From the NCBI GenBank assembly GCA_045600985.1, contig JAZRYY010000037.1, positions 23,031-87,030 of the forward strand: a stretch of 64,000 bases of DNA, written 5' to 3'. This DNA is from Paludibacteraceae bacterium (GTDB lineage: Bacteria; Bacteroidota; Bacteroidia; Bacteroidales; Paludibacteraceae). A program made the translations under genes and the position numbers. The notes below the pieces were generated by a model. That model did no database searches. It saw only the letters and a list, made by a program, of their open reading frames with translations, and had not been told where the DNA came from. Positions 1 through 64,000 of the stretch are shown here, one piece after another; the first letter of the stretch is position 1, and the number at the start of each line of letters is the position of its first letter.

Positions 1-87
1 TCCTACAAAATCGATGCTATCCTCCGCGTCTATGACGTAAAGGGTACGTATGGTGCAACGGTGGCTAAAGAAGTGGAACTTAACTAA
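1..87 (+). CDS. 3' end of an upstream gene (partial, 28 codons)
   Basis: Frame 1 is open from the window edge to TAA at 85-87. The tail RVYDVKGTYGATVAKEVELN resembles the last strand of a PKD/Ig-like domain. Confidence 0.3.
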   Translation, partial: SYKIDAILRVYDVKGTYGATVAKEVELN

Positions 88-106
88 TTAAGCAGATATC
101 AAAATT

Positions 107-1804
107 ATGAAATCAATCACAAAAATATTGTCAGTTTCTGTGCTGGCTGTGTTGATGACCGCTTGCTTCGACAATGTTCCTAAAGTGGAGCAACTTCCTT
201 CTGATGCGGTTAGTTTTGAATATAGAATCGTAGATGAAACCTACACGTTGGATTATTATGTAGACGCCAATATTCAGTTCACTTCTACTTCTGCCATGGC
301 AGGTAATGCCACTTGGGATTTTGGTGATGGCACCACCGCTACGGGTAATGAAGTGGTGAAATACTACGAAAAAGGCGGAACGTACAACGTGCGTCTCACT
401 ATTAGCGATGGTAGCAAAACGGAGTTCAGAGATCAACCTATTATGGTGTCTGAAATCAAACCTATCGTAGGCGTCAATCCTGTAGAGGGCGGCATTTGCG
501 AGGTGTTGACTTCTAAAGTGAATTTCAATATTGAGGTGCCTAACCCAAAGAATAAAGAGTTGGAATATCTTTGGATTTTCCCGGAAGGTACAACCGACGC
601 TGAGGGTAATCCAAAAGAAACCAGCACAGATCGCCTCCCTGGTGATGTAATCTTCGGCAACGTGGGTTCACAGCAGGTGCGTTTGCAGGTAAAGATGGCC
701 GGAGCGCCTCTTGAAGAAGCTACGCTTAATGTGCAGGTAGGTTTCAATGCACCTGTGCCAACTCTCTACTATGCTGTTAAGGGTGGCAACATTATGGCTT
801 ATAAGCTCATTCCTGCTGCTAATCTCCCGGAAGGTGTAAAGGTAATGCCTTTCGATCTCGGTGTTTCGTCTGGTCAACACGCTTTCAATCTCTGCTTTGC
901 CGATTCGTTGCTCCTCTTGTTGGATGCTGGTAAGCAGTTCAATTATGTCAACGATGAGAATGGCGTAATGGGTGATGGCAAGATCTCTGTTATTGCTCGC
1001 GATGGTAGCAAGGTTGAAACGATGATTACTAACGTAGGTGGACCAGCTTTTGATGACCCATTCTATGGCTATGTGGAAGGCAGCTACCTCTATTTCTCTA
1101 ATCGTGGTACTGGCGTACGTCGTATTGGATTGGATGAACGTAATAAGATCTACACCGCTACTGATTATCCTTGGTATTTCCAAAATGCTACCCTTGGCTA
1201 TTATAATAATGGTTGGAGCTATGGCTCTATCTTTGGCGGTGTCACCAAGATCAATGGCACTTGGTATGTAGGCAAAACTTATAATGGTACTGGCCTTTAT
1301 CGTTTCACGGATGCTGATATCCTTTCTTCTGCTACTGCTGGTGGCGAACCTGCTCCAGAAGCTGGTATTTGCCTCAACGGTATGTCTGTAAAGGCTGTCT
1401 CATACGATAAGAAATCAGGAGCTATTGCTTTTGCGCTTACCAATGAAGCAGGCATTTCTGGCCCATATTATTGCGCGACTATTGCTGATTTGGAAGGCAT
1501 TGGTTCCAGCAAGAAAAATGTGGCTAATTTCCGCATGAAGCACGAGAGTGGTCTCACTATTGAAACCATCACCGATGCTGGTCGTGGAGAAGGCTCTTCT
1601 GGTGAGTTCTGCGGTATCACGCAGTTCGCTATCGACGAATCTACCGGTCTTATCTACTTCGGCTATCGTGCTACGGGTAGCGCTTCCGATTGCAAGTCAG
1701 GCCTGATGTATTATGACCCAGCTGATCAGAAAGTGCACACCCTTTTCGAAGGTGTTGAGGTTTATGGCGCTTGTGTCAACCCAACCCCAAGCAAACTCTT
1801 CTAA
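107..1804 (+). CDS. PKD-domain surface lipoprotein
   Basis: Lipoprotein signal LAVLMTAC. PKD signature WDFGDGTTATG...GTYNVRLTISDG. Long ORF with only short antisense shadows. Confidence 0.7.
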   Translation: MKSITKILSVSVLAVLMTACFDNVPKVEQLPSDAVSFEYRIVDETYTLDYYVDANIQFTSTSAMAGNATWDFGDGTTATGNEVVKYYEKGGTYNVRLTISDGSKTEFRDQPIMVSEIKPIVGVNPVEGGICEVLTSKVNFNIEVPNPKNKELEYLWIFPEGTTDAEGNPKETSTDRLPGDVIFGNVGSQQVRLQVKMAGAPLEEATLNVQVGFNAPVPTLYYAVKGGNIMAYKLIPAANLPEGVKVMPFDLGVSSGQHAFNLCFADSLLLLLDAGKQFNYVNDENGVMGDGKISVIARDGSKVETMITNVGGPAFDDPFYGYVEGSYLYFSNRGTGVRRIGLDERNKIYTATDYPWYFQNATLGYYNNGWSYGSIFGGVTKINGTWYVGKTYNGTGLYRFTDADILSSATAGGEPAPEAGICLNGMSVKAVSYDKKSGAIAFALTNEAGISGPYYCATIADLEGIGSSKKNVANFRMKHESGLTIETITDAGRGEGSSGEFCGITQFAIDESTGLIYFGYRATGSASDCKSGLMYYDPADQKVHTLFEGVEVYGACVNPTPSKLF

Positions 1805-1831
1805 TCTAACAATAGAACTCTTCTATAACTG

Positions 1832-4321
1832 ATGAGGAAATTTTCATACATACTATTGGCACTCACGCTCGCCTTTACCCTCTCGCCGTTCGCCTCTTTG
1901 CAGGCCCAGCCAAAGAGAGAGTTCCGTGGCGCGTGGATTGCCACGGTGTGGGGCATCGATTGGCCTGCTACCTGGGGACAAACCTCCGCAACGGGCATAC
2001 AGCGGCAGAAGGATGAATTGGTAGCGTTGCTCACCAATATGCATAATGCCGGTATGAATGCTGCATATCTGCAGGTGCGTGGATTCTCGGATGCGATGTA
2101 TCATTCGCGCTTCCAGGAAGAGGCGTGGAGTTATATCCTCACCGGAACGCGAGGCGTTGATCCTGGCTATGATCCTTTGCAGTTGGCTATTACCACTGCC
2201 CATGGCTTGGGTATGGAATTGTACGCATGGGTGAACCCATATCGCTATGCCTCAAGTTCCACCAATTATGGCGATCTCCCTACTGATTATGCCCACACGC
2301 ATCCTGATTGGCTCATGCATGCTGAGGTGAAAGGTCAGTCTATTCTTAATCCGGGTATACCTGCCGTGCAAGAACGTGTAGCTGCTATTGCGGCTGATAT
2401 CACGCGAAACTATGATATTGATGGCGTTATTTTTGACGACTATTTCTATCAAGTCACGAAGACGGAGGAGGATTCGGCGCAGTATAATGCTTATAAACGT
2501 GCCACTCCTGCTCCTATGGCGTTGGCCGATTGGCGTCGTGCCAATGTCAATAAAATGGTGCAGATGGTGCGCGATTCCATCAAGGCTGTTAAGCCATGGG
2601 TGGAATTTACGATTGGACCTGCCGGCGTGGCTGCCACTTCTGCCAATGTGGCTGCCAGCCATGGCGTTACGCCTTGCCCGGTAGGAAACGATTGGCAGTA
2701 CTCGGGCATTTGTAGCGACCCTTTGGCTTGGTTCGAACAGGGTACAATTGATTATATGTCGCCTCAATGCTATTGGCCTATCGGGCATGCTACGAATGAT
2801 TTCGCCCAATTGTCACATTGGTGGCTTCAGGTCGCTAATCATTTCGGACGCCATTGCTATCCTTCCGTTTCGCAGTCGGGGCAAACCATTGCGCAGTATG
2901 CAGAGGAAGTGCGCTTGATTCGTCAATATGATATGGATGATGCGCCGGGCACGGTGGTCTACAACATAAGCACGGCTGTTGGCCAAAATATGGTATCTTA
3001 TCTCCCTGCCAATGTGTTCCAGCACCCATCTCTCCCGCCTGCTAAACCATGGACGGCTAATAAGGCAACGCGCGACCTTCGCGTCACGTCTATCACCAAG
3101 ATGAGTGCCAACACCCTCCATTGGCTCGAACCGGCAAGCAATCTCCGTTTCGCAGTCTATCAGGTGCCTACCGATAGCCTCAATACGCCTGGCATCTTCG
3201 CTAAGTCTGATTATCTCTTGGGTATTTCCTATACGAATCAGTACAAAGTGACTGATCGCACCGGCTTTACCTATGCCGTGGCGGTATTGGATCGATTTGA
3301 AAATGAATATCCGCCTGTGGTAATGGGGCAGGGTAGTCGCACGCTTACGGCACCTTCGCTCCTCTTCCCTTCTGATAATGGTATGCCATTGTTGCCTACC
3401 TATTTCTCTTGGAATAAAGTCACGAATGCGGATTCTTATTATTGGCAGGTGAGCGAAACGGCTTCGTTTGATAGTATTGCCTACCAGCACGAAACCACCG
3501 ATACCACCTTCTTCTCTGGCAAGATGTCATCCATGCAGCCGGATAAAACTTATTATTGGCGTGTAATGGCTCGTGGCTATAATGCAAGAGATGTCTATTC
3601 CAGCGTGCATTCGTTCCATAGCGGGTTCTTCCATTTGGTTGCTCCTGCCGATGGCGAAACGGATGTGGAACTTACGCCTGTTCTGGTAGCTGATAGTGTA
3701 CCTGCTCCTGCTGCGGTCTACACATTCCAAATCGCTACCAACGCAGATATGGCAGCTGGTCATACCGTCTATCGTCAGGATGTTGCTGTGCCACATGTGC
3801 AGGTGCCTGCCAACACTCTCACGGCTTCTACGGCCTACTACGTGCGCGTAAGCGTTAAATATGGTGAGATCACCACCACTTCTGCCATCTCTTCTTTCAA
3901 GACGATGACCCTTCCTACGCCTGTTCCTTCGCTCATTACGCCGCATGATGGCGATACGATTGTTGGAACCGAACTGCGCGTGGCTTGGGAAGAGCAGAAT
4001 GCGTTGGGCTTCCGTGCCGAATTGGCCACCGCTACTTCTTTTGCCGGACGTATCACCAAGATCAAGAGTACGGATGCTTTTGTCTACGAATGCACCTATA
4101 CGGATCTCAAGCCGGGCACGTATTATCTCCGCGTGAAAGCACTTTCCGAAAATGGATATACCGATCCAAGCGAGGTGCTCACGATTTATGTGGAAGAACC
4201 TACTGCTCTTGATAATCTTGAACTGGATGCGCACTCGTATAAAACCATCGAAAATGGTCAGGTTGTCATCATCCGAAACGGCAAAAAATATAATGCACTT
4301 GGGCAACTGCTTAATGATTAA
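1832..4321 (+). CDS. GHL10-type (YngK/DUF4015-like) glycoside-hydrolase-like protein with Ig/FN3-like repeats and C-terminal sorting tail
   Basis: Signal peptide. N-terminal REFRGAWIATVWGIDWP block typical of the glycosyl-hydrolase-like 10 family. Tail IENGQVVIIRNGKKYNALGQLL. Confidence 0.7.
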   Translation: MRKFSYILLALTLAFTLSPFASLQAQPKREFRGAWIATVWGIDWPATWGQTSATGIQRQKDELVALLTNMHNAGMNAAYLQVRGFSDAMYHSRFQEEAWSYILTGTRGVDPGYDPLQLAITTAHGLGMELYAWVNPYRYASSSTNYGDLPTDYAHTHPDWLMHAEVKGQSILNPGIPAVQERVAAIAADITRNYDIDGVIFDDYFYQVTKTEEDSAQYNAYKRATPAPMALADWRRANVNKMVQMVRDSIKAVKPWVEFTIGPAGVAATSANVAASHGVTPCPVGNDWQYSGICSDPLAWFEQGTIDYMSPQCYWPIGHATNDFAQLSHWWLQVANHFGRHCYPSVSQSGQTIAQYAEEVRLIRQYDMDDAPGTVVYNISTAVGQNMVSYLPANVFQHPSLPPAKPWTANKATRDLRVTSITKMSANTLHWLEPASNLRFAVYQVPTDSLNTPGIFAKSDYLLGISYTNQYKVTDRTGFTYAVAVLDRFENEYPPVVMGQGSRTLTAPSLLFPSDNGMPLLPTYFSWNKVTNADSYYWQVSETASFDSIAYQHETTDTTFFSGKMSSMQPDKTYYWRVMARGYNARDVYSSVHSFHSGFFHLVAPADGETDVELTPVLVADSVPAPAAVYTFQIATNADMAAGHTVYRQDVAVPHVQVPANTLTASTAYYVRVSVKYGEITTTSAISSFKTMTLPTPVPSLITPHDGDTIVGTELRVAWEEQNALGFRAELATATSFAGRITKIKSTDAFVYECTYTDLKPGTYYLRVKALSENGYTDPSEVLTIYVEEPTALDNLELDAHSYKTIENGQVVIIRNGKKYNALGQLLND

Positions 4322-4339
4322 ATAATATACGATGAAAAT

Positions 4340-5683
4340 ATGAAGAAATTTTTACTTTCTATTGTTGCCATCATGGCTTCTGCCATGGCGATGAATGCTG
4401 CTACCAATGCTACCGCTAAGGACACGTATAATTATCAGACGTACACCTCTGGCGAAAAGCAGTTCAAATTGGAAAACGTGTGGGTCTATGGCCGTAACTG
4501 GGACAATTTCGAAGCCAACAAACCTGGCGGTTTCAATATGTGCCGTGCCATGGGTGCGCAGGATGGTATCATGTATTTCCCTGATCGCCAAAACATGCAA
4601 ATCGTGCGTGTAGATGGCAAAACGGGTGCCTATCTTACCCCTGTGAAATTGGCAAGCAATATCTTCACCGAAGTCGTTACCGACGAATCTGGCAATGAGT
4701 CAACCGTTCCAACCAAGGCCGTTCTGCTCAATAACGACCTGAAGTTCGATAACGCCGGCCACATGCTCCTCGGCGTTTGTGCTACACCTGATTTCCCTAC
4801 CTATCAGGTTTGGAATGTAGATCCTAACACTGGCGAGGGCTATCTCGTGCTCCAAGATCGTCTTATCGATCACCTTCATGATGGCGTATTTACGGATACT
4901 GCACACTTGGCTGGTGGCCGTTTCGACTACTTTGGCGTATATGGCGATGTTACGGCTGATGCTATCATCATGTCATCTGAGCAGTTCACTATGAATGTTT
5001 ATAAGTGGACTATCCGCAGCGGTCAGGTCGTTTCTGTGGAAGATATCGATTGCAAGGTGGCTGAAGGTCTGCCATACTATATCTCAGGTGTTGTTGCCAC
5101 GGGAATTGGCCCTCAGGTTTTCCCTGTGGATGAAGAGTATTTCTATGTGGATGGCTTCAGCACTTTCCCAACCCTCTATGATATGGATGGCGAATTGGTG
5201 GGCGACCTCCAGATGAATGAACATGGCAACAAGGTGGTTATGGATGGCGACACCCTCACCCTTGAAACTGCTCATAACGGCTTGCAGGAGTTCCAGCTTG
5301 GTGGCGAGTATTTCCTCCTCATGGCTGCTAAGGGTACGGGCACGCCTTATTCTTCTTCGTTTGTGCTCTATAAGTTTGCTGATGCAGGCAAGGAAATGGA
5401 TTTCATGGAGCCTGTTTGGTGGTTCCCACATGATGGCCTGGGCGGCGGCTCTAACGAGGTTCGTACCGCTATGCCTTGCGTGGAAGTGGTGGATAATGTG
5501 GCAAATATCTATCTCTATTCGCAGGAGTCTGGTTTTGCACACTATACCCTCACTTGCAATGGTGGCACCGCGCTTGAAAACGTAGAGGAGAATATGCAAG
5601 TCACCAAGACCATTCGCAACAACCAATTGCTCATCCAAAAGAACGGTCAAATCTACAACGCGCTCGGCCTGCAAATTCGATAA
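4340..5683 (+). CDS. Secreted protein, paralog of the C-terminal ~420 aa of the 1469-aa protein, with sorting tail
   Basis: Signal peptide. Colinear identical blocks with the product of 5926-10335: DGIMYFPDRQNMQIVRV, PVKLASNIFTE, LLNNDLKFDNAGHMLLGVC, FDYFGVYGDVTADAIIM, FTMNVYKWTI. Tail NQLLIQKNGQIYNALGLQIR. Confidence 0.7.
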   Translation: MKKFLLSIVAIMASAMAMNAATNATAKDTYNYQTYTSGEKQFKLENVWVYGRNWDNFEANKPGGFNMCRAMGAQDGIMYFPDRQNMQIVRVDGKTGAYLTPVKLASNIFTEVVTDESGNESTVPTKAVLLNNDLKFDNAGHMLLGVCATPDFPTYQVWNVDPNTGEGYLVLQDRLIDHLHDGVFTDTAHLAGGRFDYFGVYGDVTADAIIMSSEQFTMNVYKWTIRSGQVVSVEDIDCKVAEGLPYYISGVVATGIGPQVFPVDEEYFYVDGFSTFPTLYDMDGELVGDLQMNEHGNKVVMDGDTLTLETAHNGLQEFQLGGEYFLLMAAKGTGTPYSSSFVLYKFADAGKEMDFMEPVWWFPHDGLGGGSNEVRTAMPCVEVVDNVANIYLYSQESGFAHYTLTCNGGTALENVEENMQVTKTIRNNQLLIQKNGQIYNALGLQIR

Positions 5684-5716
5684 GGTGTTGGAGCGGTGTT
5701 CCGTTGACTTAACGTA

Positions 5717-5749
5717 GACTCAACACAGACTCAACACGGACTCATCCCG
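5717..5749. repeat. Short tandem stutter repeat (unit gactcaacacr, about 3 copies)
   Basis: Reads gactcaacaca gactcaacacg gactcatcccg, in the intergenic region after the 447-aa gene. Confidence 0.8.
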
Positions 5750-5925
5750 CAAACCCCGATGAATACTGGGATTCCGAGCCGTTTATACTCAATTGTTTGA
5801 AAAAATACGTTTTAGAAATTTAACGTTCATATAAACAAATATTTTTATTTACTTAACGGAACAAATCAAAGAGGACGTGTCCTCATTGAAGAGGTTCTAA
5901 TCTATTAATCAAAACACAATCTATT

Positions 5926-8900
5926 ATGAAGAAAGTATTTTCTTTCTTGGCTGCTGCTTTTATGGCAGTTAGCATGTTTGCTGCTCCTTACACCATTACC
6001 TTTAAGGGTACAGGTGTTGTTGCAGGATCGGATGGTAGTGCTAAGTTGACTACTCTGGAGGCCATCGTTGCAGAAGGTGCCAGTTATTTGTCAGCTGTAG
6101 AGAACGCTACCCAGATTTACGAAGGTCGTAGCGTCGTTTATGGCGAAAGCGACACAGTTTCATTAGGCCTTAAGTTGGGCTCTTCAAGTGCTGCTGGCAC
6201 ACTTAAATTGGTGTTGGCAACTGCTACTGAAGTCGACTCAGTTGTTGTTCGTGCTGCTCTGTATGGAGACACCGAAGGACAGAATGGTTTCACGGTAAAT
6301 GGACAGCAGGTTACTCTTAGCGCTGGTAATAAGGTGCTTGAGAATAAAGCCGTAGTTCTTACGGGTTCTGTTGCTGCTATCGAAATCATCCAAACTACTG
6401 CTTCGAGGGGTCGTTTCTACATGCAGTCTGTTACCGTTTATCCTAAGGAAGGTGGTTCTACTACTCCTGCTGGTACTACCGTTATTACGGCTGAGAAACT
6501 TTGGAGCAATCCTATCGCTAACATGACTGCGGTTGCTGATGCTCGCCAAGGTTCTGGTTACAATGGTACCGTTTATGTGCAGGATAAGGGCGCTCACACC
6601 GTTTGGGCTTATGCTAAGACTGGTGATGCTGTTACCAAGACTGCTGTCGCTACCAGCGATCTCCTCGATGGTACTGCTATCGCTGTTGACGAGGCTGGTA
6701 ATATCATCGTTGAAGGTGTGTTCCCTAACACTCCTAGCCACCTCGCTGTTATAAAAGCTGGTGAAGACACTGTACGCAACTTCGAGCACGCTGGTCTCGG
6801 ACGTACCGACTTCATCTCTGCTACTGGTGATATCTTCTCCGCTGCTGGTGGTTATGTATATCTTTATAGTAATAGCGCTAAGGCTCAGGCTGTTCACTTC
6901 GTAAATGGTGCTATCGACTCTGTTGCTGTTATCGAAAGTATTGCTACTGCGGCTACGGGCGGTCAGGTTGTGTATGCTGGTACCCCAGAGTCTTATATTG
7001 CTCAAGTACGTGCATCTGCACTTCAGTTTGTAGGTCGCGACGCTGTTACTCTTCCTAACATCTACAACTCTAAGCTTGGTTTGGATGTATTCACTATCGC
7101 TGGTAAGGAAGTATATGCTTATAACGTTGGTACTGCTTATAATAGCTACTTCCAACTTTATAACGCTACCGATGATGCTCTCATTCCTGATATGGAAGGT
7201 GCTACCATGCTCTTCGGCGTTGACCCAACGAAGGCTCAATCTACTTCTTGCGCTAACTGGCTCCGCGCTACTGTAATCGACGAAAACAACGTTTACGTTC
7301 ATCAGTATTGCGGTTCTGATGGTGCTGCTCTCTGGAAGATTTCTGCCGTACAGGCTGCTATTGTTACTCTCGCTGCTAACGATGCTGCTATGGGTACTGT
7401 AGAAGGTGCTGGCAATAAGGCAATCAACTCTTCAGTTACTGTTACCGCTACTCCTGCTATTGGTCACAGCTTCGTAGCATGGAAGAATGGTGAAGAAACT
7501 GTTTCTACTGATGCTACTTACACCTTTACTGCTACCGATAACGTATCTCTCGTTGCTGTTTTCCAGGCTGAAGAGAATAAGACTCTTACCCTTGCTGTAA
7601 ATGACGCTGAGCTTGGTGCCATCACCTTGCCAGAGGGCGTTGTAATGGGTGAGAACTCTGTTGCTTATGGTACGGAGGTTGTACTTACCGCTGTTCCTGC
7701 TGAGGGCAAAACCTTTACTGGTTGGTATTTGGCTGATGGCGCTGCTTACTCTACCGAATACACCATTACTGTAAAGATGACTGAGGCCCTTTCGCTTGTA
7801 GCAAACTTCACCAGCATCGTTACTATCACTTACGAACTCAACGGTGGTGTAACTAACGATGAAGGTTGGATTTCAAAGGCTGACGTAATGCTCTCTATTC
7901 AAGAGGACTATAATGTAGCATACAATGCTACGTTGGCAGTTGTAAAAGAAGAGAATGGTGAGTTCTATTTCAATATCAACGGTGAATGGAAGACTGAGGC
8001 TGAAGCTGCCGGTTCCGACGCTTTGGTTGCTGGTTTCTTCCAGAATAAGACATGGTCTGCTGATCAGAAGTGTGCAAACCTCTTCTTGAATACTAAGAAG
8101 GATAAATATGCATGGTTGGTTGACCTGATTGATCATTTTGCACCTACCGCAAATGCAGCTCGTGGTACTGATTCTATCCATAATATGGCAATCGCTACTG
8201 CTGATGCATATTTCCGTGCAGATGTTTCTGGCTTCATGCTGTGCTCTCCAGCTACAGGTGCATATCCATACACTTGTGATTGGTCTGTTAATGGTACTCA
8301 TTCTGCTATTCTTCCTGTTTGGAAGCACGCTTTCGCTAATCCTACAGAAATCAAGGGCGAAGTTGTCTTGAATGCTCCTTACAAGGAAGGCTTCACCTTC
8401 GATGGTTGGTATGCTACTGCTGACTTCTCAGGCGAGAAGGTGCTCTCTGTAAATACCGCAACTACCGCTACCACACTCTACGCTAAGTGGATTGAATATA
8501 TCCCAACTATCGCTGAGGTTTGCGCATTGGAGAATAATGCAACCACCAAGGTTGACGGTACTGTAACGGCTGTTATCGGTTCTGAATTCTTTATCCAAGA
8601 CGCTACCGGTGGCGTAATGTGCTATCAGTCAAATCATGGTTTGGCTGTTGGCGAGGCTGTTCGTTTGCAAGGTACGAAGGTTATCTACGGTGGTGTTCCT
8701 GAGTTGAAGAATATCACGGTTCTTTCTCACGAGGCTGGTACGGCTATTATTCCTACTGTTGCAACCATCGCTCAACTCAAGGCTGCTCCTGCTACCTATA
8801 ATGGTAAGCTCGTTAAGCTCGTCGGTGTTAAGATCGATAGCTACAAGGTTGATAGCAAGAATAACTACACGATCGGCTTGACTGATGATATCAATAAGAT

Positions 8901-10335
8901 CAACATGTACAAGGTCACTCTTGATTCTGTTGCTTATCCTGTTGGCACGAAGCTCAGCGCTACTCTCGTTCTCAGCAGCTATATCAGTGGTCAAAATGAG
9001 ATGGATACAATCAATGCTAATAGCATCCAGCTCCGCGGTACCGCTGATGGTATTGAAGCTGTTGCTGCTGCTGGCCGTGATCCTTACACCTATACTACTT
9101 ATAAGGAAGGCGAGAACGAGTATAAGCTCGAAAACGCTTGGTTGTTCAGCCAGAAGCTTGACAACTTCGTTGAGAACATGCCTGCTGGCGACCAGATGGC
9201 ACGTGCTATGGGTGTTAAGGATGGCATCATGTACTTCCCAGATCGTCAGAACATGCAAATCGTTCGCGTAAATGGCGCTACTGGCAAGATGATGGAGCCT
9301 GTTAAGTTGGCTTCTAACATCTTCACCGAAACTCTCTACGCTGGCACCGATTCTGCTAAGACTGTTGCTACTCGTGCTACCCTCCTCAACAACGACCTTA
9401 AGTTCGATAACGCAGGTCATATGTTGCTCGGCGTTTGTACGACCTCTGGCACCCAGACCTTCCAGGTTTGGAATGTAAATGAGACTACGGGTGAAGGTAC
9501 TTGCGTGCTTTCTGATATTATTGTTGACCATAAGGCTGATTTGATCGATACCGCAAATGTAGCTAAGGCTCGTTTCGACTACTTCGGTGTGTATGGCGAC
9601 GTTACGGCTGACGCTATCATCATGACTTCCGACCAGTTCACTATGAACGTTTATAAGTGGACCATCAAGAATGGCGTGGTTACTGGCGTTGAGGATATCG
9701 ACTGCAAGGTGGCTGAAGGCGTTGACGCTTACATCGCTGGTGTAGTTGCTTCTGGTACTGGTCCTCAGGTATTCCCTGTTGACGAGGATTACTTCTACAT
9801 GGACGGCTGGAACACTATTCCTACTCTCTTCGATATGGATGGTGAACTCGCTGGTGATATGAAGTCTAACCCACTTGGCAACAACGTACCTATGGACGGC
9901 GACACCATCCAAATCGGTGTAGGCCACAATGGTATCTGCGAGTTCCAGGTTGCTGACGACTACTTCGTTGTAATGGCTGCTACCAACACTGCTGCTGCTG
10001 TTCCTTCTGCATTTGCTCTCTATAAGTATGCTGATGCTTCTAAGGACTTCGCTACCATGACTCCACTTTGGTTCTTCCCACAAGCTGGTATGGGTGGCGC
10101 TTCTAACGGTGTTCGTACCGCTGTGCCTTCTGTTGAAGTTAGCGGCAACGTGGCTAATATCTATGTTTACACTCAGATGAACGGTTACGGCCGCTATACT
10201 CTCACCTGCCCAGTGAAGACTGCTGTTGAGAATATCGCTACCGACGTTAAGGCTGAGAAGATCATTGAGAATGGTCAGGTTTACATCATCCGTAATGGTG
10301 TACGCTACTCTGTTCTCGGCGCTCGCGTAAAATAA
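5926..10335 (+). CDS. Giant cell-surface protein with Listeria-Bacteroides (InlB B-type) repeats, a C-terminal module shared with the 447-aa paralog, and sorting tail
   Basis: Signal peptide. Repeat signatures GHSFVAWKNGEE, GKTFTGWYLADG, GFTFDGWYATADFSGEKV...LYAKW. Tail ENGQVYIIRNGVRYSVLGARVK. Strong NNT-biased codon usage (GCT, GGT, GTT, ACT). Confidence 0.75.
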   Translation: MKKVFSFLAAAFMAVSMFAAPYTITFKGTGVVAGSDGSAKLTTLEAIVAEGASYLSAVENATQIYEGRSVVYGESDTVSLGLKLGSSSAAGTLKLVLATATEVDSVVVRAALYGDTEGQNGFTVNGQQVTLSAGNKVLENKAVVLTGSVAAIEIIQTTASRGRFYMQSVTVYPKEGGSTTPAGTTVITAEKLWSNPIANMTAVADARQGSGYNGTVYVQDKGAHTVWAYAKTGDAVTKTAVATSDLLDGTAIAVDEAGNIIVEGVFPNTPSHLAVIKAGEDTVRNFEHAGLGRTDFISATGDIFSAAGGYVYLYSNSAKAQAVHFVNGAIDSVAVIESIATAATGGQVVYAGTPESYIAQVRASALQFVGRDAVTLPNIYNSKLGLDVFTIAGKEVYAYNVGTAYNSYFQLYNATDDALIPDMEGATMLFGVDPTKAQSTSCANWLRATVIDENNVYVHQYCGSDGAALWKISAVQAAIVTLAANDAAMGTVEGAGNKAINSSVTVTATPAIGHSFVAWKNGEETVSTDATYTFTATDNVSLVAVFQAEENKTLTLAVNDAELGAITLPEGVVMGENSVAYGTEVVLTAVPAEGKTFTGWYLADGAAYSTEYTITVKMTEALSLVANFTSIVTITYELNGGVTNDEGWISKADVMLSIQEDYNVAYNATLAVVKEENGEFYFNINGEWKTEAEAAGSDALVAGFFQNKTWSADQKCANLFLNTKKDKYAWLVDLIDHFAPTANAARGTDSIHNMAIATADAYFRADVSGFMLCSPATGAYPYTCDWSVNGTHSAILPVWKHAFANPTEIKGEVVLNAPYKEGFTFDGWYATADFSGEKVLSVNTATTATTLYAKWIEYIPTIAEVCALENNATTKVDGTVTAVIGSEFFIQDATGGVMCYQSNHGLAVGEAVRLQGTKVIYGGVPELKNITVLSHEAGTAIIPTVATIAQLKAAPATYNGKLVKLVGVKIDSYKVDSKNNYTIGLTDDINKINMYKVTLDSVAYPVGTKLSATLVLSSYISGQNEMDTINANSIQLRGTADGIEAVAAAGRDPYTYTTYKEGENEYKLENAWLFSQKLDNFVENMPAGDQMARAMGVKDGIMYFPDRQNMQIVRVNGATGKMMEPVKLASNIFTETLYAGTDSAKTVATRATLLNNDLKFDNAGHMLLGVCTTSGTQTFQVWNVNETTGEGTCVLSDIIVDHKADLIDTANVAKARFDYFGVYGDVTADAIIMTSDQFTMNVYKWTIKNGVVTGVEDIDCKVAEGVDAYIAGVVASGTGPQVFPVDEDYFYMDGWNTIPTLFDMDGELAGDMKSNPLGNNVPMDGDTIQIGVGHNGICEFQVADDYFVVMAATNTAAAVPSAFALYKYADASKDFATMTPLWFFPQAGMGGASNGVRTAVPSVEVSGNVANIYVYTQMNGYGRYTLTCPVKTAVENIATDVKAEKIIENGQVYIIRNGVRYSVLGARVK

Positions 10336-10385
10336 ATCACTCTTGAGGTGGTAGCTTTCGGGCTACCATCTCTCCAATATCATGG

Positions 10386-10417
10386 GCAGCGGTTCTTCCG
10401 CAAGGCAGAACCGCTGC
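10386..10417 (+). terminator. Stem-loop after the 1469-aa gene (terminator-like, no clear T-run)
   Basis: gcagcggttct (10386-10396) pairs with agaaccgctgc (10407-10417). A second weaker hairpin ggtagc/gctacc lies at 10350-10366. Confidence 0.4.
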
Positions 10418-10463
10418 TCAATCGTATTAAACTTAACGGGAAATTGATCGAAATCCCCTTATC

Positions 10464-12791
10464 ATGAAACACATTTTTAGAATAGCATTTGTTGCATTCT
10501 CATTGCTCATTGCTCATTGCTCAATTATTCCTGTTTCCGCCATCAATCTTGAGGGCGTAGATTATCGTATCGATACCATTCAGGCTTTTCAGGCCGGACC
10601 TGGCACCGATTATTTGCAGTTGCGCATGCTTCGCAATGCTGCCAACGATGGAAGATTGGATGTGTATATCTTGCGAGCTGCCACGCAAAATCCTTATCTG
10701 CAGTTCGCACATGAATTGGGTACAGGAAAAGTAATCGGCACGGAACGCCCTACGGCAATTGCTGCTCGAAAAACCACACCTACCAATATCTATTTTGCAG
10801 GAACAAATGGTTCCTTCTTCGCTACCAGTGGCGACATTGGTAAGCCGTCAGGTCTCACCGTCTCTAAAGGTCAGATCTGCTCAAATGAAAGTTCGCAAAA
10901 ATCATATCCTGTTGCGGGCTTTGATGAAAATAAATTCGCAAAATTCGGTAATGCATGGAGCTTCACGGGACGCGTGTATCGCGGCACCGACACACTCTCT
11001 ATTGCACACGTCAATTATAAACGTAATGAGAACGAACTCGTTCTCTATAATCAATACAACGCGGCCTCCACACTCACCAATGCCTATGGCACGGAACTTC
11101 TTATCTCTCTTAAAGAAGGCTATGCATGGTCAACCAATGGCAAGGTAAAAGCCACTGTCATTCGCAAGGAAGTGAATATCGGCAATATGGCTATTCCTGC
11201 CGGTCAGGCCGTCCTTTCTGGGCACGGCACTTCGGCTGCCGCACTCAACACCTTCAACGAAGGCGAAGAAATAGAAATCTATCTATCTCTCAAGCTGGAT
11301 GGCACCAAATATAGTCTTTCTGAGGCTGCTTCCGGCTCGGGTGGTGGGCACTATCAAATAATCAGCAACGGCGTTGTTCGCGATCCTGACATCTGGGCAG
11401 AGCGCCATCCACGTACGGCTATGGGTGCTACGCAAAATGGCGATACCGCTATCTTCTGCGTAGTGGACGGGCGTGGTAGTTCAATTGGCTGCACTTGCAA
11501 AACCCTCGCCCAGATTATGCACTATTATGGCGCCTACAATGCCGTCAATTGGGATGGCGGTGGCAGTTCTTGCATGTATGTTCGTCATTTCGGCCAAATG
11601 AACACGGGCTCCGATGGTAGTGAACGAGCTTGCGGCAACTCCATGTTCGTCGTAGCGCAAGTGCCAACAGATGATCAAACCATTGCTTCTATCGCGCCAT
11701 ATTGGCCTAAATATAAGCTCCCTCGCTATGGTGCGTATGCTCCTAAATTCTTTGGATATAATCAGTATGGCGTACTCGTTGATCCTGATGTCCAGGGTGT
11801 TAAATTGTCATGTGCCGATGCTGTTGGCTATGTCATTAGCGATACGCTTTTCGTGGCAAGCGGAGCAAATGGAGGCGAATTGAAAGCTCAATTGGGTACT
11901 GCTGAAACCACGATTCAAATCCAGTTAATCCAATCTGCCAGCGTGCATTTCCGTCTTGATTCTGTGATGGTGAGTCACGATAAAACATATCAGGTGGAAG
12001 TGCAAAGCCGTATTGGCATCAGCACCCTGTCGGTCCTTCCTGAAGCCCTTACGTGGCAGTCTCTCGATCCTTCCGTTTGTGAAGTGTCAGAAGCTGGCGT
12101 TATTCAGGGCATCTCCAATGGCATCACCTCTATAGTTGGCTCGCTCGGCGAATTTTCAGATACTCTTCAGGTGCGTGTGGCACTTCCTCAAATGCGCGAC
12201 TCCATTTGGGATGAAGGTACTGCCAGCCGCTGGACCCTATCCGCATCTTCTGGATATAATCCTGCATGGCGAGTAGACGATGCTGGCGTGTTTGTGGATT
12301 TCTCTTATAAAACGGCCCGTGGCCCGTTCCTCACTATGACGCACGAGGCTGAACCCATCTTCGCATTACCCGATACCATTCGCATCCCTTTGAAAACGTC
12401 GGCACAAATAGCTAAAGTAACGCTCAGTATGCGTGCCAATAATTCGTCGGCTTCGCAGGCAATGCAGTTCTTTGTCGATGGTATGCCAAAAGACGAGTGG
12501 TGCGAAATGGTGGTGCCAGTCGCTCAGGAGTTCTCTTCTGATATGGCCATCTATCCGCTTTGGCTGGAATATATCAAATATTGGTTCGATACCAAAACCC
12601 CAGCTGCCGACCATTATGTGCAGTTCGGCGGAGTACATCTCATCTGTAATGAATTTCAGCTGTCTGGCCTTGAGGATATCACGACTCTTGAGCGAGACCT
12701 GAGCGAGACCTCAAAGCTCCTCCAGGATGGCCAGATCGTCATCATTCGAAATGGCCACACCTACAACGTGCTCGGTCAACACATCCAATAA
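10464..12791 (+). CDS. Phosphodiester glycosidase family (DUF2233/NAGPA-like) protein with Ig-like domain and sorting tail
   Basis: Signal peptide. AVNWDGGGSSCMY block characteristic of the family. Colinear similarity to the next gene. Tail QDGQIVIIRNGHTYNVLGQHIQ. Confidence 0.65.
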   Translation: MKHIFRIAFVAFSLLIAHCSIIPVSAINLEGVDYRIDTIQAFQAGPGTDYLQLRMLRNAANDGRLDVYILRAATQNPYLQFAHELGTGKVIGTERPTAIAARKTTPTNIYFAGTNGSFFATSGDIGKPSGLTVSKGQICSNESSQKSYPVAGFDENKFAKFGNAWSFTGRVYRGTDTLSIAHVNYKRNENELVLYNQYNAASTLTNAYGTELLISLKEGYAWSTNGKVKATVIRKEVNIGNMAIPAGQAVLSGHGTSAAALNTFNEGEEIEIYLSLKLDGTKYSLSEAASGSGGGHYQIISNGVVRDPDIWAERHPRTAMGATQNGDTAIFCVVDGRGSSIGCTCKTLAQIMHYYGAYNAVNWDGGGSSCMYVRHFGQMNTGSDGSERACGNSMFVVAQVPTDDQTIASIAPYWPKYKLPRYGAYAPKFFGYNQYGVLVDPDVQGVKLSCADAVGYVISDTLFVASGANGGELKAQLGTAETTIQIQLIQSASVHFRLDSVMVSHDKTYQVEVQSRIGISTLSVLPEALTWQSLDPSVCEVSEAGVIQGISNGITSIVGSLGEFSDTLQVRVALPQMRDSIWDEGTASRWTLSASSGYNPAWRVDDAGVFVDFSYKTARGPFLTMTHEAEPIFALPDTIRIPLKTSAQIAKVTLSMRANNSSASQAMQFFVDGMPKDEWCEMVVPVAQEFSSDMAIYPLWLEYIKYWFDTKTPAADHYVQFGGVHLICNEFQLSGLEDITTLERDLSETSKLLQDGQIVIIRNGHTYNVLGQHIQ
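12690..12711 (+). repeat. In-frame tandem repeat gagcgagacct x2 inside the CDS (peptide ERDLSETS)
   Basis: Two exact 11-bp units, in codon phase 1 of the 10464-12791 ORF, just upstream of the C-terminal tail. Confidence 0.85.
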
Positions 12792-12858
12792 TATACACAC
12801 CTATTAAGATAATATACACCTTATTTATATATAGGGAACATATACGCCTAAAAATATC

Positions 12859-15273
12859 ATGAAGAGATTAGTTCTTCCCATCTTAACCCTCCTCTTATCC
12901 GTAATCGTTCAGGCATCCACTATTGATATTAACGGTACTGCCTATCCGGTTGATACGCTCGCGTGCTATCAGGTTGGTCCTGGCACTACCTATACGCGCT
13001 TCAATGTTACGATTGGCTCTACTGCTCATCATTTGTATCTCTATACGGTAGACCTCACCAATCCATACATCAAGGTGGAAGAGGCACATGGAGATAAGTT
13101 GGGCAATACCAAACTCATGACCAAAATGTATCAGGACATGGATTCTGCGGGCCATCGTCCTATCGGTTCTGTCAACTGCAATTTCTGGGTGGTGGCTTCG
13201 CAGGCAGCTGTCGGTTCTGCATGGGAAGGTTGGTTGGGCCAATCGTTTGCCGGCACGGCGAAAGATGGATTCCTCGTTACGGAACCAATGGATTGGAATG
13301 AAGGACACGGCGATCGCGGCTACGTCATGATTGATGATCTCAATCGTGCTCTGATTCGCAATATGTACTTCAGCGGGCGTCTTATCAAAGGTTCACACTC
13401 TCGCAAGATTAAGGATGTGAATAGACCAAGTGTTACGCCATCCGCCAATGAGGTCTGTCTCTTCAATCGTCATATTGGCACCACGCGCGCTATTGCCGAC
13501 ACCGTGGAGGAATATATCTTTGAACCGGTCGCTGGTCAGGCTTGGAGCATCAACGACACCATGACCTGCGTCATCCGCTCAAAAAACACTACGGGACGAA
13601 CCACTCTTTCTGGCAATCAGGGTGCACTTCAATGTCGCGGCACGGGTAAAACATTCATGACCAATTATATCGCTGTGGGCGATACCTTCCAAATCAAATT
13701 GGGTATGTATTCCGCTCCATCATCTGCTTCTCGCAATGCGGGCGAACTCTCCAGTGCCGACTCTATTGCTCCGCACGTTCAGCAGATGGTAACGGGCAAT
13801 TGCCTCGTCATGGCTAATGGCGTACTCACGCATCGCAACACCAATGAGGGCTATAATAATCAGAATTATCCCCGCACCATGCTTGCCACGAATAATGATG
13901 GCACTCGCTTCTGGATGCTCGTCAGCGAAAAACCGGGCAACTTCACAGCAGAGATGTGCGGCATACTCAAGAATGATGGCGCCACTTGGGCTGCCGGTAT
14001 GGATGGTGGCGGTAGTGCGCAGTTCAATCTCTTTGGCTCTATTCTCAATCCAACCACGGAAGCAACGCCGCGTGCCGTAGCGAATGCCATGTTCCTGGTA
14101 AGTACAGCTCCGGATGATAATGTTGTTACCCGTTTGGAAAATAAAGCAAAAGGCGATATCACCATGCAGGCCTATACGGCTTTCGTGCCTTCCTTGCGCG
14201 CGTATAATCAATATGGAAATATAGTAGCAGATGGCTTCGAGTATACCATGTCGGTATCTCCTGCCACGCTTGGCTCTTTCAGCGAAGATGGCCGTACGTT
14301 TGTTGCTGGCGCTATGCCTGGTACGGGTGTTCTTTCCATCACAGCTGGTTCTGCTTCTTTGGATATCACGATCGCGGTAGAGAGTGGCGAATGGCAGATG
14401 CGACTCGATTCTGTAGTGGTGGATCATCGTCCGTACACGCTCGAAGTCCTCACCAAAGATGCGAATCCCTCTCCAGTTCCGGCTGATGTACTTACCTGGA
14501 CCTCTGCCGATGAGTCAATAGCCGTTGTGGAAGATGGGGTGGTGCGCGGTATACGGAATGGTCGCACGCTCCTCACTGGCACCATAGGAGAAAAACAACT
14601 CACCCAAATCGTTGACGTCCAAATCGCCAATGCTCCTGTGATGAATTGGGGATGGGACTCTTATTTCAAGATTACTGGAGTGGATGGCTCAAAAGGATTT
14701 AATCCCGAATGCCTCATGGCTCTTTGTGAATCAGTTGATCCAGATCGTGATATGGCGCTCATTATGAACTTTACGTATGCCACTACCCGTGCTGCGTATG
14801 TCAGCTTCCTCTTGGATGCGCAATCCTACGGCTTGCCCGATTCATTGGTAGTGCGTCTCTATCCAACTTTCTCAGTAAAGAATTTTAATGTATACGGCCA
14901 TGCCAATAATGATAGCAAGGAAACGATGATCACGTTGCCGGGCTGTGAGGAAAATAACTACTGTCGTTTGGCCGTCTCTCCTGCGCAATGGGGGGTAGAT
15001 GTAAGTGATCGTGCAATCTATCCTTTCCATATCACGGGCATCAAGTTGGTGATTGATAAGGCCACGGCTGGTGAACAGTCGGTTAGTCTTGCTAATCCGG
15101 AATGCATCTATGGTGCATGGCGCAAACCAGAAGATAACGATTTGGAAAACGTCTCGCCTCTCACCTCTGGCTCGCAAAACGGTCTTTCTCCTGTTAAAAC
15201 CCTCCGTCATGGTCAACTGATTATTCGGATTGGCGATAAGCAATACAATGCATTAGGGCAAATAATAAAATAA
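12859..15273 (+). CDS. Phosphodiester glycosidase family (DUF2233/NAGPA-like) paralog with sorting tail
   Basis: Signal peptide. AAGMDGGGSAQF block. N-terminal YQVGPGTTYTRF parallels FQAGPGTDYLQL in the previous gene. Tail RHGQLIIRIGDKQYNALGQIIK. Confidence 0.65.
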   Translation: MKRLVLPILTLLLSVIVQASTIDINGTAYPVDTLACYQVGPGTTYTRFNVTIGSTAHHLYLYTVDLTNPYIKVEEAHGDKLGNTKLMTKMYQDMDSAGHRPIGSVNCNFWVVASQAAVGSAWEGWLGQSFAGTAKDGFLVTEPMDWNEGHGDRGYVMIDDLNRALIRNMYFSGRLIKGSHSRKIKDVNRPSVTPSANEVCLFNRHIGTTRAIADTVEEYIFEPVAGQAWSINDTMTCVIRSKNTTGRTTLSGNQGALQCRGTGKTFMTNYIAVGDTFQIKLGMYSAPSSASRNAGELSSADSIAPHVQQMVTGNCLVMANGVLTHRNTNEGYNNQNYPRTMLATNNDGTRFWMLVSEKPGNFTAEMCGILKNDGATWAAGMDGGGSAQFNLFGSILNPTTEATPRAVANAMFLVSTAPDDNVVTRLENKAKGDITMQAYTAFVPSLRAYNQYGNIVADGFEYTMSVSPATLGSFSEDGRTFVAGAMPGTGVLSITAGSASLDITIAVESGEWQMRLDSVVVDHRPYTLEVLTKDANPSPVPADVLTWTSADESIAVVEDGVVRGIRNGRTLLTGTIGEKQLTQIVDVQIANAPVMNWGWDSYFKITGVDGSKGFNPECLMALCESVDPDRDMALIMNFTYATTRAAYVSFLLDAQSYGLPDSLVVRLYPTFSVKNFNVYGHANNDSKETMITLPGCEENNYCRLAVSPAQWGVDVSDRAIYPFHITGIKLVIDKATAGEQSVSLANPECIYGAWRKPEDNDLENVSPLTSGSQNGLSPVKTLRHGQLIIRIGDKQYNALGQIIK

Positions 15274-15279
15274 AATAGT

Positions 15280-18200
15280 ATGAAACACACAATCTCTTTA
15301 CTCGTGGCTGTAATGATGGTAGCTACCATGGCAGCCCAACCAATTCGAGTGTTGTCGAATCAGAAACTGGGCGAAGGTTTTTCTCCTCGTTTCTCAGCTG
15401 ATGGCACGACGATTGAGTATCTCGAAAGCGAAACAGAGCAGTATGCTGCAGTTGCAGATGCTGCACTTTCAGTATCAAATCAGGATCTTAAACTCTTGCT
15501 CATTCGCAATGGTCAAACCATTCAACTCACCCCTGCCGGTGATGTGGCTTATGTATGGTCAACCCTTTCTCCTGATCAGTCAAAGATTGTTTACACCACC
15601 AAGTTTGGTACGGCTGTCTGCGATTTGAATGGCCGTGAACTCATCAATCTGGGCCATCTTAATGCGCCACAATGGATGGGCAACGATCATATCGTAGGTA
15701 TGTATGAGGAAAGCGATGGCCACTACTATACGGCTGCGGCTATTGCTATCCGTTCTATTGATGGCACGCTTGATCAGGTACTTACGGATAAAGCCGAAAT
15801 GGGTATGTATCCTGCTGTACATGCGGCTACGGGTCGTATTGCTTACGAAACGCTCAATGGCGATATTCGTATGCTCCAAACCAACCTCACCGAGCAGCCT
15901 GTTCTGTCCACGTTGCCAATGCTGAAGAAAGCTCCTCAACGTGCTATTCGTCGCATGGCTTCTGCCACCGTTACTCCTGGCACGCTGCAGCCAAATCAGG
16001 TGCGTATTTATATCAATCCTGGTCATGGTGGCTACACGGGTAACGACCGCGGTATGTACATCTATCCATTTGAGCGCGGCTCTCGTGAGCAGTTCTGGGA
16101 GAGTAAATCCAATCTGCAGAAGGGACTTATCCTTCGTGATATCCTTCGTGATCTTGGCTATAATGTGCAAATGAGCCGTGCTGATGTGCCTGTTGAACCT
16201 CGCACCAATGCCAACTATTATACGGTTTCTACCGAGAATAACCCAGAGGAAGACGATCTCGATCTCTCTGTGATTGTGGCGCAGGCCAATACTTATGATG
16301 CACATTTCATGCTCTCTATCCATTCCAATGCCGGTGGCCCATCCAATTATGCGTTGATGCTCTATTCCGGTAAGGATGCCAATGATACGCATTCATATGC
16401 AGATTATAATTTGAAGGATAATGAAAGTCGTGCGGTCTCTACTCTTATAGGCCGCAATATCATGTCCAATCAAAATGCCACATGGGGTCCTCGTACCGAA
16501 CCTTGGGTGATTGGCGATAAGACGTTCGCTCGTACTATCATGGGATGGAGCAATGGCTATGGCGTACTTCGCTATTTGCGCGTTCCTGGCCTTATTTCTG
16601 AGGGTCGTATGCACGATTATTATCCAGAAACCTATCGTATGATGAATATGGATTATCAGCGCGATGAGGCTTGGGCATTCGCAAGAGCATTTAATGAGTA
16701 CTTCTGCAATTTGGAGTTTGATTACGGCGCTATTGCCGGACAGGTTCGCGATTGGTATAAGAACTGGGAATTTCCGGATATCGCCAAGCGTTCCGGCTCA
16801 CGCGATACGAAGCAGCCTATCATGGGCGCTATGGTGGAATTGCTCCAGAATGGCACGCCTGTTGATACCACTTATACCGATGATATTTATAATGGTGTAT
16901 TCTATTTCTGGAATCGTACTCCGGGTGAATATTCTGTTCGCGTAACGGCTGAACATTATTATCCAATGGAGAAGAACTATACGGTAGTTGCCAATCAGGT
17001 TTCATATAACGATTTCATGCTCAATCAAAAGCGTGAGACGCGTCCTGAAGTGGTATCTTATTTCCCACATCCTGCTGCGATCACGGATAGTGTGGACGTT
17101 GCTACCACCATCGCCTTGAGTTTCAATTGGGATATGTGGGAAGAAAAAACCACGCCTGCATTCTCTATCTCGCCAGCCGTGGCAGGTACTGTTACGTATG
17201 AGGATTCGCATCGCACCCTACGCTTCACGCCTGCACATGCATTTGAGAAAGGTACGGAGTATACCGTAACGTTAGCTGCTTCTGCTGCCCATCCGGATAC
17301 TACCTTCGCCAATACCATGGCAGCTGATTTCTCATTCAAGTTCCGCACCAAGAATCGTGATGCCATCCGCATCAAGATGCAATATCCGGAAGCTGATGCA
17401 GTTGATGTGCCTTTGAATCCTTCTTTCCTATTCATTCTTGATGAAGAAATCACGTCAACGTCTGCACGTAATGCCTTCACCCTTAAGGATGCTGCTGGCA
17501 ATACCGTTGCGCTCAATACGCGTTCAATGGCTTGCAATAAGTTGGCTTCGCCATTTGGTTCGATCACATTCGAAACTACCAATGCTTTGGCTGCCAACAC
17601 CACTTATACGCTTACCATGTCGAAGAATCTGCAGGATAAGATTGGCGTTTATCTCAATCAGGATGTAGCAATTTCCTTTACGACGCAGGCTGAAGAAGTC
17701 GTGACCTTGCCAATGGTGGATAAATTGGATACGTTGCAGTTCGTATTTGATGCTGATAAGTCTGTGTTCGTAAGCAATGGCTCTACTTTGAAGAATACCA
17801 ATAAGAAGTATTCTGGCACGGCTTCCAACGAATTATCGTATACGTTTGGCGAAGCAAGCAGCGATGCTGTGGCATATTTCTCTATGAAGAATCCTATGCT
17901 CGTTCAGGCTACGGCTAACGACACGGTGGGCATGTACGTCTTCTCTGATCTCTGCCAGAACGAGGTAGAACTTGTATGGAATTCAGAAGGCGACGTGAAG
18001 TATACTCCGCTCTGTACGCTTGATTATGGCGGCTGGAAATGGCAGACGGCAGATATGTCGGAATTGCCAGCTGGTGTTACCTACCAATTGATGGCTATCC
18101 GCGTAAAGCGTGGCACGTCCATCCTTTCGGGCTCAGGCAAGGTGTACATCAACGACCTTAGCTTCAAGGCTGGCATCATTACGGCAGTAGAAGATATTCA

Positions 18201-18297
18201 GATTGATACTCAGGCGAAGAAGATGATTGAAGATAATCAGGTAGTCATCATTCGCAATGGTATTCGCTATAATGCACTTGGCCAGGTAATTGAATAA
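15280..18297 (+). CDS. Multidomain N-acetylmuramoyl-L-alanine amidase (Amidase_3) with propeller-like N-terminus, Ig-like repeats and sorting tail
   Basis: IYINPGHGGYTGNDRG and LSIHSNAGG zinc-amidase motifs. Carboxypeptidase-regulatory-like segment GEYSVRVTAEHYYP. Tail EDNQVVIIRNGIRYNALGQVIE. Confidence 0.7.
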   Translation: MKHTISLLVAVMMVATMAAQPIRVLSNQKLGEGFSPRFSADGTTIEYLESETEQYAAVADAALSVSNQDLKLLLIRNGQTIQLTPAGDVAYVWSTLSPDQSKIVYTTKFGTAVCDLNGRELINLGHLNAPQWMGNDHIVGMYEESDGHYYTAAAIAIRSIDGTLDQVLTDKAEMGMYPAVHAATGRIAYETLNGDIRMLQTNLTEQPVLSTLPMLKKAPQRAIRRMASATVTPGTLQPNQVRIYINPGHGGYTGNDRGMYIYPFERGSREQFWESKSNLQKGLILRDILRDLGYNVQMSRADVPVEPRTNANYYTVSTENNPEEDDLDLSVIVAQANTYDAHFMLSIHSNAGGPSNYALMLYSGKDANDTHSYADYNLKDNESRAVSTLIGRNIMSNQNATWGPRTEPWVIGDKTFARTIMGWSNGYGVLRYLRVPGLISEGRMHDYYPETYRMMNMDYQRDEAWAFARAFNEYFCNLEFDYGAIAGQVRDWYKNWEFPDIAKRSGSRDTKQPIMGAMVELLQNGTPVDTTYTDDIYNGVFYFWNRTPGEYSVRVTAEHYYPMEKNYTVVANQVSYNDFMLNQKRETRPEVVSYFPHPAAITDSVDVATTIALSFNWDMWEEKTTPAFSISPAVAGTVTYEDSHRTLRFTPAHAFEKGTEYTVTLAASAAHPDTTFANTMAADFSFKFRTKNRDAIRIKMQYPEADAVDVPLNPSFLFILDEEITSTSARNAFTLKDAAGNTVALNTRSMACNKLASPFGSITFETTNALAANTTYTLTMSKNLQDKIGVYLNQDVAISFTTQAEEVVTLPMVDKLDTLQFVFDADKSVFVSNGSTLKNTNKKYSGTASNELSYTFGEASSDAVAYFSMKNPMLVQATANDTVGMYVFSDLCQNEVELVWNSEGDVKYTPLCTLDYGGWKWQTADMSELPAGVTYQLMAIRVKRGTSILSGSGKVYINDLSFKAGIITAVEDIQIDTQAKKMIEDNQVVIIRNGIRYNALGQVIE

Positions 18298-19475
18298 TGA
18301 AAAGATATTATCTGCTATTGGCTATTAGCTATGTGCTATCAGCCTTCTGCAATTCCACTATCGCATATGCCGACGATAAGCCGGCTATGCGATATGTGGA
18401 TGCGCTGAACTTCCGCATGATCAACCATGCCTATGAAGGCGAAACATGGTCGCCTTATACGCGTTTTCCCTCTTTTCTGCAGGATTCTGTTTCTGCTGAT
18501 TTGTGGGCGCGTGCCAAGAATTCGGCAGGCATAGGCATTCGTTTCCGCACCAATTCCACGCGAATAGGCGTGCGCTATAATCTCCATTCCAATTTCCATA
18601 TGGCACATATGGCCGATACGGGAATCAAAGGAACCGATCTATATATTCTTATGAGCGATACGGTGCCTGTCGGTAAATCTGGCAAACATGGCAAAAGTGG
18701 CAAGCAGGCATATAAAGTGGTGGAGAAATGGCAGTATGTGAACACCAATCGCCCTACCAAAGATTCCATTCAGCAGAAAATCTATGTGGAGAATATGGAT
18801 GGCAGCATGCATGAATGCATGATTTATCTGCCGCTCTATGATGGCATCAATTGGCTTGAGATTGGCGTGGATTCAGCCTCCGTATTGGAGCAACCGGCTG
18901 TGGATAATCCTCGCCACAATAAAGTAATCGTGGGCTATGGCACCAGCATTCTGCATGGCGGTTGTGCAAGCCGTACGGGCATGGTGGCCACGAGCATGAT
19001 GCAACGTGATTTAAATGTGGAGTTCGTGAATTGGGGAACGTCAGGCGAAGGCAAAATGGTGTATCCCGTGGCTCGTGCCATGACGGCCATTCCCAATGTG
19101 ATAGCCTACGTAATCGACCCTGTGCCTAACTGCACGCAGATGATGTGCGATACGCTCACCTATGATTTTATCAAAATTATCCGTGATGCACGTCCTGAAG
19201 TGCCAATCATCATGGTGGAAGGACCCATGTATCCGTATGCCAAGTGGGATTCGTTCTTCAAGAAATATCTGCCTGCCAAGAATGAGGCGTTCCGCAAAAA
19301 CTATGATCGCCTGAAGACAGAAGATCCCAAAAATCTCTACTATGTCACCTGTGAAGGTCTTACGGGATTGGACGAAGAGGGCACGGTGGATGGCATCCAC
19401 CTGACCGATTTGGGCTTCCGTGCGTATGCAGATAAATTGGAAACCGTTCTTCGCGAAATAATTAAGGATTTATAA
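18297..19475 (+). CDS. SGNH/GDSL-type hydrolase (esterase)
   Basis: Block I-like VGYGTSILHGGCASR and block V DGIHLTDLG. Signal peptide. The start overlaps the upstream stop (TAATG). Confidence 0.6.
   Translation: MKRYYLLLAISYVLSAFCNSTIAYADDKPAMRYVDALNFRMINHAYEGETWSPYTRFPSFLQDSVSADLWARAKNSAGIGIRFRTNSTRIGVRYNLHSNFHMAHMADTGIKGTDLYILMSDTVPVGKSGKHGKSGKQAYKVVEKWQYVNTNRPTKDSIQQKIYVENMDGSMHECMIYLPLYDGINWLEIGVDSASVLEQPAVDNPRHNKVIVGYGTSILHGGCASRTGMVATSMMQRDLNVEFVNWGTSGEGKMVYPVARAMTAIPNVIAYVIDPVPNCTQMMCDTLTYDFIKIIRDARPEVPIIMVEGPMYPYAKWDSFFKKYLPAKNEAFRKNYDRLKTEDPKNLYYVTCEGLTGLDEEGTVDGIHLTDLGFRAYADKLETVLREIIKDL
18672..18708 (+). repeat. In-frame stutter repeat (tggcaaa-type units) giving GKSGKHGKSGKQ
   Basis: Reads ggtaaatctggcaaacatggcaaaagtggcaagcag inside the SGNH hydrolase CDS. 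Confidence 0.6.
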
Positions 19476-19505
19476 AGAATTTTTGAACGTTCCGACGTCC
19501 CAAGA

Positions 19506-20618
19506 TTATTCAACCATTACGCCCAGTAGGGTATAGAGATGGCCAGCTTTTCTAATGAGGAGTTGGCCATTTTTGTATATCAGCTGGCCTTGCTCTTCTG
19601 CCTGCGCATTCTCCAGGCCGGCGCCGGGGTCTTTCTTGGCTGTATAGGCTGCGTACGCTGCACTGGCGTCAGGAATGCCATAGCCGATTTGGGCATTGGG
19701 CGTGGCATATGAAGAAGCCGTTTCTATCACCAATTGGCGCAGCTCAGCTGCCGTAAGATCGGGCATGGCCTGCCATAAGCACGCCATCATGCCGGCCACT
19801 TCCGGCGTGGAGAAAGAAGTGCCATTGCCATACATGAGCGCTCCAACGAATGTGCCGGTAGAGTCTTGCAGGGATGGATTGAAAATCACGGTGGATTGTC
19901 CCCAAGCCGATAATTCGGGTTTTTGTCGGCCGTCTTTTGATGGGCCCCAGGAGGAGAAAGAGGCGGGAATACTGTCTTTCGTTACGGCGCCGATGGTGAG
20001 AATATCCAAGGCGTCTGCAGGCGTGGTGATATAATGCCATGCGCTATTGCCTTCGTTGCCGGCTGAGGTGCATATAAGGCGATTATGCCGGGCAGTTTCT
20101 GTGGCAGCAAGGGCGCAGGGCGATGTGCCGTCCATATCTGCATAGGTATAGTTCTGTAGTGTATCGTCGAATTGATAGTAACCCAGCGAGAGAGTTATGA
20201 TGTCGGCTCCCAACGAGTCGGCCAGATGAAGTGCGCGCACAAGGCGATGTACCTCACGAATATCTTCTTTCGATGTCTCTTCCGAACGAATCAGAATATA
20301 GTTGGCATCCGGAGCTGTTCCTATCCATTGCGGATGGCTATAGAGCATCGTGCTCAGGCACATCGTGCCGTGCCTGTCGCCGGGGACTTCAAACATGCTC
20401 ATGGTGTCCAGGATAGCCGTGTTGCCCTTCAGATAATCTTCCCTCACGAGATCGTATTCGCCAATAATATGGTCTTGTGGAAACACGCTTGGATCGTTGG
20501 CACGAAAGAAGCCGCCATCAATAATGGCGATAGTGATGCCTTCTCCTCGAAAACCTGCTTCATGCAAAGGCCCGAGATTGAAAAGCTGCGATACGATGGT
20601 AAGAAACGTGAGGAACAT
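19506..20618 (-). CDS. S8 family (subtilisin-like) serine peptidase with sorting tail
   Basis: Catalytic triad contexts IAIIDGGF, DRHGTMCLS, GTSFSTPEVAGMMA. Tail KNGQLLIRKAGHLYTLLGVMVE. The N-terminus is unusually short with a weak signal peptide. Confidence 0.75.
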   Translation of the reverse strand: MFLTFLTIVSQLFNLGPLHEAGFRGEGITIAIIDGGFFRANDPSVFPQDHIIGEYDLVREDYLKGNTAILDTMSMFEVPGDRHGTMCLSTMLYSHPQWIGTAPDANYILIRSEETSKEDIREVHRLVRALHLADSLGADIITLSLGYYQFDDTLQNYTYADMDGTSPCALAATETARHNRLICTSAGNEGNSAWHYITTPADALDILTIGAVTKDSIPASFSSWGPSKDGRQKPELSAWGQSTVIFNPSLQDSTGTFVGALMYGNGTSFSTPEVAGMMACLWQAMPDLTAAELRQLVIETASSYATPNAQIGYGIPDASAAYAAYTAKKDPGAGLENAQAEEQGQLIYKNGQLLIRKAGHLYTLLGVMVE

Positions 20619-20688
20619 AATGTCAGGCTGTTGTTTGTATTATGGGGTGTTCCAATAATTGCGTTTTGAATGATTTTTAGAACGCCCC

Positions 20689-22122
20689 TTATCTCTTTTT
20701 CAGCAGAACAACGTTCTCCACGTGTTGGGTATGTGGGAACATGTCCACGGGTTGCACTTTCACAACCTGATAAGCGGCATCGAGCATGGCCAAATCGCGA
20801 GCCTGGGTGGCTGGATTGCAGCTGACGTACACGATTCGTTCCGGAGCAGCAAAGAGGATGGTGTCGATCACGTCTTCTGCCATTCCGGCGCGAGGAGGGT
20901 CGGTAATGATAATGTCAGGACGACCATATTTCTCTACGAAAGCCTGATTGAGCACTTTGCTCATGTCGCCTGCGAAGAAGAGCGTGTTGCTGAGTTTATT
21001 GAATGCGGCATTCAGTTTGGCATCCTCAATCGCTTCTGGCACATATTCAATACCAATCACCTGGCGTGCCTGCTTGGCCACAAATTGCGCAATCGTGCCC
21101 GTGCCGGTGTAGAGGTCATATACCAAAGGCTTTTCGTTTTTGCTTTCTTCCATGTCGCAGAAAGCAAATTCGCGGGCCACTTTGTAGAGCTCGTATGCCT
21201 GCTCGGTATTGGTTTGATAGAATGATTTGGGGCCAACCTTGAAATGGAGATCTTCCATCTCTTCGATGATATGGTCGTTGCCGAAATATACGTGAATATC
21301 GAGATCGCCAATCGTATCGTTGAATTTCTCGTTCAGCACCCAGATAAGAGCTGTTACTTCCGGAAATTCCTGATGCAATACCTTGAGCAAAGCATCGCGA
21401 TCGGATGGCCTGTCCTCTGCAAAAGAGAGGGTCAGCATAACCTCGTTTTTCAGATTATTGCGCAAGATTACGGAACGCAGGAAGCCTGTATGGCTGTGCT
21501 CATTGTAGAATGTGAGGCCGTGCGTTTTGGCGTAGTCGCGGATGAAATTGCGGATGCGATTATTGATAGGGTGCATCAAATGGCATTCCTCAATATCAAG
21601 CACTTTATCAAAGGCGCCCGTGGTGTGGAAGCCGATGCCATAGTCTTTATCTACCTTATCAATACCGCCAGCGGCGTTGATTACGTCCCAACTGAGCCAT
21701 TTCTTATCGGAGCAGGAGAATTCTAGCTTGTTGCGATATTCATATACGTTCTTTGAACCCAGAATAGGACTTATTTCCGGCAGTTCAATCTTGCCAATTC
21801 GGCGCAGATTATCTTCAATCTGCTGCTGCTTATATTTGAGTTGCTCCTCGTAGGGGAGAATCTGCCATTTGCAACCGCCGCACTCGCCATAGTGCTTGCA
21901 GCGTGCAGGAATACGCTTTTCCGACGGACGTACAATACGAACCGCCTCGCCTTCCATGTAGGAGTGCTTTTTCTTGCGTATCTGCAAATCAACCACGTCA
22001 CCCGGCACCACGTATGGCACGAAGCAGACGCAATCGTTGATGCGCGTCAAAGCTTTTCCTTCGGCTGCTACGCCGGTTATTTCAACAGCCTCAAAAAGAG
22101 GAAGATTTTTCTTTTTTCCCAT
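20689..22122 (-). CDS. rlmD: 23S rRNA (uracil-C5)-methyltransferase RlmD/RumA family
   Basis: N-terminal TRAM-like region, Cys cluster CKHYGECGGCKWQ, SAM motif DLYTGTGTIAQ, catalytic VSCNPATQARD. Confidence 0.85.
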   Translation of the reverse strand: MGKKKNLPLFEAVEITGVAAEGKALTRINDCVCFVPYVVPGDVVDLQIRKKKHSYMEGEAVRIVRPSEKRIPARCKHYGECGGCKWQILPYEEQLKYKQQQIEDNLRRIGKIELPEISPILGSKNVYEYRNKLEFSCSDKKWLSWDVINAAGGIDKVDKDYGIGFHTTGAFDKVLDIEECHLMHPINNRIRNFIRDYAKTHGLTFYNEHSHTGFLRSVILRNNLKNEVMLTLSFAEDRPSDRDALLKVLHQEFPEVTALIWVLNEKFNDTIGDLDIHVYFGNDHIIEEMEDLHFKVGPKSFYQTNTEQAYELYKVAREFAFCDMEESKNEKPLVYDLYTGTGTIAQFVAKQARQVIGIEYVPEAIEDAKLNAAFNKLSNTLFFAGDMSKVLNQAFVEKYGRPDIIITDPPRAGMAEDVIDTILFAAPERIVYVSCNPATQARDLAMLDAAYQVVKVQPVDMFPHTQHVENVVLLKKR

Positions 22123-22138
22123 TTCGTTAAAATAGAGT

Positions 22139-22161
22139 GAATCCTAAAAATAGTACATTTC
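22139..22161 (+). repeat. Copy of the AT-rich AATCYTAAAAA-GTACATTT motif
   Basis: gaatcctaaaaatagtacatttc resembles the copies at 27511, 27618, 42871(-) and 42975(-). Confidence 0.5.
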
Positions 22162-22179
22162 AGAAAGAATCAAAAATGA

Positions 22180-25104
22180 TTATTTCAGATAGTCAATAAT
22201 GGTTTGATAAAAGCCATCGAAATCGGTAAGTGATTCGAGGCAGAAACCGAAAATGAGTTGCTTGCAGTTGTCCTCATAGGCCACGCCGGCACCAACGCTG
22301 GAATCTGCGTAGCGGACGAATGTGCGAGCTTTATCGCCGGCAGGTTTGATGCCATTGGGACGTTCGCAAGGAATGATAGCCTCATTTGGCGTAGTTATCA
22401 ATTGGAGGTCAGTACGTGGCTTGAGCACCTGGATGCTGCCATTATGCGAAGCATAGTCGGCCGAGAAGGTGTAGTGGAGATATTTCTTCGTCCAAGCCTT
22501 GGCTTCCTTGCCGGCCATCTCTTCTCCGATGTATGAACCCGCCAGAAGCAGATTGCCGTGGTATTTCTCCAAAGCAGAGCGGAGATTCTGCGGGAAGCAG
22601 GTGTATTTCGTCTGCACCTTCTCCGTGCCAATCGTCATCTCTTTCTGCTTGCCAAGGATAACGTCCACGAATGTCCATCCATCGCCAATCTCGTCCAATG
22701 CCTCCACACTGGTGGATACATAGGAATAATTGGCTTTGGCGAGTGCGCGTCCGTGCAGAGCAGGGTAGTCGAACGTGTTGCCGATCGGGCTGATGTTGCG
22801 GCCATCATTATAGCTGGTGCCGAAGCCGCAGTTGTCGTCGCTCTGCCATTCCAAGGCGCGAGTGAATTCAAATTGTTCGCCAATATAGCTTACCTCGTGG
22901 CCATAGCCGATGCCGTAATGGTTGGGTTTGAAGCCGGCGAGCGTGGAATCTTTGCTCTCGAAATGTTCAGGGGCACTCACGCGAGTGAAACCGTTGATAA
23001 TCAACACCTTGCCGGCCTCATTGGAAGCTTTGCGGGCTGAGAGTACCTCGCTTGGGAATGATTGGCCACCATCATTCACGGCACATACTTTGAAATCGTA
23101 TTGCTTGTCGTTCTCGATCTTCATCGTACAAGTTGGACCTTTCACGAGTTTGCCATTATCCCAGTCGCTGTTCTCCACGCGAGTGTAAACCACATAGGCA
23201 GAAGGTGTGGCTGTTTCTTCCAGAGAATCCACGCGTGCCTGCCAACTCAGTTCCACCTGATTGCCTTCTCCAAATGCCAAGGCAAAATGGCTGACTGGCA
23301 ATGGTTGCACCACGTATGGCGTGCCATATTGCTCGTGGAGGAAGCGCAGCATGCCTTTATAGATCGCACGGCTCACAACGAAGCGGAAACTTGGATCCAG
23401 ACCATATTTCATGTCGGCAAAGTTCTGATGGCTGAGGAACTCGAGCAAAACGGTTGGCGTTTTGGGATTTCGTGATTCTGCATACGAAGAGTTATGCAAG
23501 CGTCGGCGAGTCCATTCCGGAGCAAACGTGGCACGCACGTCATTCACGAGTTGGGTTTGCATATAATCGGCGTAGTCGCGGTTGATGATGCGGCTTGCGC
23601 CACTTGGAAGATCTTTCTTCTTCTCGTCGTCGTAGTCGGTATAAATAATCAGCGTACCCACGATATCATTCCAAGGCGTGGTTCCGGCATCGGTGTGGAA
23701 AGCAAGGCCCAGTTCCAAAGGAATACCCAGGCCCGGACCTTCCGGATAGGCGGCACTACCGCCCATCACATAGTTCATCCAGCGTCCGCGAGCGGCATAA
23801 TCGTCGGTATAGTCGTTTTTGCCCTCGGTGTAGTTGTAAACGGAATCGGGAATGCCGGTGTATTGCATCCAATAGCGTGCACCTTCAATCCAGCGAGGCA
23901 CGCCACTCGTGAAGGAGAAATCGCGCACTTCGTCGCGGGTAGGGTATACCATCGGCTGTGCGTTTTGCTTATTCTTCTTGGCATTCTGGCTGCCATTCTC
24001 TTTGGCGGAAGGTACATTCTCCAAAAGATCTTTCTGCGCATAGCGGGCCACGCTGCCCATGCCGCCGCCAAAACGTACGGCGTCGCTGGTAATCACCTTG
24101 CCACTCTTTCCGCTGGTGAGTACTTCCACGTAGTTCTCGTCGGGGTTGGTGCCAAAATCAAAGGCATCCACGTATATCCACGTGCTGCCGCCCATCTGCT
24201 GGTTCACTTCGTATTCGGTACGAACACCCTTGTGCACGATGACATATCTGGCAGCATCGGTACTATTGTCAAGCGTCTTATAGCTGATGTATACACCATA
24301 ATGATCTGCTTTTGGGAGCGACGGCGTATAGCGAAGGGCGTTGCCTTTCTTGCATTCTGCATAGGCATAGCCGCCAAAGGTGAACGGATTCTCGCCTTCG
24401 TAGAGCAGGTTGTCTGGAATGGTTCCCCAACCTCCGTCCACTACTGTTACCCAGTCGGCACCTGTGGCTTCCGTATTGTCCACAATCACTTCTTCCGTTT
24501 GGCGATCACGCTCGCGGCACTGGATTACTATGGCTCCTGCGTTTTCCAGCATAGGCACGAGGAAAGGCATGGTGTAGGACGTAGTGTAAAGGTCCTCCAC
24601 GGTGGTGAACATTTTGGCACGTTGCCAAATCCAGCGCTGGTCGGCCTGATAGTAGTATAAACCATGGCTGCCGTATATGGCCAGATGTCTACCATCCAAA
24701 CCCTTCGGGGCAGCATAGGCTTGCGATACGTTCTTCACCAGTGGGTTCACTTCCGGCAATCGGTTCTTATTGCCCTTGCGTGGCTGATGGATGGACGTGA
24801 TCAAATCGCTGATTTCATAGCCATCAGAATAGATGCGCACGCGGCCATTGCTGCCAACGGCTGCTCTCGTGGCGTCGTATAGCGAATCTACCAATGCTGG
24901 CGATAAACTCAAATAGCTGAGCGTGGGATTGGTGTAAACATCAATCTTTCCTCCACTCACTTTCACTTGCGTCACTTTCACCGAACCCACCCATGCGTGA
25001 TGGCTGGTGATGGCAGTAAGGGTGTCTTGCAGGAGCACTTTGTCCACGGAATATGCTTGGAAGGCAATCAGTAGGAAAAGAAGGGAAGAAACCAATTTTT
25101 TCAT
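22180..25104 (-). CDS. Large secreted Amidase_3-like (MurNAc-LAA-like) / FN3-containing protein
   Basis: Start chosen at MKKLVSSLLFLLIAFQAYS (signal peptide). Block LGLAFHTDAG...VLLEFLSHQNFADMKYG...AIYKGMLRFL resembles the amidase_3 fold. FN3-like segment follows. The family name is uncertain. Confidence 0.5.
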   Translation of the reverse strand: MKKLVSSLLFLLIAFQAYSVDKVLLQDTLTAITSHHAWVGSVKVTQVKVSGGKIDVYTNPTLSYLSLSPALVDSLYDATRAAVGSNGRVRIYSDGYEISDLITSIHQPRKGNKNRLPEVNPLVKNVSQAYAAPKGLDGRHLAIYGSHGLYYYQADQRWIWQRAKMFTTVEDLYTTSYTMPFLVPMLENAGAIVIQCRERDRQTEEVIVDNTEATGADWVTVVDGGWGTIPDNLLYEGENPFTFGGYAYAECKKGNALRYTPSLPKADHYGVYISYKTLDNSTDAARYVIVHKGVRTEYEVNQQMGGSTWIYVDAFDFGTNPDENYVEVLTSGKSGKVITSDAVRFGGGMGSVARYAQKDLLENVPSAKENGSQNAKKNKQNAQPMVYPTRDEVRDFSFTSGVPRWIEGARYWMQYTGIPDSVYNYTEGKNDYTDDYAARGRWMNYVMGGSAAYPEGPGLGIPLELGLAFHTDAGTTPWNDIVGTLIIYTDYDDEKKKDLPSGASRIINRDYADYMQTQLVNDVRATFAPEWTRRRLHNSSYAESRNPKTPTVLLEFLSHQNFADMKYGLDPSFRFVVSRAIYKGMLRFLHEQYGTPYVVQPLPVSHFALAFGEGNQVELSWQARVDSLEETATPSAYVVYTRVENSDWDNGKLVKGPTCTMKIENDKQYDFKVCAVNDGGQSFPSEVLSARKASNEAGKVLIINGFTRVSAPEHFESKDSTLAGFKPNHYGIGYGHEVSYIGEQFEFTRALEWQSDDNCGFGTSYNDGRNISPIGNTFDYPALHGRALAKANYSYVSTSVEALDEIGDGWTFVDVILGKQKEMTIGTEKVQTKYTCFPQNLRSALEKYHGNLLLAGSYIGEEMAGKEAKAWTKKYLHYTFSADYASHNGSIQVLKPRTDLQLITTPNEAIIPCERPNGIKPAGDKARTFVRYADSSVGAGVAYEDNCKQLIFGFCLESLTDFDGFYQTIIDYLK

Positions 25105-25207
25105 ATCGCAATAGTTGTTAAAATCATAGAAATGAGGCCTATTTAGCCAAATTACGAGTGCAAAATTACTAAAATTCACGCGTATGCGCAAGAAAATAAG
25201 GAAAAAA

Positions 25208-25239
25208 TTTGCTTATTTCATATATTTGTAGTAACTTTG
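25208..25239 (+). promoter_or_regulatory. Bacteroidota-type promoter for cdd
   Basis: TTTG at 25208-25211 and TAACTTTG at 25232-25239, 20 nt apart, 36 nt upstream of the ATG. Confidence 0.6.
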
Positions 25240-25275
25240 CAAAATAATTTTGAATTTGCATAAGTATACGCACTT

Positions 25276-25770
25276 ATGAGGGATCTTGTCATCAATACCC
25301 GTGCAATCGCCTATAAAGAGGACGAATTGCCAGCTGAAATCCGCGCATTGGTGGAGGAGGCTAAACGCCAAACGAAGAAAAGTTATGCGCCGTATTCTCA
25401 TTTTTCTGTGGGAGCTGCGGCTCGCTTGAAGGATGGCACCATCGTAAAGGGAAGCAATCAGGAGAATGCGGCTTATCCAAGCGGTTTGTGTGCAGAACGC
25501 ACCACGCTTTTCCATGCGCATTCTCAGTATCCCGGCAATCCATGTGAAGCATTGGCCATCGCATGCTATACGGATGGCGCTTTCACGTTCGAACCGGGTT
25601 CACCATGCGGCTCTTGCCGTCAGGTAATGGTGGAGTTTGAGCACGTGGATAAGCAGAAAATGCAGGTGATTCTCTATGGCGCCAATGAAACGTTTGTATT
25701 CGAATCGGCTTCCGATTTGATGCCGTTCACGTTCGTGCCGGAATCTCTTCATAATGGCGTGCAAGGCTAA
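25276..25770 (+). CDS. cdd: Cytidine deaminase
   Basis: Zinc motifs CAERTTLF and PCGSCRQVM. 164 aa. Confidence 0.85.
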   Translation: MRDLVINTRAIAYKEDELPAEIRALVEEAKRQTKKSYAPYSHFSVGAAARLKDGTIVKGSNQENAAYPSGLCAERTTLFHAHSQYPGNPCEALAIACYTDGAFTFEPGSPCGSCRQVMVEFEHVDKQKMQVILYGANETFVFESASDLMPFTFVPESLHNGVQG

Positions 25771-25801
25771 GACCTGGCGACGTAATGGCTAATAAAAACA
25801 G

Positions 25802-27307
25802 GTGAGAATTTTTAAGAAAATAGATCTTTATCTGCTCAGGAATTTTCTTGGGCTGCTGCTCGCTACGTTCTTTATTTGCATTTTCATTCTGCTCATGCAG
25901 TTTGTTTGGATGCACGTGAAGGATCTGGTGGGCAAAGGTGTGGAAGTAAGCGTGCTGGCTGAATTCTTCATCTATGCCGTCGTAACGGTGGTGCCGTTGG
26001 CTCTGCCGCTGGCAATCCTGTTGGCCTCGCTGATCTCGTTTGGTAATCTGGGCGAGAAGTTCGAACTGACGGCCATGAAATCGGCAGGCGTCTCGCTTTT
26101 CCGCATCATGCGTCCGCTCACGCTCTGCGTGGGCATGATCTCCGTGGGAGCTTTTTTCTTTTCCAATAATGTGTTGCCCGTTTCGCAGGTGAAGCTCTGG
26201 GCACTGATTTTCTCCCTTCGCCAGAAATCACCGGAAATGGAAATTCCTGAGGGTGAGTTTTATGATGGCATTCCCGGATTTAATATCTATGTGCGCCATA
26301 AAGATCATAAAACCGGCATGCTCCAGGGCATGATGATCTATGATTACAGCGAAGGTTTTCAGAATGCCAAAGTGATGGTGGCTGATTCGGGAAAAGTGTT
26401 CTTCACGGAAGATAAGCACTATCTTATTTTGGCGCTTTATAGTGGCGAATCGTTTGAGAACATCGATCAGCAGCAACAACGTGCCACCAATTCCCGAGAT
26501 AAGGTACCTTATCGCCGCGAAACATTTGAGTCGAAGCAGATGCTGATTGATTTCTCTACGGAATTTGATCGCTATGATGAATCGGTACTGAATGATCAGC
26601 ATGTTTCCAAAGATGTGGTAAAACTGATTCAGTCGATTGATTCCGTGCAGGAGCTTTCCGATATACGTGGACGAGAGCAGAGCGTGAAGATGATTGATAG
26701 CAAATATATGGGTCGCGATTTCCGTCCGCAGCGGCAGATTGTGCCTATTGAGGAAGAAAAAGTGCAGGACTATCATATTGATTCGCTCTATGCCTCTTTA
26801 GCTGCAAAGAAAAAAGAGCAGGCGCTCCAGATAGCCATTGATAAAGCTCGCTCGCAGCAAGATCAGATGGAATATAACGCCATCATGCTGGATGAATATA
26901 ACCGCTATATCCGCAAGCATGAGGTGGAATTGTATCGCAAGTTTACGTTGGCATTCGCCTGCCTGGTGTTCTTCTTCATTGGAGCTCCATTGGGCGCCAT
27001 TATTCGCAAAGGTGGTTTGGGTGCGCCGGTGGTGATTTCGGTGGTGATGTTTATTATCTATTACATCATCGATAACACCGGCTATAAGATGGCTCGCGAG
27101 GCGTTGTGGCCTGCGTGGGCGGGCATGTGGCTCAGTTCGTTTGTGCTCTTGCCAATCGGCGTTTTTCTTACCTATAAAGCCGCTACCGATTCGGCACTCT
27201 TCAATCCGGAAGCATGGCTGAAGATGTGGGACGATCTGATGAAAAAACTCAAGCCGTACCTCCAGAAACTCCAGGAAAAAGCCATCCAAATGCGAAAAAA
27301 ATCATGA
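25802..27307 (+). CDS. LptF/LptG family (YjgP/YjgQ) permease
   Basis: N-terminus IFKKIDLYLLRNFLGLLLATFFI. Multiple TM segments at both ends with a central periplasmic domain. GTG start. Confidence 0.75.
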   Translation: MRIFKKIDLYLLRNFLGLLLATFFICIFILLMQFVWMHVKDLVGKGVEVSVLAEFFIYAVVTVVPLALPLAILLASLISFGNLGEKFELTAMKSAGVSLFRIMRPLTLCVGMISVGAFFFSNNVLPVSQVKLWALIFSLRQKSPEMEIPEGEFYDGIPGFNIYVRHKDHKTGMLQGMMIYDYSEGFQNAKVMVADSGKVFFTEDKHYLILALYSGESFENIDQQQQRATNSRDKVPYRRETFESKQMLIDFSTEFDRYDESVLNDQHVSKDVVKLIQSIDSVQELSDIRGREQSVKMIDSKYMGRDFRPQRQIVPIEEEKVQDYHIDSLYASLAAKKKEQALQIAIDKARSQQDQMEYNAIMLDEYNRYIRKHEVELYRKFTLAFACLVFFFIGAPLGAIIRKGGLGAPVVISVVMFIIYYIIDNTGYKMAREALWPAWAGMWLSSFVLLPIGVFLTYKAATDSALFNPEAWLKMWDDLMKKLKPYLQKLQEKAIQMRKKS

Positions 27308-27477
27308 TAAACGATAATTACTCGCATGGCGATCGTATCGCCTTTGCGGATTGGCTGAGAGGGGCAGCCTGCTTCCTCGTTATGCTGGTGCACGCCAGCG
27401 AGAATTTCTACGGAGCCGACGATTCGGGTTTGGCTGGCAATATGTCGATGCTTGCCAATGAAGTCATTCACGTCTAA
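27304..27477 (+). pseudogene. Truncated acyltransferase-3 family gene (N-terminal 57 codons only)
   Basis: ATGA overlap with the upstream stop. DRIAFADWLRGAACFLVMLVHASENFY matches the first TM/His region of acyltransferase family 3. The ORF stops after 57 codons and is followed by repeat/promoter DNA. Confidence 0.55.
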
Positions 27478-27510
27478 TTTGCGGTAATTTGCGTTTCAAA
27501 AACACCCCCT

Positions 27511-27536
27511 AAATCTTAAAAATCGTACATTTTTTG
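27511..27536 (+). repeat. AT-rich repeat AAATCTTAAAAATCGTACATTTTTTG
   Basis: First of a pair spaced about 106 bp apart. The same family occurs at 27618, 42871(-), 42975(-) and 22139. Confidence 0.7.
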
Positions 27537-27560
27537 CCCATTTCCCCACACGCAGGTGTT

Positions 27561-27593
27561 GATAAGTCCTAGATAAGTACCTGATAAGTCTCT
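27561..27593. repeat. Stutter repeat (gataagtMc units x3)
   Basis: Reads gataagtcct agataagtacct gataagtctc, between the two AT-rich repeats. Confidence 0.75.
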
Positions 27594-27617
27594 CATCGGT
27601 ATCTCAAAATCCTGCCC

Positions 27618-27640
27618 AATCTTAAAAAAAGTACATTTTT
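27618..27640 (+). repeat. AT-rich repeat AATCTTAAAAAAAGTACATTTTT
   Basis: Second member of the pair. It abuts a promoter-like CTTG...TACCTTTA module. Confidence 0.7.
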
Positions 27641-27672
27641 CTTGCACATTCCAAAAAAATGTAGTACCTTTA
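27641..27672 (+). promoter_or_regulatory. Promoter-like module with no downstream ORF (imperfect -7)
   Basis: cttgcacattccaaaaaaatgtagTACCTTTA is near-identical to the module at 27788-27820, but the -7 box ends in A rather than G. Confidence 0.4.
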
Positions 27673-27787
27673 CGCGGTCCCCTTGTTTAGGTAAGTATAA
27701 TTTTTTATTAAAATGACAAATTTATGCAAGCATAATTTGCATATTCTTAACCCACAAGGGGTACGATCGGCAGAAAAATACGATTTT

Positions 27788-27820
27788 TCTTGCACGTGCC
27801 AAAAAATTGTAGTACCTTTG
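27788..27820 (+). promoter_or_regulatory. Bacteroidota-type promoter for the DUF3784-like gene
   Basis: cttgcacgtgccaaaaaattgtagTACCTTTG, with the -7 TACCTTTG at 27813-27820. Confidence 0.55.
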
Positions 27821-27881
27821 CAGGCGTCATTGGCAAATGAAAGACACATTTTATTAGTAAAAAAACATTATACCATACCTT

Positions 27882-28187
27882 ATGAGTGATATTCCAGTTA
27901 TTCTTGTTTCCGCTATTTCGGTAATTTTGCTTATTTGTGCCATTGTGATTTTGATGGGGAAAGGTGATGGGCTGATAGCAGGCTATAATACCGCCAGCAA
28001 AGAGGAGAAGGAAAAGGCTATCATGCCGCGCCTGCGTATCGTGATTGCTTCCATCCTTGTGTGCGGCATTGGTTATATGATGCTTATGGTGCTCTATCCG
28101 GAGCAGACGACCATCTGGACGGTTGTGTTTGTGACAGTCGTTGTGGTGGGCTTGTTCTTTGCCAACACGTGGGCCAAAAAGAAATGA
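27882..28187 (+). CDS. Small membrane protein, DUF3784-like
   Basis: Two or three TM helices. GKGDGLIAGYNTASKEEKEK loop typical of DUF3784. Confidence 0.6.
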   Translation: MSDIPVILVSAISVILLICAIVILMGKGDGLIAGYNTASKEEKEKAIMPRLRIVIASILVCGIGYMMLMVLYPEQTTIWTVVFVTVVVVGLFFANTWAKKK

Positions 28188-28207
28188 GGTGAAAGGTCCC
28201 AAAAGAA

Positions 28208-28582
28208 ATGAGAAGTATGAAAAAATATCTCTGTGAGCACGTAGCTCTGGTGCTGTTGTTTTTTGCGATGATGCCACTCTCTTCAATGGCGCAGAATGTC
28301 TATTCTACCGACCATTCTTATCAGGCCGACGTAGAAGTGTACGTTGTCGACCATGAGTATCAGGCCGATTTACTGGTATATAAGGTCGACTACGAATATC
28401 AGGCCAAAGGAAATGAAGGCAAGTGGTATTTCGTGGAACATGAATACCAATCCGACGTGAATATCCACTTTGTAGATCACGAATACCAGGCCGACCTGAA
28501 TGTCTATTTCGTCAAGGAAGAATACAGGGCCGGTTGGAAAGATACATCAAAGAAGCACCTGCTTGACGGCAAAAAGAAATAA
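28208..28582 (+). CDS. Secreted repeat protein with five (D/E)HxYQ(A/S)D...V(Y/H)xV repeats
   Basis: Signal peptide ending SSMAQN. Repeats DHSYQADVEVYVV, DHEYQADLLVYKV, DYEYQAKG..WYFV, EHEYQSDVNIHFV, DHEYQADLNVYFV. Confidence 0.6.
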   Translation: MRSMKKYLCEHVALVLLFFAMMPLSSMAQNVYSTDHSYQADVEVYVVDHEYQADLLVYKVDYEYQAKGNEGKWYFVEHEYQSDVNIHFVDHEYQADLNVYFVKEEYRAGWKDTSKKHLLDGKKK

Positions 28583-28618
28583 TCTGCCAATATCAAAGCG
28601 AGAAGCAATTCCAATTCT

Positions 28619-29623
28619 TTATTTTCTGCGGAACTCGGCAAGAATGACGGCCGTGGCGATGGCGACGTTCAAAGATTCAACGCGAATCTTTGAACTGTTC
28701 AAAGGCTCTGCAGGTTTCCCTTCGACATGCTCAGGGCAGGCATCCGCAGCTGGAGTTGCTGGTTTCAGGGTTTCAGTTGGTTTCAGAGTTTCAGGGGATT
28801 GGAAGGATGGAATGAAGAGCGGGTGGGTGATGAGGGTGCGCACTTCGGGCGAGATACCGTTGCCTTCGTTGCCCATGATGATAATGCCGTTCTGCTTCTG
28901 AGGAATGGCCCCCGGAGTATACATGTTAACGCCATCGAGGAGCGTGCCATAGATGGGGAGAGGGTGCCTCTCTAACTCCCCTTGGGGGAGAGTGCTTTTG
29001 CAGAAAGTTGGGGAGGCGGCACGGGAGGCGGCGCAACCTCGTTGCTCGCCTATCCATTCTACGAGATTCACGTAGTGAAGACGAACGCGGGCGAGTGCTC
29101 CCATCGTGGCCTGCACCACCTTCGGGTTCCAGCAGTCGGCCGTGTCGTGCGAGCAAACGATATGGCGGATGCCAAACCAATCCGCTGTGCGAATAATCGT
29201 ACCCAGATTGCCGGGGTCCTGCACGCCGTCGAGAACGAGAACGAGCTCGTTTTGAGGATCGGGAAGAGTGGCTGTTGAGTCGCTCTTGTGTCGCTGGAAG
29301 ACCGCTATCATGCCTTGTGGCGTCCTCATGCTCGACATTTGTTCAATTTCCGTTTCCGTTGCTTCAAAGATGAGGTCTCGCTGAGGTCTCGCTGAAGTCT
29401 CGCTGAGGTCTCGCGCAACTGCTGCTATTGAGTCTACTATGGGTCTACTATGTGTCCACGTATCGTCCACGTTGGAAAAGACCAACATTTTGAGCGGGAA
29501 GTGCTCAATAAGTTCTTCGATACATTTGTGGCCTTCGGCTACAAAAACTCCCTCTGCGTCGCGCACCTTTTTTTGCTGCAGACTGCGGATATATTTGACC
29601 TGATTTTTGCTGATGTGTTGCAT
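28619..29623 (-). CDS. SpoU/TrmH family RNA 2'-O-methyltransferase carrying three in-frame low-complexity insertions
   Basis: LVLDGVQDPGNLGTIIRTADWFG, IIIMGNEGNGIS and ESLNVAIATAVILAEF motifs. At 334 aa it is longer than the usual roughly 240-270 aa. Confidence 0.8.
   Translation of the reverse strand: MQHISKNQVKYIRSLQQKKVRDAEGVFVAEGHKCIEELIEHFPLKMLVFSNVDDTWTHSRPIVDSIAAVARDLSETSARPQRDLIFEATETEIEQMSSMRTPQGMIAVFQRHKSDSTATLPDPQNELVLVLDGVQDPGNLGTIIRTADWFGIRHIVCSHDTADCWNPKVVQATMGALARVRLHYVNLVEWIGEQRGCAASRAASPTFCKSTLPQGELERHPLPIYGTLLDGVNMYTPGAIPQKQNGIIIMGNEGNGISPEVRTLITHPLFIPSFQSPETLKPTETLKPATPAADACPEHVEGKPAEPLNSSKIRVESLNVAIATAVILAEFRRK
28761..28796 (-). repeat. CTGAAAC-family stutter repeat inside the trmH-like CDS (peptide PETLKPTETLKP)
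   Basis: Plus strand reads ggtttcagggtttcagttggtttcagagtttcagg. Positions 28779-28795 are the exact reverse complement of 63676-63692. Confidence 0.85.
29011..29034 (-). repeat. Stutter repeat gggaggcggcRc x2 inside the trmH-like CDS
   Basis: Reads gggaggcggcac gggaggcggcgc. It lies in the segment encoding GCAASRAASP. Confidence 0.75.
29372..29415 (-). repeat. Tandem 11-bp repeat gaggtctcgct x4 inside the trmH-like CDS (peptide RDLSETSARPQRDL)
   Basis: Four consecutive 11-bp units with 1-nt variants. This is the reverse complement of the gagcgagacct family seen at 12690. Confidence 0.9.
29430..29473 (-). repeat. Two adjacent 11-bp stutter pairs (gtctactatgg x2, gtccacgtatc x2) inside the trmH-like CDS
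   Basis: Reads gagtctactatgggtctactatgtgtccacgtatcgtccacgtt. Confidence 0.8.
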
Positions 29624-29679
29624 AAATGATGAAAATATGCTGCAAAAGTACTAAAATATTTGCATATATGCAAAATAAA

Positions 29680-29711
29680 TTTGCGTATTTCAAAAAAAAG
29701 TAGTAATTTTG
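29680..29711 (+). promoter_or_regulatory. Bacteroidota-type promoter for the BamA-like gene
   Basis: TTTG at 29680-29683 and TAATTTTG at 29704-29711, within tttgcgtatttcaaaaaaaagtagtaattttg. Confidence 0.65.
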
Positions 29712-29725
29712 TGGCATGTTTTATT

Positions 29726-32011
29726 ATGCGTAAATGCGTCCGTATCATATTATTTGTAGCGATTGTGCTCATGGCGTCGGCCTGCAGCACCACGAAGTTT
29801 GTGCCAGAAGATAAATATCTGCTGAATAAAGCTCGTGTGCAAGTGACGGATCGCAAGGCTGTGAACGAGCGCCATCGCAAGCATGAGGAAGCGCTTGATG
29901 GGGATGCGTTGGCCGATAAGATGAGAGGTTATCTCCGCCAGAAGAACAATTCCGAGATTCTGGGTTTCTGGAAATTGCAGTTGCAGATTTATTCCACAGC
30001 GAGCCGTGACACCAGCAAGCAGCAGGCCAAGAATGCGATGAAGATGGGCGAGGCACCTGAGATTTTTAATCCGGAGCTGGCCGATATTTCCGTGCGCCAA
30101 ATCAAGCAGGGCATGCGCAATAGCGGCTATTATGACGCCACGGTGGATACTACGATGAAAGTGCGCAAGCGCAAATTGGCTTTGACGTACCACGTAACGG
30201 CCAATGAACCTTATATGATTTCTGAGTACAACGTGCATCTGCAGCAAAGCGATTTGCATCGTTTGGCTACGGAACATGGCGTCACTATTCATCCGGATAT
30301 GATCTTCGATAGCGAACTGCTGAACGCCGAACGTGAGCGAATCACGGCGGGTATGCGCCGTCGTGGGTACTACTATTTCGAGAAAGATCTGCTGCATTTC
30401 CGCGCGGATTCGGCCTTTGGCAATCACACCGTGAGAGTGGGATTGGAGTTGCCGTCCTACGTGCGAACGGCTCCTGATAGTATTCAGCAGCGTATTTTCA
30501 CCCGCTATAAGATTCGCCGCATTCATTATCTGACGGATTTTGATATGACGCAACGTCCCGATACGTCGGTCGTGTACGTGAAAGTGATTGACGGTTGCTC
30601 GTTTGCTCATGTGGGCAATCGTCTGCTTCGGGAAAAAGTGTTGATGCGCAATACGGCTTTTGCGCCGGGCGATTATTATAATGCTGCTCGCGTGGAGCGA
30701 ACCTATTCGGCTTTGACGGCTTTGGGCCCTGTGAAATATGTGGACATCAGTTTTGAGCAGGTGGGAGATGATGAACTGGATTGCTTTATCGTGCTTTCCC
30801 GCAGCAAACTAAATAGCGTGTCAGCCGAATTGGAGGGCACATATTCCGCAGGTGATTGGGGTATAGCTGCCGGAGTGGGGTATGCCAATAAGAATCTGTT
30901 CCGCGGCGCCGAAGAGCTCAGATTGAGCGGCTATGGTTCCTATGAGTGGCGTCAAAACGGCGGTCGTGCCATAGAAGCCAAAGCCGAAGCGTCGATCCAG
31001 TTTACGAATGCTCCCAAAGTGTCGGTGGGCTATAGATACCAGAACCGTCCGGACGAGTTTACGCGTACGGTGGCCAATGCTTCGCTTTCGTATACGCTTA
31101 GCCCATACGGACGACGCATGACGCACATCTTCAATTTTCTGGATATCTCATATGTGTATCTGCCATGGATAAGTGACGCTTTCCGCGATCGATTCCTGCA
31201 GCCAACCAATCTGCTTAAATCGTCGTACGAAGATCACTTCATCATGGATTGGTCGTATGCGGGCACGTATTCATCTTATTCACAACGCAATCCATACCGC
31301 AGTTATGGTACGTTTGGCTATCAGATAGAAACGGCAGGTAATGTGTTGTATGGCCTATCTCATCTGGCACATCTGCCCAAAGATGAGGATGGCGCGTATC
31401 GCATCTTCAATATCCGCTATGCCCAATACGTGAAGGCAGATTTCAATTTTGCCTACCACGAGATTTTTGCGAGGAACCATCGTCTGGTGTATCATGCAGC
31501 GTTGGGTGTGGCCATTCCATTTGGCAACGCGAATGCCATTCCTTTTGAAAAGCGTTATTTTGCCGGTGGTGCGAATAGCGTGCGCGGCTGGCAGGTGCGT
31601 TCGTTGGGTCCTGGCAGTTATCGCGGTGTGAGCGATCGTATCGACTACAACAGTCAGGTGGGCGATATCAAGCTCGATCTTAATCTGGAGTATCGCTGGC
31701 ACGTGATTTCCGTGCTGGAACTGGCGGCGTTCACAGATGCCGGCAACGTGTGGACTTTCAATGATTATCCGTCACAGCCGTACGGACAATTTAAGTTCAA
31801 CGAATTTTATAAGCAGATAGCCTGGTCGTATGGCGTGGGTGTGCGTTTGGATCTGTCGTTCTTTGTGTTCCGTGTGGATATGGGTGTGAAGCTCTACGAT
31901 CCTTCCTATCTCTATTCCGAAACGCCGGAGAAAGTGTGGCGAACGGCAAGCAATGGGCTGGGATGGAAGAACGATTTCACGTTCCATTTCGCCATTGGCT
32001 ACCCATTTTAA
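29726..32011 (+). CDS. BamA/TamA (Omp85, surface antigen D15) family outer-membrane protein
   Basis: Start placed after the promoter at MRKCVRIILFVAIVLMASAC. C-terminal beta-barrel region ends in FHFAIGYPF (terminal Phe beta-signal). FAGGANSVRGW motif present. Confidence 0.75.
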   Translation: MRKCVRIILFVAIVLMASACSTTKFVPEDKYLLNKARVQVTDRKAVNERHRKHEEALDGDALADKMRGYLRQKNNSEILGFWKLQLQIYSTASRDTSKQQAKNAMKMGEAPEIFNPELADISVRQIKQGMRNSGYYDATVDTTMKVRKRKLALTYHVTANEPYMISEYNVHLQQSDLHRLATEHGVTIHPDMIFDSELLNAERERITAGMRRRGYYYFEKDLLHFRADSAFGNHTVRVGLELPSYVRTAPDSIQQRIFTRYKIRRIHYLTDFDMTQRPDTSVVYVKVIDGCSFAHVGNRLLREKVLMRNTAFAPGDYYNAARVERTYSALTALGPVKYVDISFEQVGDDELDCFIVLSRSKLNSVSAELEGTYSAGDWGIAAGVGYANKNLFRGAEELRLSGYGSYEWRQNGGRAIEAKAEASIQFTNAPKVSVGYRYQNRPDEFTRTVANASLSYTLSPYGRRMTHIFNFLDISYVYLPWISDAFRDRFLQPTNLLKSSYEDHFIMDWSYAGTYSSYSQRNPYRSYGTFGYQIETAGNVLYGLSHLAHLPKDEDGAYRIFNIRYAQYVKADFNFAYHEIFARNHRLVYHAALGVAIPFGNANAIPFEKRYFAGGANSVRGWQVRSLGPGSYRGVSDRIDYNSQVGDIKLDLNLEYRWHVISVLELAAFTDAGNVWTFNDYPSQPYGQFKFNEFYKQIAWSYGVGVRLDLSFFVFRVDMGVKLYDPSYLYSETPEKVWRTASNGLGWKNDFTFHFAIGYPF

Positions 32012-32122
32012 CTCTTAATCTTTGAATCTTGTGCCCTTTTGTTCAGTTATGTATTTCGGTACACTCCTTCGCGGAAAGAGCACAATCTCCTAAAGATAAA
32101 GCAGTAATAAACAATAGACAGT

Positions 32123-32719
32123 ATGCTCAAACCATATATGATAAAAGGAGTAGCGGAAGCGGGCTGCGATGAGGCGGGACGTGGACCTTTAGCGGGAAGC
32201 GTATTTGCGGCGGCCGTTATTCTGCCGGCAAGCTTCAGAAACGAACTGCTGAACGATTCCAAGCAGCTTACTGAGAAGCAACGGTATGCTTTGCGCCCAA
32301 TCATAGAGCAAGAGGCAATAGCATGGGCGGTGGCAGAAGTGACGGCAGAAGAGATAGATCGCTATAATATTCTCCAATCGTCGATTCTCGGCATTCAACG
32401 GGCCTTGGCGCAGTTGAAGGTTAGGCCAGAACATATATTGGTGGATGGCAATAAATGGAAGCCCTATATCCCCGAAGGCGAACTGATGGCCATTCCAGCC
32501 GATACGGTGGTGCACGGGGACGCCACGTATATGTCGATTGCTGCGGCTTCCATTCTGGCCAAAACGTATCGCGACGATTATATGCTCCGCTTGCATGAGG
32601 AATTTCCACAGTACGGATGGGCAGAAAACAAAGGTTATCCCACGGCCAAACATTATGAGGCATTACGCCAGTTTGGCCCAACACCCTATCATAGAACTAC
32701 ATTTAATCTTAAAATATAA
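32123..32719 (+). CDS. rnhB: Ribonuclease HII
   Basis: [21 protein letters not shown] active-site block. 198 aa. Confidence 0.9.
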
Positions 32720-33537
32720 TGGATTTTACGCTAAACAAATATAAGCAGTTGCTTCGTGCGTTGCACAATGGCGGATACGAGTTCGTAACGATGGAAGAAC
32801 TGGTGAAGCGTGTGGGCAAAAACAATGCTCCCTCAGACAACCATAAACCCCTCGTTTGCCTGCGCCATGACGTGGATAAGCGTGCGAAAAACTCGCTTCG
32901 TATGGCCAAACTGGAGGCTAAATGGGGCATTCGTGCCACCTATTATTTCCGTGTAACGAAAGATTCCAACAAAGAGGACGTGATTCGCCATATTGCCGCC
33001 ATGGGGCATGAGATTGGTTATCACTACGAAGATATGGCCATCTGCCATGGCGATACGGCTAAGGCTTATGAACATTTCCAGCAATGGTTGGGCTATTTCC
33101 GCCAGTTCTATCCCGTTTCCACCATCTGCATGCATGGTGCTCCCACCTCGGCATATGATGGTCGCGATCTTTGGAAAACGTATGATTATAAGCAATTGGG
33201 CATCGTGTGCGAACCATATCTGGATCTGGATTACTCCAAATTGCTGTATCTGACAGATACGGGACGTCGATGGGACGGCTATAACGTATCGCTTCGCGAT
33301 AAGATACCGCATTATCAGGATCAATGGACGCGTGAAGGTCTTACGTTCCACGAAACGGACGAGCTGATCGATTTTGTGGAGATTCCTCATGGAGCCGGCG
33401 ATAAGCAGTATAATCTGCTGCTCACCACTCATCCTCAGCGATGGTCGAAGTATAGGCATGAATGGTTGAGGGAACTACTCTCTCAGAAGGTGAAGAACAT
33501 AATTAAGAGCTTGTTGGTACTTTTAAAAGGAAAATAA
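32719..33537 (+). CDS. Polysaccharide deacetylase-like (NodB-fold) protein
   Basis: LRHDVD and HEIGYHYE metal-site-like motifs. The start overlaps the rnhB stop (TAATG). Confidence 0.45.
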   Translation: MDFTLNKYKQLLRALHNGGYEFVTMEELVKRVGKNNAPSDNHKPLVCLRHDVDKRAKNSLRMAKLEAKWGIRATYYFRVTKDSNKEDVIRHIAAMGHEIGYHYEDMAICHGDTAKAYEHFQQWLGYFRQFYPVSTICMHGAPTSAYDGRDLWKTYDYKQLGIVCEPYLDLDYSKLLYLTDTGRRWDGYNVSLRDKIPHYQDQWTREGLTFHETDELIDFVEIPHGAGDKQYNLLLTTHPQRWSKYRHEWLRELLSQKVKNIIKSLLVLLKGK

Positions 33538-33541
33538 AGAT

Positions 33542-35332
33542 ATGACAGATTTTTTTAAATATATTCTTGCCACGGTGTGTGGCCTCGTATTATTTGGCAT
33601 TTTTGCCGTGATTAGTATGGTTGTTTCTCTCGGCTCGATGGTAGCGATGTCTGAACCTGCAGAGACTGTTTTGAAAAACCATTCCGTATATCGCCTCAAT
33701 CTGGAAGGGGTGGTGTCGGAACGTGAAGAAGTGGATGAGTTGGCTCAACTCGTGGCCCTGATGGGCAACGACGACGCGAATACCTACGGCTTGAACGACC
33801 TGCTCGCCAATATCGATCGTGCCGCACAGGACGACCATATTGATGGCATTTATCTGAAGGGCGGAAGCCTGAGTATGGGTATTGCCACGGCGGAGCAGAT
33901 TCGCCAAGCGCTTCTGGAGTTCAAGGAGTCGGGTAAGTTTATCGTGGCATATGCCGATAGTTATGGCCAGCTCAATTATTATCTCGCATCGGTGGCTGAT
34001 TATATCATGCTCAATCCGGAAGGTTCTGTGGCATGGAATGGCCTTTCTGCCAATATTTCTTTCTATACGCGTTTGCTGGAGAAAATCGGCATAGAGATGC
34101 AGGTGGTGAAAGTGGGTACGTTCAAATCAGCCGTTGAGCCTTTTATCCTGACGGAGATGTCGGACGCCAATCGCCTGCAGATGCAGACGTACGTGGATAA
34201 TATCTGGAGTAATCTGCTCACAGACGTGAGCCTTTCGCGCCATCTTTCCGTTGAGGAGCTCGATTCCCTGGCCGATGAATATATGGGAATCAAGCCGCAG
34301 GAGGAATATGTGGCCACCCAACTCGTGGATACGCTTTGCTTTCTGCAAGATGTGGAATCGGTGCTTACTGCGCTTACCGGCACCAGCGATTATCATCTGG
34401 TATCGCATAGCGATATGTGCAATTTGCCGGCACTCAAGAATAAATCCAAGCATACGATTGCCGTGGTGTATGCAGAAGGCGATATCGTGGATGAGTCAAC
34501 GGGCTATGGCAACACAGCCATGATCGTGGGCGACGATTACGTGGGGCTTTTTAATGAATTGGCCGACGATGATGATATAGAGGCTGTCGTTCTTCGCGTC
34601 AATTCCGGCGGCGGTTCAGCATACGCTTCTGAGCAGATGCACCATGCTATGCAGCTTCTCAAAGAGAAGAAACCGGTGGTGGTAACGATGGGCGATTATG
34701 CGGCGTCGGGCGGCTACTATATGTCGTGCGGAGCGGATTATATCTATGCTTTGCCAACCACGTTGACGGGTTCGATTGGTATCTTTGGTTTGATCCCCTC
34801 TTATGGCGCTTTGGCCAATAAGATAGGTGTGGATTATGATGGCGTAAAAACCAACCGCCTCTCTGATTTGGAAGTGAATGCAGCTACGAAGGGCATGAAT
34901 GCTGAGGAAAGGGCATTGCTGCAGGCAGAAATCAATCGTGGCTACGATCTCTTTACGCGCCGTTGTGCCGAAGGGCGTGGCGTTTCGCAGGATGAGATTA
35001 AGAAAATTGCCGAAGGTCGTGTTTGGACGGGCGATGACGCCTTGCGTCTTGGCCTCATCGACGATCTGGGAGGCATGCAGGATGCCATCGATAAGGCAGC
35101 AGAACTGGCCCAACTGGAGGATTATAAGACGGTTACGTATCCCGAACCAAAGGATTGGTTGACCTCCCTGCTGGAAGACGCGGCCAATCTGGATGAGGAT
35201 CGAGTGCAGGCGCATTTGCAGCAATGGATGGGCGCCGATGCGTATGCCACCTATCGCTATTTCTCGCAATATAGCAAGCGTGGCTGCACCCTGCACGCCA
35301 GAATGCCGTATACTGTTTCCGTAATTCAATAA
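33542..35332 (+). CDS. sppA: Signal peptide peptidase SppA, 67K type
   Basis: N-terminal TM segment. Duplicated ClpP-like halves. NSGGGSAYASEQ and GDYAASGGYYM motifs. Confidence 0.85.
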   Translation: MTDFFKYILATVCGLVLFGIFAVISMVVSLGSMVAMSEPAETVLKNHSVYRLNLEGVVSEREEVDELAQLVALMGNDDANTYGLNDLLANIDRAAQDDHIDGIYLKGGSLSMGIATAEQIRQALLEFKESGKFIVAYADSYGQLNYYLASVADYIMLNPEGSVAWNGLSANISFYTRLLEKIGIEMQVVKVGTFKSAVEPFILTEMSDANRLQMQTYVDNIWSNLLTDVSLSRHLSVEELDSLADEYMGIKPQEEYVATQLVDTLCFLQDVESVLTALTGTSDYHLVSHSDMCNLPALKNKSKHTIAVVYAEGDIVDESTGYGNTAMIVGDDYVGLFNELADDDDIEAVVLRVNSGGGSAYASEQMHHAMQLLKEKKPVVVTMGDYAASGGYYMSCGADYIYALPTTLTGSIGIFGLIPSYGALANKIGVDYDGVKTNRLSDLEVNAATKGMNAEERALLQAEINRGYDLFTRRCAEGRGVSQDEIKKIAEGRVWTGDDALRLGLIDDLGGMQDAIDKAAELAQLEDYKTVTYPEPKDWLTSLLEDAANLDEDRVQAHLQQWMGADAYATYRYFSQYSKRGCTLHARMPYTVSVIQ

Positions 35333-35339
35333 GCATCTG

Positions 35340-36338
35340 GTGGGAGTAATCAAACGCATATTATCTTGGCTGTTTGGCTTGGGCGTATGGGTGAGGAATC
35401 TGTTCTTTGATGAACACCTCTTCTATGTGTATAAGCCCTCGGTACCGACAATCTGCGTCGGCAATCTTGCTGTGGGCGGAACGGGCAAAACGCCCCATGT
35501 GGAATATATCATTTCGCTGCTCACTCAGGCAGGCTACCATGTGGCGGTACTCTCGCGGGGCTACAAACGCAAAACGAAAGGCTTTGTGCTGGCGGACGCC
35601 AACGCTACGGCAGATACGATAGGCGATGAGGCACGCCAGGTGCAGATGCGTTTCCCGGAAGTGACGGTGGCTGTTTGCGAAAACAGGCATCGTGGTATTC
35701 GAAATATCATGAAGTTGCGCCAGGATACGGATATCATTATTCTGGACGACGCTTTCCAGCATCGCAGGGTGCGTTGCGGATTGAATATTCTCCTCACGCC
35801 TTTCGATCGATTATATGTGCACGATAATTTGCTGCCGTATGGCCGTTTGCGTGAACCGGCTCATGGGGCGGTACGTGCTGATGTGATTGTCGTAACGAAA
35901 TGTCCGGAAGGCATGAAACCCATCGATCGTCGCGTGATTATGAATCATCTCCAGCCGGCACCTTTTCAGGAACTGACGTTCTCGCATATCGCTTATCATG
36001 CTGAGTTGCCTGAAAAACTATACCTCTTCTCGGGAATTGCGCAGCCGCAGTATCTCTTGTCTTATCTCGGCAATCGCGTGCAGGCGTCTCTCCTTTTCCC
36101 TGATCATCATGCTTACACATCGGCTGATATGGCGAAGGTGGCGGAGACATTCACGAATGATTATCCCATTTTCACCACGGCCAAGGATTACGTCAAACTA
36201 ATCGATAATAATCTGCTTGCCGATGATCTTCGTGCACGCATTCGGATGCTGCCAATCACGGTGGAATTTAAGGAGGATGCAGAAACGTTCAATCGTATCA
36301 TCTTGCGCTACGCAAAAGAGAATAAAAGAAGACCGTAG
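35340..36338 (+). CDS. lpxK: Tetraacyldisaccharide 4'-kinase
   Basis: VGNLAVGGTGKTPHVEYI P-loop and ILDDAFQH motif. GTG start. Confidence 0.85.
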   Translation: MGVIKRILSWLFGLGVWVRNLFFDEHLFYVYKPSVPTICVGNLAVGGTGKTPHVEYIISLLTQAGYHVAVLSRGYKRKTKGFVLADANATADTIGDEARQVQMRFPEVTVAVCENRHRGIRNIMKLRQDTDIIILDDAFQHRRVRCGLNILLTPFDRLYVHDNLLPYGRLREPAHGAVRADVIVVTKCPEGMKPIDRRVIMNHLQPAPFQELTFSHIAYHAELPEKLYLFSGIAQPQYLLSYLGNRVQASLLFPDHHAYTSADMAKVAETFTNDYPIFTTAKDYVKLIDNNLLADDLRARIRMLPITVEFKEDAETFNRIILRYAKENKRRP

Positions 36339-36339
36339 A

Positions 36340-36951
36340 ATGTCTGCCGACGTAAATATATTGCTTTGGATAAACAGCCATCATACGGATGTGCTGGATA
36401 CTCTTATGTGGTACGCCACAAAAAAAGAGATATGGCTTCCGCTATATCTCCTTCTGACTGGGGTGATGGTGAACCATTTCAAAGCAGCAACTACAGGCCT
36501 GAAATGGAAAGATATGGCCTTCCTCCTTCTGCCTGTTCTTGCCGTGGCGGCTGCGGCAGGTTTGGCCGATTTTATCTCCTCCGGCGTGCTCAAACCGCTT
36601 ATTGAGCGTCCTCGTCCTTCGCGGGATGAATCGCTTGCCGATGTCCTTCGCATTCTCCACGATTATCGCGGCGGGCATTATGGTTTTCCTTCATCGCATG
36701 CCGCCGATACGATGGCCGTGGCCACTTCTTTCCTTTTGCTGATAAAGCGCACACATATCCGTCCACTATGGCTGAATATATGGCGCTTCATCCTTCTGGT
36801 TTACGTGGTGCTGAACTGCTATAGCCGCATGTATTTGGGCGTGCATTACCCAACCGACATTGCGGTGGGGTTGCTTATTGGTGCACTCACGGGCTGGGGT
36901 ATGGCATTCAGTTATGAAAAGCTATCTGCCCATCTGCAACGTCCACAATAA
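36340..36951 (+). CDS. PAP2-family lipid phosphatase
   Basis: PAP2 motifs [28 protein letters not shown]. The ATG lies 1 nt after the lpxK stop. The longer track ORF from 36217 overlaps lpxK and was rejected. Confidence 0.75.
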
Positions 36952-38959
36952 CTGGCTTCTCTGCCGTCACTTTTCCGCTGATGATTTGCTTGCTGAGTTC
37001 GTTCAGCACCAATCGCTGTAAGGCTCGCTTCACGGGTCGTGCTCCGTATTGCGGATCGTATCCCTCATGCGCAATGAGGTGGATGGCATCGTTGGTGAAA
37101 TTGAGCGTTATTCCCTGCTCAAGCAGCATGGCGTGAACGCGAGAAACCTGCAGTTCTACCACTTCTCGGATGTGCTCTTCCGTCAGCTCGTCGAAATGAA
37201 TAATATCGTCGATACGATTCAGAAATTCCGGACGCACACTGGCTCGCAACTGCTCTTCCGTATAATTGGACGTCATGATGATGACGGTGTTTTTGAAATT
37301 GGTGGTGCGACCCTTATTATCGGTCAGTCGTCCGTCATCCAGTACCTGCAAAAGCACGTTGAATACATCGGGGTGCGCTTTCTCTATCTCATCAAAAAGA
37401 ACCACGGAATATGGCTTGCGGCGTATGGCCTCGGTGAGCTGTCCGCCTTCATCATAGCCCACGTATCCCGGAGGTGCACCAATCAGTCGGGTGGCAGAGA
37501 ACTTCTCCTGATATTCGCTCATGTCGTTACGCGTCATCATGTTCTCGTCGTCGAAAAGATAATCGGCCAGCGCCTTGGCCAGTTCCGTCTTTCCCACACC
37601 CGTCGTGCCGAGGAAAATGAATGAACCGATAGGCCGTTTGGGATCCTGCAATCCGGCACGCGAGCGACGTATGGCATCGCTGACAGCCTGAATGGCGTTG
37701 TCCTGACCAATCACGCGCTTATGCAGTTCTTCCTCCAGATGGAGCAGTTTGTTGCGCTCTGTTTGCTGCATTTTGCTTACGGGAATACCCGTCCATCGGC
37801 TTACCACTTCGGCAATATCGTCGGCATCCACTTCTTCCCGAACCAATGCCTCTCCACCCAGGTTATGGAGCGTTTCCTGTGCCATGCGAATCTTATCTTC
37901 GGCTTCCTGGATCTTGCTGTAGCGAATCTCTGCCACGCGTGCATAATCGCCCTCTCGCTCTGCCACTTCGGCCTTGTGTCGCAATTGCTCAATGCGCACT
38001 TTCTCATCCTGAATGGTGGCGATATAACCCTTTTCTTTATTCCATCGTTCGCGCATTACGCCGGCCTTCTCCTGCAGGTCTTTGATCTGCGAATCAAGTT
38101 GCTCCAGTTTCTGCTGATCGCCTTCTCGCCTGATGGCGGCACGCTCAATCTCCAATTGCTTGATCTGGCGCTCCAGATCATCCAGCTCTTCAGGTACGGA
38201 ATCTACTTCCAAACGCAGTTTGGCTGCGGCTTCATCCACAAGATCAATGGCCTTATCGGGCAGAAAACGATCGCTGATATAGCGGCTGGAAAGTTCGGCC
38301 GCTGCGATGAGCGCATTATCCTTGATGCGCACGTGATGATGGTTCTCGTAACGTTCTTTCAGTCCTCGCAGAATGGAAAGCGTGGCAGCTTCGTCCGGCT
38401 CGTCCACCATTACGATCTGGAAGCGTCGCTCCAGTGCCTTATCTTTCTCAAAATATTTCTGATACTCATTCAGGGTGGTGGCACCAATCGCTCTGAGTTC
38501 ACCTCGTGCCAGAGCCGGCTTCAGAATATTGGCGGCGTCCATCGCGCCCGACGACTGACCTGCTCCCACCAGCGTATGGATCTCATCAATAAACAGCACG
38601 ATTTCTCCTTCGCTGGCAATCACTTCATTGATCACGCCCTTCAGGCGCTCCTCAAATTCGCCCTGATATTTCGCGCCGGCAATCAGCGCACCCATATCCA
38701 GACTGTAAAGCAGTTTCTTCTTTAGATTTTCCGGCACGTCGCCTCGCACGATACGATGGGCCAAACCTTCGGCAATGGCTGTTTTGCCCACGCCCGGTTC
38801 GCCTATGAGAATAGGATTGTTTTTTGTTCGGCGGCTTAGGATTTGTAGTACTCTACGAATCTCTTCGTCACGGCCAATCACTGGGTCGAGTTTGCCGCTC
38901 TTTGCCCGCTCATTCAAATTGATGGCGAACTTTTCGAGATTTTCATTTTTTTCCTTCAT
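36908..38959 (-). CDS. clpB: ClpB-type AAA+ disaggregase lacking the N-terminal domain
   Basis: Begins at ...[44 protein letters not shown], equivalent to the start of NBD1. Two Walker A sites and a coiled-coil middle domain. 683 aa versus roughly 860 for full-length ClpB. Confidence 0.8.
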
Positions 38960-39097
38960 AGTGATAAAAATTTGGTTTTACCATAATTGGGCAAAATAAA
39001 TGCCAAACTATCAGGAGTGACAATTTGGCAGATTTTGGCAGAAACGCTCCTCGATGCCCCAATAATTGGTGGAAAACGATAAAAAAAACGAAAAATT

Positions 39098-39129
39098 CTT
39101 GCATATTCCCGAAAAAAGCAGTAATTTTG
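39098..39129 (+). promoter_or_regulatory. Bacteroidota-type promoter for the CotH gene
   Basis: cttgcatattcccgaaaaaagcagTAATTTTG, with the -7 at 39122-39129. Confidence 0.6.
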
Positions 39130-39148
39130 TAATCGTTTTTTACGTCCC

Positions 39149-41515
39149 ATGAAAAAACTTCTGGCCATATGCCTCTTCTGCGTATCCTGCGTGCTTTCCT
39201 TGGATGCGCAAATTGTGATTAACGAACTGATGCAATCGAATGTGGATTGCATCATGGATGAACTGAATCAGTTCCCGGATTCCTGGGTGGAATTATATAA
39301 TACGAGTGATGCGCCCGTGGCACTGAAGGAATGGAAGGTGGGTCTCACGGCCAATGTTGCTAATGCGGAGGATCTGCCCAACACCACCATCCCGGCGCAT
39401 GGCTATTATCTGGTGTATTGCGATAAAGAAGCGATGGGCAAGCATACGTCTTTCCGTCTCGAATCGGGCAATGGCTGCTCGTTCTATCTCTTCCATAATG
39501 GCGTGCAAGCAGATGCTGTCGTTAATCTGGGCAAACAGCCAGCTCCTAATATTGCCTACGGCCGTGCCACCGACGGCGGCTCTTCGTGGGGCTATATGCT
39601 CCAGCCTACACCTATGGCGGCCAATACGGGATGCACCACGCATGCCATTCTTCCTAACCCGGTTGTGGATACGCCGGGGCAGGTGTTCACATCTGGCAAT
39701 TCCATGACTGTGAGGCTCTCGCTGCCTGCATCTGCACCAGCCGACGCAATTATTCGCTATACCACCGATGGCACGGAACCAACCCTCACCAATGGCCTTA
39801 CCTTCAATCCGGCATACTCTCTGGTGATGAATAAAACCACGGTACTCCGCGCCAAAATCTTCTGCGAGGGCTATATTTCCCCTCGTGCGCTCACACACAC
39901 GTACATCTTCTTAAATCGCGCGATGAAGATGCCTGTCATCTCCATAGCCATCGATCCCACTTTTCTTACCGACCCCAAGAAGGGCATTTACGTGGATGGC
40001 ACCTATAGCAGCCAAAAAAAGAATTATGAGTACGATTGGTGGCGTCCCATCAATTTCGAACTTTTCGACGAACCATTGCATGCCAGCAAGCTCAATCAGG
40101 TGTGCAAGACGCGTGTGCAGGGTGGGGCTTCACGAGGTGCTGTCCTGAAATCGCTCATTATCGATTCCCATAAGCGTTTTGGCACGAAACGCCTCCAATA
40201 TGAGTTCTTCCCCGATCAGCGCCCCGGAGTAACCGATTATAAATCCATTATTCTCCGTAATTCTGGCAACGATTTCGATTATCTCTATATGCGCGATGGC
40301 ATCATGCAGCGCTCAATGGGTCAGTATGTGGATTTGGATTGGCAGGCTTGGCGTCCCGCTATCGTATTTATCAATGGAGTTTACAAGGGTATTCTCAATA
40401 TTCGGGAGCGCTCCACCAAGGATCTTATCTATACCCATTATGATGGCCTGGAGGATATCACCATGATCAAAAATATGGGCGAACTGCTGGAGGGTGATTG
40501 GAGACACTGGAATGATTTCAAAACGTTCTATGCTGGCTATGGCCATACCAGAGCGGAATATGAGCAGCAGCTGGATTGCATCGAGTACATCAATCTGATG
40601 ATCCTCAATCTCTTCTATAATAATCAGGATTTCCCGGGCAATAACATCGTTTATTGGCGTCCCAATCATGCCGCGCCGGGTTTGCCTGCACGGTGGAGAG
40701 TGGTGGCAAAAGATACGGATTTTGGCTTGGGGCTTTATGATCATCCGGCCAACTATGAAACGTTCCGCTGGTTCTATGATAATAGTTTCGACCCCGATCG
40801 CGCATGGGCTAATACGGCTGATGCCACGCGTCTCTTCCGTCGCGCGATGGATAATGTGGATTTGCAACGGGAATTCGTGGATCGTTCATGCATCTATATC
40901 GGCGATTTCCTCAATTATCAGGCGATCTGGCCGATGTGGGAACAAATGTATAATCAGATTAAGGATGAATGGCAATACCATCGTCCGCTCTATAACCAGT
41001 GGTGGCCCAATTATTCGCAGGAATTGAGCAAGGCAAAGAAATGGTTGCAGGACCGCCCTGCCTACTATCTATCTCAGCTCTCTCAGCAATATAATTTGGG
41101 CGCACTATGCACGGTCAGCGTGAATGCTCAATGCCCAAAAGAAACGGCAGATCAGCTCGATCTTGCCATCTGCGGAGTGCCCGTTTCCAAGGCCAGCTGG
41201 AGCGGTTCATTCTTTAAAAGCCACCAGCTGATACTCAACTGTTCGCCCAAGAACGGCAGTTCTTTATCCGTGGTGGGGTGGGAGGTCACGATTGATGGCA
41301 CCAAATGGCGCAGCACGGGCTCCAACTGCACGGTGGCTATTCCAAGTTCCTGCACCAGCGTAAGGGCTGAAGTGCTCACGGAAGGCACTACCGATCTGGA
41401 GCAAATGCCGGTGCAGCAACCCGTGGTGAAGCAGTATGAAAATGGCCAAATCGTGATCCTGCGAGATGGTAAAAAATATTCCGTATTGGGCCACGTAATC
41501 AGTCAAAATGAATAA
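39149..41515 (+). CDS. CotH kinase-family protein with lamin-tail domain and sorting tail
   Basis: LTD signature VINELMQSN...WVELYNTSDAPVALKEWKV. CotH core SIILRNSGNDFDYLYMRDG. Tail ENGQIVILRDGKKYSVLGHVI. Confidence 0.7.
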   Translation: MKKLLAICLFCVSCVLSLDAQIVINELMQSNVDCIMDELNQFPDSWVELYNTSDAPVALKEWKVGLTANVANAEDLPNTTIPAHGYYLVYCDKEAMGKHTSFRLESGNGCSFYLFHNGVQADAVVNLGKQPAPNIAYGRATDGGSSWGYMLQPTPMAANTGCTTHAILPNPVVDTPGQVFTSGNSMTVRLSLPASAPADAIIRYTTDGTEPTLTNGLTFNPAYSLVMNKTTVLRAKIFCEGYISPRALTHTYIFLNRAMKMPVISIAIDPTFLTDPKKGIYVDGTYSSQKKNYEYDWWRPINFELFDEPLHASKLNQVCKTRVQGGASRGAVLKSLIIDSHKRFGTKRLQYEFFPDQRPGVTDYKSIILRNSGNDFDYLYMRDGIMQRSMGQYVDLDWQAWRPAIVFINGVYKGILNIRERSTKDLIYTHYDGLEDITMIKNMGELLEGDWRHWNDFKTFYAGYGHTRAEYEQQLDCIEYINLMILNLFYNNQDFPGNNIVYWRPNHAAPGLPARWRVVAKDTDFGLGLYDHPANYETFRWFYDNSFDPDRAWANTADATRLFRRAMDNVDLQREFVDRSCIYIGDFLNYQAIWPMWEQMYNQIKDEWQYHRPLYNQWWPNYSQELSKAKKWLQDRPAYYLSQLSQQYNLGALCTVSVNAQCPKETADQLDLAICGVPVSKASWSGSFFKSHQLILNCSPKNGSSLSVVGWEVTIDGTKWRSTGSNCTVAIPSSCTSVRAEVLTEGTTDLEQMPVQQPVVKQYENGQIVILRDGKKYSVLGHVISQNE

Positions 41516-41525
41516 TGAATAAGAT

Positions 41526-42224
41526 ATGCGTAAACTCCTTTTAGTATCAACTCTTTTTCTGCTCGCCATCTCGGCTTCTGCCAAGAAAGATTCGCTTCGC
41601 GTCACAATCTTCGGCGATAGTTATTCCACCTTCGAAGGCTACCTCACGCCTGACACCAATGAGCCCTGGTATTGGGCAGAAACAACGGCTTGGCGCCAGA
41701 AAGATAATGATGTCACTCGTGTGGAGCAAACATGGTGGTGGCAAGTGATTGAGCGAATGGGCTATAAACTGGAGATGAACAATAGTTATAGCGGTTCCAC
41801 CGTCGGGTATTACGGCTATCAGAACGAGAATTATCAACCTCGTTCTTTCAATACCCGCGTAGAGAATCTGGGCGAACCGGACCTCATCCTCTCTTGCTGC
41901 ATTACTAATGATAGCTGGACGGGCGAGCTGTTGGGAAATTATAAGTATGCCAATTGGACAGAGAATGATATGTGGTATTTCCGCCCGGCAATGGCGCGCC
42001 TTTGCGCCACCCTTCGCCTCAATTATCCCAAGGCTAAAGTGCTCTTTATTCTCAATACGGAACTCAAACCGGAGTTCGTGGAATCCATGCTCGTGATTTG
42101 CAATCATTATGATTTCCCCGTTCTCCAGTTGCATGATATTGATAAACAGGTGGGCCACCCTTCGCAGGCCGGACATAAGGCTTTTGCCGACCAAGTGGTG
42201 GACTATCTCAGGAAAAATATGTAA
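41526..42224 (+). CDS. SGNH/GDSL hydrolase family protein
   Basis: Signal peptide. Block I VTIFGDSYSTFEGY. Block V-like DKQVGHPSQAGH. Confidence 0.65.
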   Translation: MRKLLLVSTLFLLAISASAKKDSLRVTIFGDSYSTFEGYLTPDTNEPWYWAETTAWRQKDNDVTRVEQTWWWQVIERMGYKLEMNNSYSGSTVGYYGYQNENYQPRSFNTRVENLGEPDLILSCCITNDSWTGELLGNYKYANWTENDMWYFRPAMARLCATLRLNYPKAKVLFILNTELKPEFVESMLVICNHYDFPVLQLHDIDKQVGHPSQAGHKAFADQVVDYLRKNM

Positions 42225-42240
42225 AATTATTGTCAATAAT

Positions 42241-42272
42241 GTTGCGTATCCCAAAAAAAAGTAGTAATTTTG
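42241..42272 (+). promoter_or_regulatory. Bacteroidota-type promoter for the Ala-rich lipoprotein gene
   Basis: gttgcgtatcccaaaaaaaagtagTAATTTTG, with the -7 at 42265-42272. Confidence 0.6.
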
Positions 42273-42323
42273 CATCCGTTTTGTGGAAAATACTTGTATG
42301 TGGATAATAAATTTACAAATAAT

Positions 42324-42872
42324 ATGAAGAAAATACTTTTCTCTCTCGCAGCTGTCGCACTTCTTGCAAGCTGCAGCCTTTTGAAAGGCACCTCTGCCAA
42401 TAACGCAGCTGCACCTGCTGCATCAACCACCGCTGACGCTGCTGCTGTCAGCACCACGCTCACGGCTGGTCAGGCTGCCGGCAATGCCCTCCATGCCCTC
42501 TATACGCAATACAAGGCGGATGGCAAATATGATTATAAGAATATCAATAATGCCATCAATGCCACGCTCCTTCTTGCCAACTGTGCTGATCTTCCAAAGA
42601 ATGTGAAGAATGCCGCTTATCTGAAGGAGTTCAGCCAGGGCCTGATTGCTTCATCGGCTGGATTGGTTACGCAGAGCAACGTGAATGCCGTCACCAATAA
42701 CCTCACCACCATCGCTACCGAATATGCGCAGGGTGTTGCTGAAAAGACGGCTGCAAGCGAAACGGCACAAAAAGCAGCTGCCACCACCAATACCGTGGCT
42801 GAAAAACTGGCCACAGCTGCTTCTACTGCCAATTCCATCAGCTCGCTTTTGAGCCTCTTTGGCAAGAAATAA
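42324..42872 (+). CDS. Ala-rich lipoprotein, function unknown
   Basis: Start placed after the promoter at MKKILFSLAAVALLASCS (lipobox). Helical Ala/Thr/Asn-rich body. Confidence 0.6.
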   Translation: MKKILFSLAAVALLASCSLLKGTSANNAAAPAASTTADAAAVSTTLTAGQAAGNALHALYTQYKADGKYDYKNINNAINATLLLANCADLPKNVKNAAYLKEFSQGLIASSAGLVTQSNVNAVTNNLTTIATEYAQGVAEKTAASETAQKAAATTNTVAEKLATAASTANSISSLLSLFGKK

Positions 42873-42894
42873 AAATGTATTTTTTTTAAGATTT
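42871..42894 (-). repeat. AT-rich repeat (reverse complement AAATCTTAAAAAAAATACATTTTT)
   Basis: Overlaps the lipoprotein stop codon. Pairs with the 42975-43000 copy at about 105 bp spacing. Confidence 0.7.
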
Positions 42895-42901
42895 GGGGCT
42901 G

Positions 42902-42950
42902 CACGAGTGTTCCACGAGAGTTGGACGAGAGTTGGACGAGACCTCGACGA
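42902..42950. repeat. Stutter repeat (gttggacgaga x2 plus cacgag variants, ending in cgagacctc)
   Basis: Reads cacgagtgttccacgagagttggacgagagttggacgagacctcgacg. Confidence 0.75.
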
Positions 42951-42974
42951 TATCTCAAACATCTCCAAAATCAC

Positions 42975-43000
42975 AAAAAACGTACTTTTTTTAAGATTTA
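42975..43000 (-). repeat. AT-rich repeat (reverse complement TAAATCTTAAAAAAAGTACGTTTTTT)
   Basis: Same family as 27511-27536. Confidence 0.7.
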
Positions 43001-43072
43001 CGCCTTTTTCAAGGTCTTCCAAAAATTGTTTTTTGAAGACCCTTTAAGCAGGAATATAATTAAATCAACAAT

Positions 43073-44833
43073 ATGTATAGATCCGTAACATGTGGCGAGC
43101 TTCGTCTCGCAGATGCCGGCAAAATGGTGACCCTCGCAGGTTGGGTGCAGCGCATCCGCCGTATGGGTGGTATGGTTTTTGTTGACCTACGTGACCGTTA
43201 TGGCATCACCCAACTTTCTTTCAATCAGGAAGTAAACGCAGGCCTCTGCGATCAGGCTGAGAAACTTGGTCGTGAATACGTGCTGCAGGTAACTGGTAAA
43301 GTGGTGGAGCGTTATTCCAAGAATGCCCAACTACCTACCGGCGAAATAGAGATTGAGGTGGCTGAAATGAATATCCTCAACGCGGCCGTCACGCCTCCTT
43401 TCACTATCGAGGACGAAACCGATGGCGGTGATGATCTCCGCATGAAGTATCGTTATCTCGATCTCCGCCGTTCATGCGTGCGCAAGAATCTGGAACTTCG
43501 CCATAAGATGGCGTTTGAGGTACGTCGCTATTTGGATGAACAGGGCTTCCTGGAGGTGGAAACGCCTGTTTTAGTAAACTCTACGCCAGAGGGAGCACGA
43601 GATTTTGTGGTACCTTCACGTATGAATCCGGGGCAGTTCTACGCACTTCCTCAGTCGCCTCAGATCCTGAAGCAATTGCTGATGGTGTCTGGCTTTGATC
43701 GCTACTTCCAGATTGTGAAGTGCTTCCGTGATGAGGACCTCCGTGCCGACCGTCAGCCTGAGTTCACGCAGATCGACTGTGAGATGTCGTTCGTGGAGCA
43801 GGAGGATGTGCTTCAGATGTTTGAGGGCATGAGCCGTCATCTTTTCAAGGCAATCATGAATATCGATTTGCCTGCTCTTCCTCGTATGACCTGGCATGAT
43901 GCCATGAAATATTATGGTTCTGATAAACCTGACACCCGCTTCGATATGAAGTTTGTGGAGCTTCACGATATCTTCCATAAGGCACCTGGTTTCAGCGTAT
44001 TCGATGGCGCTAATTATATTGGCGGAATCTGCGCTAAGGGTCAGGCTGTATATACGCGCAAGCAGTTGGATGCACTTACCGATTTCGTGAAGAAACCGCA
44101 GATTGGTGCCAAGGGTCTCGTGTATGCACGCGTAGAGGCAGACGGCAACGTGAAATCATCCGTGGATAAGTTCTATAATCAGGAATTGCTGCAAGAGATC
44201 AAGACTGCCATGGGTGCAGAAGTTGGTGATCTTATCCTCATCCTCTCTGGCGAAGATGCCATGAAGACACGCAAGCAGCTCTGCGAGCTCCGTCTTGAGA
44301 TGGGCAAGCAGATGGGATTACGCGATCCAAAGAAGTTCTCTTGCCTCTGGGTGATCGATTTCCCAATGTACGAGTGGAGCGACGAGGAGCAGCGCCTTAT
44401 GGCTATGCACCATCCATTCACCTCTCCAAAGCCTGAAGATATTCCTTTGCTCGACACCGATCCTGCATCTGTTCGTGCCAACGCATATGATATGGTGATC
44501 AATGGTGTAGAAGTGGGTGGCGGTTCTATCCGTATCCACGATGCCGTTCTCCAGCAGAAAGTGTTTGAGATTCTGGGCTTCACGCCTGAGCAGGCACAAA
44601 CGAAGTTCGGCTTCTTGATGAACGCCTTCAAATATGGTGCACCACCTCACGGCGGTTTGGCTTACGGTTTGGATCGTTTCGTCAGCCTCTTCGCTGGCTT
44701 GGATTCCATCCGCGATTGCATCGCCTTCCCGAAGAATAATCAGGGTCGCGACGTTATGCTCGGCGCACCAGGTCTCTTGGATGACGCACAGCTCGACGAA
44801 CTCCAATTGCAGCTCGATCTCAAGGAGAAATAA
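43073..44833 (+). CDS. aspS: Aspartate--tRNA ligase
   Basis: OB-fold N-terminus, class II motifs [18 protein letters not shown] and GGGSIRIH. 586 aa. Confidence 0.9.
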
Positions 44834-44841
44834 ACAAACAA

Positions 44842-44876
44842 ACAGCCCGGCACAACCTGTGCCGGGCTGTTATTTT
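44842..44876 (+). terminator. Rho-independent terminator of aspS
   Basis: 12-bp stem acagcccggcac / gtgccgggctgt, loop aacct, followed by tatttt. Confidence 0.75.
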
Positions 44877-44885
44877 GAATAGTTT

Positions 44886-44930
44886 ACACTATACACTATA
44901 CACTATAAACTTTAACCCTTTAAACTCTTA
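44886..44930. repeat. Stutter repeat (acactat x3, then aacttta/aaccctt/aaactct variants)
   Basis: Reads acactatacactatacactataaactttaaccctttaaactctta. It runs into the 3' end of the convergent FTR-like gene. Confidence 0.75.
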
Positions 44931-45126
44931 CATACAGTGTGCAGCAGCATTTCTCATGCAATCGATAATTGCTGCAGGGGCAGTGCTTATCTTCGGCATC
45001 GTTCACGCATGGGCAGTCGCCATTGCAGCGGTTGATACCCTTGATAATGCCATTCACTACTTTCTCGTTGGGGTTTAGTTGCCAACCTGGGCGAATGTTC
45101 GCCTTCACGTATTCAAGATCTACCAT
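44920..45126 (-). CDS. Ferredoxin-thioredoxin reductase catalytic-subunit-like small Cys-rich protein
   Basis: CPC...CPC...CCC pattern: GDCPCVNDAEDKHCPCSNYRLHEKCCCTLY. Confidence 0.6.
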   Translation of the reverse strand: MVDLEYVKANIRPGWQLNPNEKVVNGIIKGINRCNGDCPCVNDAEDKHCPCSNYRLHEKCCCTLYVRV

Positions 45127-45144
45127 ATCTGTTCGTTTTTTTTC

Positions 45145-46512
45145 TTATTTTCTTCTTGCCCATGCAGGCGTATTATCCATCTCATCTTCGTAGTCGTCGT
45201 CGAGATCAAACGTGAAGGTGAAGTCTGGGTCACGAGGCTGCGCCGGCTCAGCTGCAGGTTCTGCAGCAACTTCGTCTGAAGCGGTTTCCTCTGCTGTTGC
45301 TTCTTCTTCCGTCTCCTCAGTCGTCTCCTCCAAAGACTCTTCTTCCAAAGTCCCCGTGGCAGGTTCGCTCATGGTTGCAGTCTCCTCTTCTGCAGGAGCG
45401 GCAGTTGCCTCTGGCTGTGTTTGCGCAGGTTTCTGGCCGTAAAAATTCTCTAGAGCTTCGTCCACGGTAGGATGCTCTGTCGTTGGTTTTGGTTCGGGCA
45501 CTGGCGCCTGAGTGGCTGCCTCGCATTCCGTCAAACCCGGGATATTGCTAACGCTATAGCCGGTGGCAATCACGGTGACGCGTACTTCATCGCCGAGCGA
45601 ATCATCGTAGCTGGCACCCCATTTCACTTCCACGTCGTCGCCCACCTTATCAATAAACTCATTGATCTGATCGAGCTCTTTCATGCGAATGGCATTCTCT
45701 TGCGAGCAATAGAATGTGAGCAGGATGCGGCTTGCGCCTCGCACGTCGTTCATATTCACCAGCGGTGAATTGAGGGCCTCATCAATGGCTTTGGTGATAC
45801 GACACTCTTCGTCGGCTGATTTGCCCACGTTCATGATCGCCATGCCGCCATCTTTGAGGGTGTTGAATACATCCTGGAAGTCGGTATTGATATAGCCCGG
45901 CACCGTGATGATCTCGGCAATGGCTTTGGCGGCATTGGAAACCACCTGATCCGATTTATCGAAAGCGTTGGGCAGGTCGAAATCGGGATAGATGATGCGC
46001 AGGTTCTCATTGTTGATCACGAGAATGGCGTCCACGTGCTTGGCCAGCTTGGCTACGCCCGTAAGTGCCTTGCGCTGCTGCTTCTTGCCCTCAAAGGCGA
46101 ATGGAATGGTTACGATCGCCACGGTGAGAATACCCAGTTCTTGGGCCACTTCTGCCACTACGGGCGAAGCTCCCGTACCCGTACCTCCACCCATGCCGGC
46201 CGTGATAAACAGCATCTCGGTGCCATCGTCCAGTGCTTCGCGAATCTGCTCGCGACTCTCGTTGGCAAATTCTTCCGCCTTCTCAGGACGTCCGCCTGCT
46301 CCCAAACCTGCACCCAACTGCAGCTTATTCACGATAGGGGATTTTACGAGCGCCTGGCGATCGGTGTTGCAAACCAGGAAACTCACATCCTGCACGCCTT
46401 CGCGATAAAGATAATTCACGGCGTTGCAGCCACCGCCGCCTACGCCCATCACTTTGATAATGCTTTGTTCGCCTGGGTTTACCTCAATTGAGTTAATCAA
46501 TTCGTCTTCCAT
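45145..46512 (-). CDS. ftsZ: Cell division GTPase FtsZ
   Basis: IKVMGVGGGGCNAVN and GMGGGTGTGASPV tubulin motifs. Long acidic C-terminal linker. Start taken at MEDELI, because the track start at 46569 overlaps ftsA. Confidence 0.9.
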   Translation of the reverse strand: MEDELINSIEVNPGEQSIIKVMGVGGGGCNAVNYLYREGVQDVSFLVCNTDRQALVKSPIVNKLQLGAGLGAGGRPEKAEEFANESREQIREALDDGTEMLFITAGMGGGTGTGASPVVAEVAQELGILTVAIVTIPFAFEGKKQQRKALTGVAKLAKHVDAILVINNENLRIIYPDFDLPNAFDKSDQVVSNAAKAIAEIITVPGYINTDFQDVFNTLKDGGMAIMNVGKSADEECRITKAIDEALNSPLVNMNDVRGASRILLTFYCSQENAIRMKELDQINEFIDKVGDDVEVKWGASYDDSLGDEVRVTVIATGYSVSNIPGLTECEAATQAPVPEPKPTTEHPTVDEALENFYGQKPAQTQPEATAAPAEEETATMSEPATGTLEEESLEETTEETEEEATAEETASDEVAAEPAAEPAQPRDPDFTFTFDLDDDYEDEMDNTPAWARRK

Positions 46513-46543
46513 ATATGGTGTGTCGTTAAATTTCAAGTATGTG

Positions 46544-47881
46544 TTAAAAACCCTCTTCCTGTCCATCAAACAAACCAGCTACCCGCTCCAGGAAACTGGT
46601 TTTCTTATCTTTCATCACTTTCACGCCCGGGATAGGCTGATTGGGATAACGTCTGCGATATTTGGCGCCGAGTAGCAGGGCTCCCACGGTGGCCGAATAT
46701 TCGGGGGCGAAATATTGCTCAGGTGTATCCTGGGTCAGCCAGTCGGCATGTGATCCGTATTCCACGGGCAGACTGGTATGCTGCTGCACGTAGTTGATGA
46801 TGTCGCGCATCTTGCACGCACCGCCCGTGAGGTACACCTTGCTGATCTCGCCTTCAAATTGCTTCAGTTCGCCGAAGATGGGGGCCATAATCTCGTCCAG
46901 GCGCGATACGATGATCTCGGATAGGAAATCCGTACGAATCACTACGGGTTCGTCCTCCGCCTTGAGCGGACGGATACGAATGGCTTTCACGTCCTCTTTC
47001 TTCTCGTAGGCGCTGCCGAATTTGAGTTTCAGTTTCTCTGCGTTCTCCATGGAGATGCCCTGCATCTGAATATCCATCGTGATGTTCCTGCCGCCTTGTG
47101 GCCACACTTTGCAGGTGAGGAATCGTCCGGCTTTGAAAACGGAGATGGTGGTGGTGTCGGCACCCATATCGATGATGGCTACACCCAGCAGTTCGTCGTT
47201 CTCATTGGCGAGTGCTTCCAATTGTGCGATAGGACGGGCAAAGATGGCCTCCTGCGATTTGCCGGCGCGATCAAACGAACCATTCGTGCGCTCCATCATC
47301 TCCTGCACCGCATAGAAGGTGGAGTATTGGCCCAGCACCTCCTGCCGTGCGATCATGCCCAGAACAGGTTCTTCTTCCAGCACCTCATCATCCACGCGAA
47401 AACTCTCCACGCGCACGTCGATTGCGCTCAGCGGTTTGACATCGGCCTTTGTCTTCGCTTTCTCTTGGGTGTATTTCTCTATCTTGGCAAAACATTCCTT
47501 GCGCATGTTGTCCAACAGCGGCTTGGAGATGGCGGTAGATGAACCCATGGCGCGTCGCGACGTGAGCGTGGCGCAGCGCATCGTCTTGCCGCCCAGCACG
47601 GCGAATGCCGTGGGCATGCTTTCCATACCGATGCGGTTGCCCAGCAGCAACATCGATTCGCGAATCATATAACTGGCCTCGGAGGTATTATCGATAATAC
47701 CCTTCTTCATGCAGCGATACTTGGTGTTTTCGTCTGCTCCCAGGATGCGCAGTTGGGAATAATCGCATGTAGGGTCGGTCACTTCCGCGGCCATCAGCTT
47801 GAAGCTGGAGCCGCCCAGATCGATAGCCACCAATGGCAGGCTGTCTGTTGTGAGTGTTTCTTTCTTCTTTGAAAAAGCCAT
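46544..47881 (-). CDS. ftsA: Cell division protein FtsA
   Basis: Actin-like ATPase blocks VAIDLGGSSFK, IDMGADTTTISVF and YLTGGACKMRD. Positioned between ftsQ and ftsZ. Confidence 0.85.
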   Translation of the reverse strand: MAFSKKKETLTTDSLPLVAIDLGGSSFKLMAAEVTDPTCDYSQLRILGADENTKYRCMKKGIIDNTSEASYMIRESMLLLGNRIGMESMPTAFAVLGGKTMRCATLTSRRAMGSSTAISKPLLDNMRKECFAKIEKYTQEKAKTKADVKPLSAIDVRVESFRVDDEVLEEEPVLGMIARQEVLGQYSTFYAVQEMMERTNGSFDRAGKSQEAIFARPIAQLEALANENDELLGVAIIDMGADTTTISVFKAGRFLTCKVWPQGGRNITMDIQMQGISMENAEKLKLKFGSAYEKKEDVKAIRIRPLKAEDEPVVIRTDFLSEIIVSRLDEIMAPIFGELKQFEGEISKVYLTGGACKMRDIINYVQQHTSLPVEYGSHADWLTQDTPEQYFAPEYSATVGALLLGAKYRRRYPNQPIPGVKVMKDKKTSFLERVAGLFDGQEEGF

Positions 47882-47885
47882 AATT

Positions 47886-48614
47886 TTATCTGCATACGAT
47901 TTGCCCGCGGTAGCGCAGGTCGATTTCTTTATAATCTTTCCATCCTATCTTGGAGAATCCGTCCTGATAGAGCGATTTGAGCTTACGCAGTTTCTGCTTG
48001 TATCCGTCCAGCGATCCCAGCAGAATAACGCCTGTTCCCACGCGGGGCACCAGTTCGATATAGCCGGGGTGTACCACGTTGATCTGATCCACCTGGGCCG
48101 ACCAAAATCCATCCCCTTCCAGCCATTCCACGAAATCGTAGAGCTCTTCCTGCGCCATGCGTTGGGTCACGCGTCCGGTGATGATGGGCACGTCGGAGGC
48201 CGTGGTGGAACGCACCTGCATGATGCGTCGGTCGGTGTCCACGAAGTAGTTCTCTCCGCCCAGCACGCGAAGTTGAGGCACGCGTTGCGTCAATTGGAGC
48301 TTCACGTCGCCGCCCGTGGTGGCATAGCAGGATGCCGTGCGGATCATCGGGTGCTGCAGGGCCTGATCTTCAATCTGCTGGCAGCGCCGGGTGTTGAGCG
48401 GTTCGCCCTCCGGGTTCAGTCCCGATCGCAGGATGAACTGCCGTATTTCTCCAGTTTCCACAAACTGTCGTTTGTCGTGGTCGGTGATCTCTATCACCAG
48501 TTGCTTGCAAGTCGGTTCGAGTCGCCGCTCTTTGTGGTAGATGAGGCTGAACGTCAGATAGCCAAGCAGGATGCTGGCGCTGATGCCCACTACCAGTTTT
48601 TTCCAAAGTTCCAT
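47886..48614 (-). CDS. ftsQ: Cell division protein FtsQ/DivIB-like
   Basis: Single N-terminal TM helix followed by a POTRA-like region. Positioned between murC and ftsA. Confidence 0.65.
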   Translation of the reverse strand: MELWKKLVVGISASILLGYLTFSLIYHKERRLEPTCKQLVIEITDHDKRQFVETGEIRQFILRSGLNPEGEPLNTRRCQQIEDQALQHPMIRTASCYATTGGDVKLQLTQRVPQLRVLGGENYFVDTDRRIMQVRSTTASDVPIITGRVTQRMAQEELYDFVEWLEGDGFWSAQVDQINVVHPGYIELVPRVGTGVILLGSLDGYKQKLRKLKSLYQDGFSKIGWKDYKEIDLRYRGQIVCR

Positions 48615-48643
48615 CGTTAAAGTTAGTGTTAATGGTTAATATA

Positions 48644-50119
48644 TCAAATATTTTCTATCGTAGCTTTTATCTCTGGCAGGAGTCGGTCAATATCACCGGC
48701 ACCGAGTGTCAGTACAGCCACCGGATATTTGGCTGTTTCCACGATTTTCTTCACCTTATCGCAGAGCTCTTCTTTTTGGCAGAGTAGCTTGTATTTTACG
48801 TTAAGATTCTCTAGGATGAGTCCTGACGTAACGCCCTCAATCGGCTCTTCGCGAGCGGGATAAATCGGCAGCAGGAGCACGGTATCCAGGAGCGATAGCG
48901 CGTCGGCAAACTCCTTATAGAAATCGCGCGTGCGACTATAGAGATGCGGTTGGAAGATACCCACGAGCTTACGAGTGGAGTAGAGGCGCTTGATGGATTG
49001 CACCGATTGGCGCAGCTCTTCCGGATGGTGCGCATAATCATCGATGAGCACGGCTCGCTCATTCTTCGAAAGGATATTAAAGCGACGTACAGTTCCCGCG
49101 AAGCTCTGCATACCCAGAAAGAGCTCCTTCTCGCTCACACCATTGAGCCATGCGATGGCCATCGCGGCCACGGCATTCTCGATGTTCACCCATACAGGCA
49201 CGCCCAACTGCACTTTCTCAATCGTCATTTGCTTGGCATGGAAATCGAAATAGATCTGCTCGTTTCGAACCACGATATGGCTGGCATAAAAATCCGGCAA
49301 TTTTTCGCTGTCAGTATGGTTGGCGAGCTTGTCGACTCCATCGTTTTCGTCCACCACCCCATACGTATATTCCTTCACGCCTTTCTGTAGTTGCGATGCC
49401 AGTGTGATACCTTTCTTCCTCAGAAGTATGCCGCCCGGCTCAATCAGCGAAGTGAACTTGGTGAAACTCTCGCGATAGGCCTCCACGGTGCCGTATATAT
49501 CGAGGTGATCGGGATCGGTGCTGGTGACTACGGCCATCGTGGGCTGCAGCTCATGAAAACTGCGATCAAATTCATCGGCTTCCACCACCACCAGATTGCT
49601 CTCCGGCTGCACGAGCAGATTGCTGCCGTAGTTCTTGCTGATGCCGCCTAAAAAGGCGTTGGTGCCAATCTCTGATTGATAGAGCAGATGTGCGAGCATC
49701 GTGGAAGTTGTCGTCTTGCCATGCGTACCGGCCACGCAGAGCGCTTTCATATGGCGCTGCTTGGTGATATCGCCTAGCGCGCGTGCACGTTTATGAATAA
49801 TGAACCCCCCGGCAATGAAATGCTGATAGATGGGGCTGTCTTCCGGCACGGCTGGCGTACGAACCACCAACGTCAGTTTCGCATTATCAAATGCCTCGGG
49901 AATCGTGCGCACATCATCCTCATAGGAGATCGTGATCCCCAAGCGTTCCAACTCTTTTGTCAGCGCTGATGGCGTGCGATCATAGCCCGCCACGGGAAAC
50001 CCCTTCGTTACGTAGTATCTCGCCAAAGCTGACATGCCAATGCCACCTATCCCCAAAAAATAAATCGCCGAATACCATCCCGACGGCTGCTCTTTCTGTA
50101 TGTTTGTTTCCTCTTGCAT
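48644..50119 (-). CDS. murC: UDP-N-acetylmuramate--L-alanine ligase
   Basis: FLGIGGIGMSALA and VAGTHGKTTTSTM motifs. Mur ligase C-terminal domain. Confidence 0.9.
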   Translation of the reverse strand: MQEETNIQKEQPSGWYSAIYFLGIGGIGMSALARYYVTKGFPVAGYDRTPSALTKELERLGITISYEDDVRTIPEAFDNAKLTLVVRTPAVPEDSPIYQHFIAGGFIIHKRARALGDITKQRHMKALCVAGTHGKTTTSTMLAHLLYQSEIGTNAFLGGISKNYGSNLLVQPESNLVVVEADEFDRSFHELQPTMAVVTSTDPDHLDIYGTVEAYRESFTKFTSLIEPGGILLRKKGITLASQLQKGVKEYTYGVVDENDGVDKLANHTDSEKLPDFYASHIVVRNEQIYFDFHAKQMTIEKVQLGVPVWVNIENAVAAMAIAWLNGVSEKELFLGMQSFAGTVRRFNILSKNERAVLIDDYAHHPEELRQSVQSIKRLYSTRKLVGIFQPHLYSRTRDFYKEFADALSLLDTVLLLPIYPAREEPIEGVTSGLILENLNVKYKLLCQKEELCDKVKKIVETAKYPVAVLTLGAGDIDRLLPEIKATIENI

Positions 50120-50221
50120 AAATGATAACCCAATAGGCCATAAAAACGGACTACAAAATTACTCATTTTTTTTGAATTATGCAAGTCTTTTTAAGACTTA
50201 TTGTGAAAAAATCATAAAATT

Positions 50222-50253
50222 CTTGCGTATTTCAAAAAAATATAGTATCTTTG
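50222..50253 (+). promoter_or_regulatory. Bacteroidota-type promoter for glyQS
   Basis: cttgcgtatttcaaaaaaatatagTATCTTTG, with the -7 at 50246-50253. Confidence 0.6.
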
Positions 50254-50309
50254 CACGCAATTTATCATTATGCACGCAATTTATTAATAGTTATCAAAAA
50301 ATATAAGGT

Positions 50310-51860
50310 ATGGCAACTCAGGAAGAAACATTCAAAAAGATTGTGGCGCACTGCAAGGAATACGGTTTCGTATTCCCTTCTTCAGAAATCTACGACGGCC
50401 TCGGAGCTGTGTATGATTACGGACAGAATGGTGTGGAACTCAAAAATAACATCAAGCGTTATTGGTGGGATTCAATGACCCTCCTCCATGAGAATATTGT
50501 GGGTATCGATGCGGCTATTTTCATGCACCCTACCACATGGAAGGCTTCGGGCCACGTGGATGCGTTCAATGATCCTCTCATTGATAACCGCGATTCCAAA
50601 AAGCGCTATCGCGCCGACGTCCTCATCGAGGAGCAGCTCGCCAAATATGAGGAGAAAATGAATAAGGAAGTGGAGAAGGCTAAGAAGAAATTCGGAGAAG
50701 CCTTCGATGAGGCACAGTTCCGCTCCACCAACCCTCGCGTACTCGAGAATCAGGCCAAATGGGATGCGCTCCATAAGCGCTATAGCGATGCCATGAATGC
50801 CATGGATCTGGACGAACTCAAGCAGATAATCGTGGATGAGGAAATCGTTTGCCCTATTTCTGGCACACGCAATTGGACCGATGTACGTCAGTTCAATCTC
50901 ATGTTCTCCACCGAGATGGGCTCTACGGCAGATGGTGCTATGAAGATTTATCTCCGTCCGGAAACGGCACAGGGTATTTTCGTGAACTATCTCAATGTGC
51001 AGAAAACAGGCCGCATGAAGATTCCTTTCGGTATTGCGCAGATTGGTAAGGCTTTCCGTAATGAGATCGTGGCTCGTCAGTTCGTCTTCCGTATGCGTGA
51101 GTTCGAGCAGATGGAGATGCAGTTCTTTATCAAACCGGGAACTGAACTCGATTGGTTTGAACATTGGAAGCAGTTCCGCCTGAAGTGGCATAAGGCACTT
51201 GGTCTGGGTGATGAGAAATATCGCTATCATGATCATGAGAAACTGGCTCACTATGCCAATGCCGCTACGGATATCGAGTTCCAGATGCCGTTCGGATTCA
51301 AGGAGGTGGAGGGCATCCATTCTCGTACGAATTTCGATCTCTCTCAGCATGCGCAATATTCGGGTAAGAAGATTGAATATTTCGATCCTGAACTCAATCA
51401 AAGCTACACCCCATACGTGATTGAAACCTCTATCGGCGTGGATCGTATGTTCCTTTCTATTATGTGCGCAGCGTATAAGGAAGAGGCGCTAGAGGGCGGC
51501 GACACCCGCGTGGTGCTTAGTCTCCCTGCTGTGCTCGCTCCGGTGAAGGCTTGCGTGATGCCGCTTGTGAAGAAGGATGGTCTGCCAGAGAAGGCTCGCG
51601 AGATCCAGGACATGCTCAAGTTCGATTTCAAAACCAATTATGATGAGAAGGATTCCATCGGTAAGCGTTATCGTCGTCAGGACGCAATTGGTACGCCTTT
51701 CTGTATCACCGTGGATCATGATACGCTCACGGATGGTTGCGTAACGGTTCGTTATCGCGATACGATGACGCAGGATCGCATCCGCATTGAGGATCTTCAT
51801 GCACTTTTGCAAAAAGCCTGCGATATGAAGCAGCTCTATCGAAAGTTGATGGAAAAATAA
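50310..51860 (+). CDS. glyQS: Glycine--tRNA ligase (dimeric class II type)
   Basis: N-terminal FKKIVAHCKEYGFVFPSSEIYDGLG, class II motifs, anticodon-binding C-terminus. 516 aa. Confidence 0.9.
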   Translation: MATQEETFKKIVAHCKEYGFVFPSSEIYDGLGAVYDYGQNGVELKNNIKRYWWDSMTLLHENIVGIDAAIFMHPTTWKASGHVDAFNDPLIDNRDSKKRYRADVLIEEQLAKYEEKMNKEVEKAKKKFGEAFDEAQFRSTNPRVLENQAKWDALHKRYSDAMNAMDLDELKQIIVDEEIVCPISGTRNWTDVRQFNLMFSTEMGSTADGAMKIYLRPETAQGIFVNYLNVQKTGRMKIPFGIAQIGKAFRNEIVARQFVFRMREFEQMEMQFFIKPGTELDWFEHWKQFRLKWHKALGLGDEKYRYHDHEKLAHYANAATDIEFQMPFGFKEVEGIHSRTNFDLSQHAQYSGKKIEYFDPELNQSYTPYVIETSIGVDRMFLSIMCAAYKEEALEGGDTRVVLSLPAVLAPVKACVMPLVKKDGLPEKAREIQDMLKFDFKTNYDEKDSIGKRYRRQDAIGTPFCITVDHDTLTDGCVTVRYRDTMTQDRIRIEDLHALLQKACDMKQLYRKLMEK

Positions 51861-51887
51861 AACGCACACAGCTGCTTTGTTCCAGTC

Positions 51888-52022
51888 TTGGTCAAGCCAC
51901 ACAATAGCGACACTTGAACGACACCTGAACGACACTTGAGCCACTCAAGAGAGACACCTGAACGACTCAAAAGCTTCTCAAGTCGCAAGTCCCGCTCAGG
52001 TGGCTTGACCAACATTTTTTTT
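51888..52022 (+). terminator. Terminator-like hairpin after glyQS with a ~99-nt stutter-repeat loop
   Basis: 13-bp arms ttggtcaagccac (51888-51900) and gtggcttgaccaa (52000-52012), followed by 8 T (52015-52022). The loop contains acttgaacgac / acctgaacgac / acctgaacgac-type units. Confidence 0.5.
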
Positions 52023-52105
52023 GCTAGTTTTTGCTATCTTGACATGCTAAAATACTACAAAAATGCATAAAATTACACTTTTTTTGCATTTTTCTTCTGA
52101 AATAT

Positions 52106-52136
52106 TTGGTCATATCAAAAAAAAGTAGTAATTTTG
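52106..52136 (+). promoter_or_regulatory. Bacteroidota-type promoter for tRNA-Asp
   Basis: TTTG at 52106-52109 and TAATTTTG at 52129-52136, within tttggtcatatcaaaaaaaagtagtaattttg. Confidence 0.65.
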
Positions 52137-52178
52137 CACCCGCTTTCGAGAAAGAACTACTTCTCGTAGCTGAAAAAA

Positions 52179-52252
52179 GGTGCGGTAGTTCAGTTGGTTA
52201 GAATATCGGCCTGTCACGCCGGAGGTCGCGGGTTCGAGTCCCGTCCGCACCG
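52179..52252 (+). tRNA. tRNA-Asp (anticodon GTC)
   Basis: Hand-folded cloverleaf. Acceptor GGTGCGG/CCGCACC, D-arm GTTC..GAAT, anticodon stem TCGGC/GCCGG with loop CTGTCAC, T-arm GCGGG TTCGAGT CCCGT, discriminator G. CCA is not encoded. Confidence 0.85.
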
Positions 52253-52305
52253 CAAAAGCATTGAGCATCGGCTCGATGCTTTTTTGCGTTTAGTGCAGGG
52301 CTCTG
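52221..52305 (+). repeat. Direct repeat copy 1 (tRNA-Asp 3' half plus terminator plus 20 bp)
   Basis: 85 bp repeated almost exactly at 52366-52452. Confidence 0.9.
52257..52286 (+). terminator. Terminator after tRNA-Asp
   Basis: agcattgagc / gctcgatgct stem (one G-T pair), loop atcg, then ttttt. Confidence 0.7.
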
Positions 52306-52365
52306 TTCCCGCGTACGCCGATTGATCGTTCGAACGAAGTGAGATAAGAATATCCTTTATATAAC

Positions 52366-52452
52366 GGAGGTCGCGGGTTCGAGTCCCGTCCGCACCGCAA
52401 AAAGCATTGAGCATCGGCTCGATGCTTTTTTTGCGTTTAGTGCAGGGCTCTG
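52366..52452 (+). repeat. Direct repeat copy 2, containing a 3' tRNA-Asp fragment (52366-52397) and a second terminator
   Basis: ggaggtcgcgggttcgagtcccgtccgcaccg plus the terminator hairpin and tttagtgcagggctctg. It differs from copy 1 only by extra A/T in the homopolymer runs. Confidence 0.9.
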
Positions 52453-52673
52453 ATCTCGCGTTATTCCCGATTTAACGATTTGGCGGTTTTACTATGCCTC
52501 GGTATCTCTCCAGAATATCGCCTGCAAACTCTATGCCTAATCCGTGGAACTTTTCCGTACCCACTTCTCTTTCTTGATTACATAAAAGCTTTGGTGAGAA
52601 ACACAAAAAAATGCATTCAAACATGTAAAAACACAAAAAAAGTCCGCTTTTTCCATAGAAAATGCCTCGAAAA

Positions 52674-52705
52674 TTTGGTGATTTCAAAAAAAAGTTGTAT
52701 CTTTG
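52674..52705 (+). promoter_or_regulatory. Bacteroidota-type promoter for upxY, with a ~95-nt leader
   Basis: TTTG at 52674-52677 and TATCTTTG at 52698-52705. Confidence 0.6.
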
Positions 52706-52803
52706 CGCGATTTATTGGGCGTATTTTGCCCGCGCACGTCCTCCTGCCCGCATGTGACAGGGGGAAAAACGTCGTACCTATACGTTTAAAATTTCCTAAT
52801 AGT

Positions 52804-53343
52804 ATGCCAGCAAATTCATCCCAAATATGGTGGGCGGTTTACACCCAGCCTTGTCACGAGAAGCGCGTTGCGCAGTCGCTCGCTGCCGCCGGTGAGGAGG
52901 TCTTTGTGGCAACCCGCAAGGAGATTCATCAGTGGTCCGACCGCAAGAAGGAGGTCGAGGTGCTCCTCATTCCTCACGTCATTTTCCTCCGTGCCACAAA
53001 AGAGCATCGTGAGGAACTTATTCGAACCAATCCTCGCTTAGTTGGCGTGATGAGAGAGGCTGTTTCTCGCACCCCTATCGTCATTCCTGATAGCCAGATG
53101 CAAACTTTCATCACTGCCGTTCTATCGTCCTCTACCGAACTCAAGTTCGTGTCAAAGGACGATCCACAATACACAGCCGTCAGTTTCAACCCCGGAGATG
53201 AAATCACTATCTTACGTGGCAAATTCAAAGGAACCAAGGGTTATATCATCAACGCCCAAAATGTCAACCGTTTTGTTGTTCGGGTGGGTTCCCTTGGTCT
53301 TCTAATTTTACCATGTGTTGATGTTGAACTCGTAGAAAGTTAA
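52804..53343 (+). CDS. UpxY-family (NusG-like) transcription antiterminator
   Basis: WWAVYTQPCHEKRVAQSL NGN-type N-terminus and KOW-like GDEITILRGKFKGTKGYI. Start placed downstream of the promoter. Confidence 0.75.
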   Translation: MPANSSQIWWAVYTQPCHEKRVAQSLAAAGEEVFVATRKEIHQWSDRKKEVEVLLIPHVIFLRATKEHREELIRTNPRLVGVMREAVSRTPIVIPDSQMQTFITAVLSSSTELKFVSKDDPQYTAVSFNPGDEITILRGKFKGTKGYIINAQNVNRFVVRVGSLGLLILPCVDVELVES

Positions 53344-53362
53344 TTAATCGCTTATCAACTGT

Positions 53363-54283
53363 ATGCAACTTCGCTATTTGCTCTTCCTTTTTGTCACGTT
53401 GTTTCTCGTCGCTTCTTGCCGGAACAGAGTTGAAGAGTTAACCGATACTACCTCTCTCACCATCCGCATCTGCGAGGAGACCACCACTCCCAAGTCGGTC
53501 TATCCGCTCCAGCTCACGGTCTCTACCGAGACGGGCGTCACGTGTCATGACGAGCGCATCACTTCCCCGGGGGCAACGGCCTTCATGACCCTTCCGACTT
53601 GGGCACGCTACCATATTGTGGCCCGTTCTTCGGTCGGCTATTCGGCTTTCTGCGAGTACCTCCTTCGCGACCAACCCGCAACCCTCGTGCTCATGCTTTC
53701 GGCCGATCCCGCCCCCTCTACAGGCGACACTATCCATATCAATCTGGATGATCCCAATACACCTCCCACCGCATCCGAGGACTCGCTTCTCACGCCAGAC
53801 GTCATCCGCATAGATTCGCTCCCAAGTCCATGCAGCCTTTGGCGCGACCATCTCGTGGCGTTCATAGATTCGCTCTCGCCTAACGTCTCTGAACTCACGC
53901 TCCTCTCGCTCTACGATTGGGGCGACCTGCCCTCGGCTAACCACACCTCTCGTCCGGATGAGGCCCTCAGCATAGTTTCCAACTACACCGAACTCGAGCT
54001 CAACTCCGGTTGGCGCATCCCCACCACCGATCAGGCCAAACGTCTTCGCGACACCTATGGCAGCAACCTGCCTGCTCACGACAGCATCAATGCGCTCCTC
54101 CGTTCGATAGAAGCTTCCGAGATAGTGCTCAAGATCGGCAACGACAATGCTCGTTACCTCTGCGATGAAGGCCTCCGGTCCTTCTCCTTCGTCTCCGGCA
54201 CCAGCATCTCCGCTGCCGGCACCAAGGCCACCAACTACCGCCTCCGCCTCATCCGCACCCTCCGAGTTACAACGAAACAGTAA
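53363..54283 (+). CDS. Lipoprotein, function unknown (C-terminal GWRIPT motif as in DUF1566/FISUMP-type domains)
   Basis: Lipobox LFLVASC. SGWRIPTTDQAKRL motif. GC-rich relative to neighbours. Confidence 0.5.
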   Translation: MQLRYLLFLFVTLFLVASCRNRVEELTDTTSLTIRICEETTTPKSVYPLQLTVSTETGVTCHDERITSPGATAFMTLPTWARYHIVARSSVGYSAFCEYLLRDQPATLVLMLSADPAPSTGDTIHINLDDPNTPPTASEDSLLTPDVIRIDSLPSPCSLWRDHLVAFIDSLSPNVSELTLLSLYDWGDLPSANHTSRPDEALSIVSNYTELELNSGWRIPTTDQAKRLRDTYGSNLPAHDSINALLRSIEASEIVLKIGNDNARYLCDEGLRSFSFVSGTSISAAGTKATNYRLRLIRTLRVTTKQ

Positions 54284-54295
54284 AATTTAAAAATT

Positions 54296-54748
54296 ATGTC
54301 CGATATAGAAATCCAGCAACAAATGGACGCCATGCGTGCCTTGGATGAGCCCATGCCTCAGGTTGGCATCTTCTGGTACGATCCCAACGACCGCATTTTC
54401 TTCGGTGTCCGCAAGCAGGAACTCACTCCCAAACAGGTGGAGGAAGCAGCCGACAAAGGTCTGCCCTTCATCAACTACCCCCACCTCCATCGTCAGGTGT
54501 GGGCAAAGGAATACTTCCGTGCGCAAGCCACAGGCGAACCCACCAAGTTCATGGGTGACTACACCCAGGTACCAAGAGGTCGTGTCGCTTGGAATATCAA
54601 CAAGTTCATCGTCTTTGTAGGCCAATGGGCCAAACCCATCGAAGCCGAGCTCTCCGAGATGATCGAGAAAGAATTCGCTCTCCCATACTTCGAATTCGTC
54701 TATGACATCCATTGGGACCTTGGTCACGGCTGGTCAGGCGATTTATAA
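54296..54748 (+). CDS. Hypothetical cytoplasmic protein (150 aa)
   Basis: Clean ORF with coding-like composition. No motif recognised. Confidence 0.5.
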   Translation: MSDIEIQQQMDAMRALDEPMPQVGIFWYDPNDRIFFGVRKQELTPKQVEEAADKGLPFINYPHLHRQVWAKEYFRAQATGEPTKFMGDYTQVPRGRVAWNINKFIVFVGQWAKPIEAELSEMIEKEFALPYFEFVYDIHWDLGHGWSGDL

Positions 54749-54779
54749 TATTAGTTCTAACCCTCAAAACTCCATCAAT

Positions 54780-55668
54780 ATGAATCGTCTCGCTTATCTA
54801 TTCGCTTGCCTCATACTTCTCGCATTCGCTTCTTGCCAAAGAAACGGAGAACCCACGGGCGAAGTGGCCGCCACTCTCAATCTGTCCTCCAACGAGAATG
54901 CGGTTTGGCGCAACAATACCACTCGTGCCGCAGCTGCCGAACCAGCCACCATGGATATCTATTATGTCCTCGATGCCAACGGCATCTGTCAGACGGCTGC
55001 CAAAGTGGATCATGCCACTCCCGCCACAGCCGACAAACTCCTTGCTTTCGGTGATTATAGTGTCTTCTGCATCACCAATGCTGATCCCATCCGGACTCCC
55101 ATATTCGGCTTCGATGATCGGTACAGACTTCACCGACCAGCCCATGGTGCTCAACACCCTCACTGATGTCAGCTTCGGCCAGCAGCCGCTTACCATCCTA
55201 GCCTCCCAAACCAATTACGACATCAATGTGCCCGTCAACCATATCCTCGCGCAACTCTCACTCACTATCTCCAGCGTACCCGAGGACATCACATCCATAG
55301 CCGTTACCCTCACCAATGTCTCCAAGACCTTCACCCTCGATGGTACCTTTGCTGAGGACGGCACCACCCAAACGCTCTACCTCCAATCGGCCACATCTGC
55401 CAATGCCGATGGCACCTACGACTGGACCCTTCCCGAGTCCCTCATCTATCCGTGTCCCACAGGCGCAACTGCTACGGTCCTCACTATTGTAGCCACCGAC
55501 ACTAACGGCAATGCCACCACATACACCTCCTCCACTACCACCGTGTGCTCCTCAAGCACCCGTACCAATCTCGCCACCACCTGGCGCACCCTTGCCGACC
55601 ACCTCTCCTACGACTACACCGAGAACCCTTGGACTACCACCATCCAGCAAGGCTCCTTCGATATGTGA
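54780..55668 (+). pseudogene. Mfa2/FimB-like fimbrial lipoprotein gene split by a +1 frame change near 55105-55125
   Basis: The N-terminal lipoprotein part (MNRLAYLFACLILLAFASC...) in frame 0 stops at 55166. Sensible sequence continues in frame +1 from TDFTDQPMVLNTLTDVSFG to 55668. The family call is tentative. Confidence 0.5.
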
Positions 55669-55891
55669 TGTGCTGGGTTGTTGTAAAGTCAAGGAGTTGA
55701 TTATAATTTGTGCGACTGCAGTTATTTAAATTTTCTGCTTAAAACTTTAATTAGCAAAACCCTTGTTTAAGTTTTTGCTCCAAAATTTAAATAAGCTTCC
55801 TACTTATATTAAAAATATTATGCAAAATTTAAATTCTGGAACATATAAAGACCAAGGATACATTATACAAACATAATTCATTAATTTGAAA

Positions 55892-56137
55892 ATGGAGAAG
55901 AGATCATTATTAGAACTAGAGCAGATTGTTGATGGCGCAACTGACGCTATTGAATACAAACTGGTTGTAGCCTCTTTAATATCAATGATAGGTAAGTTTT
56001 CATTCGATAGTAAGTACGATTTAATCAATGTATTGCGCAGCCTCGTTTGTGAGTTTAACTACGAAATGAAGATTGATGTTGCTCGCAGAAAATGCAAAAG
56101 TTGCAATAACTGCAGTTTCGATGGCTCTTCAATATAA
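55892..56137 (+). CDS. Small hypothetical protein (81 aa from the ATG) with C-terminal CxxCxxC
   Basis: First ORF of the low-GC operon. KCKSCNNCSF at the C-terminus. The track start at 55886 is TTG. Confidence 0.4.
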   Translation: MEKRSLLELEQIVDGATDAIEYKLVVASLISMIGKFSFDSKYDLINVLRSLVCEFNYEMKIDVARRKCKSCNNCSFDGSSI

Positions 56138-56162
56138 TTAAAGACCTTAAAAACAATGTCTT

Positions 56163-56963
56163 ATGAACGATAGCATTTTTGTTTATATAATAGTTACACT
56201 ACTATCAGGAGTAGTTGGTGCTTTTATTGGTACTTATTTCGGAGCCATCTTCTCTGCACGAAGACAAGAGAAGTGCCTGAGAGAAGTACGGAAGATGGCA
56301 TTAAAGGCCATAAACATCTTCAAGAGCTACGCTCATGGAGGTAAGACTTTTGCCGAGACAGCAGATCAGTTCAATAATTCAATGAGCATCTCGGAGAAAA
56401 GAACAGTAATTGTTGCATTACATAAACTTGGTATCCCTGTTCAGGTCTTGTCTAATGAGACCTTCAATATATCAAAAGTTACATTTGCTTGTCAAATAAT
56501 TGATAAGGAAGAGTTGGATGCCATTGCAAGACAAATAGAATCGGGGCATTGTGATACACTATTTCACAGCGATCCGGAGAAGTATTTTGACGATAATATT
56601 CGTCAGAAGTCCTTACGATCTGTTGCAAGACGTTGGGTTCTGGAAGTTCTTGTCAACAGCAACATAAGTGAAGATCGCCAAATAGTCACATATCCCAAGG
56701 ATTGGTTCAACGCTTTTACATTAGGCGAGAGATATGCTCTTTGCGTGATGAAAGAAAGAATCTCTACGGAAGAGTATTTCAATTCTAATGCTCAAATTGA
56801 TAGCAAGAAAATCGCAGACCTTCTCCGCGACATAGATTGTGGTCTCTGGGACAACTGCTTGTATTGGGACTATACGAACTACCGAAGTGTCGTCAGCGCA
56901 ATGAGTCTCAATGCAACAGTAGAAGGGATGATTCATAACTCCTCAAATAGCGCACCGGAATAA
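56163..56963 (+). CDS. Hypothetical protein with a single N-terminal TM helix (266 aa)
   Basis: IFVYIIVTLLSGVVGAFIGTYFGAIF followed by a soluble domain. It lies 25 nt after the previous ORF and 12 nt before the next. Confidence 0.55.
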   Translation: MNDSIFVYIIVTLLSGVVGAFIGTYFGAIFSARRQEKCLREVRKMALKAINIFKSYAHGGKTFAETADQFNNSMSISEKRTVIVALHKLGIPVQVLSNETFNISKVTFACQIIDKEELDAIARQIESGHCDTLFHSDPEKYFDDNIRQKSLRSVARRWVLEVLVNSNISEDRQIVTYPKDWFNAFTLGERYALCVMKERISTEEYFNSNAQIDSKKIADLLRDIDCGLWDNCLYWDYTNYRSVVSAMSLNATVEGMIHNSSNSAPE

Positions 56964-56975
56964 TAGATAGAACTT

Positions 56976-59084
56976 ATGACAACAAATATATTACATTTAT
57001 CAATTAACGATCTATTGCTGGATCCTAACAATTATCGTTTTATTGATGCAGATCATTATGTCCATACCAGTGAAGAACGATATGCTGACGAAAAAGTACA
57101 ATCAAATACATATCGACTTGTTACAGGAAAAAATAATGATGGTATATTGGATCTTATTAGCAGTTTTAAAGCGAATGGATTCATCAATGATGGTGAAATT
57201 CAGGTTAGGAAACATGAACTGTCAGGCAAGTATCTCGTAATAGAAGGAAACAGACGAGTTTCTACCCTTTTGTATTTCCGTAGGATGTTGAAGGATGGAT
57301 ATGCTTTTGATAAAATTGGTGATGCCGATTTGAGCGATATCATCGTTAAAGAAATAAAAGACATTGATCAGCTTTCCTATAAAATTGCTATGGGATTGCA
57401 GCATGTAGCAGGAAAAAAGAAATGGAATCCTATTAATCAGGCACAACTTCTGTATGATCTCATTTATGAAAATAACGTACCAGAGGATGAAGTGTGTGCT
57501 TCTCTTGGTTTGTCAAAGCAGGCTGTGCGTAAAAGCATACGTACTTTATTTCTGATTAAAGCATATCGTCAAAGTGATTTTGGTGATCAAATGCAAAGTG
57601 CAAAGTACTCCTTCTTTGAGGAAGCTATAAAGAATCCTCAGATGCGTGATTGGTTAGGATGGAATGACGACAGTAAAAAATGTGAAAATTCATTGAATCA
57701 AGAACGCTTCTTTACATGGATTTCCAATACGACAGATGAATATGGTAATACCATATCCGCAATAATAGAGAAAAGTGTGGATGTGCGACGACTTACCTCA
57801 ATTATTACCAACGAGGCAGCATTAAGACATATGGAAGAAGTCCATTCCTTTGAAGATGCTTACACATATACTGCAAATGATAACAAAGCTGCTGTTCAAT
57901 ATGCATTAAACAGGTTGGAAACCACTCTTCCTACATTAATAGCTAATAGTGTTTATTTGTCCAAAAATGAACAAGATCAATTAAGGAGACTTGTTGCAGC
58001 ATTAAAACCAGTCGTTGATGCAGATGAGATACGTTTGGGCGTTTTCTCCTCTATTAGTGTCTTTAACGAACTGACATGTCATTTTTCAGAAGTAAAGATA
58101 CATAGATTCAGAGGAATTAGCGAAATGGCACTGTCCACGCTATCAGATGTGAACCTTTTTGTCGGTGAAAATAATTGCGGTAAAACAAGTTTGCTGGAAG
58201 CAATTTACATGCTGACACAACAGAACAATATCAAACGCTATCTTGAGATGGAACAATTGAGATCTAAGAATCAAGGTAGCATTCATACAGACTGGTTAGT
58301 TAATTATGTTGCAAAATCTTTTGATATAGAGGGTACATTCAATGGATATCGATGTAGTGTAAACTTTTCATGCAAACCTTCAGAAAGTAAAAAACTTGAT
58401 AAGAATAACTACATTACGACTCTATCATCAACTTCTTCAATTGATATGCCTGATGGCGTATTTAAGTCATACCTGCATCTTTACAATAATAAGCAGCCTG
58501 TTCTCAATTACGATAGAATCGCAAACTTGTGCCCGAGTGCATTATCTTCCTCTTATCGAAGAGACTTCAATGCATTTATAACGGCTCATCGTATTGCCGT
58601 GGAAAAAGGTGTAATGCCAGAAATCATAGATTTTCTTGTAAAGCATGTTGACCCTGCCATTCAAAATATTCAACTCACGGGGGAAGATGGCTCGAATCGT
58701 TTTGTAGTCACTACTCGTAATAATTCGATTGGGCAGGATTTGACTAAGTTCGGAGAAGGACTGCAGCGAGTATTTGAGATTTCTCTTTATATTGCAGCAT
58801 GTGCAAATGGTTGCTTATTTGTGGATGAGATAGATTCTGCAATTCATAAAAAACTGCTTCCTAATTTTATAAGGCAAGTCGTGACACTTTGTAATCGTTT
58901 TAATGTTCAGCTCTTTGTAACCACGCACAGCAAAGAATGTATAGACATTTTCGCTAATGCGGGACTTGGTACACAATTGTCAGCATATAGATTACGTCCT
59001 CTTGGTAACGATTGCACCATAAATTATACAGATGGTGAGAATCTGAAAGAAATGATTGACATGTTTAATGTAGATATACGATAA
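56976..59084 (+). CDS. ParB/Srx-like N-terminal domain + HTH + ABC/OLD-type (AAA_15/AAA_21-like) ATPase fusion
   Basis: LSINDLLLDPNNYRF and YLVIEGNRRVSTL (ParB-box-like). HTH-like EDEVCASLGLSKQAVRKSIRTL. Walker A GENNCGKTSLLEAI (397-410), signature-like FGEGLQR, Walker B CLFVDEIDSAIH, H-loop LFVTTHSKE. Confidence 0.7.
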   Translation: MTTNILHLSINDLLLDPNNYRFIDADHYVHTSEERYADEKVQSNTYRLVTGKNNDGILDLISSFKANGFINDGEIQVRKHELSGKYLVIEGNRRVSTLLYFRRMLKDGYAFDKIGDADLSDIIVKEIKDIDQLSYKIAMGLQHVAGKKKWNPINQAQLLYDLIYENNVPEDEVCASLGLSKQAVRKSIRTLFLIKAYRQSDFGDQMQSAKYSFFEEAIKNPQMRDWLGWNDDSKKCENSLNQERFFTWISNTTDEYGNTISAIIEKSVDVRRLTSIITNEAALRHMEEVHSFEDAYTYTANDNKAAVQYALNRLETTLPTLIANSVYLSKNEQDQLRRLVAALKPVVDADEIRLGVFSSISVFNELTCHFSEVKIHRFRGISEMALSTLSDVNLFVGENNCGKTSLLEAIYMLTQQNNIKRYLEMEQLRSKNQGSIHTDWLVNYVAKSFDIEGTFNGYRCSVNFSCKPSESKKLDKNNYITTLSSTSSIDMPDGVFKSYLHLYNNKQPVLNYDRIANLCPSALSSSYRRDFNAFITAHRIAVEKGVMPEIIDFLVKHVDPAIQNIQLTGEDGSNRFVVTTRNNSIGQDLTKFGEGLQRVFEISLYIAACANGCLFVDEIDSAIHKKLLPNFIRQVVTLCNRFNVQLFVTTHSKECIDIFANAGLGTQLSAYRLRPLGNDCTINYTDGENLKEMIDMFNVDIR

Positions 59085-59085
59085 A

Positions 59086-59898
59086 ATGGTAGTAAAGATT
59101 CTTTTAGTTGAAGGAAGACATGATGCTGCCTTTATCGGCCGTATCTTAAAAGCCAATGGTTATGAAGATAGCAAATTGACAATCGGTGAATATCCTGAGT
59201 TTATCAAAGGCTATCTTACGAAGTTCTTTGAAGGAGCGCATATAGAGGATTCTACAATCAAGAACGTGGTTTCTAACTTATTCCTTCCTTCTTCATCACT
59301 TTCAGTATCGTCGGATCCTAATCAAATGTTGATTATTTTCCCCATGGGCGGTGATGCACAAAAAGACAGAAGAAGAGAACTTATTAGAAAGCTGTACAAA
59401 ATATTTAGCAACCCAATGTTTCAGGATGGAAAAGACTCACTTAAGATTATCTATAATCTTGATGCCGATGAACATGGTATTGCATTTCGAGAGCAGCAGG
59501 TTAATGAGGAATTACATGAGATAACAGATTCATCTATTCCTGAAATACATAATACATCTTGGACTCCATTTTGCGGAATTCAATGGGGATTATATGTGTT
59601 TGCTGATCCAACCACAGGAAAAGGGAAACTGGAGAATTTAGTACTGCCCCTTATTGAAGATAATAAAGAGGACCTAAAGTCATTAGTTGATAATTTTGTT
59701 TTCGAGCGTCCCAAAATGAATTATTGGAACACAAAATACAAACAGTACGATGAAGAGAAAGCCCGTATTAGTATGATGTGCCAAATGGAAATTTCGGGAG
59801 CTGCAAATACCACATTGCTCGTCAAAACAGGTCTAATTGATGATAGAAAACTTCAGACAGGTATTTATAAAGCAATAGTTGACTATATAACTTCATGA
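59086..59898 (+). CDS. Toprim-like protein (DUF3226/DUF4435/DUF4276-like)
   Basis: Starts 1 nt after the ATPase stop. KILLVEGRHDAAFI (Glu9) and IIYNLDADEHG (Asp126-x-Asp128) fit the E...DxD Toprim pattern. 270 aa. Confidence 0.55.
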   Translation: MVVKILLVEGRHDAAFIGRILKANGYEDSKLTIGEYPEFIKGYLTKFFEGAHIEDSTIKNVVSNLFLPSSSLSVSSDPNQMLIIFPMGGDAQKDRRRELIRKLYKIFSNPMFQDGKDSLKIIYNLDADEHGIAFREQQVNEELHEITDSSIPEIHNTSWTPFCGIQWGLYVFADPTTGKGKLENLVLPLIEDNKEDLKSLVDNFVFERPKMNYWNTKYKQYDEEKARISMMCQMEISGAANTTLLVKTGLIDDRKLQTGIYKAIVDYITS

Positions 59899-60348
59899 TT
59901 GATTATTTGTGTGTTTATTTACCCTAGTTCTTCATCTTGACTCAAGTTTTGAGAATATGATCGAACCATCCATCTAAAATATTCTTCAAATGCTTGATAC
60001 ACGTCCCTTGATACTGCAAGGAACCGCTTACGAGTCCTTCGGTCGTAAAATTTGCCCCATTCTACTTAACCAGTTTATAACAGTGTGTCACACAGTGGAT
60101 TATGTGTGCTCAAATTCATGATGGCAATTCCATTTGGGACCGATTTGGGACTATGAAGGAAAAGGGTGTGGCGTAGGTGTGAGGGACATCTTGACATTAC
60201 TCAGAAGACCCTCCCTGTTGCCGAAAGCATCAAATCGTCGAAAAGAATTAAAATCAGGTAAGAACTCTCTCACAAGGAATAAACCATTTCGGTGGCGTCA
60301 ACGATTTGGTCTCTACCCATATCTTTTCGTTGACCTCACTGATATGAT

Positions 60349-60648
60349 CGTTTCGTCATCGTTACCTTATTTTGTAAAGTCGCTCACCCGTCCCTTGAAT
60401 GGGATGTAAAATCGTTATCGTAGCAAAGCGTATCGTCATCGTCATCGTACGAAGTGGTACACCCGTCCCCCGTCGCGTGCATTCCGATGCTGTGCTATTG
60501 GAGGTGAGGACTTGCTTTTGGGACCTGCTTTGATGATCCGTTGAATGGAGATTTGGATTATATAACAATGAACGCGTATAAGTAAGATCAACTCAATAAG
60601 TCATCGTTATCGCCATCGTCTTCGTACGAAGCAAACACCCGTCCCCCG
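60349..60648. repeat. Three related segments (catcgt-type hexamer stutter followed by CACCCGTCCC) in a 1.2-kb non-coding stretch
   Basis: Copies at 60349-60395, 60411-60471 and 60599-60648. The last two share tcgtacgaag..acacccgtccccc. Confidence 0.65.
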
Positions 60649-61046
60649 AATATTCTTGGAGTATCTCCACGTTTTTGTCCGCTCGTCATCCTCAAAGAGG
60701 TGACGCTTTCATAGCGTAAGCGGAGAAAGAACCCTTCACAACCCCCGTAAGGGCTCCTCAAACAATTCATAACCCCAAATAGAGAACAATAAAACAAAAC
60801 GATATGTTAATACCTAATGTAAACCTGACCGGTAAGACCTCGGCTGGTGATGCTTAGGTGAAACCGCCCTCCACACCCTATTGCCTATCAGCAACAGAGT
60901 GTTCCGGGCTAAACAGAGAACAATACGCCAGAGTCTTCCCATCGCCTGCCTTGAGCCAGTCGAAGGGGTCAGACACAGGCTCAAAAATATAATCCACGAA
61001 AATTCGCGGATCATTCACGGACATTCGCGTTAAGGAAAAACAACCC

Positions 61047-61085
61047 CTCGAACCGTTCAAACATTTCGAACCATTCGAACACATT
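61047..61085. repeat. Stutter repeat (ttcgaacc-type units) upstream of the fnlB-like gene
   Basis: Reads ctcgaaccgttcaaacatttcgaaccattcgaacacatt. Confidence 0.7.
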
Positions 61086-61117
61086 ATAGAATATAATAGA
61101 AAAAAATAATTAACAAT

Positions 61118-62365
61118 ATGCATATACTCGTAACCGGTGCGAAAGGTTTCGTAGGAAAGAACCTCTGCGCACAACTCAACAACATCAAAGAAGGCAAGGC
61201 TAAATGCTATGGCGACCTCGTAGTAGAGGATGTCTATCAGTACGATATCGACTCTACGCCAGAGCAACTTGATGAATACTGCCAAAAGGCTGATTTCGTT
61301 TTCAACCTCGCTGGTGTCAACCGTCCTCAAAACCAGGAGGAATTTATGCAGGGCAATTTCGGCTTCGCTTCTACGCTGCTTGATACCCTCAAGAAACACC
61401 ACAACACTTGTCCGGTGATGTTGTCCAGTTCTATCCAGGCCACGCTTGCCGGCCGTTTCGGCACGTCTGAATATGGCAAGAGCAAGAAGGCAGGTGAGGA
61501 ACTTTTCTTCGATTATAGCAAAGAAACGGGCGCTAAGGTACTCGTATATCGATTCCCTAATCTTTATGGCAAGTGGTGTCGTCCTAACTACAACTCGGCT
61601 GTGGCTACGTTCTGCAATAATATCGCCAACGACCTGCCTATCACGGTCAACGACCCAACCGTAGATATGGAACTTCTCTATATCGACGACCTCGTTGAGG
61701 AAATGATCTGTGCACTCAAAGGCGAGGAACACTATTGCACTTTCGATGGTGTCAATGCCATACCACTTGAAACCTCTGAAACTTTGGAACTTGAAACTAA
61801 AGGCGAACATGCGTACGCCTACTGTCCCATCACCCATCACGTCAAGTTGGGCGAGATTGTGGACCTCCTCAATCAGTTTGCCGAGATGCCAAAGACCCTC
61901 ATGATTCCTGAGATCCCTGCCGATTCGTTCGCAAAACGCCTCTATAGCACTTTCCTCAGTTATCTACCTAAAGAGAAAGCCATCTTCGATCTTAAGATGA
62001 ACGTAGATCCACGCGGTAGCTTTACGGAATTGGTTCATACCCTCAATTGCGGTCAGGTCAGCATCAACATCTCCAAGCCGGGCATTACCAAGGGCCAGCA
62101 TTGGCACCACACCAAATGGGAGCAGTTCATCGTCGTTTCCGGCCATGGTCTCATCCAACTCCGCAACGAGAATGATCCTAATGGCGAGATTCTTAATTAT
62201 GAAGTCTATGGCGATAAGATTCAGTCCGTCCTCATGCTCCCTGGCTACACTCACAATATCATCAATCTGAGCGATACTGAAGATTTAGTCACAGTCATGT
62301 ACTGCAACGAGATCTTTAACCCCAATCGCCCGGACACTTACTTCGATCCCGTGGAGCCAAAGTAG
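61118..62365 (+). CDS. fnlB: CapF/WbjC(FnlB)-like bifunctional SDR + cupin enzyme of UDP-L-FucNAc-type sugar synthesis
   Basis: ILVTGAKGFVGKNL, LAGVNRP, LSSSIQA, FPNLYGKWCRPNYNSAVATFC, with a C-terminal cupin-like half. This closely parallels the CapF layout. Confidence 0.7.
   Translation: MHILVTGAKGFVGKNLCAQLNNIKEGKAKCYGDLVVEDVYQYDIDSTPEQLDEYCQKADFVFNLAGVNRPQNQEEFMQGNFGFASTLLDTLKKHHNTCPVMLSSSIQATLAGRFGTSEYGKSKKAGEELFFDYSKETGAKVLVYRFPNLYGKWCRPNYNSAVATFCNNIANDLPITVNDPTVDMELLYIDDLVEEMICALKGEEHYCTFDGVNAIPLETSETLELETKGEHAYAYCPITHHVKLGEIVDLLNQFAEMPKTLMIPEIPADSFAKRLYSTFLSYLPKEKAIFDLKMNVDPRGSFTELVHTLNCGQVSINISKPGITKGQHWHHTKWEQFIVVSGHGLIQLRNENDPNGEILNYEVYGDKIQSVLMLPGYTHNIINLSDTEDLVTVMYCNEIFNPNRPDTYFDPVEPK
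61766..61797 (+). repeat. CTGAAAC-family stutter repeat in frame in the fnlB-like gene (peptide LETSETLELET)
   Basis: Reads cttgaaacctctgaaactttggaacttgaaac, in codon phase 1 of the ORF, in the linker between the SDR and cupin halves. Confidence 0.8.
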
Positions 62366-62393
62366 TTTCAAGTTTCATGTTCCAAGATTCAAG
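62366..62393 (-). repeat. Inverted copy of the TTGAATC/TGAAAC repeat family, left flank of the four-helix-bundle gene
   Basis: Plus strand reads tttcaagtttcatgttccaagattcaag. The reverse complement is cttgaatcttggaacatgaaacttgaaa. Confidence 0.65.
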
Positions 62394-62395
62394 AT

Positions 62396-62797
62396 ATGGC
62401 AAAAGCAGAAAAGTTTGAAGATTTGGTAATCTTCCAGAAAGCACGTGAACTTTGTAAAGAAGTTTATCGTGTGACAAATCAAGAACCGTGGAAATACGAT
62501 ACACGATTTGTACAGCAAATCCATGCAGCTGTTGGCAGCATTATGGATAATATTGCTGAAGGTTACGAACGTGATGGCAACAAGGAGTTCAAGAACTTCC
62601 TATATATTGCCAAAGGATCATGTGGTGAGGTTCGCTCTCAGATAATTCGAGCTTCTGATGTTGGTTTTATAGATTCAGAAACATCAACGAAGTTATATAA
62701 TGATTGTATAGCTCTCAACAAGAGCATTGCAGCCTTTATCAAGAGTCTTCGTGTGGGCGGAATTTCCGGTATCAAGTACATGGAACCTGAATCCTGA
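62396..62797 (+). CDS. Four-helix-bundle protein (23S rRNA intervening-sequence protein family)
   Basis: FEDLVIFQKARELCKEVYRVT..., DNIAEGYER, AKGSCGEVRSQ signature blocks. The last codons (MEPES) are supplied by the flanking repeat. Confidence 0.8.
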   Translation: MAKAEKFEDLVIFQKARELCKEVYRVTNQEPWKYDTRFVQQIHAAVGSIMDNIAEGYERDGNKEFKNFLYIAKGSCGEVRSQIIRASDVGFIDSETSTKLYNDCIALNKSIAAFIKSLRVGGISGIKYMEPES

Positions 62798-62849
62798 AAC
62801 CACCTGAATCCTGAAACCACCTGAATCCAGAAACTTGAATCCTGAAACC
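62785..62849 (+). repeat. 17-bp tandem repeat acctgaatcctgaaacc, about 3.8 copies
   Basis: Exact units at 62785-62801 and 62802-62818, variant acctgaatccagaaact at 62819-62835, partial tgaatcctgaaacc at 62836-62849. Confidence 0.9.
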
Positions 62850-62904
62850 AAAGAATATCGAAAGTATAACAAATAATATAAACATATAATAAACAAACGT
62901 TCTT

Positions 62905-63999
62905 ATGAGTATTTTCAAAGACAAAGTCCTCATGATTACCGGTGGTACCGGTTCATTTGGTAATGCAGTTCTCAACCGTTTCCTGAAGACCGACATTGCA
63001 GAGATCCGCATCTTCTCTCGTGACGAGAAGAAGCAGGACGATATGCGTCACCTCTATCAGGTAACCATGCCCGAGGTAGCCAACAAAATCAAGTTCTACA
63101 TCGGTGATGTTCGCGACCTCCAGTCTTGCCGCAACGCAATGCCTGGTGTTGACTACATCTTCCATGCAGCAGCCCTCAAGCAGGTGCCTTCTTGCGAGTT
63201 CTTCCCTATGGAAGCCGTTCGCACCAATGTCATTGGTACCGACAATGTCCTCACCGCTGCTATCGAGGCCAAGGTGGGCGCTGTTATCTGCCTTTCAACC
63301 GATAAGGCTGCCTATCCTATCAACGCCATGGGTATCACCAAGGCTATCGAGGAGAAGATTGCAGTAGCAAAGAGTCGTTACTCAGGTGATACCAAGATCT
63401 GTTGCACCCGTTATGGCAACGTGATGTGCTCTCGTGGCTCCGTTATCCCTCTGTGGATTGACCAGATTCGCAACGGTAATCCTATCACCATCACCGAACC
63501 AAAGATGACACGCTTCATCATGTCGCTTGAAGAAGCCGTTGACCTCGTTCTCTTCGCTTTCGAGCATGGTCAGAATGGTGATATCCTCGTCCAGAAAGCT
63601 CCTGCCTGCACCATCCAAACTCAGGCAGAGGCTGTAATCGATCTCTTCAAGCATCAGTTCGCACAGAACTTGAATCCTGAAACTCTGAAACCTGAAACCT
63701 CAGAACCCGAAATTCGTGTCATTGGCATCCGTCACGGTGAGAAGCTCTACGAGACCCTCCTCACCAACGAAGAGTGTGCCAAAGCCGAGGATATGGGCAA
63801 CTTCTATCGCGTTCCTGCTGACAACCGTGGCTTGAACTACGATAAGTACTTCAAGGAAGGTGACGAAAAGCGTAACACCCTCACCGAGTTCAACTCCGAC
63901 AATACCACCCGTCTCAACCTCGAAGAGACCAAGTCCAAGATTGCCGCACTCGAGTATATCCAGAATGAGCTCAAAGGTATCGAAAATATAGCTAAGTAA
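62905..63999 (+). CDS. fnlA: FnlA/CapE/WbjB-like UDP-GlcNAc 4,6-dehydratase/5-epimerase
   Basis: KVLMITGGTGSFGNAVLNRFL, IRIFSRDEKKQDDMR, YIGDVRD, HAAALKQVPSCEF. 364 aa including a repeat-derived insert. Confidence 0.8.
   Translation: MSIFKDKVLMITGGTGSFGNAVLNRFLKTDIAEIRIFSRDEKKQDDMRHLYQVTMPEVANKIKFYIGDVRDLQSCRNAMPGVDYIFHAAALKQVPSCEFFPMEAVRTNVIGTDNVLTAAIEAKVGAVICLSTDKAAYPINAMGITKAIEEKIAVAKSRYSGDTKICCTRYGNVMCSRGSVIPLWIDQIRNGNPITITEPKMTRFIMSLEEAVDLVLFAFEHGQNGDILVQKAPACTIQTQAEAVIDLFKHQFAQNLNPETLKPETSEPEIRVIGIRHGEKLYETLLTNEECAKAEDMGNFYRVPADNRGLNYDKYFKEGDEKRNTLTEFNSDNTTRLNLEETKSKIAALEYIQNELKGIENIAK
63664..63712 (+). repeat. CTGAAAC-family stutter repeat in frame in the fnlA-like gene (peptide QNLNPETLKPETSEPEI)
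   Basis: Reads cagaacttgaatcctgaaactctgaaacctgaaacctcagaacccgaaatt, in codon phase 1. Positions 63676-63692 are identical to the reverse complement of 28779-28795. Confidence 0.85.
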
Positions 64000-64000
64000 T

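Follow-up and report, generated by a model that had tools for sequence, protein, structure and literature searches.

The gene at 28619–29623 of the window (the whole 64-kb stretch of DNA, from a gut-type Bacteroidales bacterium, that we analysed) encodes a SpoU/TrmH-family methyltransferase that is about 84 residues overlong, with four solvent-exposed loops lengthened by lineage-specific DNA. We consider it probable that this DNA arose by a combination of slippage, template switching and seeding from dispersed repeat families and that it was then filtered by selection. The evidence comes from this 64 kb of the host genome and from short contigs of relatives. No specific earlier description of such inserts in Prevotella or Bacteroidales was found in the literature.

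The methyltransferase and its four inserts

The gene and its inserts are located as follows.

28619–29623, minus strand: SpoU/TrmH-family (RlmB/RlmR/YsgA-like) RNA 2′-O-methyltransferase gene, intact, 334 residues
29363–29467, minus strand: insert (a), residues 53–87 (35 residues), about nine units with an 11-nt period
29252–29295, minus strand: site (d), in the linker between the two domains, the fourth repeat site
28964–29011, minus strand: insert (b), residues 205–220 (16 residues), PTFCKSTLPQGELERH
28682–28801, minus strand: insert (c), residues 275–314 (40 residues), between strand β6 (IPSF) and the final ESLNV helix

The earlier note described a 334-residue SpoU/TrmH reading frame interrupted by low-complexity segments, and this description is borne out. 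The frame is intact and matches PF00588 (E value of 3e-25, 89.4 bits against a cutoff of 29.7) and PF22435, the N-terminal substrate-binding domain (1.7e-16, 60.9 bits, cutoff 27), as well as PDB entry 2i6d (E value of 2e-42). Three SPOUT motifs, scored with the patterns N-x-G-x-x-x-R, G-x-E-x-x-G and IP...SLN, are readable in the translation as DPGNLGTIIRTA, IIMGNEGNGIS and IPSF...ESLNVAIATA, and the motif columns are invariant in an alignment of 22 orthologues. The AF2 model has a core with pLDDT >90 and displays the α/β fold of the solved SpoU/TrmH family members; a Foldseek search with this model returns 2i6d as the best hit (E value of 5e-26, target TM score of 0.80), followed by RlmR, YsgA and RlmB. 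The predicted fold suggests a resemblance to 23S rRNA 2′-O-methyltransferases rather than to the tRNA enzyme TrmH. Core identities between the window and its sister L009 are 92, 96 and 65% at the three codon positions, a pattern typical of purifying selection, and the protein is presumably a working SPOUT-class rRNA/tRNA 2′-O-methyltransferase that has retained its activity.

With 334 residues, the protein is the longest among its 120 best homologues (median 243 residues), in agreement with the earlier proposal that, measured against the family, the segments are insertions. Insert boundaries were set by the alignment of the 22 orthologues, in which all of the extra length falls into four gap regions. 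In the AF2 model the inserts form low-confidence loops between confidently modelled core elements, with pLDDT <50 for (b) and (c) (residues 285–310 in the latter) and 57–70 for (a), part of which is modelled as a helix; the in-frame copies thus sit at tolerated loop positions, as had been supposed.

All of the tandem repeats originally reported in (a), (b) and (c) were found again (four 11-nt units, GGGAGGCGGC twice and about 4.2 copies of GGTTTCAG), and the three regions are real insertions, to which site (d) has to be added as a fourth. Insert (a), previously placed at about 29372–29473, is now bounded at 29363–29467. It is laid out as GTGGACGATAC, GTGGACACATA, GTAGACCCATA, GTAGACTCAAT, a 12-nt break and then GCGAGACCTCA four times at 29371–29414, where three of the four 11-nt units (TGAGGTCTCGC) are exact and the fourth has a single mismatch. 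Another 11-nt pair (91%) occupies 29429–29450, and the units preceding it (GTGGACGATAC and GTGGACACATA) are more degenerate. Site (d) consists of the 11-nt units CAGCGACACAA, GAGCGACTCAA and CAGCCACTCTT, the first of which lies on native FQR codons; the TRF array spans 29266–29295 and the site adds three residues relative to the outgroup L010.

Segment (b) had been drawn more widely, at about 28950–29045. Residues 205–220 (28964–29011) are an insert, but the nine residues GCAASRAAS, which bear the GGGAGGCGGC pair (29011–29020 and 29023–29032, 12 nt apart), align with native sequence of the orthologues. Insert (b) is a quasi-palindrome that copies the neighbouring native sequence, with two adjacent 6-bp hairpins and the order CTCTCCCC, inverted GGGGAG..GAGAGG, native CCTCTCCCC. 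Its DNA folds with a z score of −3.07, and the 3′ end of (c) likewise folds, with a z score of about −3. Insert (c), moved from about 28685–28805 to 28682–28801, is not one repeat but a composite of a CTGAAAC-type array at 28760–28796 (GGTTTCAG in about 4.2 copies or, alternatively, a period of 18 at 94%), about 57 nt of other sequence and an older, duplicated ESLN motif region, which pairs with the native motif as a 12-bp hairpin (28667–28695). No match to any other sequence was obtained for the 57-nt part of (c) or for the 5′ half of (b).

Inserts (a) and (d) and the CTGAAAC array of (c) are direct repeats. The earlier note compared the inserts with Rickettsia palindromic elements, which insert in frame into ORFs as a conserved unit of 100–150 bp; this analogy fails, as a self-BLAST of the 64-kb window finds no such defining unit. 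Complete miniature mobile elements of this type, or MITE-like ones, that transposed in frame into the gene would account for inserts that are in frame, in loops and dispersed, for the hairpin potential of (b) and for the inverted repeats at the ends of the cassettes described below. We nevertheless regard such elements as a very unlikely source: what is shared within the window is short unit arrays only, (a) and (d) are simply units repeated head to tail, and the insert boundaries, compared with L009 and L010, lack terminal inverted repeats and target-site duplications. Neither a target-site duplication, a transposase nor a complete element was found in or near the gene. A phase-variable contingency locus, in which a long homogeneous tract turns the frame on and off as its unit number changes, does not fit either, as there are only two to four diverged copies of 8–11-nt units; the reading frame is intact in all three relatives compared.

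Turnover of the inserts between relatives

The closest methyltransferase in the genome collection is 48% identical, and nearer relatives were drawn from short Logan/ENA contigs. Third-position identity groups the window and L009 as sisters (0.655) and places L010 as the outgroup (0.48–0.49). The presence/absence differences that the earlier note proposed to look for by ortholog alignment exist between these three. Insert (a) is common to the window and L009 (84% nucleotide identity, with a 12-nt indel) and is missing from L010 and most orthologues. Insert (b) has a diverged form in L010 and is missing from L009, where one CTCTCCCC remains. The CTGAAAC array of (c) occurs in the window only, as judged against L009 and L010. 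At site (d), L009 carries AGCGGTTCTCC in 3.8 copies, with units that differ from those of the window, and its methyltransferase bears an additional insert of its own. In other lineages the same loops of the orthologues are filled with unrelated repeats with periods of 7, 8, 14 and 16 nt. Insert gain and loss therefore differ between close relatives, and rather than an ancestral domain conserved in the orthologues we find segments that are missing or unrelated in most of them.

The same comparison bears on whether the inserts are genuine. The assembly is apparently of metagenome type, in which repeats are prone to error, and an assembly artefact or a decaying pseudogene could in principle mimic such segments. 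This explanation is hardly credible: the reading frame is intact with all of its motifs, the core has the pattern typical of purifying selection, the same types of array occur in many public contigs, and (a) and (b) recur in diverged form in independent assemblies from other samples. The inserts are not artefacts because these assemblies carry (a) or (b) with substitutions, which contradicts the artefact that the earlier note had allowed for.

Alternatively, the inserts could be functional, selected additions, for example new RNA-binding or protein-binding loops, instead of tolerated junk. The model gives part of (a) a helical form, and the identity of this insert between the window and L009 (84% over all nucleotides; 84, 94 and 74% at the codon positions) exceeds the 65% of core synonymous sites, although only 31 codons enter the comparison, a small sample, and repeats that evolve in concert could look conserved. 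The gain and loss between close relatives, the low model confidence, the low-complexity composition and the presence of the same arrays in non-coding DNA all argue against selected functions, which we consider a highly doubtful explanation.

Related arrays elsewhere in the window

The methyltransferase gene (1 kb) contains five arrays at a TRF score of at least 30; shuffled windows contain 0–2 arrays per 64 kb at a score of at least 40, and chance does not explain the repeats. Of 38 arrays in the window, 14 lie within the 9% that is non-coding, where they are about sixfold denser per base than in coding DNA, as fits selective filtering. Taken as a whole, the window has only about double the tandem-repeat density of a sample from E. 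coli K-12. We therefore dropped the idea of a repeat-flooded genome and take the methyltransferase gene to be a local hot spot.

An 11-nt family occurs at five loci in the 64 kb, the methyltransferase and the following four.

12687–12713, plus strand: 11-nt unit TGAGCGAGACC, two copies, in the gene for a NAGPA-domain surface protein (10464–12791) unrelated to the methyltransferase
5715–5744, plus strand: intergenic 11-nt array, AGACTCAACAC in 2.6 copies, about 30 nt past the stop of ORF 4340–5683
42902–42950, plus strand: intergenic 11-nt array, CACGAGAGTTC / GACGAGACCTC, 30 nt past the stop of ORF 42270–42872
51897–51982, plus strand: intergenic 11-nt array, CGACACTTGAA and variants, about eight units, 3′ of a ProRS-like gene

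The array in the NAGPA-domain gene encodes RDLSETS, as the methyltransferase 11-nt unit does, and lies in a linker that is four residues longer than in four paralogues. It matches insert (a) at 22 of 23 nt (E value of 7.5e-5 in the self-BLAST of the window), and the unit has six matches against 0.76 expected. The array at 42902–42950 lies upstream of aspS, with the direct repeat TTTTTTTAAGATTT at its borders, and that at 51897–51982 sits within the loop of a terminator (13-bp stem and T-run). Measured against a periodic, composition-matched null, seven between-locus pairs of 11-nt arrays score at least 13/16 (0.6 expected; null maximum of five in 400 trials), all seven of them sense to sense. 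A search of the window for an inverted partner or cassette for these arrays found none. The free-standing motif GACWCAANAG is not enriched (19 matches window-wide against 22.6 expected), so kinship is claimed for the arrays only. Metagenome scans gave no match to the 27-nt pattern of the (a) array and at least 120 matches to a 15-nt CTGAAWCCTGAAACC pattern, which are essentially at chance level and include none related to the window.

The CTGAAAC family forms four sense-strand clusters at four loci in the window. Besides the array in (c), the relevant features are the following.

61764–61796, plus strand: clean, in-frame CTGAAAC-type insertion of 33 nt (LETSETLELET) in the interdomain linker of a CapF/FnlB-like gene
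62362–62393, plus strand: cassette left arm, an array of GTTTCAR heptamers (reverse complement of the CTGAAAC-type units)
62396–62797, plus strand: PF05635 ORF (23S_rRNA_IVP, four-helix bundle, Avd-like), 133 residues, E value of 1.6e-31
62781–62850, plus strand: cassette right arm, tandem array of ACCTGAATCCTGAAACC in 4.1 copies
63667–63712, plus strand: CTGAAAC-type array within an FnlA/CapE-like dehydratase gene, encoding NLNPETLKPETSEPE

The CapF-like protein, which like the FnlA-like one is a capsule enzyme with its array in frame, has about 23 extra residues compared with PDB entry 2zkl, and its 33-nt insertion is missing from the L137 orthologue. The FnlA-like protein has 13–15 extra residues compared with 4j2o and 3vvb, and its array is identical to that of (c) over 17 of 17 nt. 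This array is common to several distant orthologues and is therefore old, so the methyltransferase copy could stem from rare ectopic conversion and not from an active element. A further in-frame CTGAAAC-type insert, verified against a solved structure or orthologue, occurs in the UDP-glucose dehydrogenase of another genome.

The cassette (62362–62850, 489 nt) sits in a polysaccharide locus, where it separates the capF-like gene from the fnlA-like one. Its arms are inverted, with one pair of 27 nt (78% complementary) and one of 23 nt (83%), and its ORF stops at a TGA that the right-arm array supplies. Many of the PF05635 homologues (6,686 at E ≤ 1e-20) likewise stop inside the right arm, ending in KPET or EPES before the stop codon (70 C-termini read). 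The minimum-energy fold of the cassette RNA (62355–62860) does not pair the arms into one long stem. Rfam detects no rRNA in the 64-kb window, and the cassette does not reside in a 23S rRNA helix. The same architecture recurs at three other loci (L138, L139 and L145), of which L139 and L145 have identical PF05635 proteins with the same surroundings. The CTGAAAC arrays of the window clusters, the in-frame inserts and the cassette ends can all be aligned over a shared core, and across many genomes the array is conserved as the terminal repeat of these cassettes. Insert (c) would be no cassette but at most a lone array resembling one arm. The mobile process proposed in the earlier note gains specific support for (c), whose array belongs to the same family as the PF05635 cassette ends and the in-frame inserts of other enzymes, but neither a transposition event nor a target-site duplication or whole element can be seen within the gene.

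These families also weigh on a purely local account, in which every insert arose by in-place slippage or duplication of native codons without a dispersed or mobile source, and any likeness of units between loci reflects chance and selection for T-poor sequence coding for hydrophilic residues. The start of site (d) on native FQR codons and its different units in L009 agree with this account, as do the duplication of adjacent native sequence in (b) and at the 3′ end of (c), the unrelated repeats in the same loops of other lineages and the modest overall repeat density. It is at odds with the 22/23-nt identity of (a) with an unrelated gene, the 17/17-nt identity of (c) with the fnlA array, the seven array pairs where the null never exceeded five, the membership in the same families of intergenic arrays that are under no coding selection, and the CTGAAAC array as a conserved cassette terminal repeat. 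We judge local mutation on its own to be unlikely.

Proposed origin and comparison with known systems

In the origin that we favor, slipped-strand tandem duplication of 11-nt units would have produced inserts (a) and (d), site (d) being seeded on native CAGCG codons and the GCGAGACCTCA-type 11-mers of (a) from the dispersed family of the genome that is present at the four other loci. Hairpin-mediated template switching would have generated the inverted-plus-direct copies of adjacent native sequence that make up (b) as well as the 3′ part of (c), and the CTGAAAC array of (c) would be a solo copy of the inverted-end array of PF05635 (intervening-sequence-type) cassettes. Selection would then retain just those copies that leave the frame intact and are free of TGA inside the unit; coding copies with 8–10-nt units would sum to multiples of three because of this selection. 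The retained coding copies sit in loops and are T-poor on the sense strand and therefore encode hydrophilic, disordered peptides. More tentatively, and as a less than likely reading, Bacteroidales may carry small selfish cassettes (a PF05635 four-helix-bundle ORF with inverted heptamer arrays) whose arms, together with 11-nt arrays, actively seed new loci, among them loops of conserved enzymes. The PF05635 homologue P0286 has the same neighbours in all ten of ten places, which therefore offers no direct evidence of mobility.

If the proposed origin is correct, bacterial proteins gain disordered loops not by codon-wise slippage alone but also from short non-triplet repeats that are shared across the genome and trimmed into frame by selection. 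The PF05635 (Avd/rRNA intervening-sequence) ORF family, which has many members and is little understood, is now connected with one particular repeat layout and with inserts in ordinary genes of gut Bacteroidales that are abundant, a link that provides a concrete handle on whether such cassettes move. Active seeding by cassette arms, if real, would amount to a kind of 'mobile microsatellite' that reshapes the loops of proteins as well as the 3′ ends of genes, by a mechanism distinct from known MITEs, Rickettsia palindromic elements and ordinary slippage. The C-terminal helix of SPOUT enzymes is part of the trefoil knot, and the 40-residue insert directly before this helix is a natural test of the tolerance of the knotted fold. 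For genome annotation, such arrays account for length outliers among conserved genes.

Among known systems, Rickettsia palindromic elements similarly place repeat-derived DNA in frame in conserved genes, at positions tolerated by the fold and dispersed over unrelated genes. The inserts of the window differ in being arrays of 7–11-nt units and local quasi-palindromes, with boundaries and content that vary from locus to locus. The short tandemly repeated repetitive (STRR) heptamers of cyanobacteria, which also occur inside the RNase P RNA gene, resemble the present families in their short units (7 nt in both), in their tandem arrangement at many loci (four here for CTGAAAC and five for the 11-nt family) and in having copies that are mostly intergenic, with some in tolerant loops of structured gene products; for the window, we rate the location as mainly intergenic from the excess of arrays in its small non-coding fraction (14 of 38). 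A genome-wide copy number of about 100 or more is characteristic of STRR. They belong to another phylum, and the window adds an 11-nt family, in-frame copies in protein-coding genes and heptamer arrays that form the inverted ends of PF05635 cassettes. We know of no description of a link between STRR and such cassettes.

The cassette of the window and the intervening sequences of 23S rRNA that carry an S23p/PF05635 ORF both hold the ORF between terminal inverted repeats; the window cassette lies instead between protein-coding genes, and its arms are heptamer arrays with 78–83% complementarity. In intervening sequences of 23S rRNA the stem is cut out by RNase III. That of Coxiella burnetii, considered a selfish element acquired horizontally, is 428 nt long, holds an S23p ORF and has a terminal stem of 28 bp (PMC4990558), whereas the minimum-energy fold of the window cassette has no single closing stem. 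Finally, intragenic repeats made by ordinary slippage share with the inserts the head-to-tail units, the turnover of copy number and sequence and the location in disordered loops. The units described here differ from these in that their lengths are not multiples of three (11 nt and 7–10 nt), in that they are identical in unrelated loci and in that they occupy four separate sites in a single knotted enzyme of 250 residues.

Insert sites of the methyltransferase

The minus-strand ORF 28619..29623 encodes a SpoU/TrmH-type methyltransferase of 334 aa, with profile matches to an SpoU_methylase domain (PF00588, E 3e-25) and an MRM3-like substrate-binding domain (PF22435, E 1.7e-16). This length is the maximum among the 120 best homologues (median 243 aa), and the SPOUT motifs are intact (3/3). 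The AlphaFold2 model has a confident core (pLDDT above 90) and can be superposed on 2i6d, a TrmH-family structure from Porphyromonas gingivalis (E 5e-26, target TM 0.80), which is also matched at the sequence level; the rRNA methyltransferases RlmR, YsgA and RlmB are further structural matches. Alignment with 21 orthologues confines the excess length to four gap regions and places their boundaries in window coordinates.

Insert sites in the methyltransferase gene (minus strand)
(a) residues 53-87, 29363-29467, 35 aa
(d) residues 112-124, about 29252-29295, +3 aa
(b) residues 205-220, 28964-29011, 16 aa
(c) residues 275-314, 28682-28801, 40 aa

The earlier note had claimed three in-frame insertions; (a), (b) and (c) do align as insertions, and (d), which it had overlooked, makes four sites. 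Its version of (b) holds for residues 205-220, but the 'GCAASRAAS' stretch aligns with native GCSAS-type sequence. Its proposal that the inserts occupy loops agrees with the model at (b) and (c), where residues 199-217 and 285-310 have pLDDT below 50; residues 51-80, around (a), score 57-70. All of its listed repeats were recovered with Tandem Repeats Finder (TRF) and a repeat finder.

Repeat units in the methyltransferase gene
29371-29414, 11-nt units TGAGGTCTCGC x4, in (a)
29429-29450, 11-nt pair, in (a)
29011 and 29023, GGGAGGCGGC x2
28760-28796, GGTTTCAG about x4, in (c)

The gene alone contains five arrays at TRF score >=30; shuffled sequence yields 0-2 per 64 kb at score >=40. Insert (a) is periodic throughout, in 11-nt rows (GTGGACGATAC / GTGGACACATA / GTAGACCCATA / GTAGACTCAAT / 12-nt break / GCGAGACCTCA x4), and (d) consists of CAGCGACACAA GAGCGACTCAA CAGCCACTCTT, beginning at native Phe-Gln-Arg codons. 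Insert (b), CTCTCCCC-CAA-GGGGAG-TTA-GAGAGG-CAC-CCTCTCCCC, can form a pair of 6-bp hairpins (DNA fold z -3.07), with native Pro-Leu-Pro codons as the final arm. Insert (c) separates the IPSF strand from the ESLNV helix and stands immediately N-terminal to the C-terminal helix, which in SPOUT enzymes belongs to the knot. Its 3' end, CTTTGAAC-A-GTTCAAAGATTC-GCGTT-GAATCTTTGAAC, carries a 12-bp inverted repeat (fold z -3.0) in which the native ESLN codons supply the second arm, and a related ESLNSS(T)VESLNV duplication is aligned in several orthologues. Direct-inverted-direct layouts of this kind, drawing on native sequence, are the product expected of quasi-palindrome template switching, and we infer that (b) and the 3' end of (c) may have arisen in this way.

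Two neighbouring repeats are recorded separately. The adjacent DUF6150 protein (28208-28582) has repeated (D/E)HEYQAD-type motifs, a protein-level repeat with no relation to the DNA arrays, and 2.3 copies of a 21-nt repeat, AAAAAATTTGCATATTGCAA (29653-29699), lie in the promoter region from which the methyltransferase and Omp85/TamA-like genes diverge.

Turnover among relatives and array distribution

The DNA of the two closest orthologues, L009 and L010, both from independent assemblies, was aligned with the window. Core third-codon-position identity is 0.655 between the window and L009 and 0.48-0.49 between either and L010, which makes L009 the sister and L010 the outgroup. Presence/absence differences, which the earlier note had suggested looking for, were seen for (a), (b) and the array of (c). 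Insert (a) is common to the window and L009 (84% identity, with a 12-nt indel) and absent from L010; (b) is common, in diverged form, to the window and L010 and absent from L009. In the window (b) is flanked by CTCTCCCC as a direct repeat, of which L009 retains one copy; this points to a deletion in L009. The CTGAAAC array and a further ~32-nt block of (c) occur only in the window, and L009 has 3.8 copies of AGCGGTTCTCC at site (d) and an additional insert of its own of ~36 nt.

Against an assembly artefact or a pseudogene, (a) and (b) recur in independent assemblies, the SPOUT motifs are intact and the core codon-position identities between the window and L009 (92/96/65%) indicate purifying selection; we regard this explanation as scarcely credible. 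The corresponding identities for (a) are 84/94/74%. In the more distant L011 and L013 orthologues the same loops hold unrelated tandem repeats of 7, 8, 14 and 16 nt; that the inserts are adaptive domains appears highly improbable.

Although 91% of the window is coding, 14 of its 38 arrays (TRF score >=30) lie in the non-coding 9%. None was found in the window's AspRS, ProRS, MurC, FtsA, LpxK, SppA, RNase HII, Omp85 or RlmD genes, and the FtsZ gene has two, both weak (score <40). At score >=40 the window has 2.3 arrays per 10 kb, compared with about half as many (1.2) in an E. coli K-12 sample and 7.7 in L013. Against this modest overall density, the five arrays of the methyltransferase gene make it a local hot spot, probably owing to its tolerance of insertions.

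Arrays were also observed in the relatives' own contigs. L013 (GCA_045599545.1, JAZRWG010000056.1, 1-20852), a related Bacteroidales contig dense in heptamer arrays, has an AGTTGAA/AGTTTAA family at six or more sites, chiefly gene junctions, and GGAAAGT arrays within its methyltransferase and RNase HII genes. L010 has three successive arrays immediately 3' of the methyltransferase stop (2446-2604; 26 nt x2.6, 11 nt x4 (ATCAGCGGAGT) and 7 nt x3.4), a further example of array accumulation at a gene 3' end.

Two dispersed repeat families

Inside an unrelated NAGPA-domain surface protein the (a) unit reappears as TGAGCGAGACC x2 (12687-12713); there it likewise encodes RDLSETS, in a linker 4 aa longer than in four paralogues. 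Three further arrays begin about 30-37 nt past a stop codon.

Intergenic 11-nt arrays
5715-5744
42902-42950
51897-51982, within the loop of a 13-bp-stem terminator

Tandem-duplication regions number 7 at lag 11, 5 at lag 10, 8 at lag 7 and 7 at lag 6; lag 11 thus exceeds lags 12 and above (0 at lags 13-16) but not lags 6-7. Between-locus similarity is significant: seven array pairs match at >=13/16 positions, where 0.6 would be expected from synthetic periodic arrays of matched composition (400 trials, maximum 5), and all seven are sense-to-sense. Given this similarity between loci, we consider purely local slippage, by which each array would arise independently, unlikely. A free-standing motif of the family is not enriched, and a search for inverted partners of the arrays found none. 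The sense strand of these 11-nt arrays is rich in A+C and contains 15% T. A T-poor sense strand yields peptides rich in Pro, Glu, Thr, Lys, Ser, Arg and Asp; the reverse orientation would encode hydrophobic residues.

The NAGPA-domain protein belongs to a run of six successive large surface-protein genes (1832-18297, including Flg_new proteins) that have a common C-terminal motif, ...(I/L)IIRNGxxYNALGQxI*, probably a shared sorting/anchoring domain not identified by Pfam.

The second family, CTGAAAC, clusters at four loci, on the sense strand in all.

CTGAAAC clusters
methyltransferase insert (c)
61764-61796, CapF-like gene, 33-nt clean insertion (LETSETLELET)
63667-63712, FnlA-like gene, 13-15 aa extra versus PDB 4j2o and 3vvb
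62781-62850, right array of the PF05635 cassette

The CapF orthologue of L137, a Segatella-copri-like contig, lacks the 33-nt insertion, and the linker that holds it exceeds that of PDB 2zkl by ~23 aa. Insert (c) and the FnlA array are identical over 17/17 nt; the array is missing from FnlA orthologues of 94-96% identity, and others of 85-89% have LKPETLxPE variants made of the same DNA units. On a Segatella-copri-like contig, CCTGAAACTCTGAAACC is in frame in UDP-glucose dehydrogenase, within a ~38-aa insert relative to PDB 3phl. Multiple alignment gives one core, CCTGAAACCTGAAACT(C)TGAAAC-CTGAAACC, which recurs in (c), in three FnlA inserts and in the right arm of the cassette at each of four loci. 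In a pure heptamer array an in-frame TGA appears by the third unit at the latest; coding copies are instead built of 8-10-nt units (jointly period 18 in the methyltransferase), and the sequence shows that these avoid an in-frame TGA.

Over its first 753 nt the fnlA-like gene (62905-63999) is 89.5% identical to L137, and the BLAST match stops exactly at the array, which suggests a recombination breakpoint or a mosaic gene.

The PF05635 cassette and the possible origin of the arrays

A ~540 bp segment separates the window's capF-like and fnlA-like genes, in place of the 26-bp spacer of L137. It contains a 489-nt cassette (62362-62850) in which an ORF of 133 aa, matching PF05635 (23S_rRNA_IVP, E 1.6e-31; a four-helix-bundle family that includes Avd), lies between inverted heptamer arrays, GTTTCAR units on the left (62362-62393) and YTGAAAC units on the right (62781-62850). 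The paired arms are complementary at 78% over 27 nt and 83% over 23 nt, and a TGA of the right array is the stop codon of the ORF. Cassettes at three other loci are laid out alike and contain scattered small GC hairpins: L138 (94% identical protein, different upstream gene, Epimerase_2), and L139 and L145, which share one context and carry one and the same protein, 72% identical to that of the window. The ORF has 6,686 homologues at E<=1e-20; among 70 C-termini read, many end in ...NLKPET*, ...MEPES* or ...EPET*, which is translated array sequence.

Several further features were noted in and next to the polysaccharide locus. In the 1.2 kb at 59898-61118, neither a convincing ORF nor an Rfam match was found; blocks such as CGTCATCGT...ACCCGTCCC are repeated there, and three tandem arrays of short units (61002-61108) immediately precede the capF-like gene. 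An AAA_15/AAA_21 ATPase and DUF3226 gene pair (56976-59898) may be a defence-type module. tRNA-Asp(GTC) occupies 52179-52253, and a second copy of its last 34 nt, together with the terminator hairpin that follows, is found ~146 bp downstream (52220-52314 versus 52365-52461, 94-100% identical), just upstream of the first gene of the locus, NusG/UpxY-like 52480..53343; this looks like the att-type scar of an integrative element.

The best-supported explanation combines slippage and template switching acting in place, seeding by two dispersed families, one of which is the terminal array of PF05635 cassettes, and selection that retains in-frame, stop-free, hydrophilic copies positioned in loops. 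A new locus could acquire an array through templated repair, through ectopic conversion or through insertion of a cassette that is later lost. An active 'mobile microsatellite' mechanism is conceivable but doubtful. Insertion of complete elements, mobile in the manner of Rickettsia palindromic elements or MITEs, would also disperse repeats, but no target-site duplications were seen, and we judge it highly unlikely.

In-frame repeat insertions, the dispersed STRR short tandem repeats of cyanobacteria and PF05635 intervening sequences are each known. In the literature we found no description of heptamer-array arms on PF05635 cassettes in Bacteroidales, of solo arm copies in frame in several enzymes or of the companion 11-nt family. 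The 23S rRNA intervening sequence of Coxiella burnetii, regarded as selfish and horizontally acquired, is 428 nt long, carries an S23p ORF and ends in inverted repeats that form a 28-bp stem cut by RNase III (PMC4990558). The window cassette differs in that its minimum-energy RNA fold closes no single stem and in that it sits in a protein-coding operon, but its architecture, a PF05635/S23p ORF with terminal inverted repeats, is alike.

Follow-up and report, generated by a model that had tools for sequence, protein, structure and literature searches.

A low-GC mobile cassette from a Paludibacteraceae bacterium carries a member of the candidate phage-defence family PDC-M38

In the window, by which the whole analysed stretch of 64,000 nucleotides is meant, ORF1 and genes 2, 3 and 4 lie on one strand and are separated by 25, 12 and 1 nt (Table 1). 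These sizes, the strand and the spacing had been given in an earlier note on this DNA and are reproduced by the ORF coordinates, and the motifs quoted there are all found in the translations of the 702-aa and 270-aa proteins. The block forms a GC trough, with values of 0.31-0.40 over 55750-59999 compared with roughly 0.5 for the host. Both flanks had been described as having 50-60% GC, which holds for the left one (0.51-0.59 over 53250-55749) but is too high for the right one, where only 0.43-0.49 was measured over 60000-62249. The three larger ORFs can be taken as real genes, given that each of them has many homologues. In the window the cassette is flanked by capsule genes, and no restriction-modification (RM) or other defence gene adjoins it. 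Downstream, an ORF-poor stretch contains the repeat families D6, D8, D11 and D13 and gave no match in an Rfam search; it lies outside the minimal cassette.

Table 1. Coordinates of the features at the locus, numbered along the window
Feature	Coordinates	Strand	Remarks
ORF1	55892..56137	+	81 aa from ATG; 83 aa from TTG at 55886
Three-gene cassette (genes 2-4)	56065..59908	+	minimal block common to other contigs
Gene 2	56163..56963	+	266 aa
Gene 3	56976..59084	+	702 aa
ParB/Srx-like N domain and ParB-type HTH of gene 3	56976..57569	+	about aa 1-130; HTH about aa 150-198
ABC ATPase head of gene 3	58080..59081	+	aa 369-702; AbiLi 4e-33, AriA 1.4e-19, NsnB 2.9e-13
Gene 4	59086..59898	+	270 aa
ORF-poor stretch	59909..60611		common to L025, not L124; repeated motifs of about 20-45 nt

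The cassette is a recently transferred, horizontally mobile block of 3.84 kb. It recurs at 94.8% nucleotide identity in contig L124 (2615-6466), ending 10 nt past the gene 4 stop, and from 56077 on at 96.3% in contig L025. The settings of the copies are mutually unrelated, being a capsule locus in the window, a GreA/TnsA-like context in L025 and a DarTG/CBASS region in L124, where the copy is flanked by DarT-Macro and by a SAVED-SMODS-E2 CBASS operon.

Gene 3 matches the PADLOC model PDLC04607 (PDC-M38A) at E 6.8e-215 over residues 8-702, the ParB-like N-terminus being covered, and in Pfam it matches AAA_15 (2.7e-18) and AAA_21 (1.5e-16). Its AF2 model has a pLDDT of 85, and Foldseek returned PtuA, Rad50, SMC and OLD at E 1e-11 to 4e-9. 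In the ABC head, Walker A (GENNCGKT, 397-404, with K403), the signature (FGEGLQR, 592-598, with GEGxxR at 593-598), Walker B (FVDEID, 614-619, with D617-E618) and TTHS (649-652, with the H-loop H651) are each either fully conserved or conserved to at least 90% across the aligned family. The N domain carries LDPNNYR at 15-21 and EGNRR at 90-94 (R93/R94), and the motifs of the ParB module are invariant among 34 relatives. Taken alone, the window's protein stays below the Pfam and NCBIfam thresholds for ParB, and the assignment is drawn from matches across the family, ParB_N being matched by 9 and HTH_ParB by 15 of 17 family members. Gene 3 itself matches TIGR00180 at 2.2e-5, its residues 55-319 match RefSeq entries named "ParB N-terminal domain-containing protein", and the best true PDB matches of the N module are ParB and Noc, collinear across both motifs at E 0.023-0.6. 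By these profile matches and conserved motifs, gene 3 is assigned to PDC-M38A as an OLD/AbiLi-type ABC ATPase with a fused ParB/Srx-HTH module, which bears out the earlier description of an OLD/AbiL/PARIS-class ATPase with N-terminal ParB/Srx and HTH domains.

Gene 4 matches the corresponding partner model PDLC04615 (PDC-M38B) at 4.8e-47 and passes the cut-off for Pfam DUF3226 (PF11536) at 1.7e-11. The Toprim-type motifs that had been recognised in this small partner, E9 and D126-A-D128, are present in the translation and conserved in the family (235 representative clusters): across 111 relatives E9, G10, D126 and K225 never vary, and conservation reaches 90% or more at H12, D13, D128 and E183. 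Because of its invariant E...DxD acidic triad, the protein may be a Mg2+-dependent nuclease. As a PDC-M38B/DUF3226 protein it is presumed to act as a Toprim-like, metal-dependent nuclease effector. Profile searches of the PDB with gene 4 gave nothing significant, Toprim, DUF4435, RloB, AbiLii and AriB models did not match it, hhalign against a DUF4435 protein gave a probability of 0.6%, and the AF2 model, built on a 3-row alignment, reached a pLDDT of 41. Membership of gene 4 in DUF4435/PARIS, the layout suggested at first, is not supported, given the DUF3226 match and the failure of the AriB and DUF4435 models.

PDC-M38 is a two-gene phage-defence candidate of computational origin (Payne et al. 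2024, bioRxiv 10.1101/2024.01.29.577857; PADLOC-DB v2), one of 145 PDCs, all of them candidates, that were defined by their embedding in type I RM loci (Payne et al. 2024). Genes 3 and 4 are, by their profile matches, a member of this catalogued family and a credible candidate rather than a novel type of defence system, because both core genes belong to an entry already listed. The operon had been called undescribed; since both proteins match existing PDC-M38 models at full length, it falls within a system already named in PADLOC, the M38A model even holding the ParB fusion, though what is named there is itself a candidate. A DUF3226-family gene directly follows the ATPase gene in every one of the 51 non-redundant clusters of gene 3 homologues with at least 300 nt of downstream sequence (54 clusters overall), at gaps of -59 to +141 nt, which confirms the expected co-conservation of the pair.

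The expected association with defence genes was found as well. The 130 flanking ORFs of the homologues include HsdR (11-12), HsdS (8), HsdM (6-7), Piwi (pAgo, 3), Schlafen (2) and BrxL (1); further neighbours include GmrSD, RelE, HigB and a PARIS-like pair. In about one fifth of the non-redundant loci the pair adjoins type I RM subunits, typically as hsdM-hsdS-[pair]-hsdR, and in five P2-like proviruses it sits between gene A and portal/terminase. A function other than immunity, either as a selfish, toxin-antitoxin-like addiction module or in DNA maintenance (ParB-type partition, Rad50/RecF-like repair), would agree with the ParB-like domain, the SMC/Rad50/RecF-like matches of the ATPase, the mobility of the cassette and the formal behaviour of PARIS as a type II toxin-antitoxin pair (PMC13064643). 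It is nevertheless very unlikely in view of the absence of ParA, parS and replicon context, the lack of any match at E 1e-20 among 72,556 plasmids and 50,697 phage records, the patchy phyletic distribution with insertions in RM operons, prophage accessory slots and defence islands, and a strict partner that is a nuclease-like protein and not a repair protein. The core of the cassette is regarded as a likely anti-phage candidate, of abortive-infection or restriction type, in the class that combines an OLD-type ABC ATPase with a Toprim-like nuclease.

Upstream of this core lies ORF1, for which Pfam, PADLOC and NCBIfam gave no match. It forms a cluster of 2, the sole relative being near-identical, and is absent from L017, L025, L124 and all other loci. 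Only its final ~73 nt lie within the shared block, the 5' two-thirds falling outside the part common to L025 and L124, and it is probably a junction ORF and no component of the system. Gene 2 encodes one N-terminal glycine-zipper transmembrane (TM) helix followed by a conserved soluble domain, in a family of 37 clusters in which G19/G23/G27, EKRxxxVALHKLG, GxCDxLF and GLWD are invariant; it gave no match in Pfam, PADLOC or the PDB, and its leader of ~100 nt holds no recognisable promoter. Of the 54 homologue clusters of gene 3, the other 53 have no gene 2, and these include a 71%-identical relative. The idea of the earlier note that ORF1, as a small Cys-motif protein, and gene 2, as a TM protein, are integral parts of a new four-gene PARIS/OLD-class system drew on four co-oriented ORFs with short gaps in a single low-GC block. 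It is already largely refuted and now hardly credible, as ORF1 lacks a family and straddles the block junction, both ORF1 and gene 2 are missing at homologous loci, and the core is catalogued as PDC-M38.

A narrower proposal makes gene 2 the true partner in a three-component system, as a membrane-anchored sensor or effector, e.g., a membrane-disrupting arm, that plugs into differing OLD-type ABC ATPase-nuclease pairs; the cassette would then be a distinct, undescribed variant of PDC-M38. Genes 2-4 are carried as a unit through three unrelated contexts, genes 2 and 3 are only 12 nt apart, the gene 2 motifs are strongly conserved and the neighbours are of defence type. In addition, L017 has an 87%-identical gene 2 that precedes, by 29 nt, another AAA_15/AAA_21 ATPase with HEC-02A as its best match, and the partner of that ATPase carries a D..ExK motif. 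The proposal is rather unlikely all the same: the M38-linked copies, three in all, share 94-96% identity and so represent a single evolutionary event; gene 2 is missing from almost all gene 3 clusters; some of its homologues have no adjacent ATPase, those of L018-L024 standing alone near DUF4365/REase, AbiEii, HipA and Schlafen genes; and in defence islands neighbouring genes that work independently are the rule. Gene 2 is better read, from its distribution, as a lineage-specific accessory or independent gene, separable from the family-wide system.

The most likely mechanism, by analogy, is that of an AbiL/PARIS/Menshen-like sensor ATPase controlling a nuclease. The precedents are PARIS, AbiL and RloAB (PMC13064643), the OLD-ABC-coupled nucleases of RM/BREX loci, proposed as backup suicidal effectors (PMC12839542), and Menshen, which joins a ParB sensor, an ABC ATPase and a nuclease (PMC12065111). 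Gene 3 would be sensor and switch: its ParB/Srx-like domain, with invariant PNxxR and GNRR boxes, and its HTH may recognise DNA, a nucleotide or a phage protein that mimics DNA and pass the signal to the C-terminal ABC head, which retains every catalytic motif and would dimerise on ATP. Gene 4 would be the effector, held inactive or sequestered by gene 3 until infection releases or activates it; it would then cleave phage DNA or host tRNA/RNA, so that phage replication stops. Gene 2 would be membrane-anchored and travel with this cassette lineage, as an accessory or a separate single-gene defence, and ORF1 would be incidental, spanning the insertion junction. Defence activity, nuclease activity and the order of events are modelled on PARIS, AbiL/RloAB, Gabija and Menshen, and the trigger, the substrate and an abortive mode of defence purely so.

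A more specific version, following PrrC/PARIS logic, has the pair guarding restriction, the ParB-HTH module sensing phage anti-restriction factors, e.g., DNA mimics like Ocr, and the nuclease then being unleashed on host tRNA, giving abortive infection and not direct restriction of phage DNA. Besides the type I RM subunits that adjoin part of the loci, it can call on PARIS, in which AriA senses Ocr and AriB cleaves tRNA (PMC13064643, PMC12839542), and on the backup role proposed for OLD-ABC modules in RM/BREX loci (PMC12839542). Yet in the window, and at most loci, no RM system adjoins the pair, trigger and substrate are proposed here by analogy alone, and the ParB-family sensors in SspE, GmrSD and Menshen are believed to sense DNA directly (PMC12065111), and this version appears improbable next to the general sensor-ATPase model.

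Among named systems, HEC-01/HEC-02 (Hma-embedded ABC ATPase with TOPRIM or NERD; Payne et al. 2024) are likewise embedded ABC ATPase-nuclease pairs, and HEC-02A, the best match of the L017 ATPase, matches gene 3 at 1e-14, but they are separate HMM families with scores far weaker than those of M38. OLD nucleases and Gabija GajA also couple an OLD-family ABC ATPase to Toprim catalysis; Foldseek pairs gene 3 with 6p74, an OLD structure from T. scotoductus (4e-9), and GajA models match the Walker A region of gene 3. In these, ATPase and Toprim form one polypeptide, whereas the window has two genes and no GajB helicase. PARIS (AriA/AriB) shares an AAA_15/AAA_21 OLD-type ABC ATPase with a separate small Toprim protein, the occupation of prophage and satellite accessory hotspots, and a sensor ATPase that holds the nuclease until triggered; it differs in lacking a ParB module, in AriA models that match gene 3 weakly and partially (1.4e-19), and in a DUF4435 partner where gene 4 is DUF3226 without an AriB match.

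[quoted passage not shown] AbiLi is the best non-M38 match of the gene 3 ATPase (4e-33, residues 372-661) and RloAB is restriction-linked, as are many M38 loci, but neither has an N-terminal ParB-HTH module, and gene 4 is unmatched by the AbiLii and RloB models. Menshen (NsnA/NsnB/NsnC) shares the functional logic, in that DNA is sensed by a ParB-superfamily protein that works with an OLD-type ABC ATPase and an effector nuclease, of Toprim type (DUF4276/RloB) in some variants, and NsnB matches gene 3 at 2.9e-13. It uses three separate proteins, however, with a DUF262-type ParB (DGxQR) plus a ParBDB domain, a DUF3696 tail on NsnB and an inPIN domain in NsnC, whereas gene 3 fuses a canonical ParB (GNRR and ParB HTH) to the ATPase, and profile searches of the window's proteins detected neither DUF3696 nor inPIN. 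With PDC-M38 the window's pair shares both proteins over their full length, in adjacent, co-oriented genes, and its relatives lie inside type I RM loci. Other M38A models, 362-383 positions long, are without the ParB module, and the window's copy adds the upstream gene 2 and is located in a capsule locus, not in an RM/BREX one.

The core of the low-GC island, genes 3 and 4, is by its profile matches a member of PDC-M38, a two-gene phage-defence candidate made up of an ATPase (M38A) and a DUF3226 partner (M38B). PDCs are 145 untested single-gene and multi-gene candidates, M denoting the multi-gene ones, whose prediction started from genes lying inside BREX, DISARM and type I RM loci, and PDC-M38 is present in the supplementary table as two two-gene cassettes (Payne et al., 2024). 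Gene 3 matches the PDC-M38A model PDLC04607 at E = 6.8e-215 (713.6 bits; residues 8-702 on profile positions 12-714 of 715), gene 4 matches the PDC-M38B models PDLC04615 (4.8e-47) and PDLC04613 (1.2e-41), and the two genes lie on the same strand with a 1-nt gap. Because the PDLC04607 match spans nearly the whole protein, the ParB-like N-terminus is already within the existing model. The earlier note had presented the island as an undescribed system, a description that does not hold for a core already catalogued; our literature search found no later paper mentioning PDC-M38 or DUF3226. Its reading of the layout was accurate: the four plus-strand ORFs lie where it had placed them, the successive gaps are 25, 12 and 1 nt, and all the motifs it quoted are found in the translations. 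The low-GC block was also recovered (0.31–0.40 over 55750–59999), as was the upstream flank of 0.51–0.59, while the downstream flank, at 0.43–0.49, falls below the value it gave.

Open reading frames of the low-GC island, in window coordinates
Feature	Coordinates	Strand	Length
ORF1	55892..56137	+	81 aa
Gene 2	56163..56963	+	266 aa
Gene 3	56976..59084	+	702 aa
Gene 4	59086..59898	+	270 aa

Gene 3, read as an ABC/OLD-type ATPase in the earlier note, is supported as an OLD/AbiLi-type ABC ATPase by both its motifs and its predicted head fold. Pfam AAA_15 and AAA_21 match above cut-offs, and the next-best PADLOC models (AbiLi, AriA, HEC-02A and NsnB) match the ATPase half only. Among 34 relatives (36–71% identity), Walker A GxNNxGKT (397–404), the signature GEGxxR (593–598), Walker B D617-E618 and the H-loop histidine H651 are invariant or nearly so (at least 90% conserved), and the ParB-type boxes LDPNNYR (15–21) and G91-N-R-R94 (EGNRR) are invariant. 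AF2 models the full-length protein with confidence (pLDDT 85.1), and Foldseek matches the ABC half of the model to PtuA, Rad50, SMC heads and the OLD nuclease (E 1e-11 to 4e-9, probability 1.0). The N-terminal ParB/Srx-HTH module proposed earlier can be retained at the family level, with a PNxxxR box, a GxRR box and a predicted ParB-type HTH: in the N-terminal 360 residues of 17 relatives, ParB_N matches nine (best 1.4e-5) and HTH_ParB fifteen (best 3.8e-5). The assignment is made at this level because the window's own gene 3 stays below the curated cut-offs of TIGR00180 (2.2e-5, 24.3 bits against 58.45) and HTH_ParB (16.5 bits against 22.6). The best true PDB matches of the N-terminus, ParB 6t1f and Noc, are weak (E 0.023–0.6) and collinear over the GxRR box and the HTH, and tblastn also matches it to RefSeq entries named 'ParB N-terminal domain-containing protein'. 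A single-protein scan of the genome contigs gave only one weak ParB-domain match, and no record identical to the gene 3 product of the window turned up in an exact search. One 698-aa relative (P0052) departs from the family right after Walker B, with an Mrr_cat (PF04471) match where the family has its C-terminal ABC lobe; the protein may be a natural fusion of ATPase and restriction nuclease, or else its short contig (2.5 kb) is chimeric.

Gene 4 is presumed, from its motifs, to encode a Toprim-like protein. DUF3226 (PF11536) matches above cut-off (1.7e-11), and an exhaustive profile search gathered 235 representative clusters of the family. Four residues (E9, G10, D126 and K225) never vary across 111 diverse relatives, and five others (H12, D13, A127, D128 and E183) are conserved to 90% or more, in accordance with the E...DxD pattern noticed earlier; the motifs vEGxHD and DADxxG match the two classical Toprim motifs (Glu after strand 1, DxD after strand 3). 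The AF2 model, built from a 3-row alignment only, has a pLDDT of 41, and the Foldseek matches obtained with it are meaningless. Profiles from 9 and 111 sequences gave no significant match in the PDB, the N-terminal motif alone aligning with PH0156 (2P62), at E 0.11 and 1.7. In published work an AriB has 2P62 as its top HHpred match, and this is the one indirect link of gene 4 to the Toprim fold.

The ParB-fused ATPase family is spread across Bacteroidota and further: the protein search gave at least 496 clusters, and metagenomic data 420 matches. The two genes are co-conserved, a point that the earlier note had put up for checking: in a context sample of 110 loci, grouped into 54 clusters at 85% identity, a DUF3226-family gene lies immediately 3' of the ATPase gene in 51 of the 51 clusters with at least 300 nt downstream (gaps −59 to +141 nt). 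The neighbourhood holds defence genes, the nearest flanking ORFs (n = 130) belonging most often to HsdR (11–12), HsdS (8) and HsdM (6–7), then to Piwi (3), Schlafen (2) and BrxL (1), with hsdM–hsdS–pair–hsdR as the usual layout at restriction loci; GmrSD, an AAA_15+DUF4435 pair, RelE and HigB are further neighbours. Relatives of the pair with 31-34% identity occupy an accessory-gene slot between replication gene A and portal/terminase in five P2-type IMG/VR proviruses (L107, L112, L114, L118 and L119), a slot in which P2 itself has old/tin. The fusion was found in no isolated phage or plasmid record by tblastn at 1e-20, and at 1e-3 the phage and plasmid collections returned only separate ParB-N or ATPase fragments. 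Rhizobial ParB-N genes were considered as an unfused form of M38 and rejected, as they belong to a different cluster. These stand-alone proteins, annotated 'ParB N-terminal domain-containing protein' on plasmids NZ_CP064694.1 (L125) and NZ_CP104153.1 (L126), resemble gene 3 residues ~7-319, and their conserved cluster of DEAD/DEAH helicase, DGQHR (DndB-like), radical SAM, ATP-binding and PIN-like proteins could represent a system of its own, for DNA modification or for defence.

The unit that moves is smaller than the four-gene operon first proposed. Window 56065–59908 is 94.8% identical to contig L124, the likeness stopping 10 nt past the gene 4 stop, the match to L025 covers 56077–60611 at 96.3% identity and runs to the end of that contig, and L017 shares only gene 2 (56109–56942, 84% identity). 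The blocks common to the window, L124 and L025 therefore delimit a mobile block of genes 2–4, which is found in three unrelated settings: between DarT–Macro and a SAVED–SMODS–E2 CBASS operon in L124, after GreA, PRiA4 and TnsA-like genes in L025, and in a capsule locus in the window (tRNA-Asp, NusG/UpxY-like gene, three unknown ORFs, island, CapF-like, 23S_rRNA_IVP and FnlA-like). No flanking repeats, integrase or transposase were seen at the cassette ends, and promoter and terminator scans scored no better than shuffles. ORF1, which had been counted as a small Cys-motif component, has only its last ~73 nt inside the block, no family in Pfam, PADLOC or NCBIfam and a sole, near-identical relative, and on this sequence evidence it is read as a junction ORF.

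Gene 2, already described as a single-TM protein, belongs by its conservation over 37 clusters to a real gene family. A glycine-zipper TM helix and three invariant motifs (EKRxxxVALHKLG, GxCDxLF and GLWD) characterise it, and it has no match in any family library (Pfam, PADLOC) or structure searched. Gene 2 is missing from all other gene 3 clusters, including one of 71% identity, which adds to the reasons why a four-gene operon was an overstatement. Elsewhere its homologues stand alone, close to defence-type genes. In L017 (2130-4905) the same upstream gene occurs with a different ATPase-nuclease cargo: downstream of an 87%-identical homologue come a 440-aa AAA_15/AAA_21 ATPase that differs from gene 3 (best PADLOC match HEC-02A, 1.5e-30) and then a 201-aa protein with a D..ExK (PD-(D/E)xK-like) motif, for which neither Pfam nor hhalign against gene 4 gave anything significant.

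In several Bacteroidales contigs, a small sample, the M38 pair is co-oriented inside or 5' of polysaccharide/capsule loci (window 52480-63999; L004-L006, L007, L008, L014, L002 and L017), flanked by UpxY-like, epimerase, DegT, 23S_rRNA_IVP, DUF6016, flippase, EpsG and glycosyltransferase genes; the L008 locus also holds a PARIS-like AAA_15+DUF4435 pair, GmrSD and RelE. A literature search found no paper on defence genes embedded in capsule operons. Upstream of the island, a tandem duplication of ~146 nt comes after tRNA-Asp (52179-52253) and repeats the 3' 38 nt of the tRNA together with the terminator-like hairpin (copies 52220-52314 and 52365-52461, 94-100% identity). The partial duplication was weighed as an att site of the island and dropped, since the cassette does not lie between its copies, which are 146 nt apart; the duplication resembles a scar left at the tRNA by an integration or excision event. 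An 11-nt periodic repeat (ACACyTGAACG-like) is present five times at 51899-51975, in the interval from the glycine-tRNA ligase gene to tRNA-Asp. The three ORFs that separate the UpxY-like gene from the island (53250-55750; GC 0.51-0.59, strongly negative GC skew of -0.2 to -0.37) have no Pfam family; that at 53363-54283 begins with a lipoprotein-type signal, and the overlap, in different reading frames, of those at 54702-55166 and 54898-55668 points to a lipoprotein gene with a frameshift. A 1.2-kb stretch (59909-61117) without a convincing ORF separates gene 4 from the first capsule gene; as far as 60611 it is 96% identical in L025 and absent from L124. The stretch carries the motif …CATCGTCATCGTACGAAG…ACACCCGTCCC… three times, near 60349-60400, 60429-60469 and 60608-60651. 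Rfam found no family besides tRNA over 51800-62500.

PARIS, AbiL and RloAB are ATPase and Toprim pairs, and in PARIS the sensing of Ocr by AriA frees AriB to cleave tRNA (PMC13064643; PMC12839542), while Menshen runs from a ParB-family sensor through an OLD-ABC ATPase to a nuclease (PMC12065111). The mechanism proposed here is drawn by analogy with these systems and with Gabija/OLD, the membership, motifs, pairing, context and mobility coming from our own data: the ParB–HTH module of gene 3 would be the sensor, responding to phage DNA, a nucleotide or a DNA mimic; through the ABC head this signal would become a conformational change, and gene 4 (DUF3226) would be released or activated as a metal-dependent nuclease. 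By the same analogy, it is credible that the cassette is a defence module. A wider proposal, which we consider rather unlikely, is that gene 2 is a portable membrane-anchored third component for interchangeable OLD-type ABC ATPase-nuclease pairs (PDC-M38; HEC-02-like in L017), in Bacteroidales cassettes repeatedly inserted co-directionally in the 5' part of capsule operons, so that their expression could follow capsule phase variation. Such a coupling, if true, would join two layers of phage resistance, and the association of gene 2 with two different ATPase–nuclease pairs, together with the capsule-embedded defence genes, could be of more interest than the core, each being supported so far by few independent events. 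To our knowledge, few defence systems of Bacteroidales have been studied in native hosts, and the present loci add examples to the defence catalogue. Experimental confirmation would take PDC-M38 from a computational candidate to a working defence system, and would provide a natural single-chain form of the ParB sensor, ABC ATPase and nuclease logic proposed for Menshen, helping to explain infection sensing by ParB-like domains.

Comparison with the described systems places the core outside each of them. The AriA/AriB layout of PARIS, invoked in the earlier note, fits gene 3 in part (AriA models, 1.4e-19) and fails for gene 4, a DUF3226 protein that has no AriB or DUF4435 match at E up to 1-10 and a non-significant hhalign probability of 0.6% against one DUF4435 protein. 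As regards AbiL and RloAB, AbiLi matches the ATPase domain of gene 3 only (4e-33), and gene 4 matches neither AbiLii nor RloB. Menshen consists of a separate NsnA (ParB-DUF262 with DGxQR and ParBDB), an NsnB with a DUF3696 tail and an NsnC with inPIN and nuclease (PMC12065111), whereas the ParB part of gene 3 is fused and of the canonical GNRR type; GmrSD_N/DUF262 weakly matches 4 of 17 gene 3 relatives (best 0.001), NsnB matches gene 3 partially (2.9e-13), and no DUF3696 tail or inPIN domain was found in the window proteins. With AbiL, PARIS and Menshen the core thus shares a proposed working logic and not membership, which, together with the PDC-M38 match, makes it a member of an already listed candidate kind; what may be new in this cassette is limited to its setting in a capsule locus and to gene 2, which is lineage-specific.

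Follow-up and report, generated by a model that had tools for sequence, protein, structure and literature searches.

A two-gene cassette encoding an ABC ATPase with a ParB-type module and a DUF3226 protein was identified in the 64,000-nucleotide stretch of a Paludibacteraceae genome analysed here (the window). The cassette is probably a mobile defence system candidate, in which the ABC ATPase acts with a nuclease-like partner and DNA would be sensed or targeted through a nucleotide-gated ParB module. Gene A (56976..59084) encodes the ParB-like unit fused to the ATPase, and gene B (59086..59898) encodes the presumed effector; both genes, and all protein features described below, lie on the forward strand. 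The family is already catalogued in PADLOC as the candidate PDC-M38, and PDC systems are described by their authors as predicted phage defence candidates (10.1101/2024.01.29.577857). A full-text literature search returned no papers on PDC-M38 or DUF3226 and no text on ParB content.

Gene A is an uninterrupted open reading frame with an ATG start that encodes 702 amino acids. Residues 8-702 of the product match positions 12-714/715 of the PADLOC model PDLC04607 (E 6.8e-215). Both genes of the cassette match PDC-M38 HMMs and have the same gene order and adjacency as that candidate system. Four of the five PDC-M38A models describe ATPases of ~360-380 aa without a ParB unit, so the present locus represents a fused subtype. 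At least 120 full-length homologues (36-43% identity) were found among the matches listed, and relatives of the gene A product occur in at least 228 GTDB species genomes from many phyla. The ~700-aa architecture recurs across many phyla in independent assemblies, and residue invariance was counted over 81 homologues from many phyla.

A first reading of the DNA from its sequence only (the sequence-only reading) called this fusion unusual and raised the possibility of an assembly chimera. That two genes were joined near position 58000 by an assembly or gene-calling error has a negligible probability. No evidence supporting an artefact was found beyond the suggestion itself, whereas the reading frame is unbroken, the full-length fusion is shared by more than 120 protein clusters among the matches listed and by 228 species genomes from independent assemblies, and a 715-position HMM is dedicated to it. 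The fusion is genuine, and the existence of its own PADLOC model (PDLC04607) means that the term unusual was an overstatement.

The first ~130 residues of the gene A product (56976..57365) form a ParB-type domain with a nucleotide-binding fold, as defined by the AF2 model, Foldseek, profile alignment and residue invariance. This domain and the HTH that follows span residues 1 to ~260 and are modelled with a pLDDT of 86. The best Foldseek matches of the N-terminal model are Noc (7ol9), KorB (8qa9) and ParB (7bnk, 6t1f and 6sdk), with E-values of 8e-6 to 1e-4, a probability of 1.00 and ~250 aligned columns; a second KorB structure (8qa8) is also among the best. In the viral library, phage ParB/Spo0J proteins rank at the top. 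Pfam detects ParB_N in 15 and HTH_ParB in 15 of 19 family members, and GmrSD_N only weakly in 4 of the 19. The ParB part of the earlier ParB/Srx assignment is thus borne out, but the Srx part is not (E 0.19), and the DndB and DUF262 folds named with it are much less alike. The weak Srx match stands further down the Foldseek list together with weak serine kinase fold matches.

The HTH segment (57423..57569) is matched weakly by Pfam HTH_ParB at residues 150-197 (E 0.006-0.009) and contains modelled helices at residues 152-165, 170-177 and 181-198, which overlap the HTH placed at 168-192 by the sequence-only reading. In HMMER it aligns with the corresponding part of ParB and Noc chains. Its role may be no more than to autoregulate the operon.

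Both ParB-type boxes quoted by that reading are present, namely INDLLLDPNNYRF (I10-F22) and VIEGNRRVSTL (V88-L98). Their conservation and the structural matches of the N-terminal model far exceed what chance would give. Residues D16, N18, N19, Y20, R21, Q42, G68, E90, G91, N92, R93, R94, H143, G146 and W150 are invariant in 81/81 homologues, and S63 is kept in 80/81. They include residues of the invariant motifs DPNNYR (aa 16-21, 57021-57038) and EGNRR (aa 90-94, with GNRR at 57246-57257). The segment equivalent to box I contains DPNNYR, with R21, and the invariant Q42 in VQQR, on which the Noc alignment places FQPR; position 44 is Arg in 76/81 relatives and Asn (N44) in the gene A product. 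Caulobacter ParB depends on box III, ENxxR, to bind CTP. In the gene A product this box is absent, and the corresponding segment, MGLQHVAGKKKW, has no E-N pair. It is replaced by the pattern MGLxH..G.(K/R)(K/R)W, with invariant H143, G146 and W150 and basic residues at 148-149. The equivalences of box I and box III are drawn from sequence alignment and spacing.

Box II is the Arg-rich GNRR expected of a ParB fold, with R93 and R94 invariant. The HMMER alignment places GNRR on the GERR of ParB, and S63 and G68 on S74 and G79 of Caulobacter ParB (6t1f), which contact cytosine (PMC8367383). In this family an invariant Asn (N92) takes the place of the Glu in GERR, and the pocket, although invariant, is non-canonical in boxes II and III. 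The Caulobacter ParB mutant E102A still binds CTP but has lost hydrolysis (PMC8367383). The module would probably bind a nucleotide triphosphate, and hydrolysis is expected to be little or none, given that the invariant Asn stands where GERR has its catalytic residue. Its nucleotide may be CTP or another NTP; ParB folds can use ATP or GTP in place of CTP (10.1101/2025.10.10.680097). The fusions named in the main text of that survey of ParB folds are with HNH, UPF0020, methyltransferase, DUF3850, DUF4417 and CBS domains, and an ABC ATPase fusion is not among them.

The region between the HTH and the ATPase, which the sequence-only reading took for a linker of ~180 aa, is not a linker. It comprises a conserved extension (aa 199-260, with the motifs SDFGDQ, WLGW and W.S) and a helical region (aa 261-350), which together occupy 57570..58025. 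Y197, S200, D201, G203, F214, W226, W229, W248 and S250 are invariant within residues 197-260, residues 267-347 are confidently modelled by AF2 as helices, and pLDDT is >=90 up to approximately residue 290. Residues 1 to ~365 also recur elsewhere as a free-standing protein; these ~365-aa homologues correspond to positions ~10-362 of PDLC04607 and share the invariant residues of the gene A module. A gene encoding an Mrr_cat nuclease follows the free-standing unit on 4/4 contigs and at 56/66 metagenome loci, and one 635-aa open reading frame encodes the ParB-like unit fused to an Mrr-type nuclease. Residues 1 to ~365 make up a portable ParB-like unit that is reused with Mrr nucleases. The library searched contains 2950 matches to this unit at E<=1e-3. 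The nearly constant pairing of the free-standing form with a dedicated Mrr_cat nuclease suggests that the ParB unit is not itself the effector. It also lends indirect support to the earlier proposal of a sensing or targeting role for the ParB module; the module may further bind CTP and license the effector.

The ABC ATPase occupies residues 369-702 (58080..59081) and belongs to the AbiLi/AriA/OLD class. Pfam detects AAA_15 at residues 371-482 (E 2.7e-18) and AAA_21 at 553-652 (E 1.5e-16), in agreement with the boundaries (372-702) and the class that the sequence-only reading had proposed. Walker A is located at residues 397-404 (G397-T404, 58164-58187), Walker B at 613-618 with D617-E618 (58812-58829), and the H-loop His is H651. 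K403, D617, E618, H624 and H651 are invariant in the 81 homologues, and the ATPase is intact. Among the PADLOC models, the ATPase half matches the stand-alone PDC-M38A (3.8e-47), AbiLi (4e-33), AriA (1.4e-19) and NsnB (2.9e-13).

Gene B starts 2 nt past the stop codon of gene A and encodes a protein of 270 aa. The product matches Pfam DUF3226 (E 1.7e-11) and PDC-M38B (PDLC04615, E 4.8e-47). The pair is conserved, as gene B lies directly downstream of gene A homologues in 73 of the 79 genome loci with room for it. A search with the single sequence recovered 2 relatives of gene B, and a profile of five sequences recovered 16. The best Foldseek match of its AF2 model is PH0156 (2p62), an uncharacterised DUF3226 protein (E 1e-6). 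Residues E9, G10, H12, D13, D126, D128 and E183 are invariant. Toprim nucleases have a four-stranded alpha/beta fold with a conserved Glu behind strand 1 and DxD behind strand 3; in the gene B product E9 follows the strand 2-8, and D126-A-D128 closes the strand 118-126. The fold match to the C-terminal Toprim region of OLD is, however, weak (6nk8, E 0.44). Gene B is presumed to encode a metal-dependent Toprim-like nuclease.

Searches for a known nuclease family in the gene B product gave no sequence match in PADLOC, Pfam or the PDB. Pfam contains no matching family besides DUF3226, and Toprim is not detected; PADLOC gives no match to AbiLii, AriB or GajA, with neither AriB/DUF4435 nor AbiLii appearing at E<=1; and among the PDB sequences PH0156 is the sole match, with a marginal alignment at the N-terminus. 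The ATPase-Toprim effector named by the sequence-only reading is consequently not established, as the partner is a DUF3226 protein without AriB, AbiLii or GajA sequence similarity.

Relatives of this class of system are AbiL, PARIS, OLD and Gabija. In PARIS and AbiL an ABC ATPase is paired with a Toprim nuclease (PMC13064643; PMC11464382), and the cassette resembles both in having two genes, the first for an AAA_15/21 ABC ATPase and the second for a small nuclease-like partner. AbiLi and AriA lack the ParB unit that is present in the gene A product. The AbiLi model matches the ATPase half and gene B has no AbiLii match, which places the cassette outside AbiL. It also falls outside PARIS, since AriA is a secondary match behind PDC-M38A and AbiLi, and gene B lacks AriB/DUF4435. 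AriA of PARIS senses the phage protein Ocr (PMC13064643), whereas gene A has a DNA-binding module built in.

The Menshen system consists of NsnA, carrying a ParB-DUF262 and a ParBDB domain, NsnB, an OLD-type ABC ATPase with a DUF3696 tail, and NsnC, a nuclease (PMC12065111). Its proposed logic, in which a ParB-superfamily DNA sensor acts on an ABC ATPase and then on a nuclease, is the one considered here, which also makes the term unusual an overstatement. In Menshen the sensor and the ATPase are separate proteins, whereas they are fused in gene A. The ParB domain of Menshen is of the DUF262 type (QRxxxW, DGxQR, FxxxN) and that of gene A is of the ParB/Noc/KorB type with an HTH, and the effector families differ. 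Gene A carries EGNRR and not DGxQR, GmrSD_N is weak, the NsnB match is distant, and a third gene of the NsnC type is missing; the cassette is thus not a Menshen system. The other DUF262-type ParB NTPase sensors (GmrSD, SspE, BrxU and DndB) likewise couple DNA sensing through a ParB-superfamily domain to a nuclease in defence (PMC12065111), but they form a separate subfamily without a ParB-type HTH. A related ParB N-terminal domain is also present in protein A of PD-lambda-5 (PDLC03998, E 3.4e-9, residues 5-98). PD-lambda-5 is a validated E. coli defence system that was labelled with a methyltransferase domain and presented as RM+Abi in compacted form (PMC9519451), and it has neither an ABC ATPase nor DUF3226.

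With the ParB/Noc/KorB clamps, the gene A module shares the N-terminal domain and HTH fold, the two box II arginines, and the cytosine-contacting Ser and Gly. It differs by GNRR, by the replaced box III, and by an insert of ~20 residues between the PN and the Q.R of box I. The ParA-binding motif LG(R/K)GL and the C-terminal dimerisation domain are not found in the gene A sequence, the C-terminal half of which is the fused ABC ATPase, and no parA neighbour was found at this locus or the related loci examined. As the dimerisation domain and the ParA-binding motif are missing, formation of a closed clamp is not assured.

In the proposed mechanism, the ATPase would have gained, through gene fusion, the portable ~365-aa ParB-type unit, in which the nucleotide-binding N-terminal domain is followed by an HTH domain for DNA binding and by a helical tail. 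The unit would bind DNA in addition to nucleotide. Its DNA- and nucleotide-bound state may then be relayed to the fused ABC ATPase, which would in turn release, recruit or activate the DUF3226 partner. A broader version of this mechanism is offered tentatively. In it, the ParB-like unit with GNRR would be a DNA clamp or switch gated by nucleotide, which bacteria use as a portable means of sensing DNA that invades them, and it would license at least two unrelated effector arms, ABC ATPase + DUF3226 at this locus and Mrr-type PD-(D/E)xK nucleases. If so, this would be the first immune pathway based on the CTP (or other NTP) switch of the ParB/Noc/KorB type, and not of the DUF262 type.

The cassette lies in an island of low GC content (55700..60050, no strand assigned), for which the composition profile gives a GC of 0.28-0.43 against 0.46-0.57 in the flanks. 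The island sits between a gene of the UpxY antiterminator family (126 bits against an NCBIfam cut-off of 100) and capsule biosynthesis genes, where the similarities to FnlA (488 against 730 bits) and WbcJ (324 against 500 bits) are under the NCBIfam cut-offs. No direct repeats marking the island ends were found, and the only Rfam match is a tRNA-Asp. In a scan for sigma-70 promoters and terminators, which is unsuited to Bacteroidota, the number of sites did not exceed that in shuffled sequence. An upstream open reading frame of 266 aa with a hydrophobic N-terminal helix (56163..56963) belongs to the same island and ends 13 nt before gene A. It matches no Pfam, PADLOC or NCBIfam family, has no exact copy on record by exact-sequence look-up, and is absent 5' of the gene A homologues in the related loci examined, and it is doubtful that it is a member of the system. 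At related loci the neighbours include GmrSD, RelE and DUF4435; HigBA; and PglZ, SNF2 and GmrSD_N. One related locus adjoins Mu Gam and DUF932 genes, and the Flavobacterium psychrophilum locus is flanked by housekeeping genes. The cassette is located in defence islands, was apparently acquired and is probably horizontally mobile.

Other roles for the ParB-like unit were weighed against this evidence. The unit might be a regulator, either a KorB-like repressor or tuner or an antitoxin-like restraint on a toxic partner, with the ABC ATPase sensing infection as AriA does in PARIS (PMC13064643). Two structures of KorB, a CTP-dependent transcriptional repressor, indeed rank with the best structural matches (8qa9 and 8qa8). 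The unit nevertheless occurs in tight coupling, as an ATPase fusion or in a pair with an Mrr nuclease, at hundreds of unrelated loci with differing upstream sequences, whereas a cis-acting repressor is expected to co-vary with its operator. The invariant pocket further argues for a conserved biochemical step and not for locus-specific DNA recognition, and a regulatory role is considered unlikely. A slightly lower probability is given to the ParB-fold domain being an enzyme, such as a nuclease, NTPase or phosphotransferase (compare ParB-like nucleases, Osa, the ATPase toxin ToxB and SerK), that would act as effector or would modify DNA or nucleotides and leave accessory roles to the ATPase and DUF3226. 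The ParB/Srx superfamily does contain enzymes as well as an ATP-dependent toxin (10.64898/2026.05.05.722872), the pocket carries the unusual invariant residues His143 and Asn92, and the Srx and serine kinase folds appear, weakly, in the Foldseek list. The best matches, by far, are however of the DNA-clamp type with N-terminal domain and HTH, and the free-standing unit has its own nuclease gene almost everywhere.

ParB is also a classical segregation factor, and the cassette could serve the maintenance or competition of a mobile element (partition-like DNA handling, plasmid exclusion or addiction) instead of immunity. The low-GC, apparently acquired island and the related locus near Mu Gam and DUF932 would fit such a role. 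A ParA partner, the ParA-binding motif and the ParB C-terminal domain are all missing, however, and the neighbours at related loci are mostly defence and toxin-antitoxin genes, with housekeeping flanks in Flavobacterium psychrophilum. As the ATPase half is moreover nearest to defence ATPases, maintenance is regarded as improbable, and the sensing role of the ParB unit in a defence cassette is the preferred explanation.

ParB-type CTP switches are known to act when chromosomes and plasmids are segregated, in nucleoid occlusion and in the control of transcription. To our knowledge, an immune role of an HTH-bearing, clamp-type ParB has not been shown. The present family, found in at least 228 species, is a compact and widespread test case for such a role, and a natural comparison set exists in the stand-alone PDC-M38 ATPases without the ParB unit and in the sister module of ParB unit and Mrr nuclease. 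The family could reveal how defence based on an ABC ATPase and a nuclease gains a DNA-sensing input, as opposed to the protein-trigger sensing of PARIS. In public records these proteins are named just "AAA family ATPase". As most members do not reach the threshold of Pfam ParB_N, Pfam-based surveys of ParB fusions would miss the family.

Gene A (56976..59084, + strand) is an uninterrupted open reading frame with an ATG start that encodes a protein of 702 aa (protein A), in which a ParB-like unit is fused to an ABC ATPase. The ParB boxes noticed in the sequence-only reading were correctly placed, as residues 10-22 read INDLLLDPNNYRF and residues 88-98 read VIEGNRRVSTL. Pfam AAA_15 (E 2.7e-18) and AAA_21 (E 1.5e-16) match residues 371-482 and 553-652, respectively, and sub-threshold matches were obtained for Pfam HTH_ParB (residues 150-196) and NCBIfam parB_part (residues 40-95, E 2.2e-5). 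The ParB assignment suggested by this single sequence is weak and was therefore tested on relatives and on structure.

A protein search identified 496 relatives of protein A. Among the 120 listed, nearly all are ~700-710 aa with 36-43% identity and 99-100% query coverage, a precomputed Pfam ParB_N match is present in about a quarter, and most belong to Bacteroidota (e.g., Flavobacterium, Chryseobacterium, Muribaculaceae, Sphingobacteriia). A scan in which each GTDB species was represented by one genome found a relative encoded in 228 genomes, and the 80 loci kept from it come in addition from Campylobacterota, Myxococcota, Desulfobacterota, Firmicutes, Verrucomicrobiota, Planctomycetota, Spirochaetota, Ignavibacteriaceae, Acidobacteriota and Gammaproteobacteria. 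The PADLOC-DB model PDLC04607 (715 positions), which represents the phage defence candidate PDC-M38A, matches protein A residues 8-702 end to end (E 6.8e-215). The full-length relatives, their occurrence in 228 genomes and the existing HMM show that the fused ParB-ATPase architecture is genuine and already catalogued. The possibility that the fusion is an assembly or gene-calling artefact, raised in the sequence-only reading as a chimera, is refuted by the same ~700-aa architecture in many relatives and by the dedicated HMM. One relative, P0146 (908 aa), has an additional N-terminal extension of ~185 aa ahead of the ParB unit.

The fold of residues 1-365 of protein A was modelled by AlphaFold2 using 36 homologues (mean pLDDT 86.4), with disorder limited to the last 15 residues. 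All 24 PDB fold matches with E<=0.001 are ParB-family chains (E 8e-6 to 1e-3, probability 1.00), including Noc (7ol9, 7nfu), KorB (8qa9, 8qa8) and the ParB proteins of Myxococcus (7bnk, 7bnr), Caulobacter (6t1f, 7bm8), Bacillus (6sdk) and Thermus (1vz0). The alignments span 190-280 columns and take in the HTH domain as well as the nucleotide-binding N-terminal domain, and phage ParB/Spo0J proteins were returned from a viral structure library. Pfam ParB_N (best 8.6e-6) and HTH_ParB (best 2.3e-5) are each matched by 15/19 family members, and Caulobacter ParB was recovered from the PDB sequences by the family profile (E 0.005). The N-terminal half of protein A is thus predicted by the model to be a ParB/Noc/KorB-type module. 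The ParB part of the original ParB/Srx-like description holds, whereas sulfiredoxin was not reached before E 0.19; the resemblance to DUF262 is much weaker, GmrSD_N being matched by only 4/19 members compared with 15/19 for ParB_N.

The nucleotide pocket was compared with that of Caulobacter ParB, in which Q58 and R60 (P-motif 1), a C-motif that reads cytosine (S74, G79), GERR (E102, R103, R104) and ENxxR (E135, N136, R139) were tested by Jalal et al. (PMC8367383). The E102A variant binds CTP and closes the clamp without hydrolysis (PMC8367383). Residues D16, N18, N19, Y20, R21, Q42, D59, G68, E90, G91, N92, R93, R94, H143, G146 and W150 of protein A do not vary among 81 sequences from different phyla. 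The C-motif aligns with S63 (80/81 sequences) and G68, and Box II GERR is replaced by GNRR (N92, R93, R94). The Arg-rich box on which the sequence-only reading had made the ParB assignment depend is found on alignment, with GNRR on GERR and both R93 and R94 invariant. Box III ENxxR is absent, and the sequence M-G-L-x-H-(V/I)-x-G-x-(K/R)-(K/R)-W, with H143, G146 and W150, is found instead. Box I QPR appears to be split into two parts ~20 residues apart, DPNNYR and the Q42 of VQQR; the FQPR of Noc falls on VQQR in the sequence alignment. Residue 44 (nt 57105-57107) is Arg (VQQRT) in 76/81 relatives and Asn (KVQSNT) in the window protein, as it is in P0002, a relative 71% identical to it. This residue may be the counterpart of the Arg through which box I of ParB binds CTP, in which case the window allele might bind nucleotide differently.

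This conservation suggests that strong selection acts on the pocket, which probably binds a nucleotide, possibly a pyrimidine. ParB folds are described as binding CTP, ATP or GTP in the 2025 ParB-fold survey (10.1101/2025.10.10.680097), so the ligand of protein A may be any of these. Hydrolysis is probably slow or absent, and the ParB-like unit would therefore be a switch and not an enzyme.

The region formerly read as a ~180-aa linker is part of a portable unit of ~365 aa: the family alignment contains invariant residues within 197-260, and residues 267-347 are well modelled as helices by AlphaFold2. When 1.84 billion representative proteins were searched with a profile of residues 1-255, 2950 matched at E<=1e-3, including 285 at E<=1e-30. 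The best 150 of the 2950 contain 144 newly returned proteins, with 57 fusions of at least 650 aa and 53 free-standing proteins of 340-410 aa. The free-standing proteins cover PDLC04607 positions ~10-362, the whole N-terminal half. In these proteins the DPNNxR motif (with D16, N19 and R21), Q42, EGNRR and the W150-equivalent Trp are invariant, and S63, G68 and the H143 and G146 equivalents are at least 90% conserved.

A gene encoding an Mrr_cat (PF04471) nuclease lies directly downstream of the free-standing unit in 4/4 contigs with a complete downstream gene. An HMM built from these four neighbours detected it in 56/66 metagenome loci with enough downstream sequence. This two-gene module (loci L007, L008-L010, L012 and L097-L176, e.g., L012:2540-4398) is widespread; it has no dedicated model in PADLOC, where the nuclease weakly matches PDC-S02. 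The pair in L012 is flanked by an N6_N4 methyltransferase on one side and a HinfI-type endonuclease on the other, and in L140:3468-5372 a single 635-aa open reading frame fuses the ParB-like unit to the Mrr domain. The ABC-ATPase fusions and the free-standing units with downstream Mrr_cat thus join one conserved ParB-like unit to two unrelated effector arms. Of the comparative arguments, this combination speaks most strongly for the unit being the input, for sensing or targeting of DNA and/or nucleotide, and not the output. One relative, P0052 (698 aa), follows the fused family to residue ~631 and then becomes Mrr_cat-like with loss of the end of the ATPase; it could be a recombination between the two arms or an assembly join.

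The C-terminal half of protein A is an ABC ATPase, as first proposed, with intact Walker A (GENNCGKT, 397-404), Walker B (D617, E618) and H-loop (H651) and a signature-like motif, GEGLQR. Residues G397, G402, K403, G593, G595, D617, E618, H624 and H651 are invariant in the 81 sequences. The closest PADLOC models are the stand-alone PDC-M38A (3.8e-47), AbiLi (4e-33) and AriA (1.4e-19), followed by those of Gabija, Septu and Menshen NsnB.

Gene B (59086..59898, + strand) starts 2 nt past the stop codon of gene A and encodes a 270-aa DUF3226/PDC-M38B protein. An automated HMM check found a B-type open reading frame immediately downstream of A in 72/80 genome loci and inspection added one, which gives 73/79 when a further locus without room is left out. 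The B gene was not recognisable in L067, L078, L082, L093 and L094, mostly high-GC loci. In a Myxococcota locus (L085:3161-4348), a second ABC ATPase-like open reading frame follows the fused ATPase in place of DUF3226. The structure model of B (pLDDT 79) has one good fold match, the uncharacterised DUF3226 protein PH0156 (2p62, E 1e-6), and the OLD Toprim region 6nk8 matches weakly (E 0.44). Invariant E9-G10-x-H12-D13 stands straight after strand 1, an invariant D126-A-D128 closes a central strand, and E183 is also invariant. This layout is one that a Toprim-like metal-dependent nuclease would have. However, sequence methods gave no link from B to AriB, AbiLii, GajA or any Toprim family, and the Toprim effector of the sequence-only reading stays a hypothesis.

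Genes A and B are members of the PADLOC candidate PDC-M38 and are read, with moderate confidence, as a cassette for defence of the class that combines an ABC ATPase with a nuclease-like protein. In this reading, the ParB unit would bind DNA and a nucleotide and relay this state to the ATPase, which would then control the DUF3226 partner. DNA is the most likely thing to be sensed or targeted because the sister arm has Mrr-type DNA endonucleases. Speculatively, the ABC ATPase dimer could make up for the lack of the C-terminal dimerisation domain of ParB and so permit closure in the manner of a clamp. Less likely alternatives are, in order, that the HTH has a role as an autoregulator or antitoxin, that the ParB domain is enzymatic, and that the function is one in mobile-element maintenance. 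Protein A is not a canonical ParB: it lacks box III, the ParA-binding motif and the C-terminal domain, and it has no parA neighbour.

The family is catalogued and its system logic has a precedent, as the same logic was proposed for Menshen (PMC12065111). In PARIS, AriA senses a phage protein (PMC13064643), whereas a ParB unit that binds DNA and a nucleotide is proposed here. The cassette fails the partner or domain tests for PARIS, AbiL and Menshen and belongs to none of them. No text describing the ParB content of the PDC-M38A family was found in the literature searched, and an ABC ATPase fusion is unlisted in the main text of the 2025 survey (10.1101/2025.10.10.680097). The fused family is real, widespread and easily tested, and bears on ParB nucleotide switches, on which research is active.

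The cassette is located on a low-GC island of ~4.3 kb (~55.7-60.05 kb; GC 0.28-0.43 versus 0.46-0.57 in the flanks). On one side are a tRNA-Asp (52179-52253) and a UpxY-family antiterminator gene (52792-53343; 126 bits, cut-off 100), and on the other are capsule biosynthesis genes (61118-63999), whose similarity to FnlA and WbcJ stays under the NCBIfam cut-offs. The surroundings are a Bacteroidales-style capsule locus. A gene of a four-helix-bundle family (TIGR02436, '23S rRNA intervening sequence protein'; 62396-62797, + strand) is present between two of the capsule genes. A related Muribaculaceae cassette (L001-L003) lies beside GmrSD, RelE and DUF4435 in a polysaccharide locus, between UDP-glucose dehydrogenase and glycosyltransferases. 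In Bacteroidales, defence genes may repeatedly insert into capsule loci. Related cassettes adjoin HigBA in Flavobacterium psychrophilum and SNF2, PglZ and GmrSD_N genes in an Ignavibacteriaceae genome.

The island also contains an 83-aa open reading frame (55886-56137, + strand) and a 266-aa one (56163-56963, + strand) with a hydrophobic N-terminal helix, which ends 13 nt before gene A. Neither matched a Pfam, PADLOC or NCBIfam family, and the 266-aa frame, with no identical protein on record, was not found upstream of the related cassettes examined. The left boundary of the island is sharp and coincides exactly with AT-rich inverted repeats (55715-55794) with 29-nt arms, 76% complementary, for which the right boundary showed no matching repeat. 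Gene B and the first capsule gene are separated by ~1.2 kb that contain no long same-strand open reading frame. This stretch includes clustered direct repeats, short and imperfect (60349-60651), where no Rfam family matched and in which TATCGTCATCGTCATCGTACGAAG occurs at 60431 and 60608 together with CACCCGTCCC motifs.
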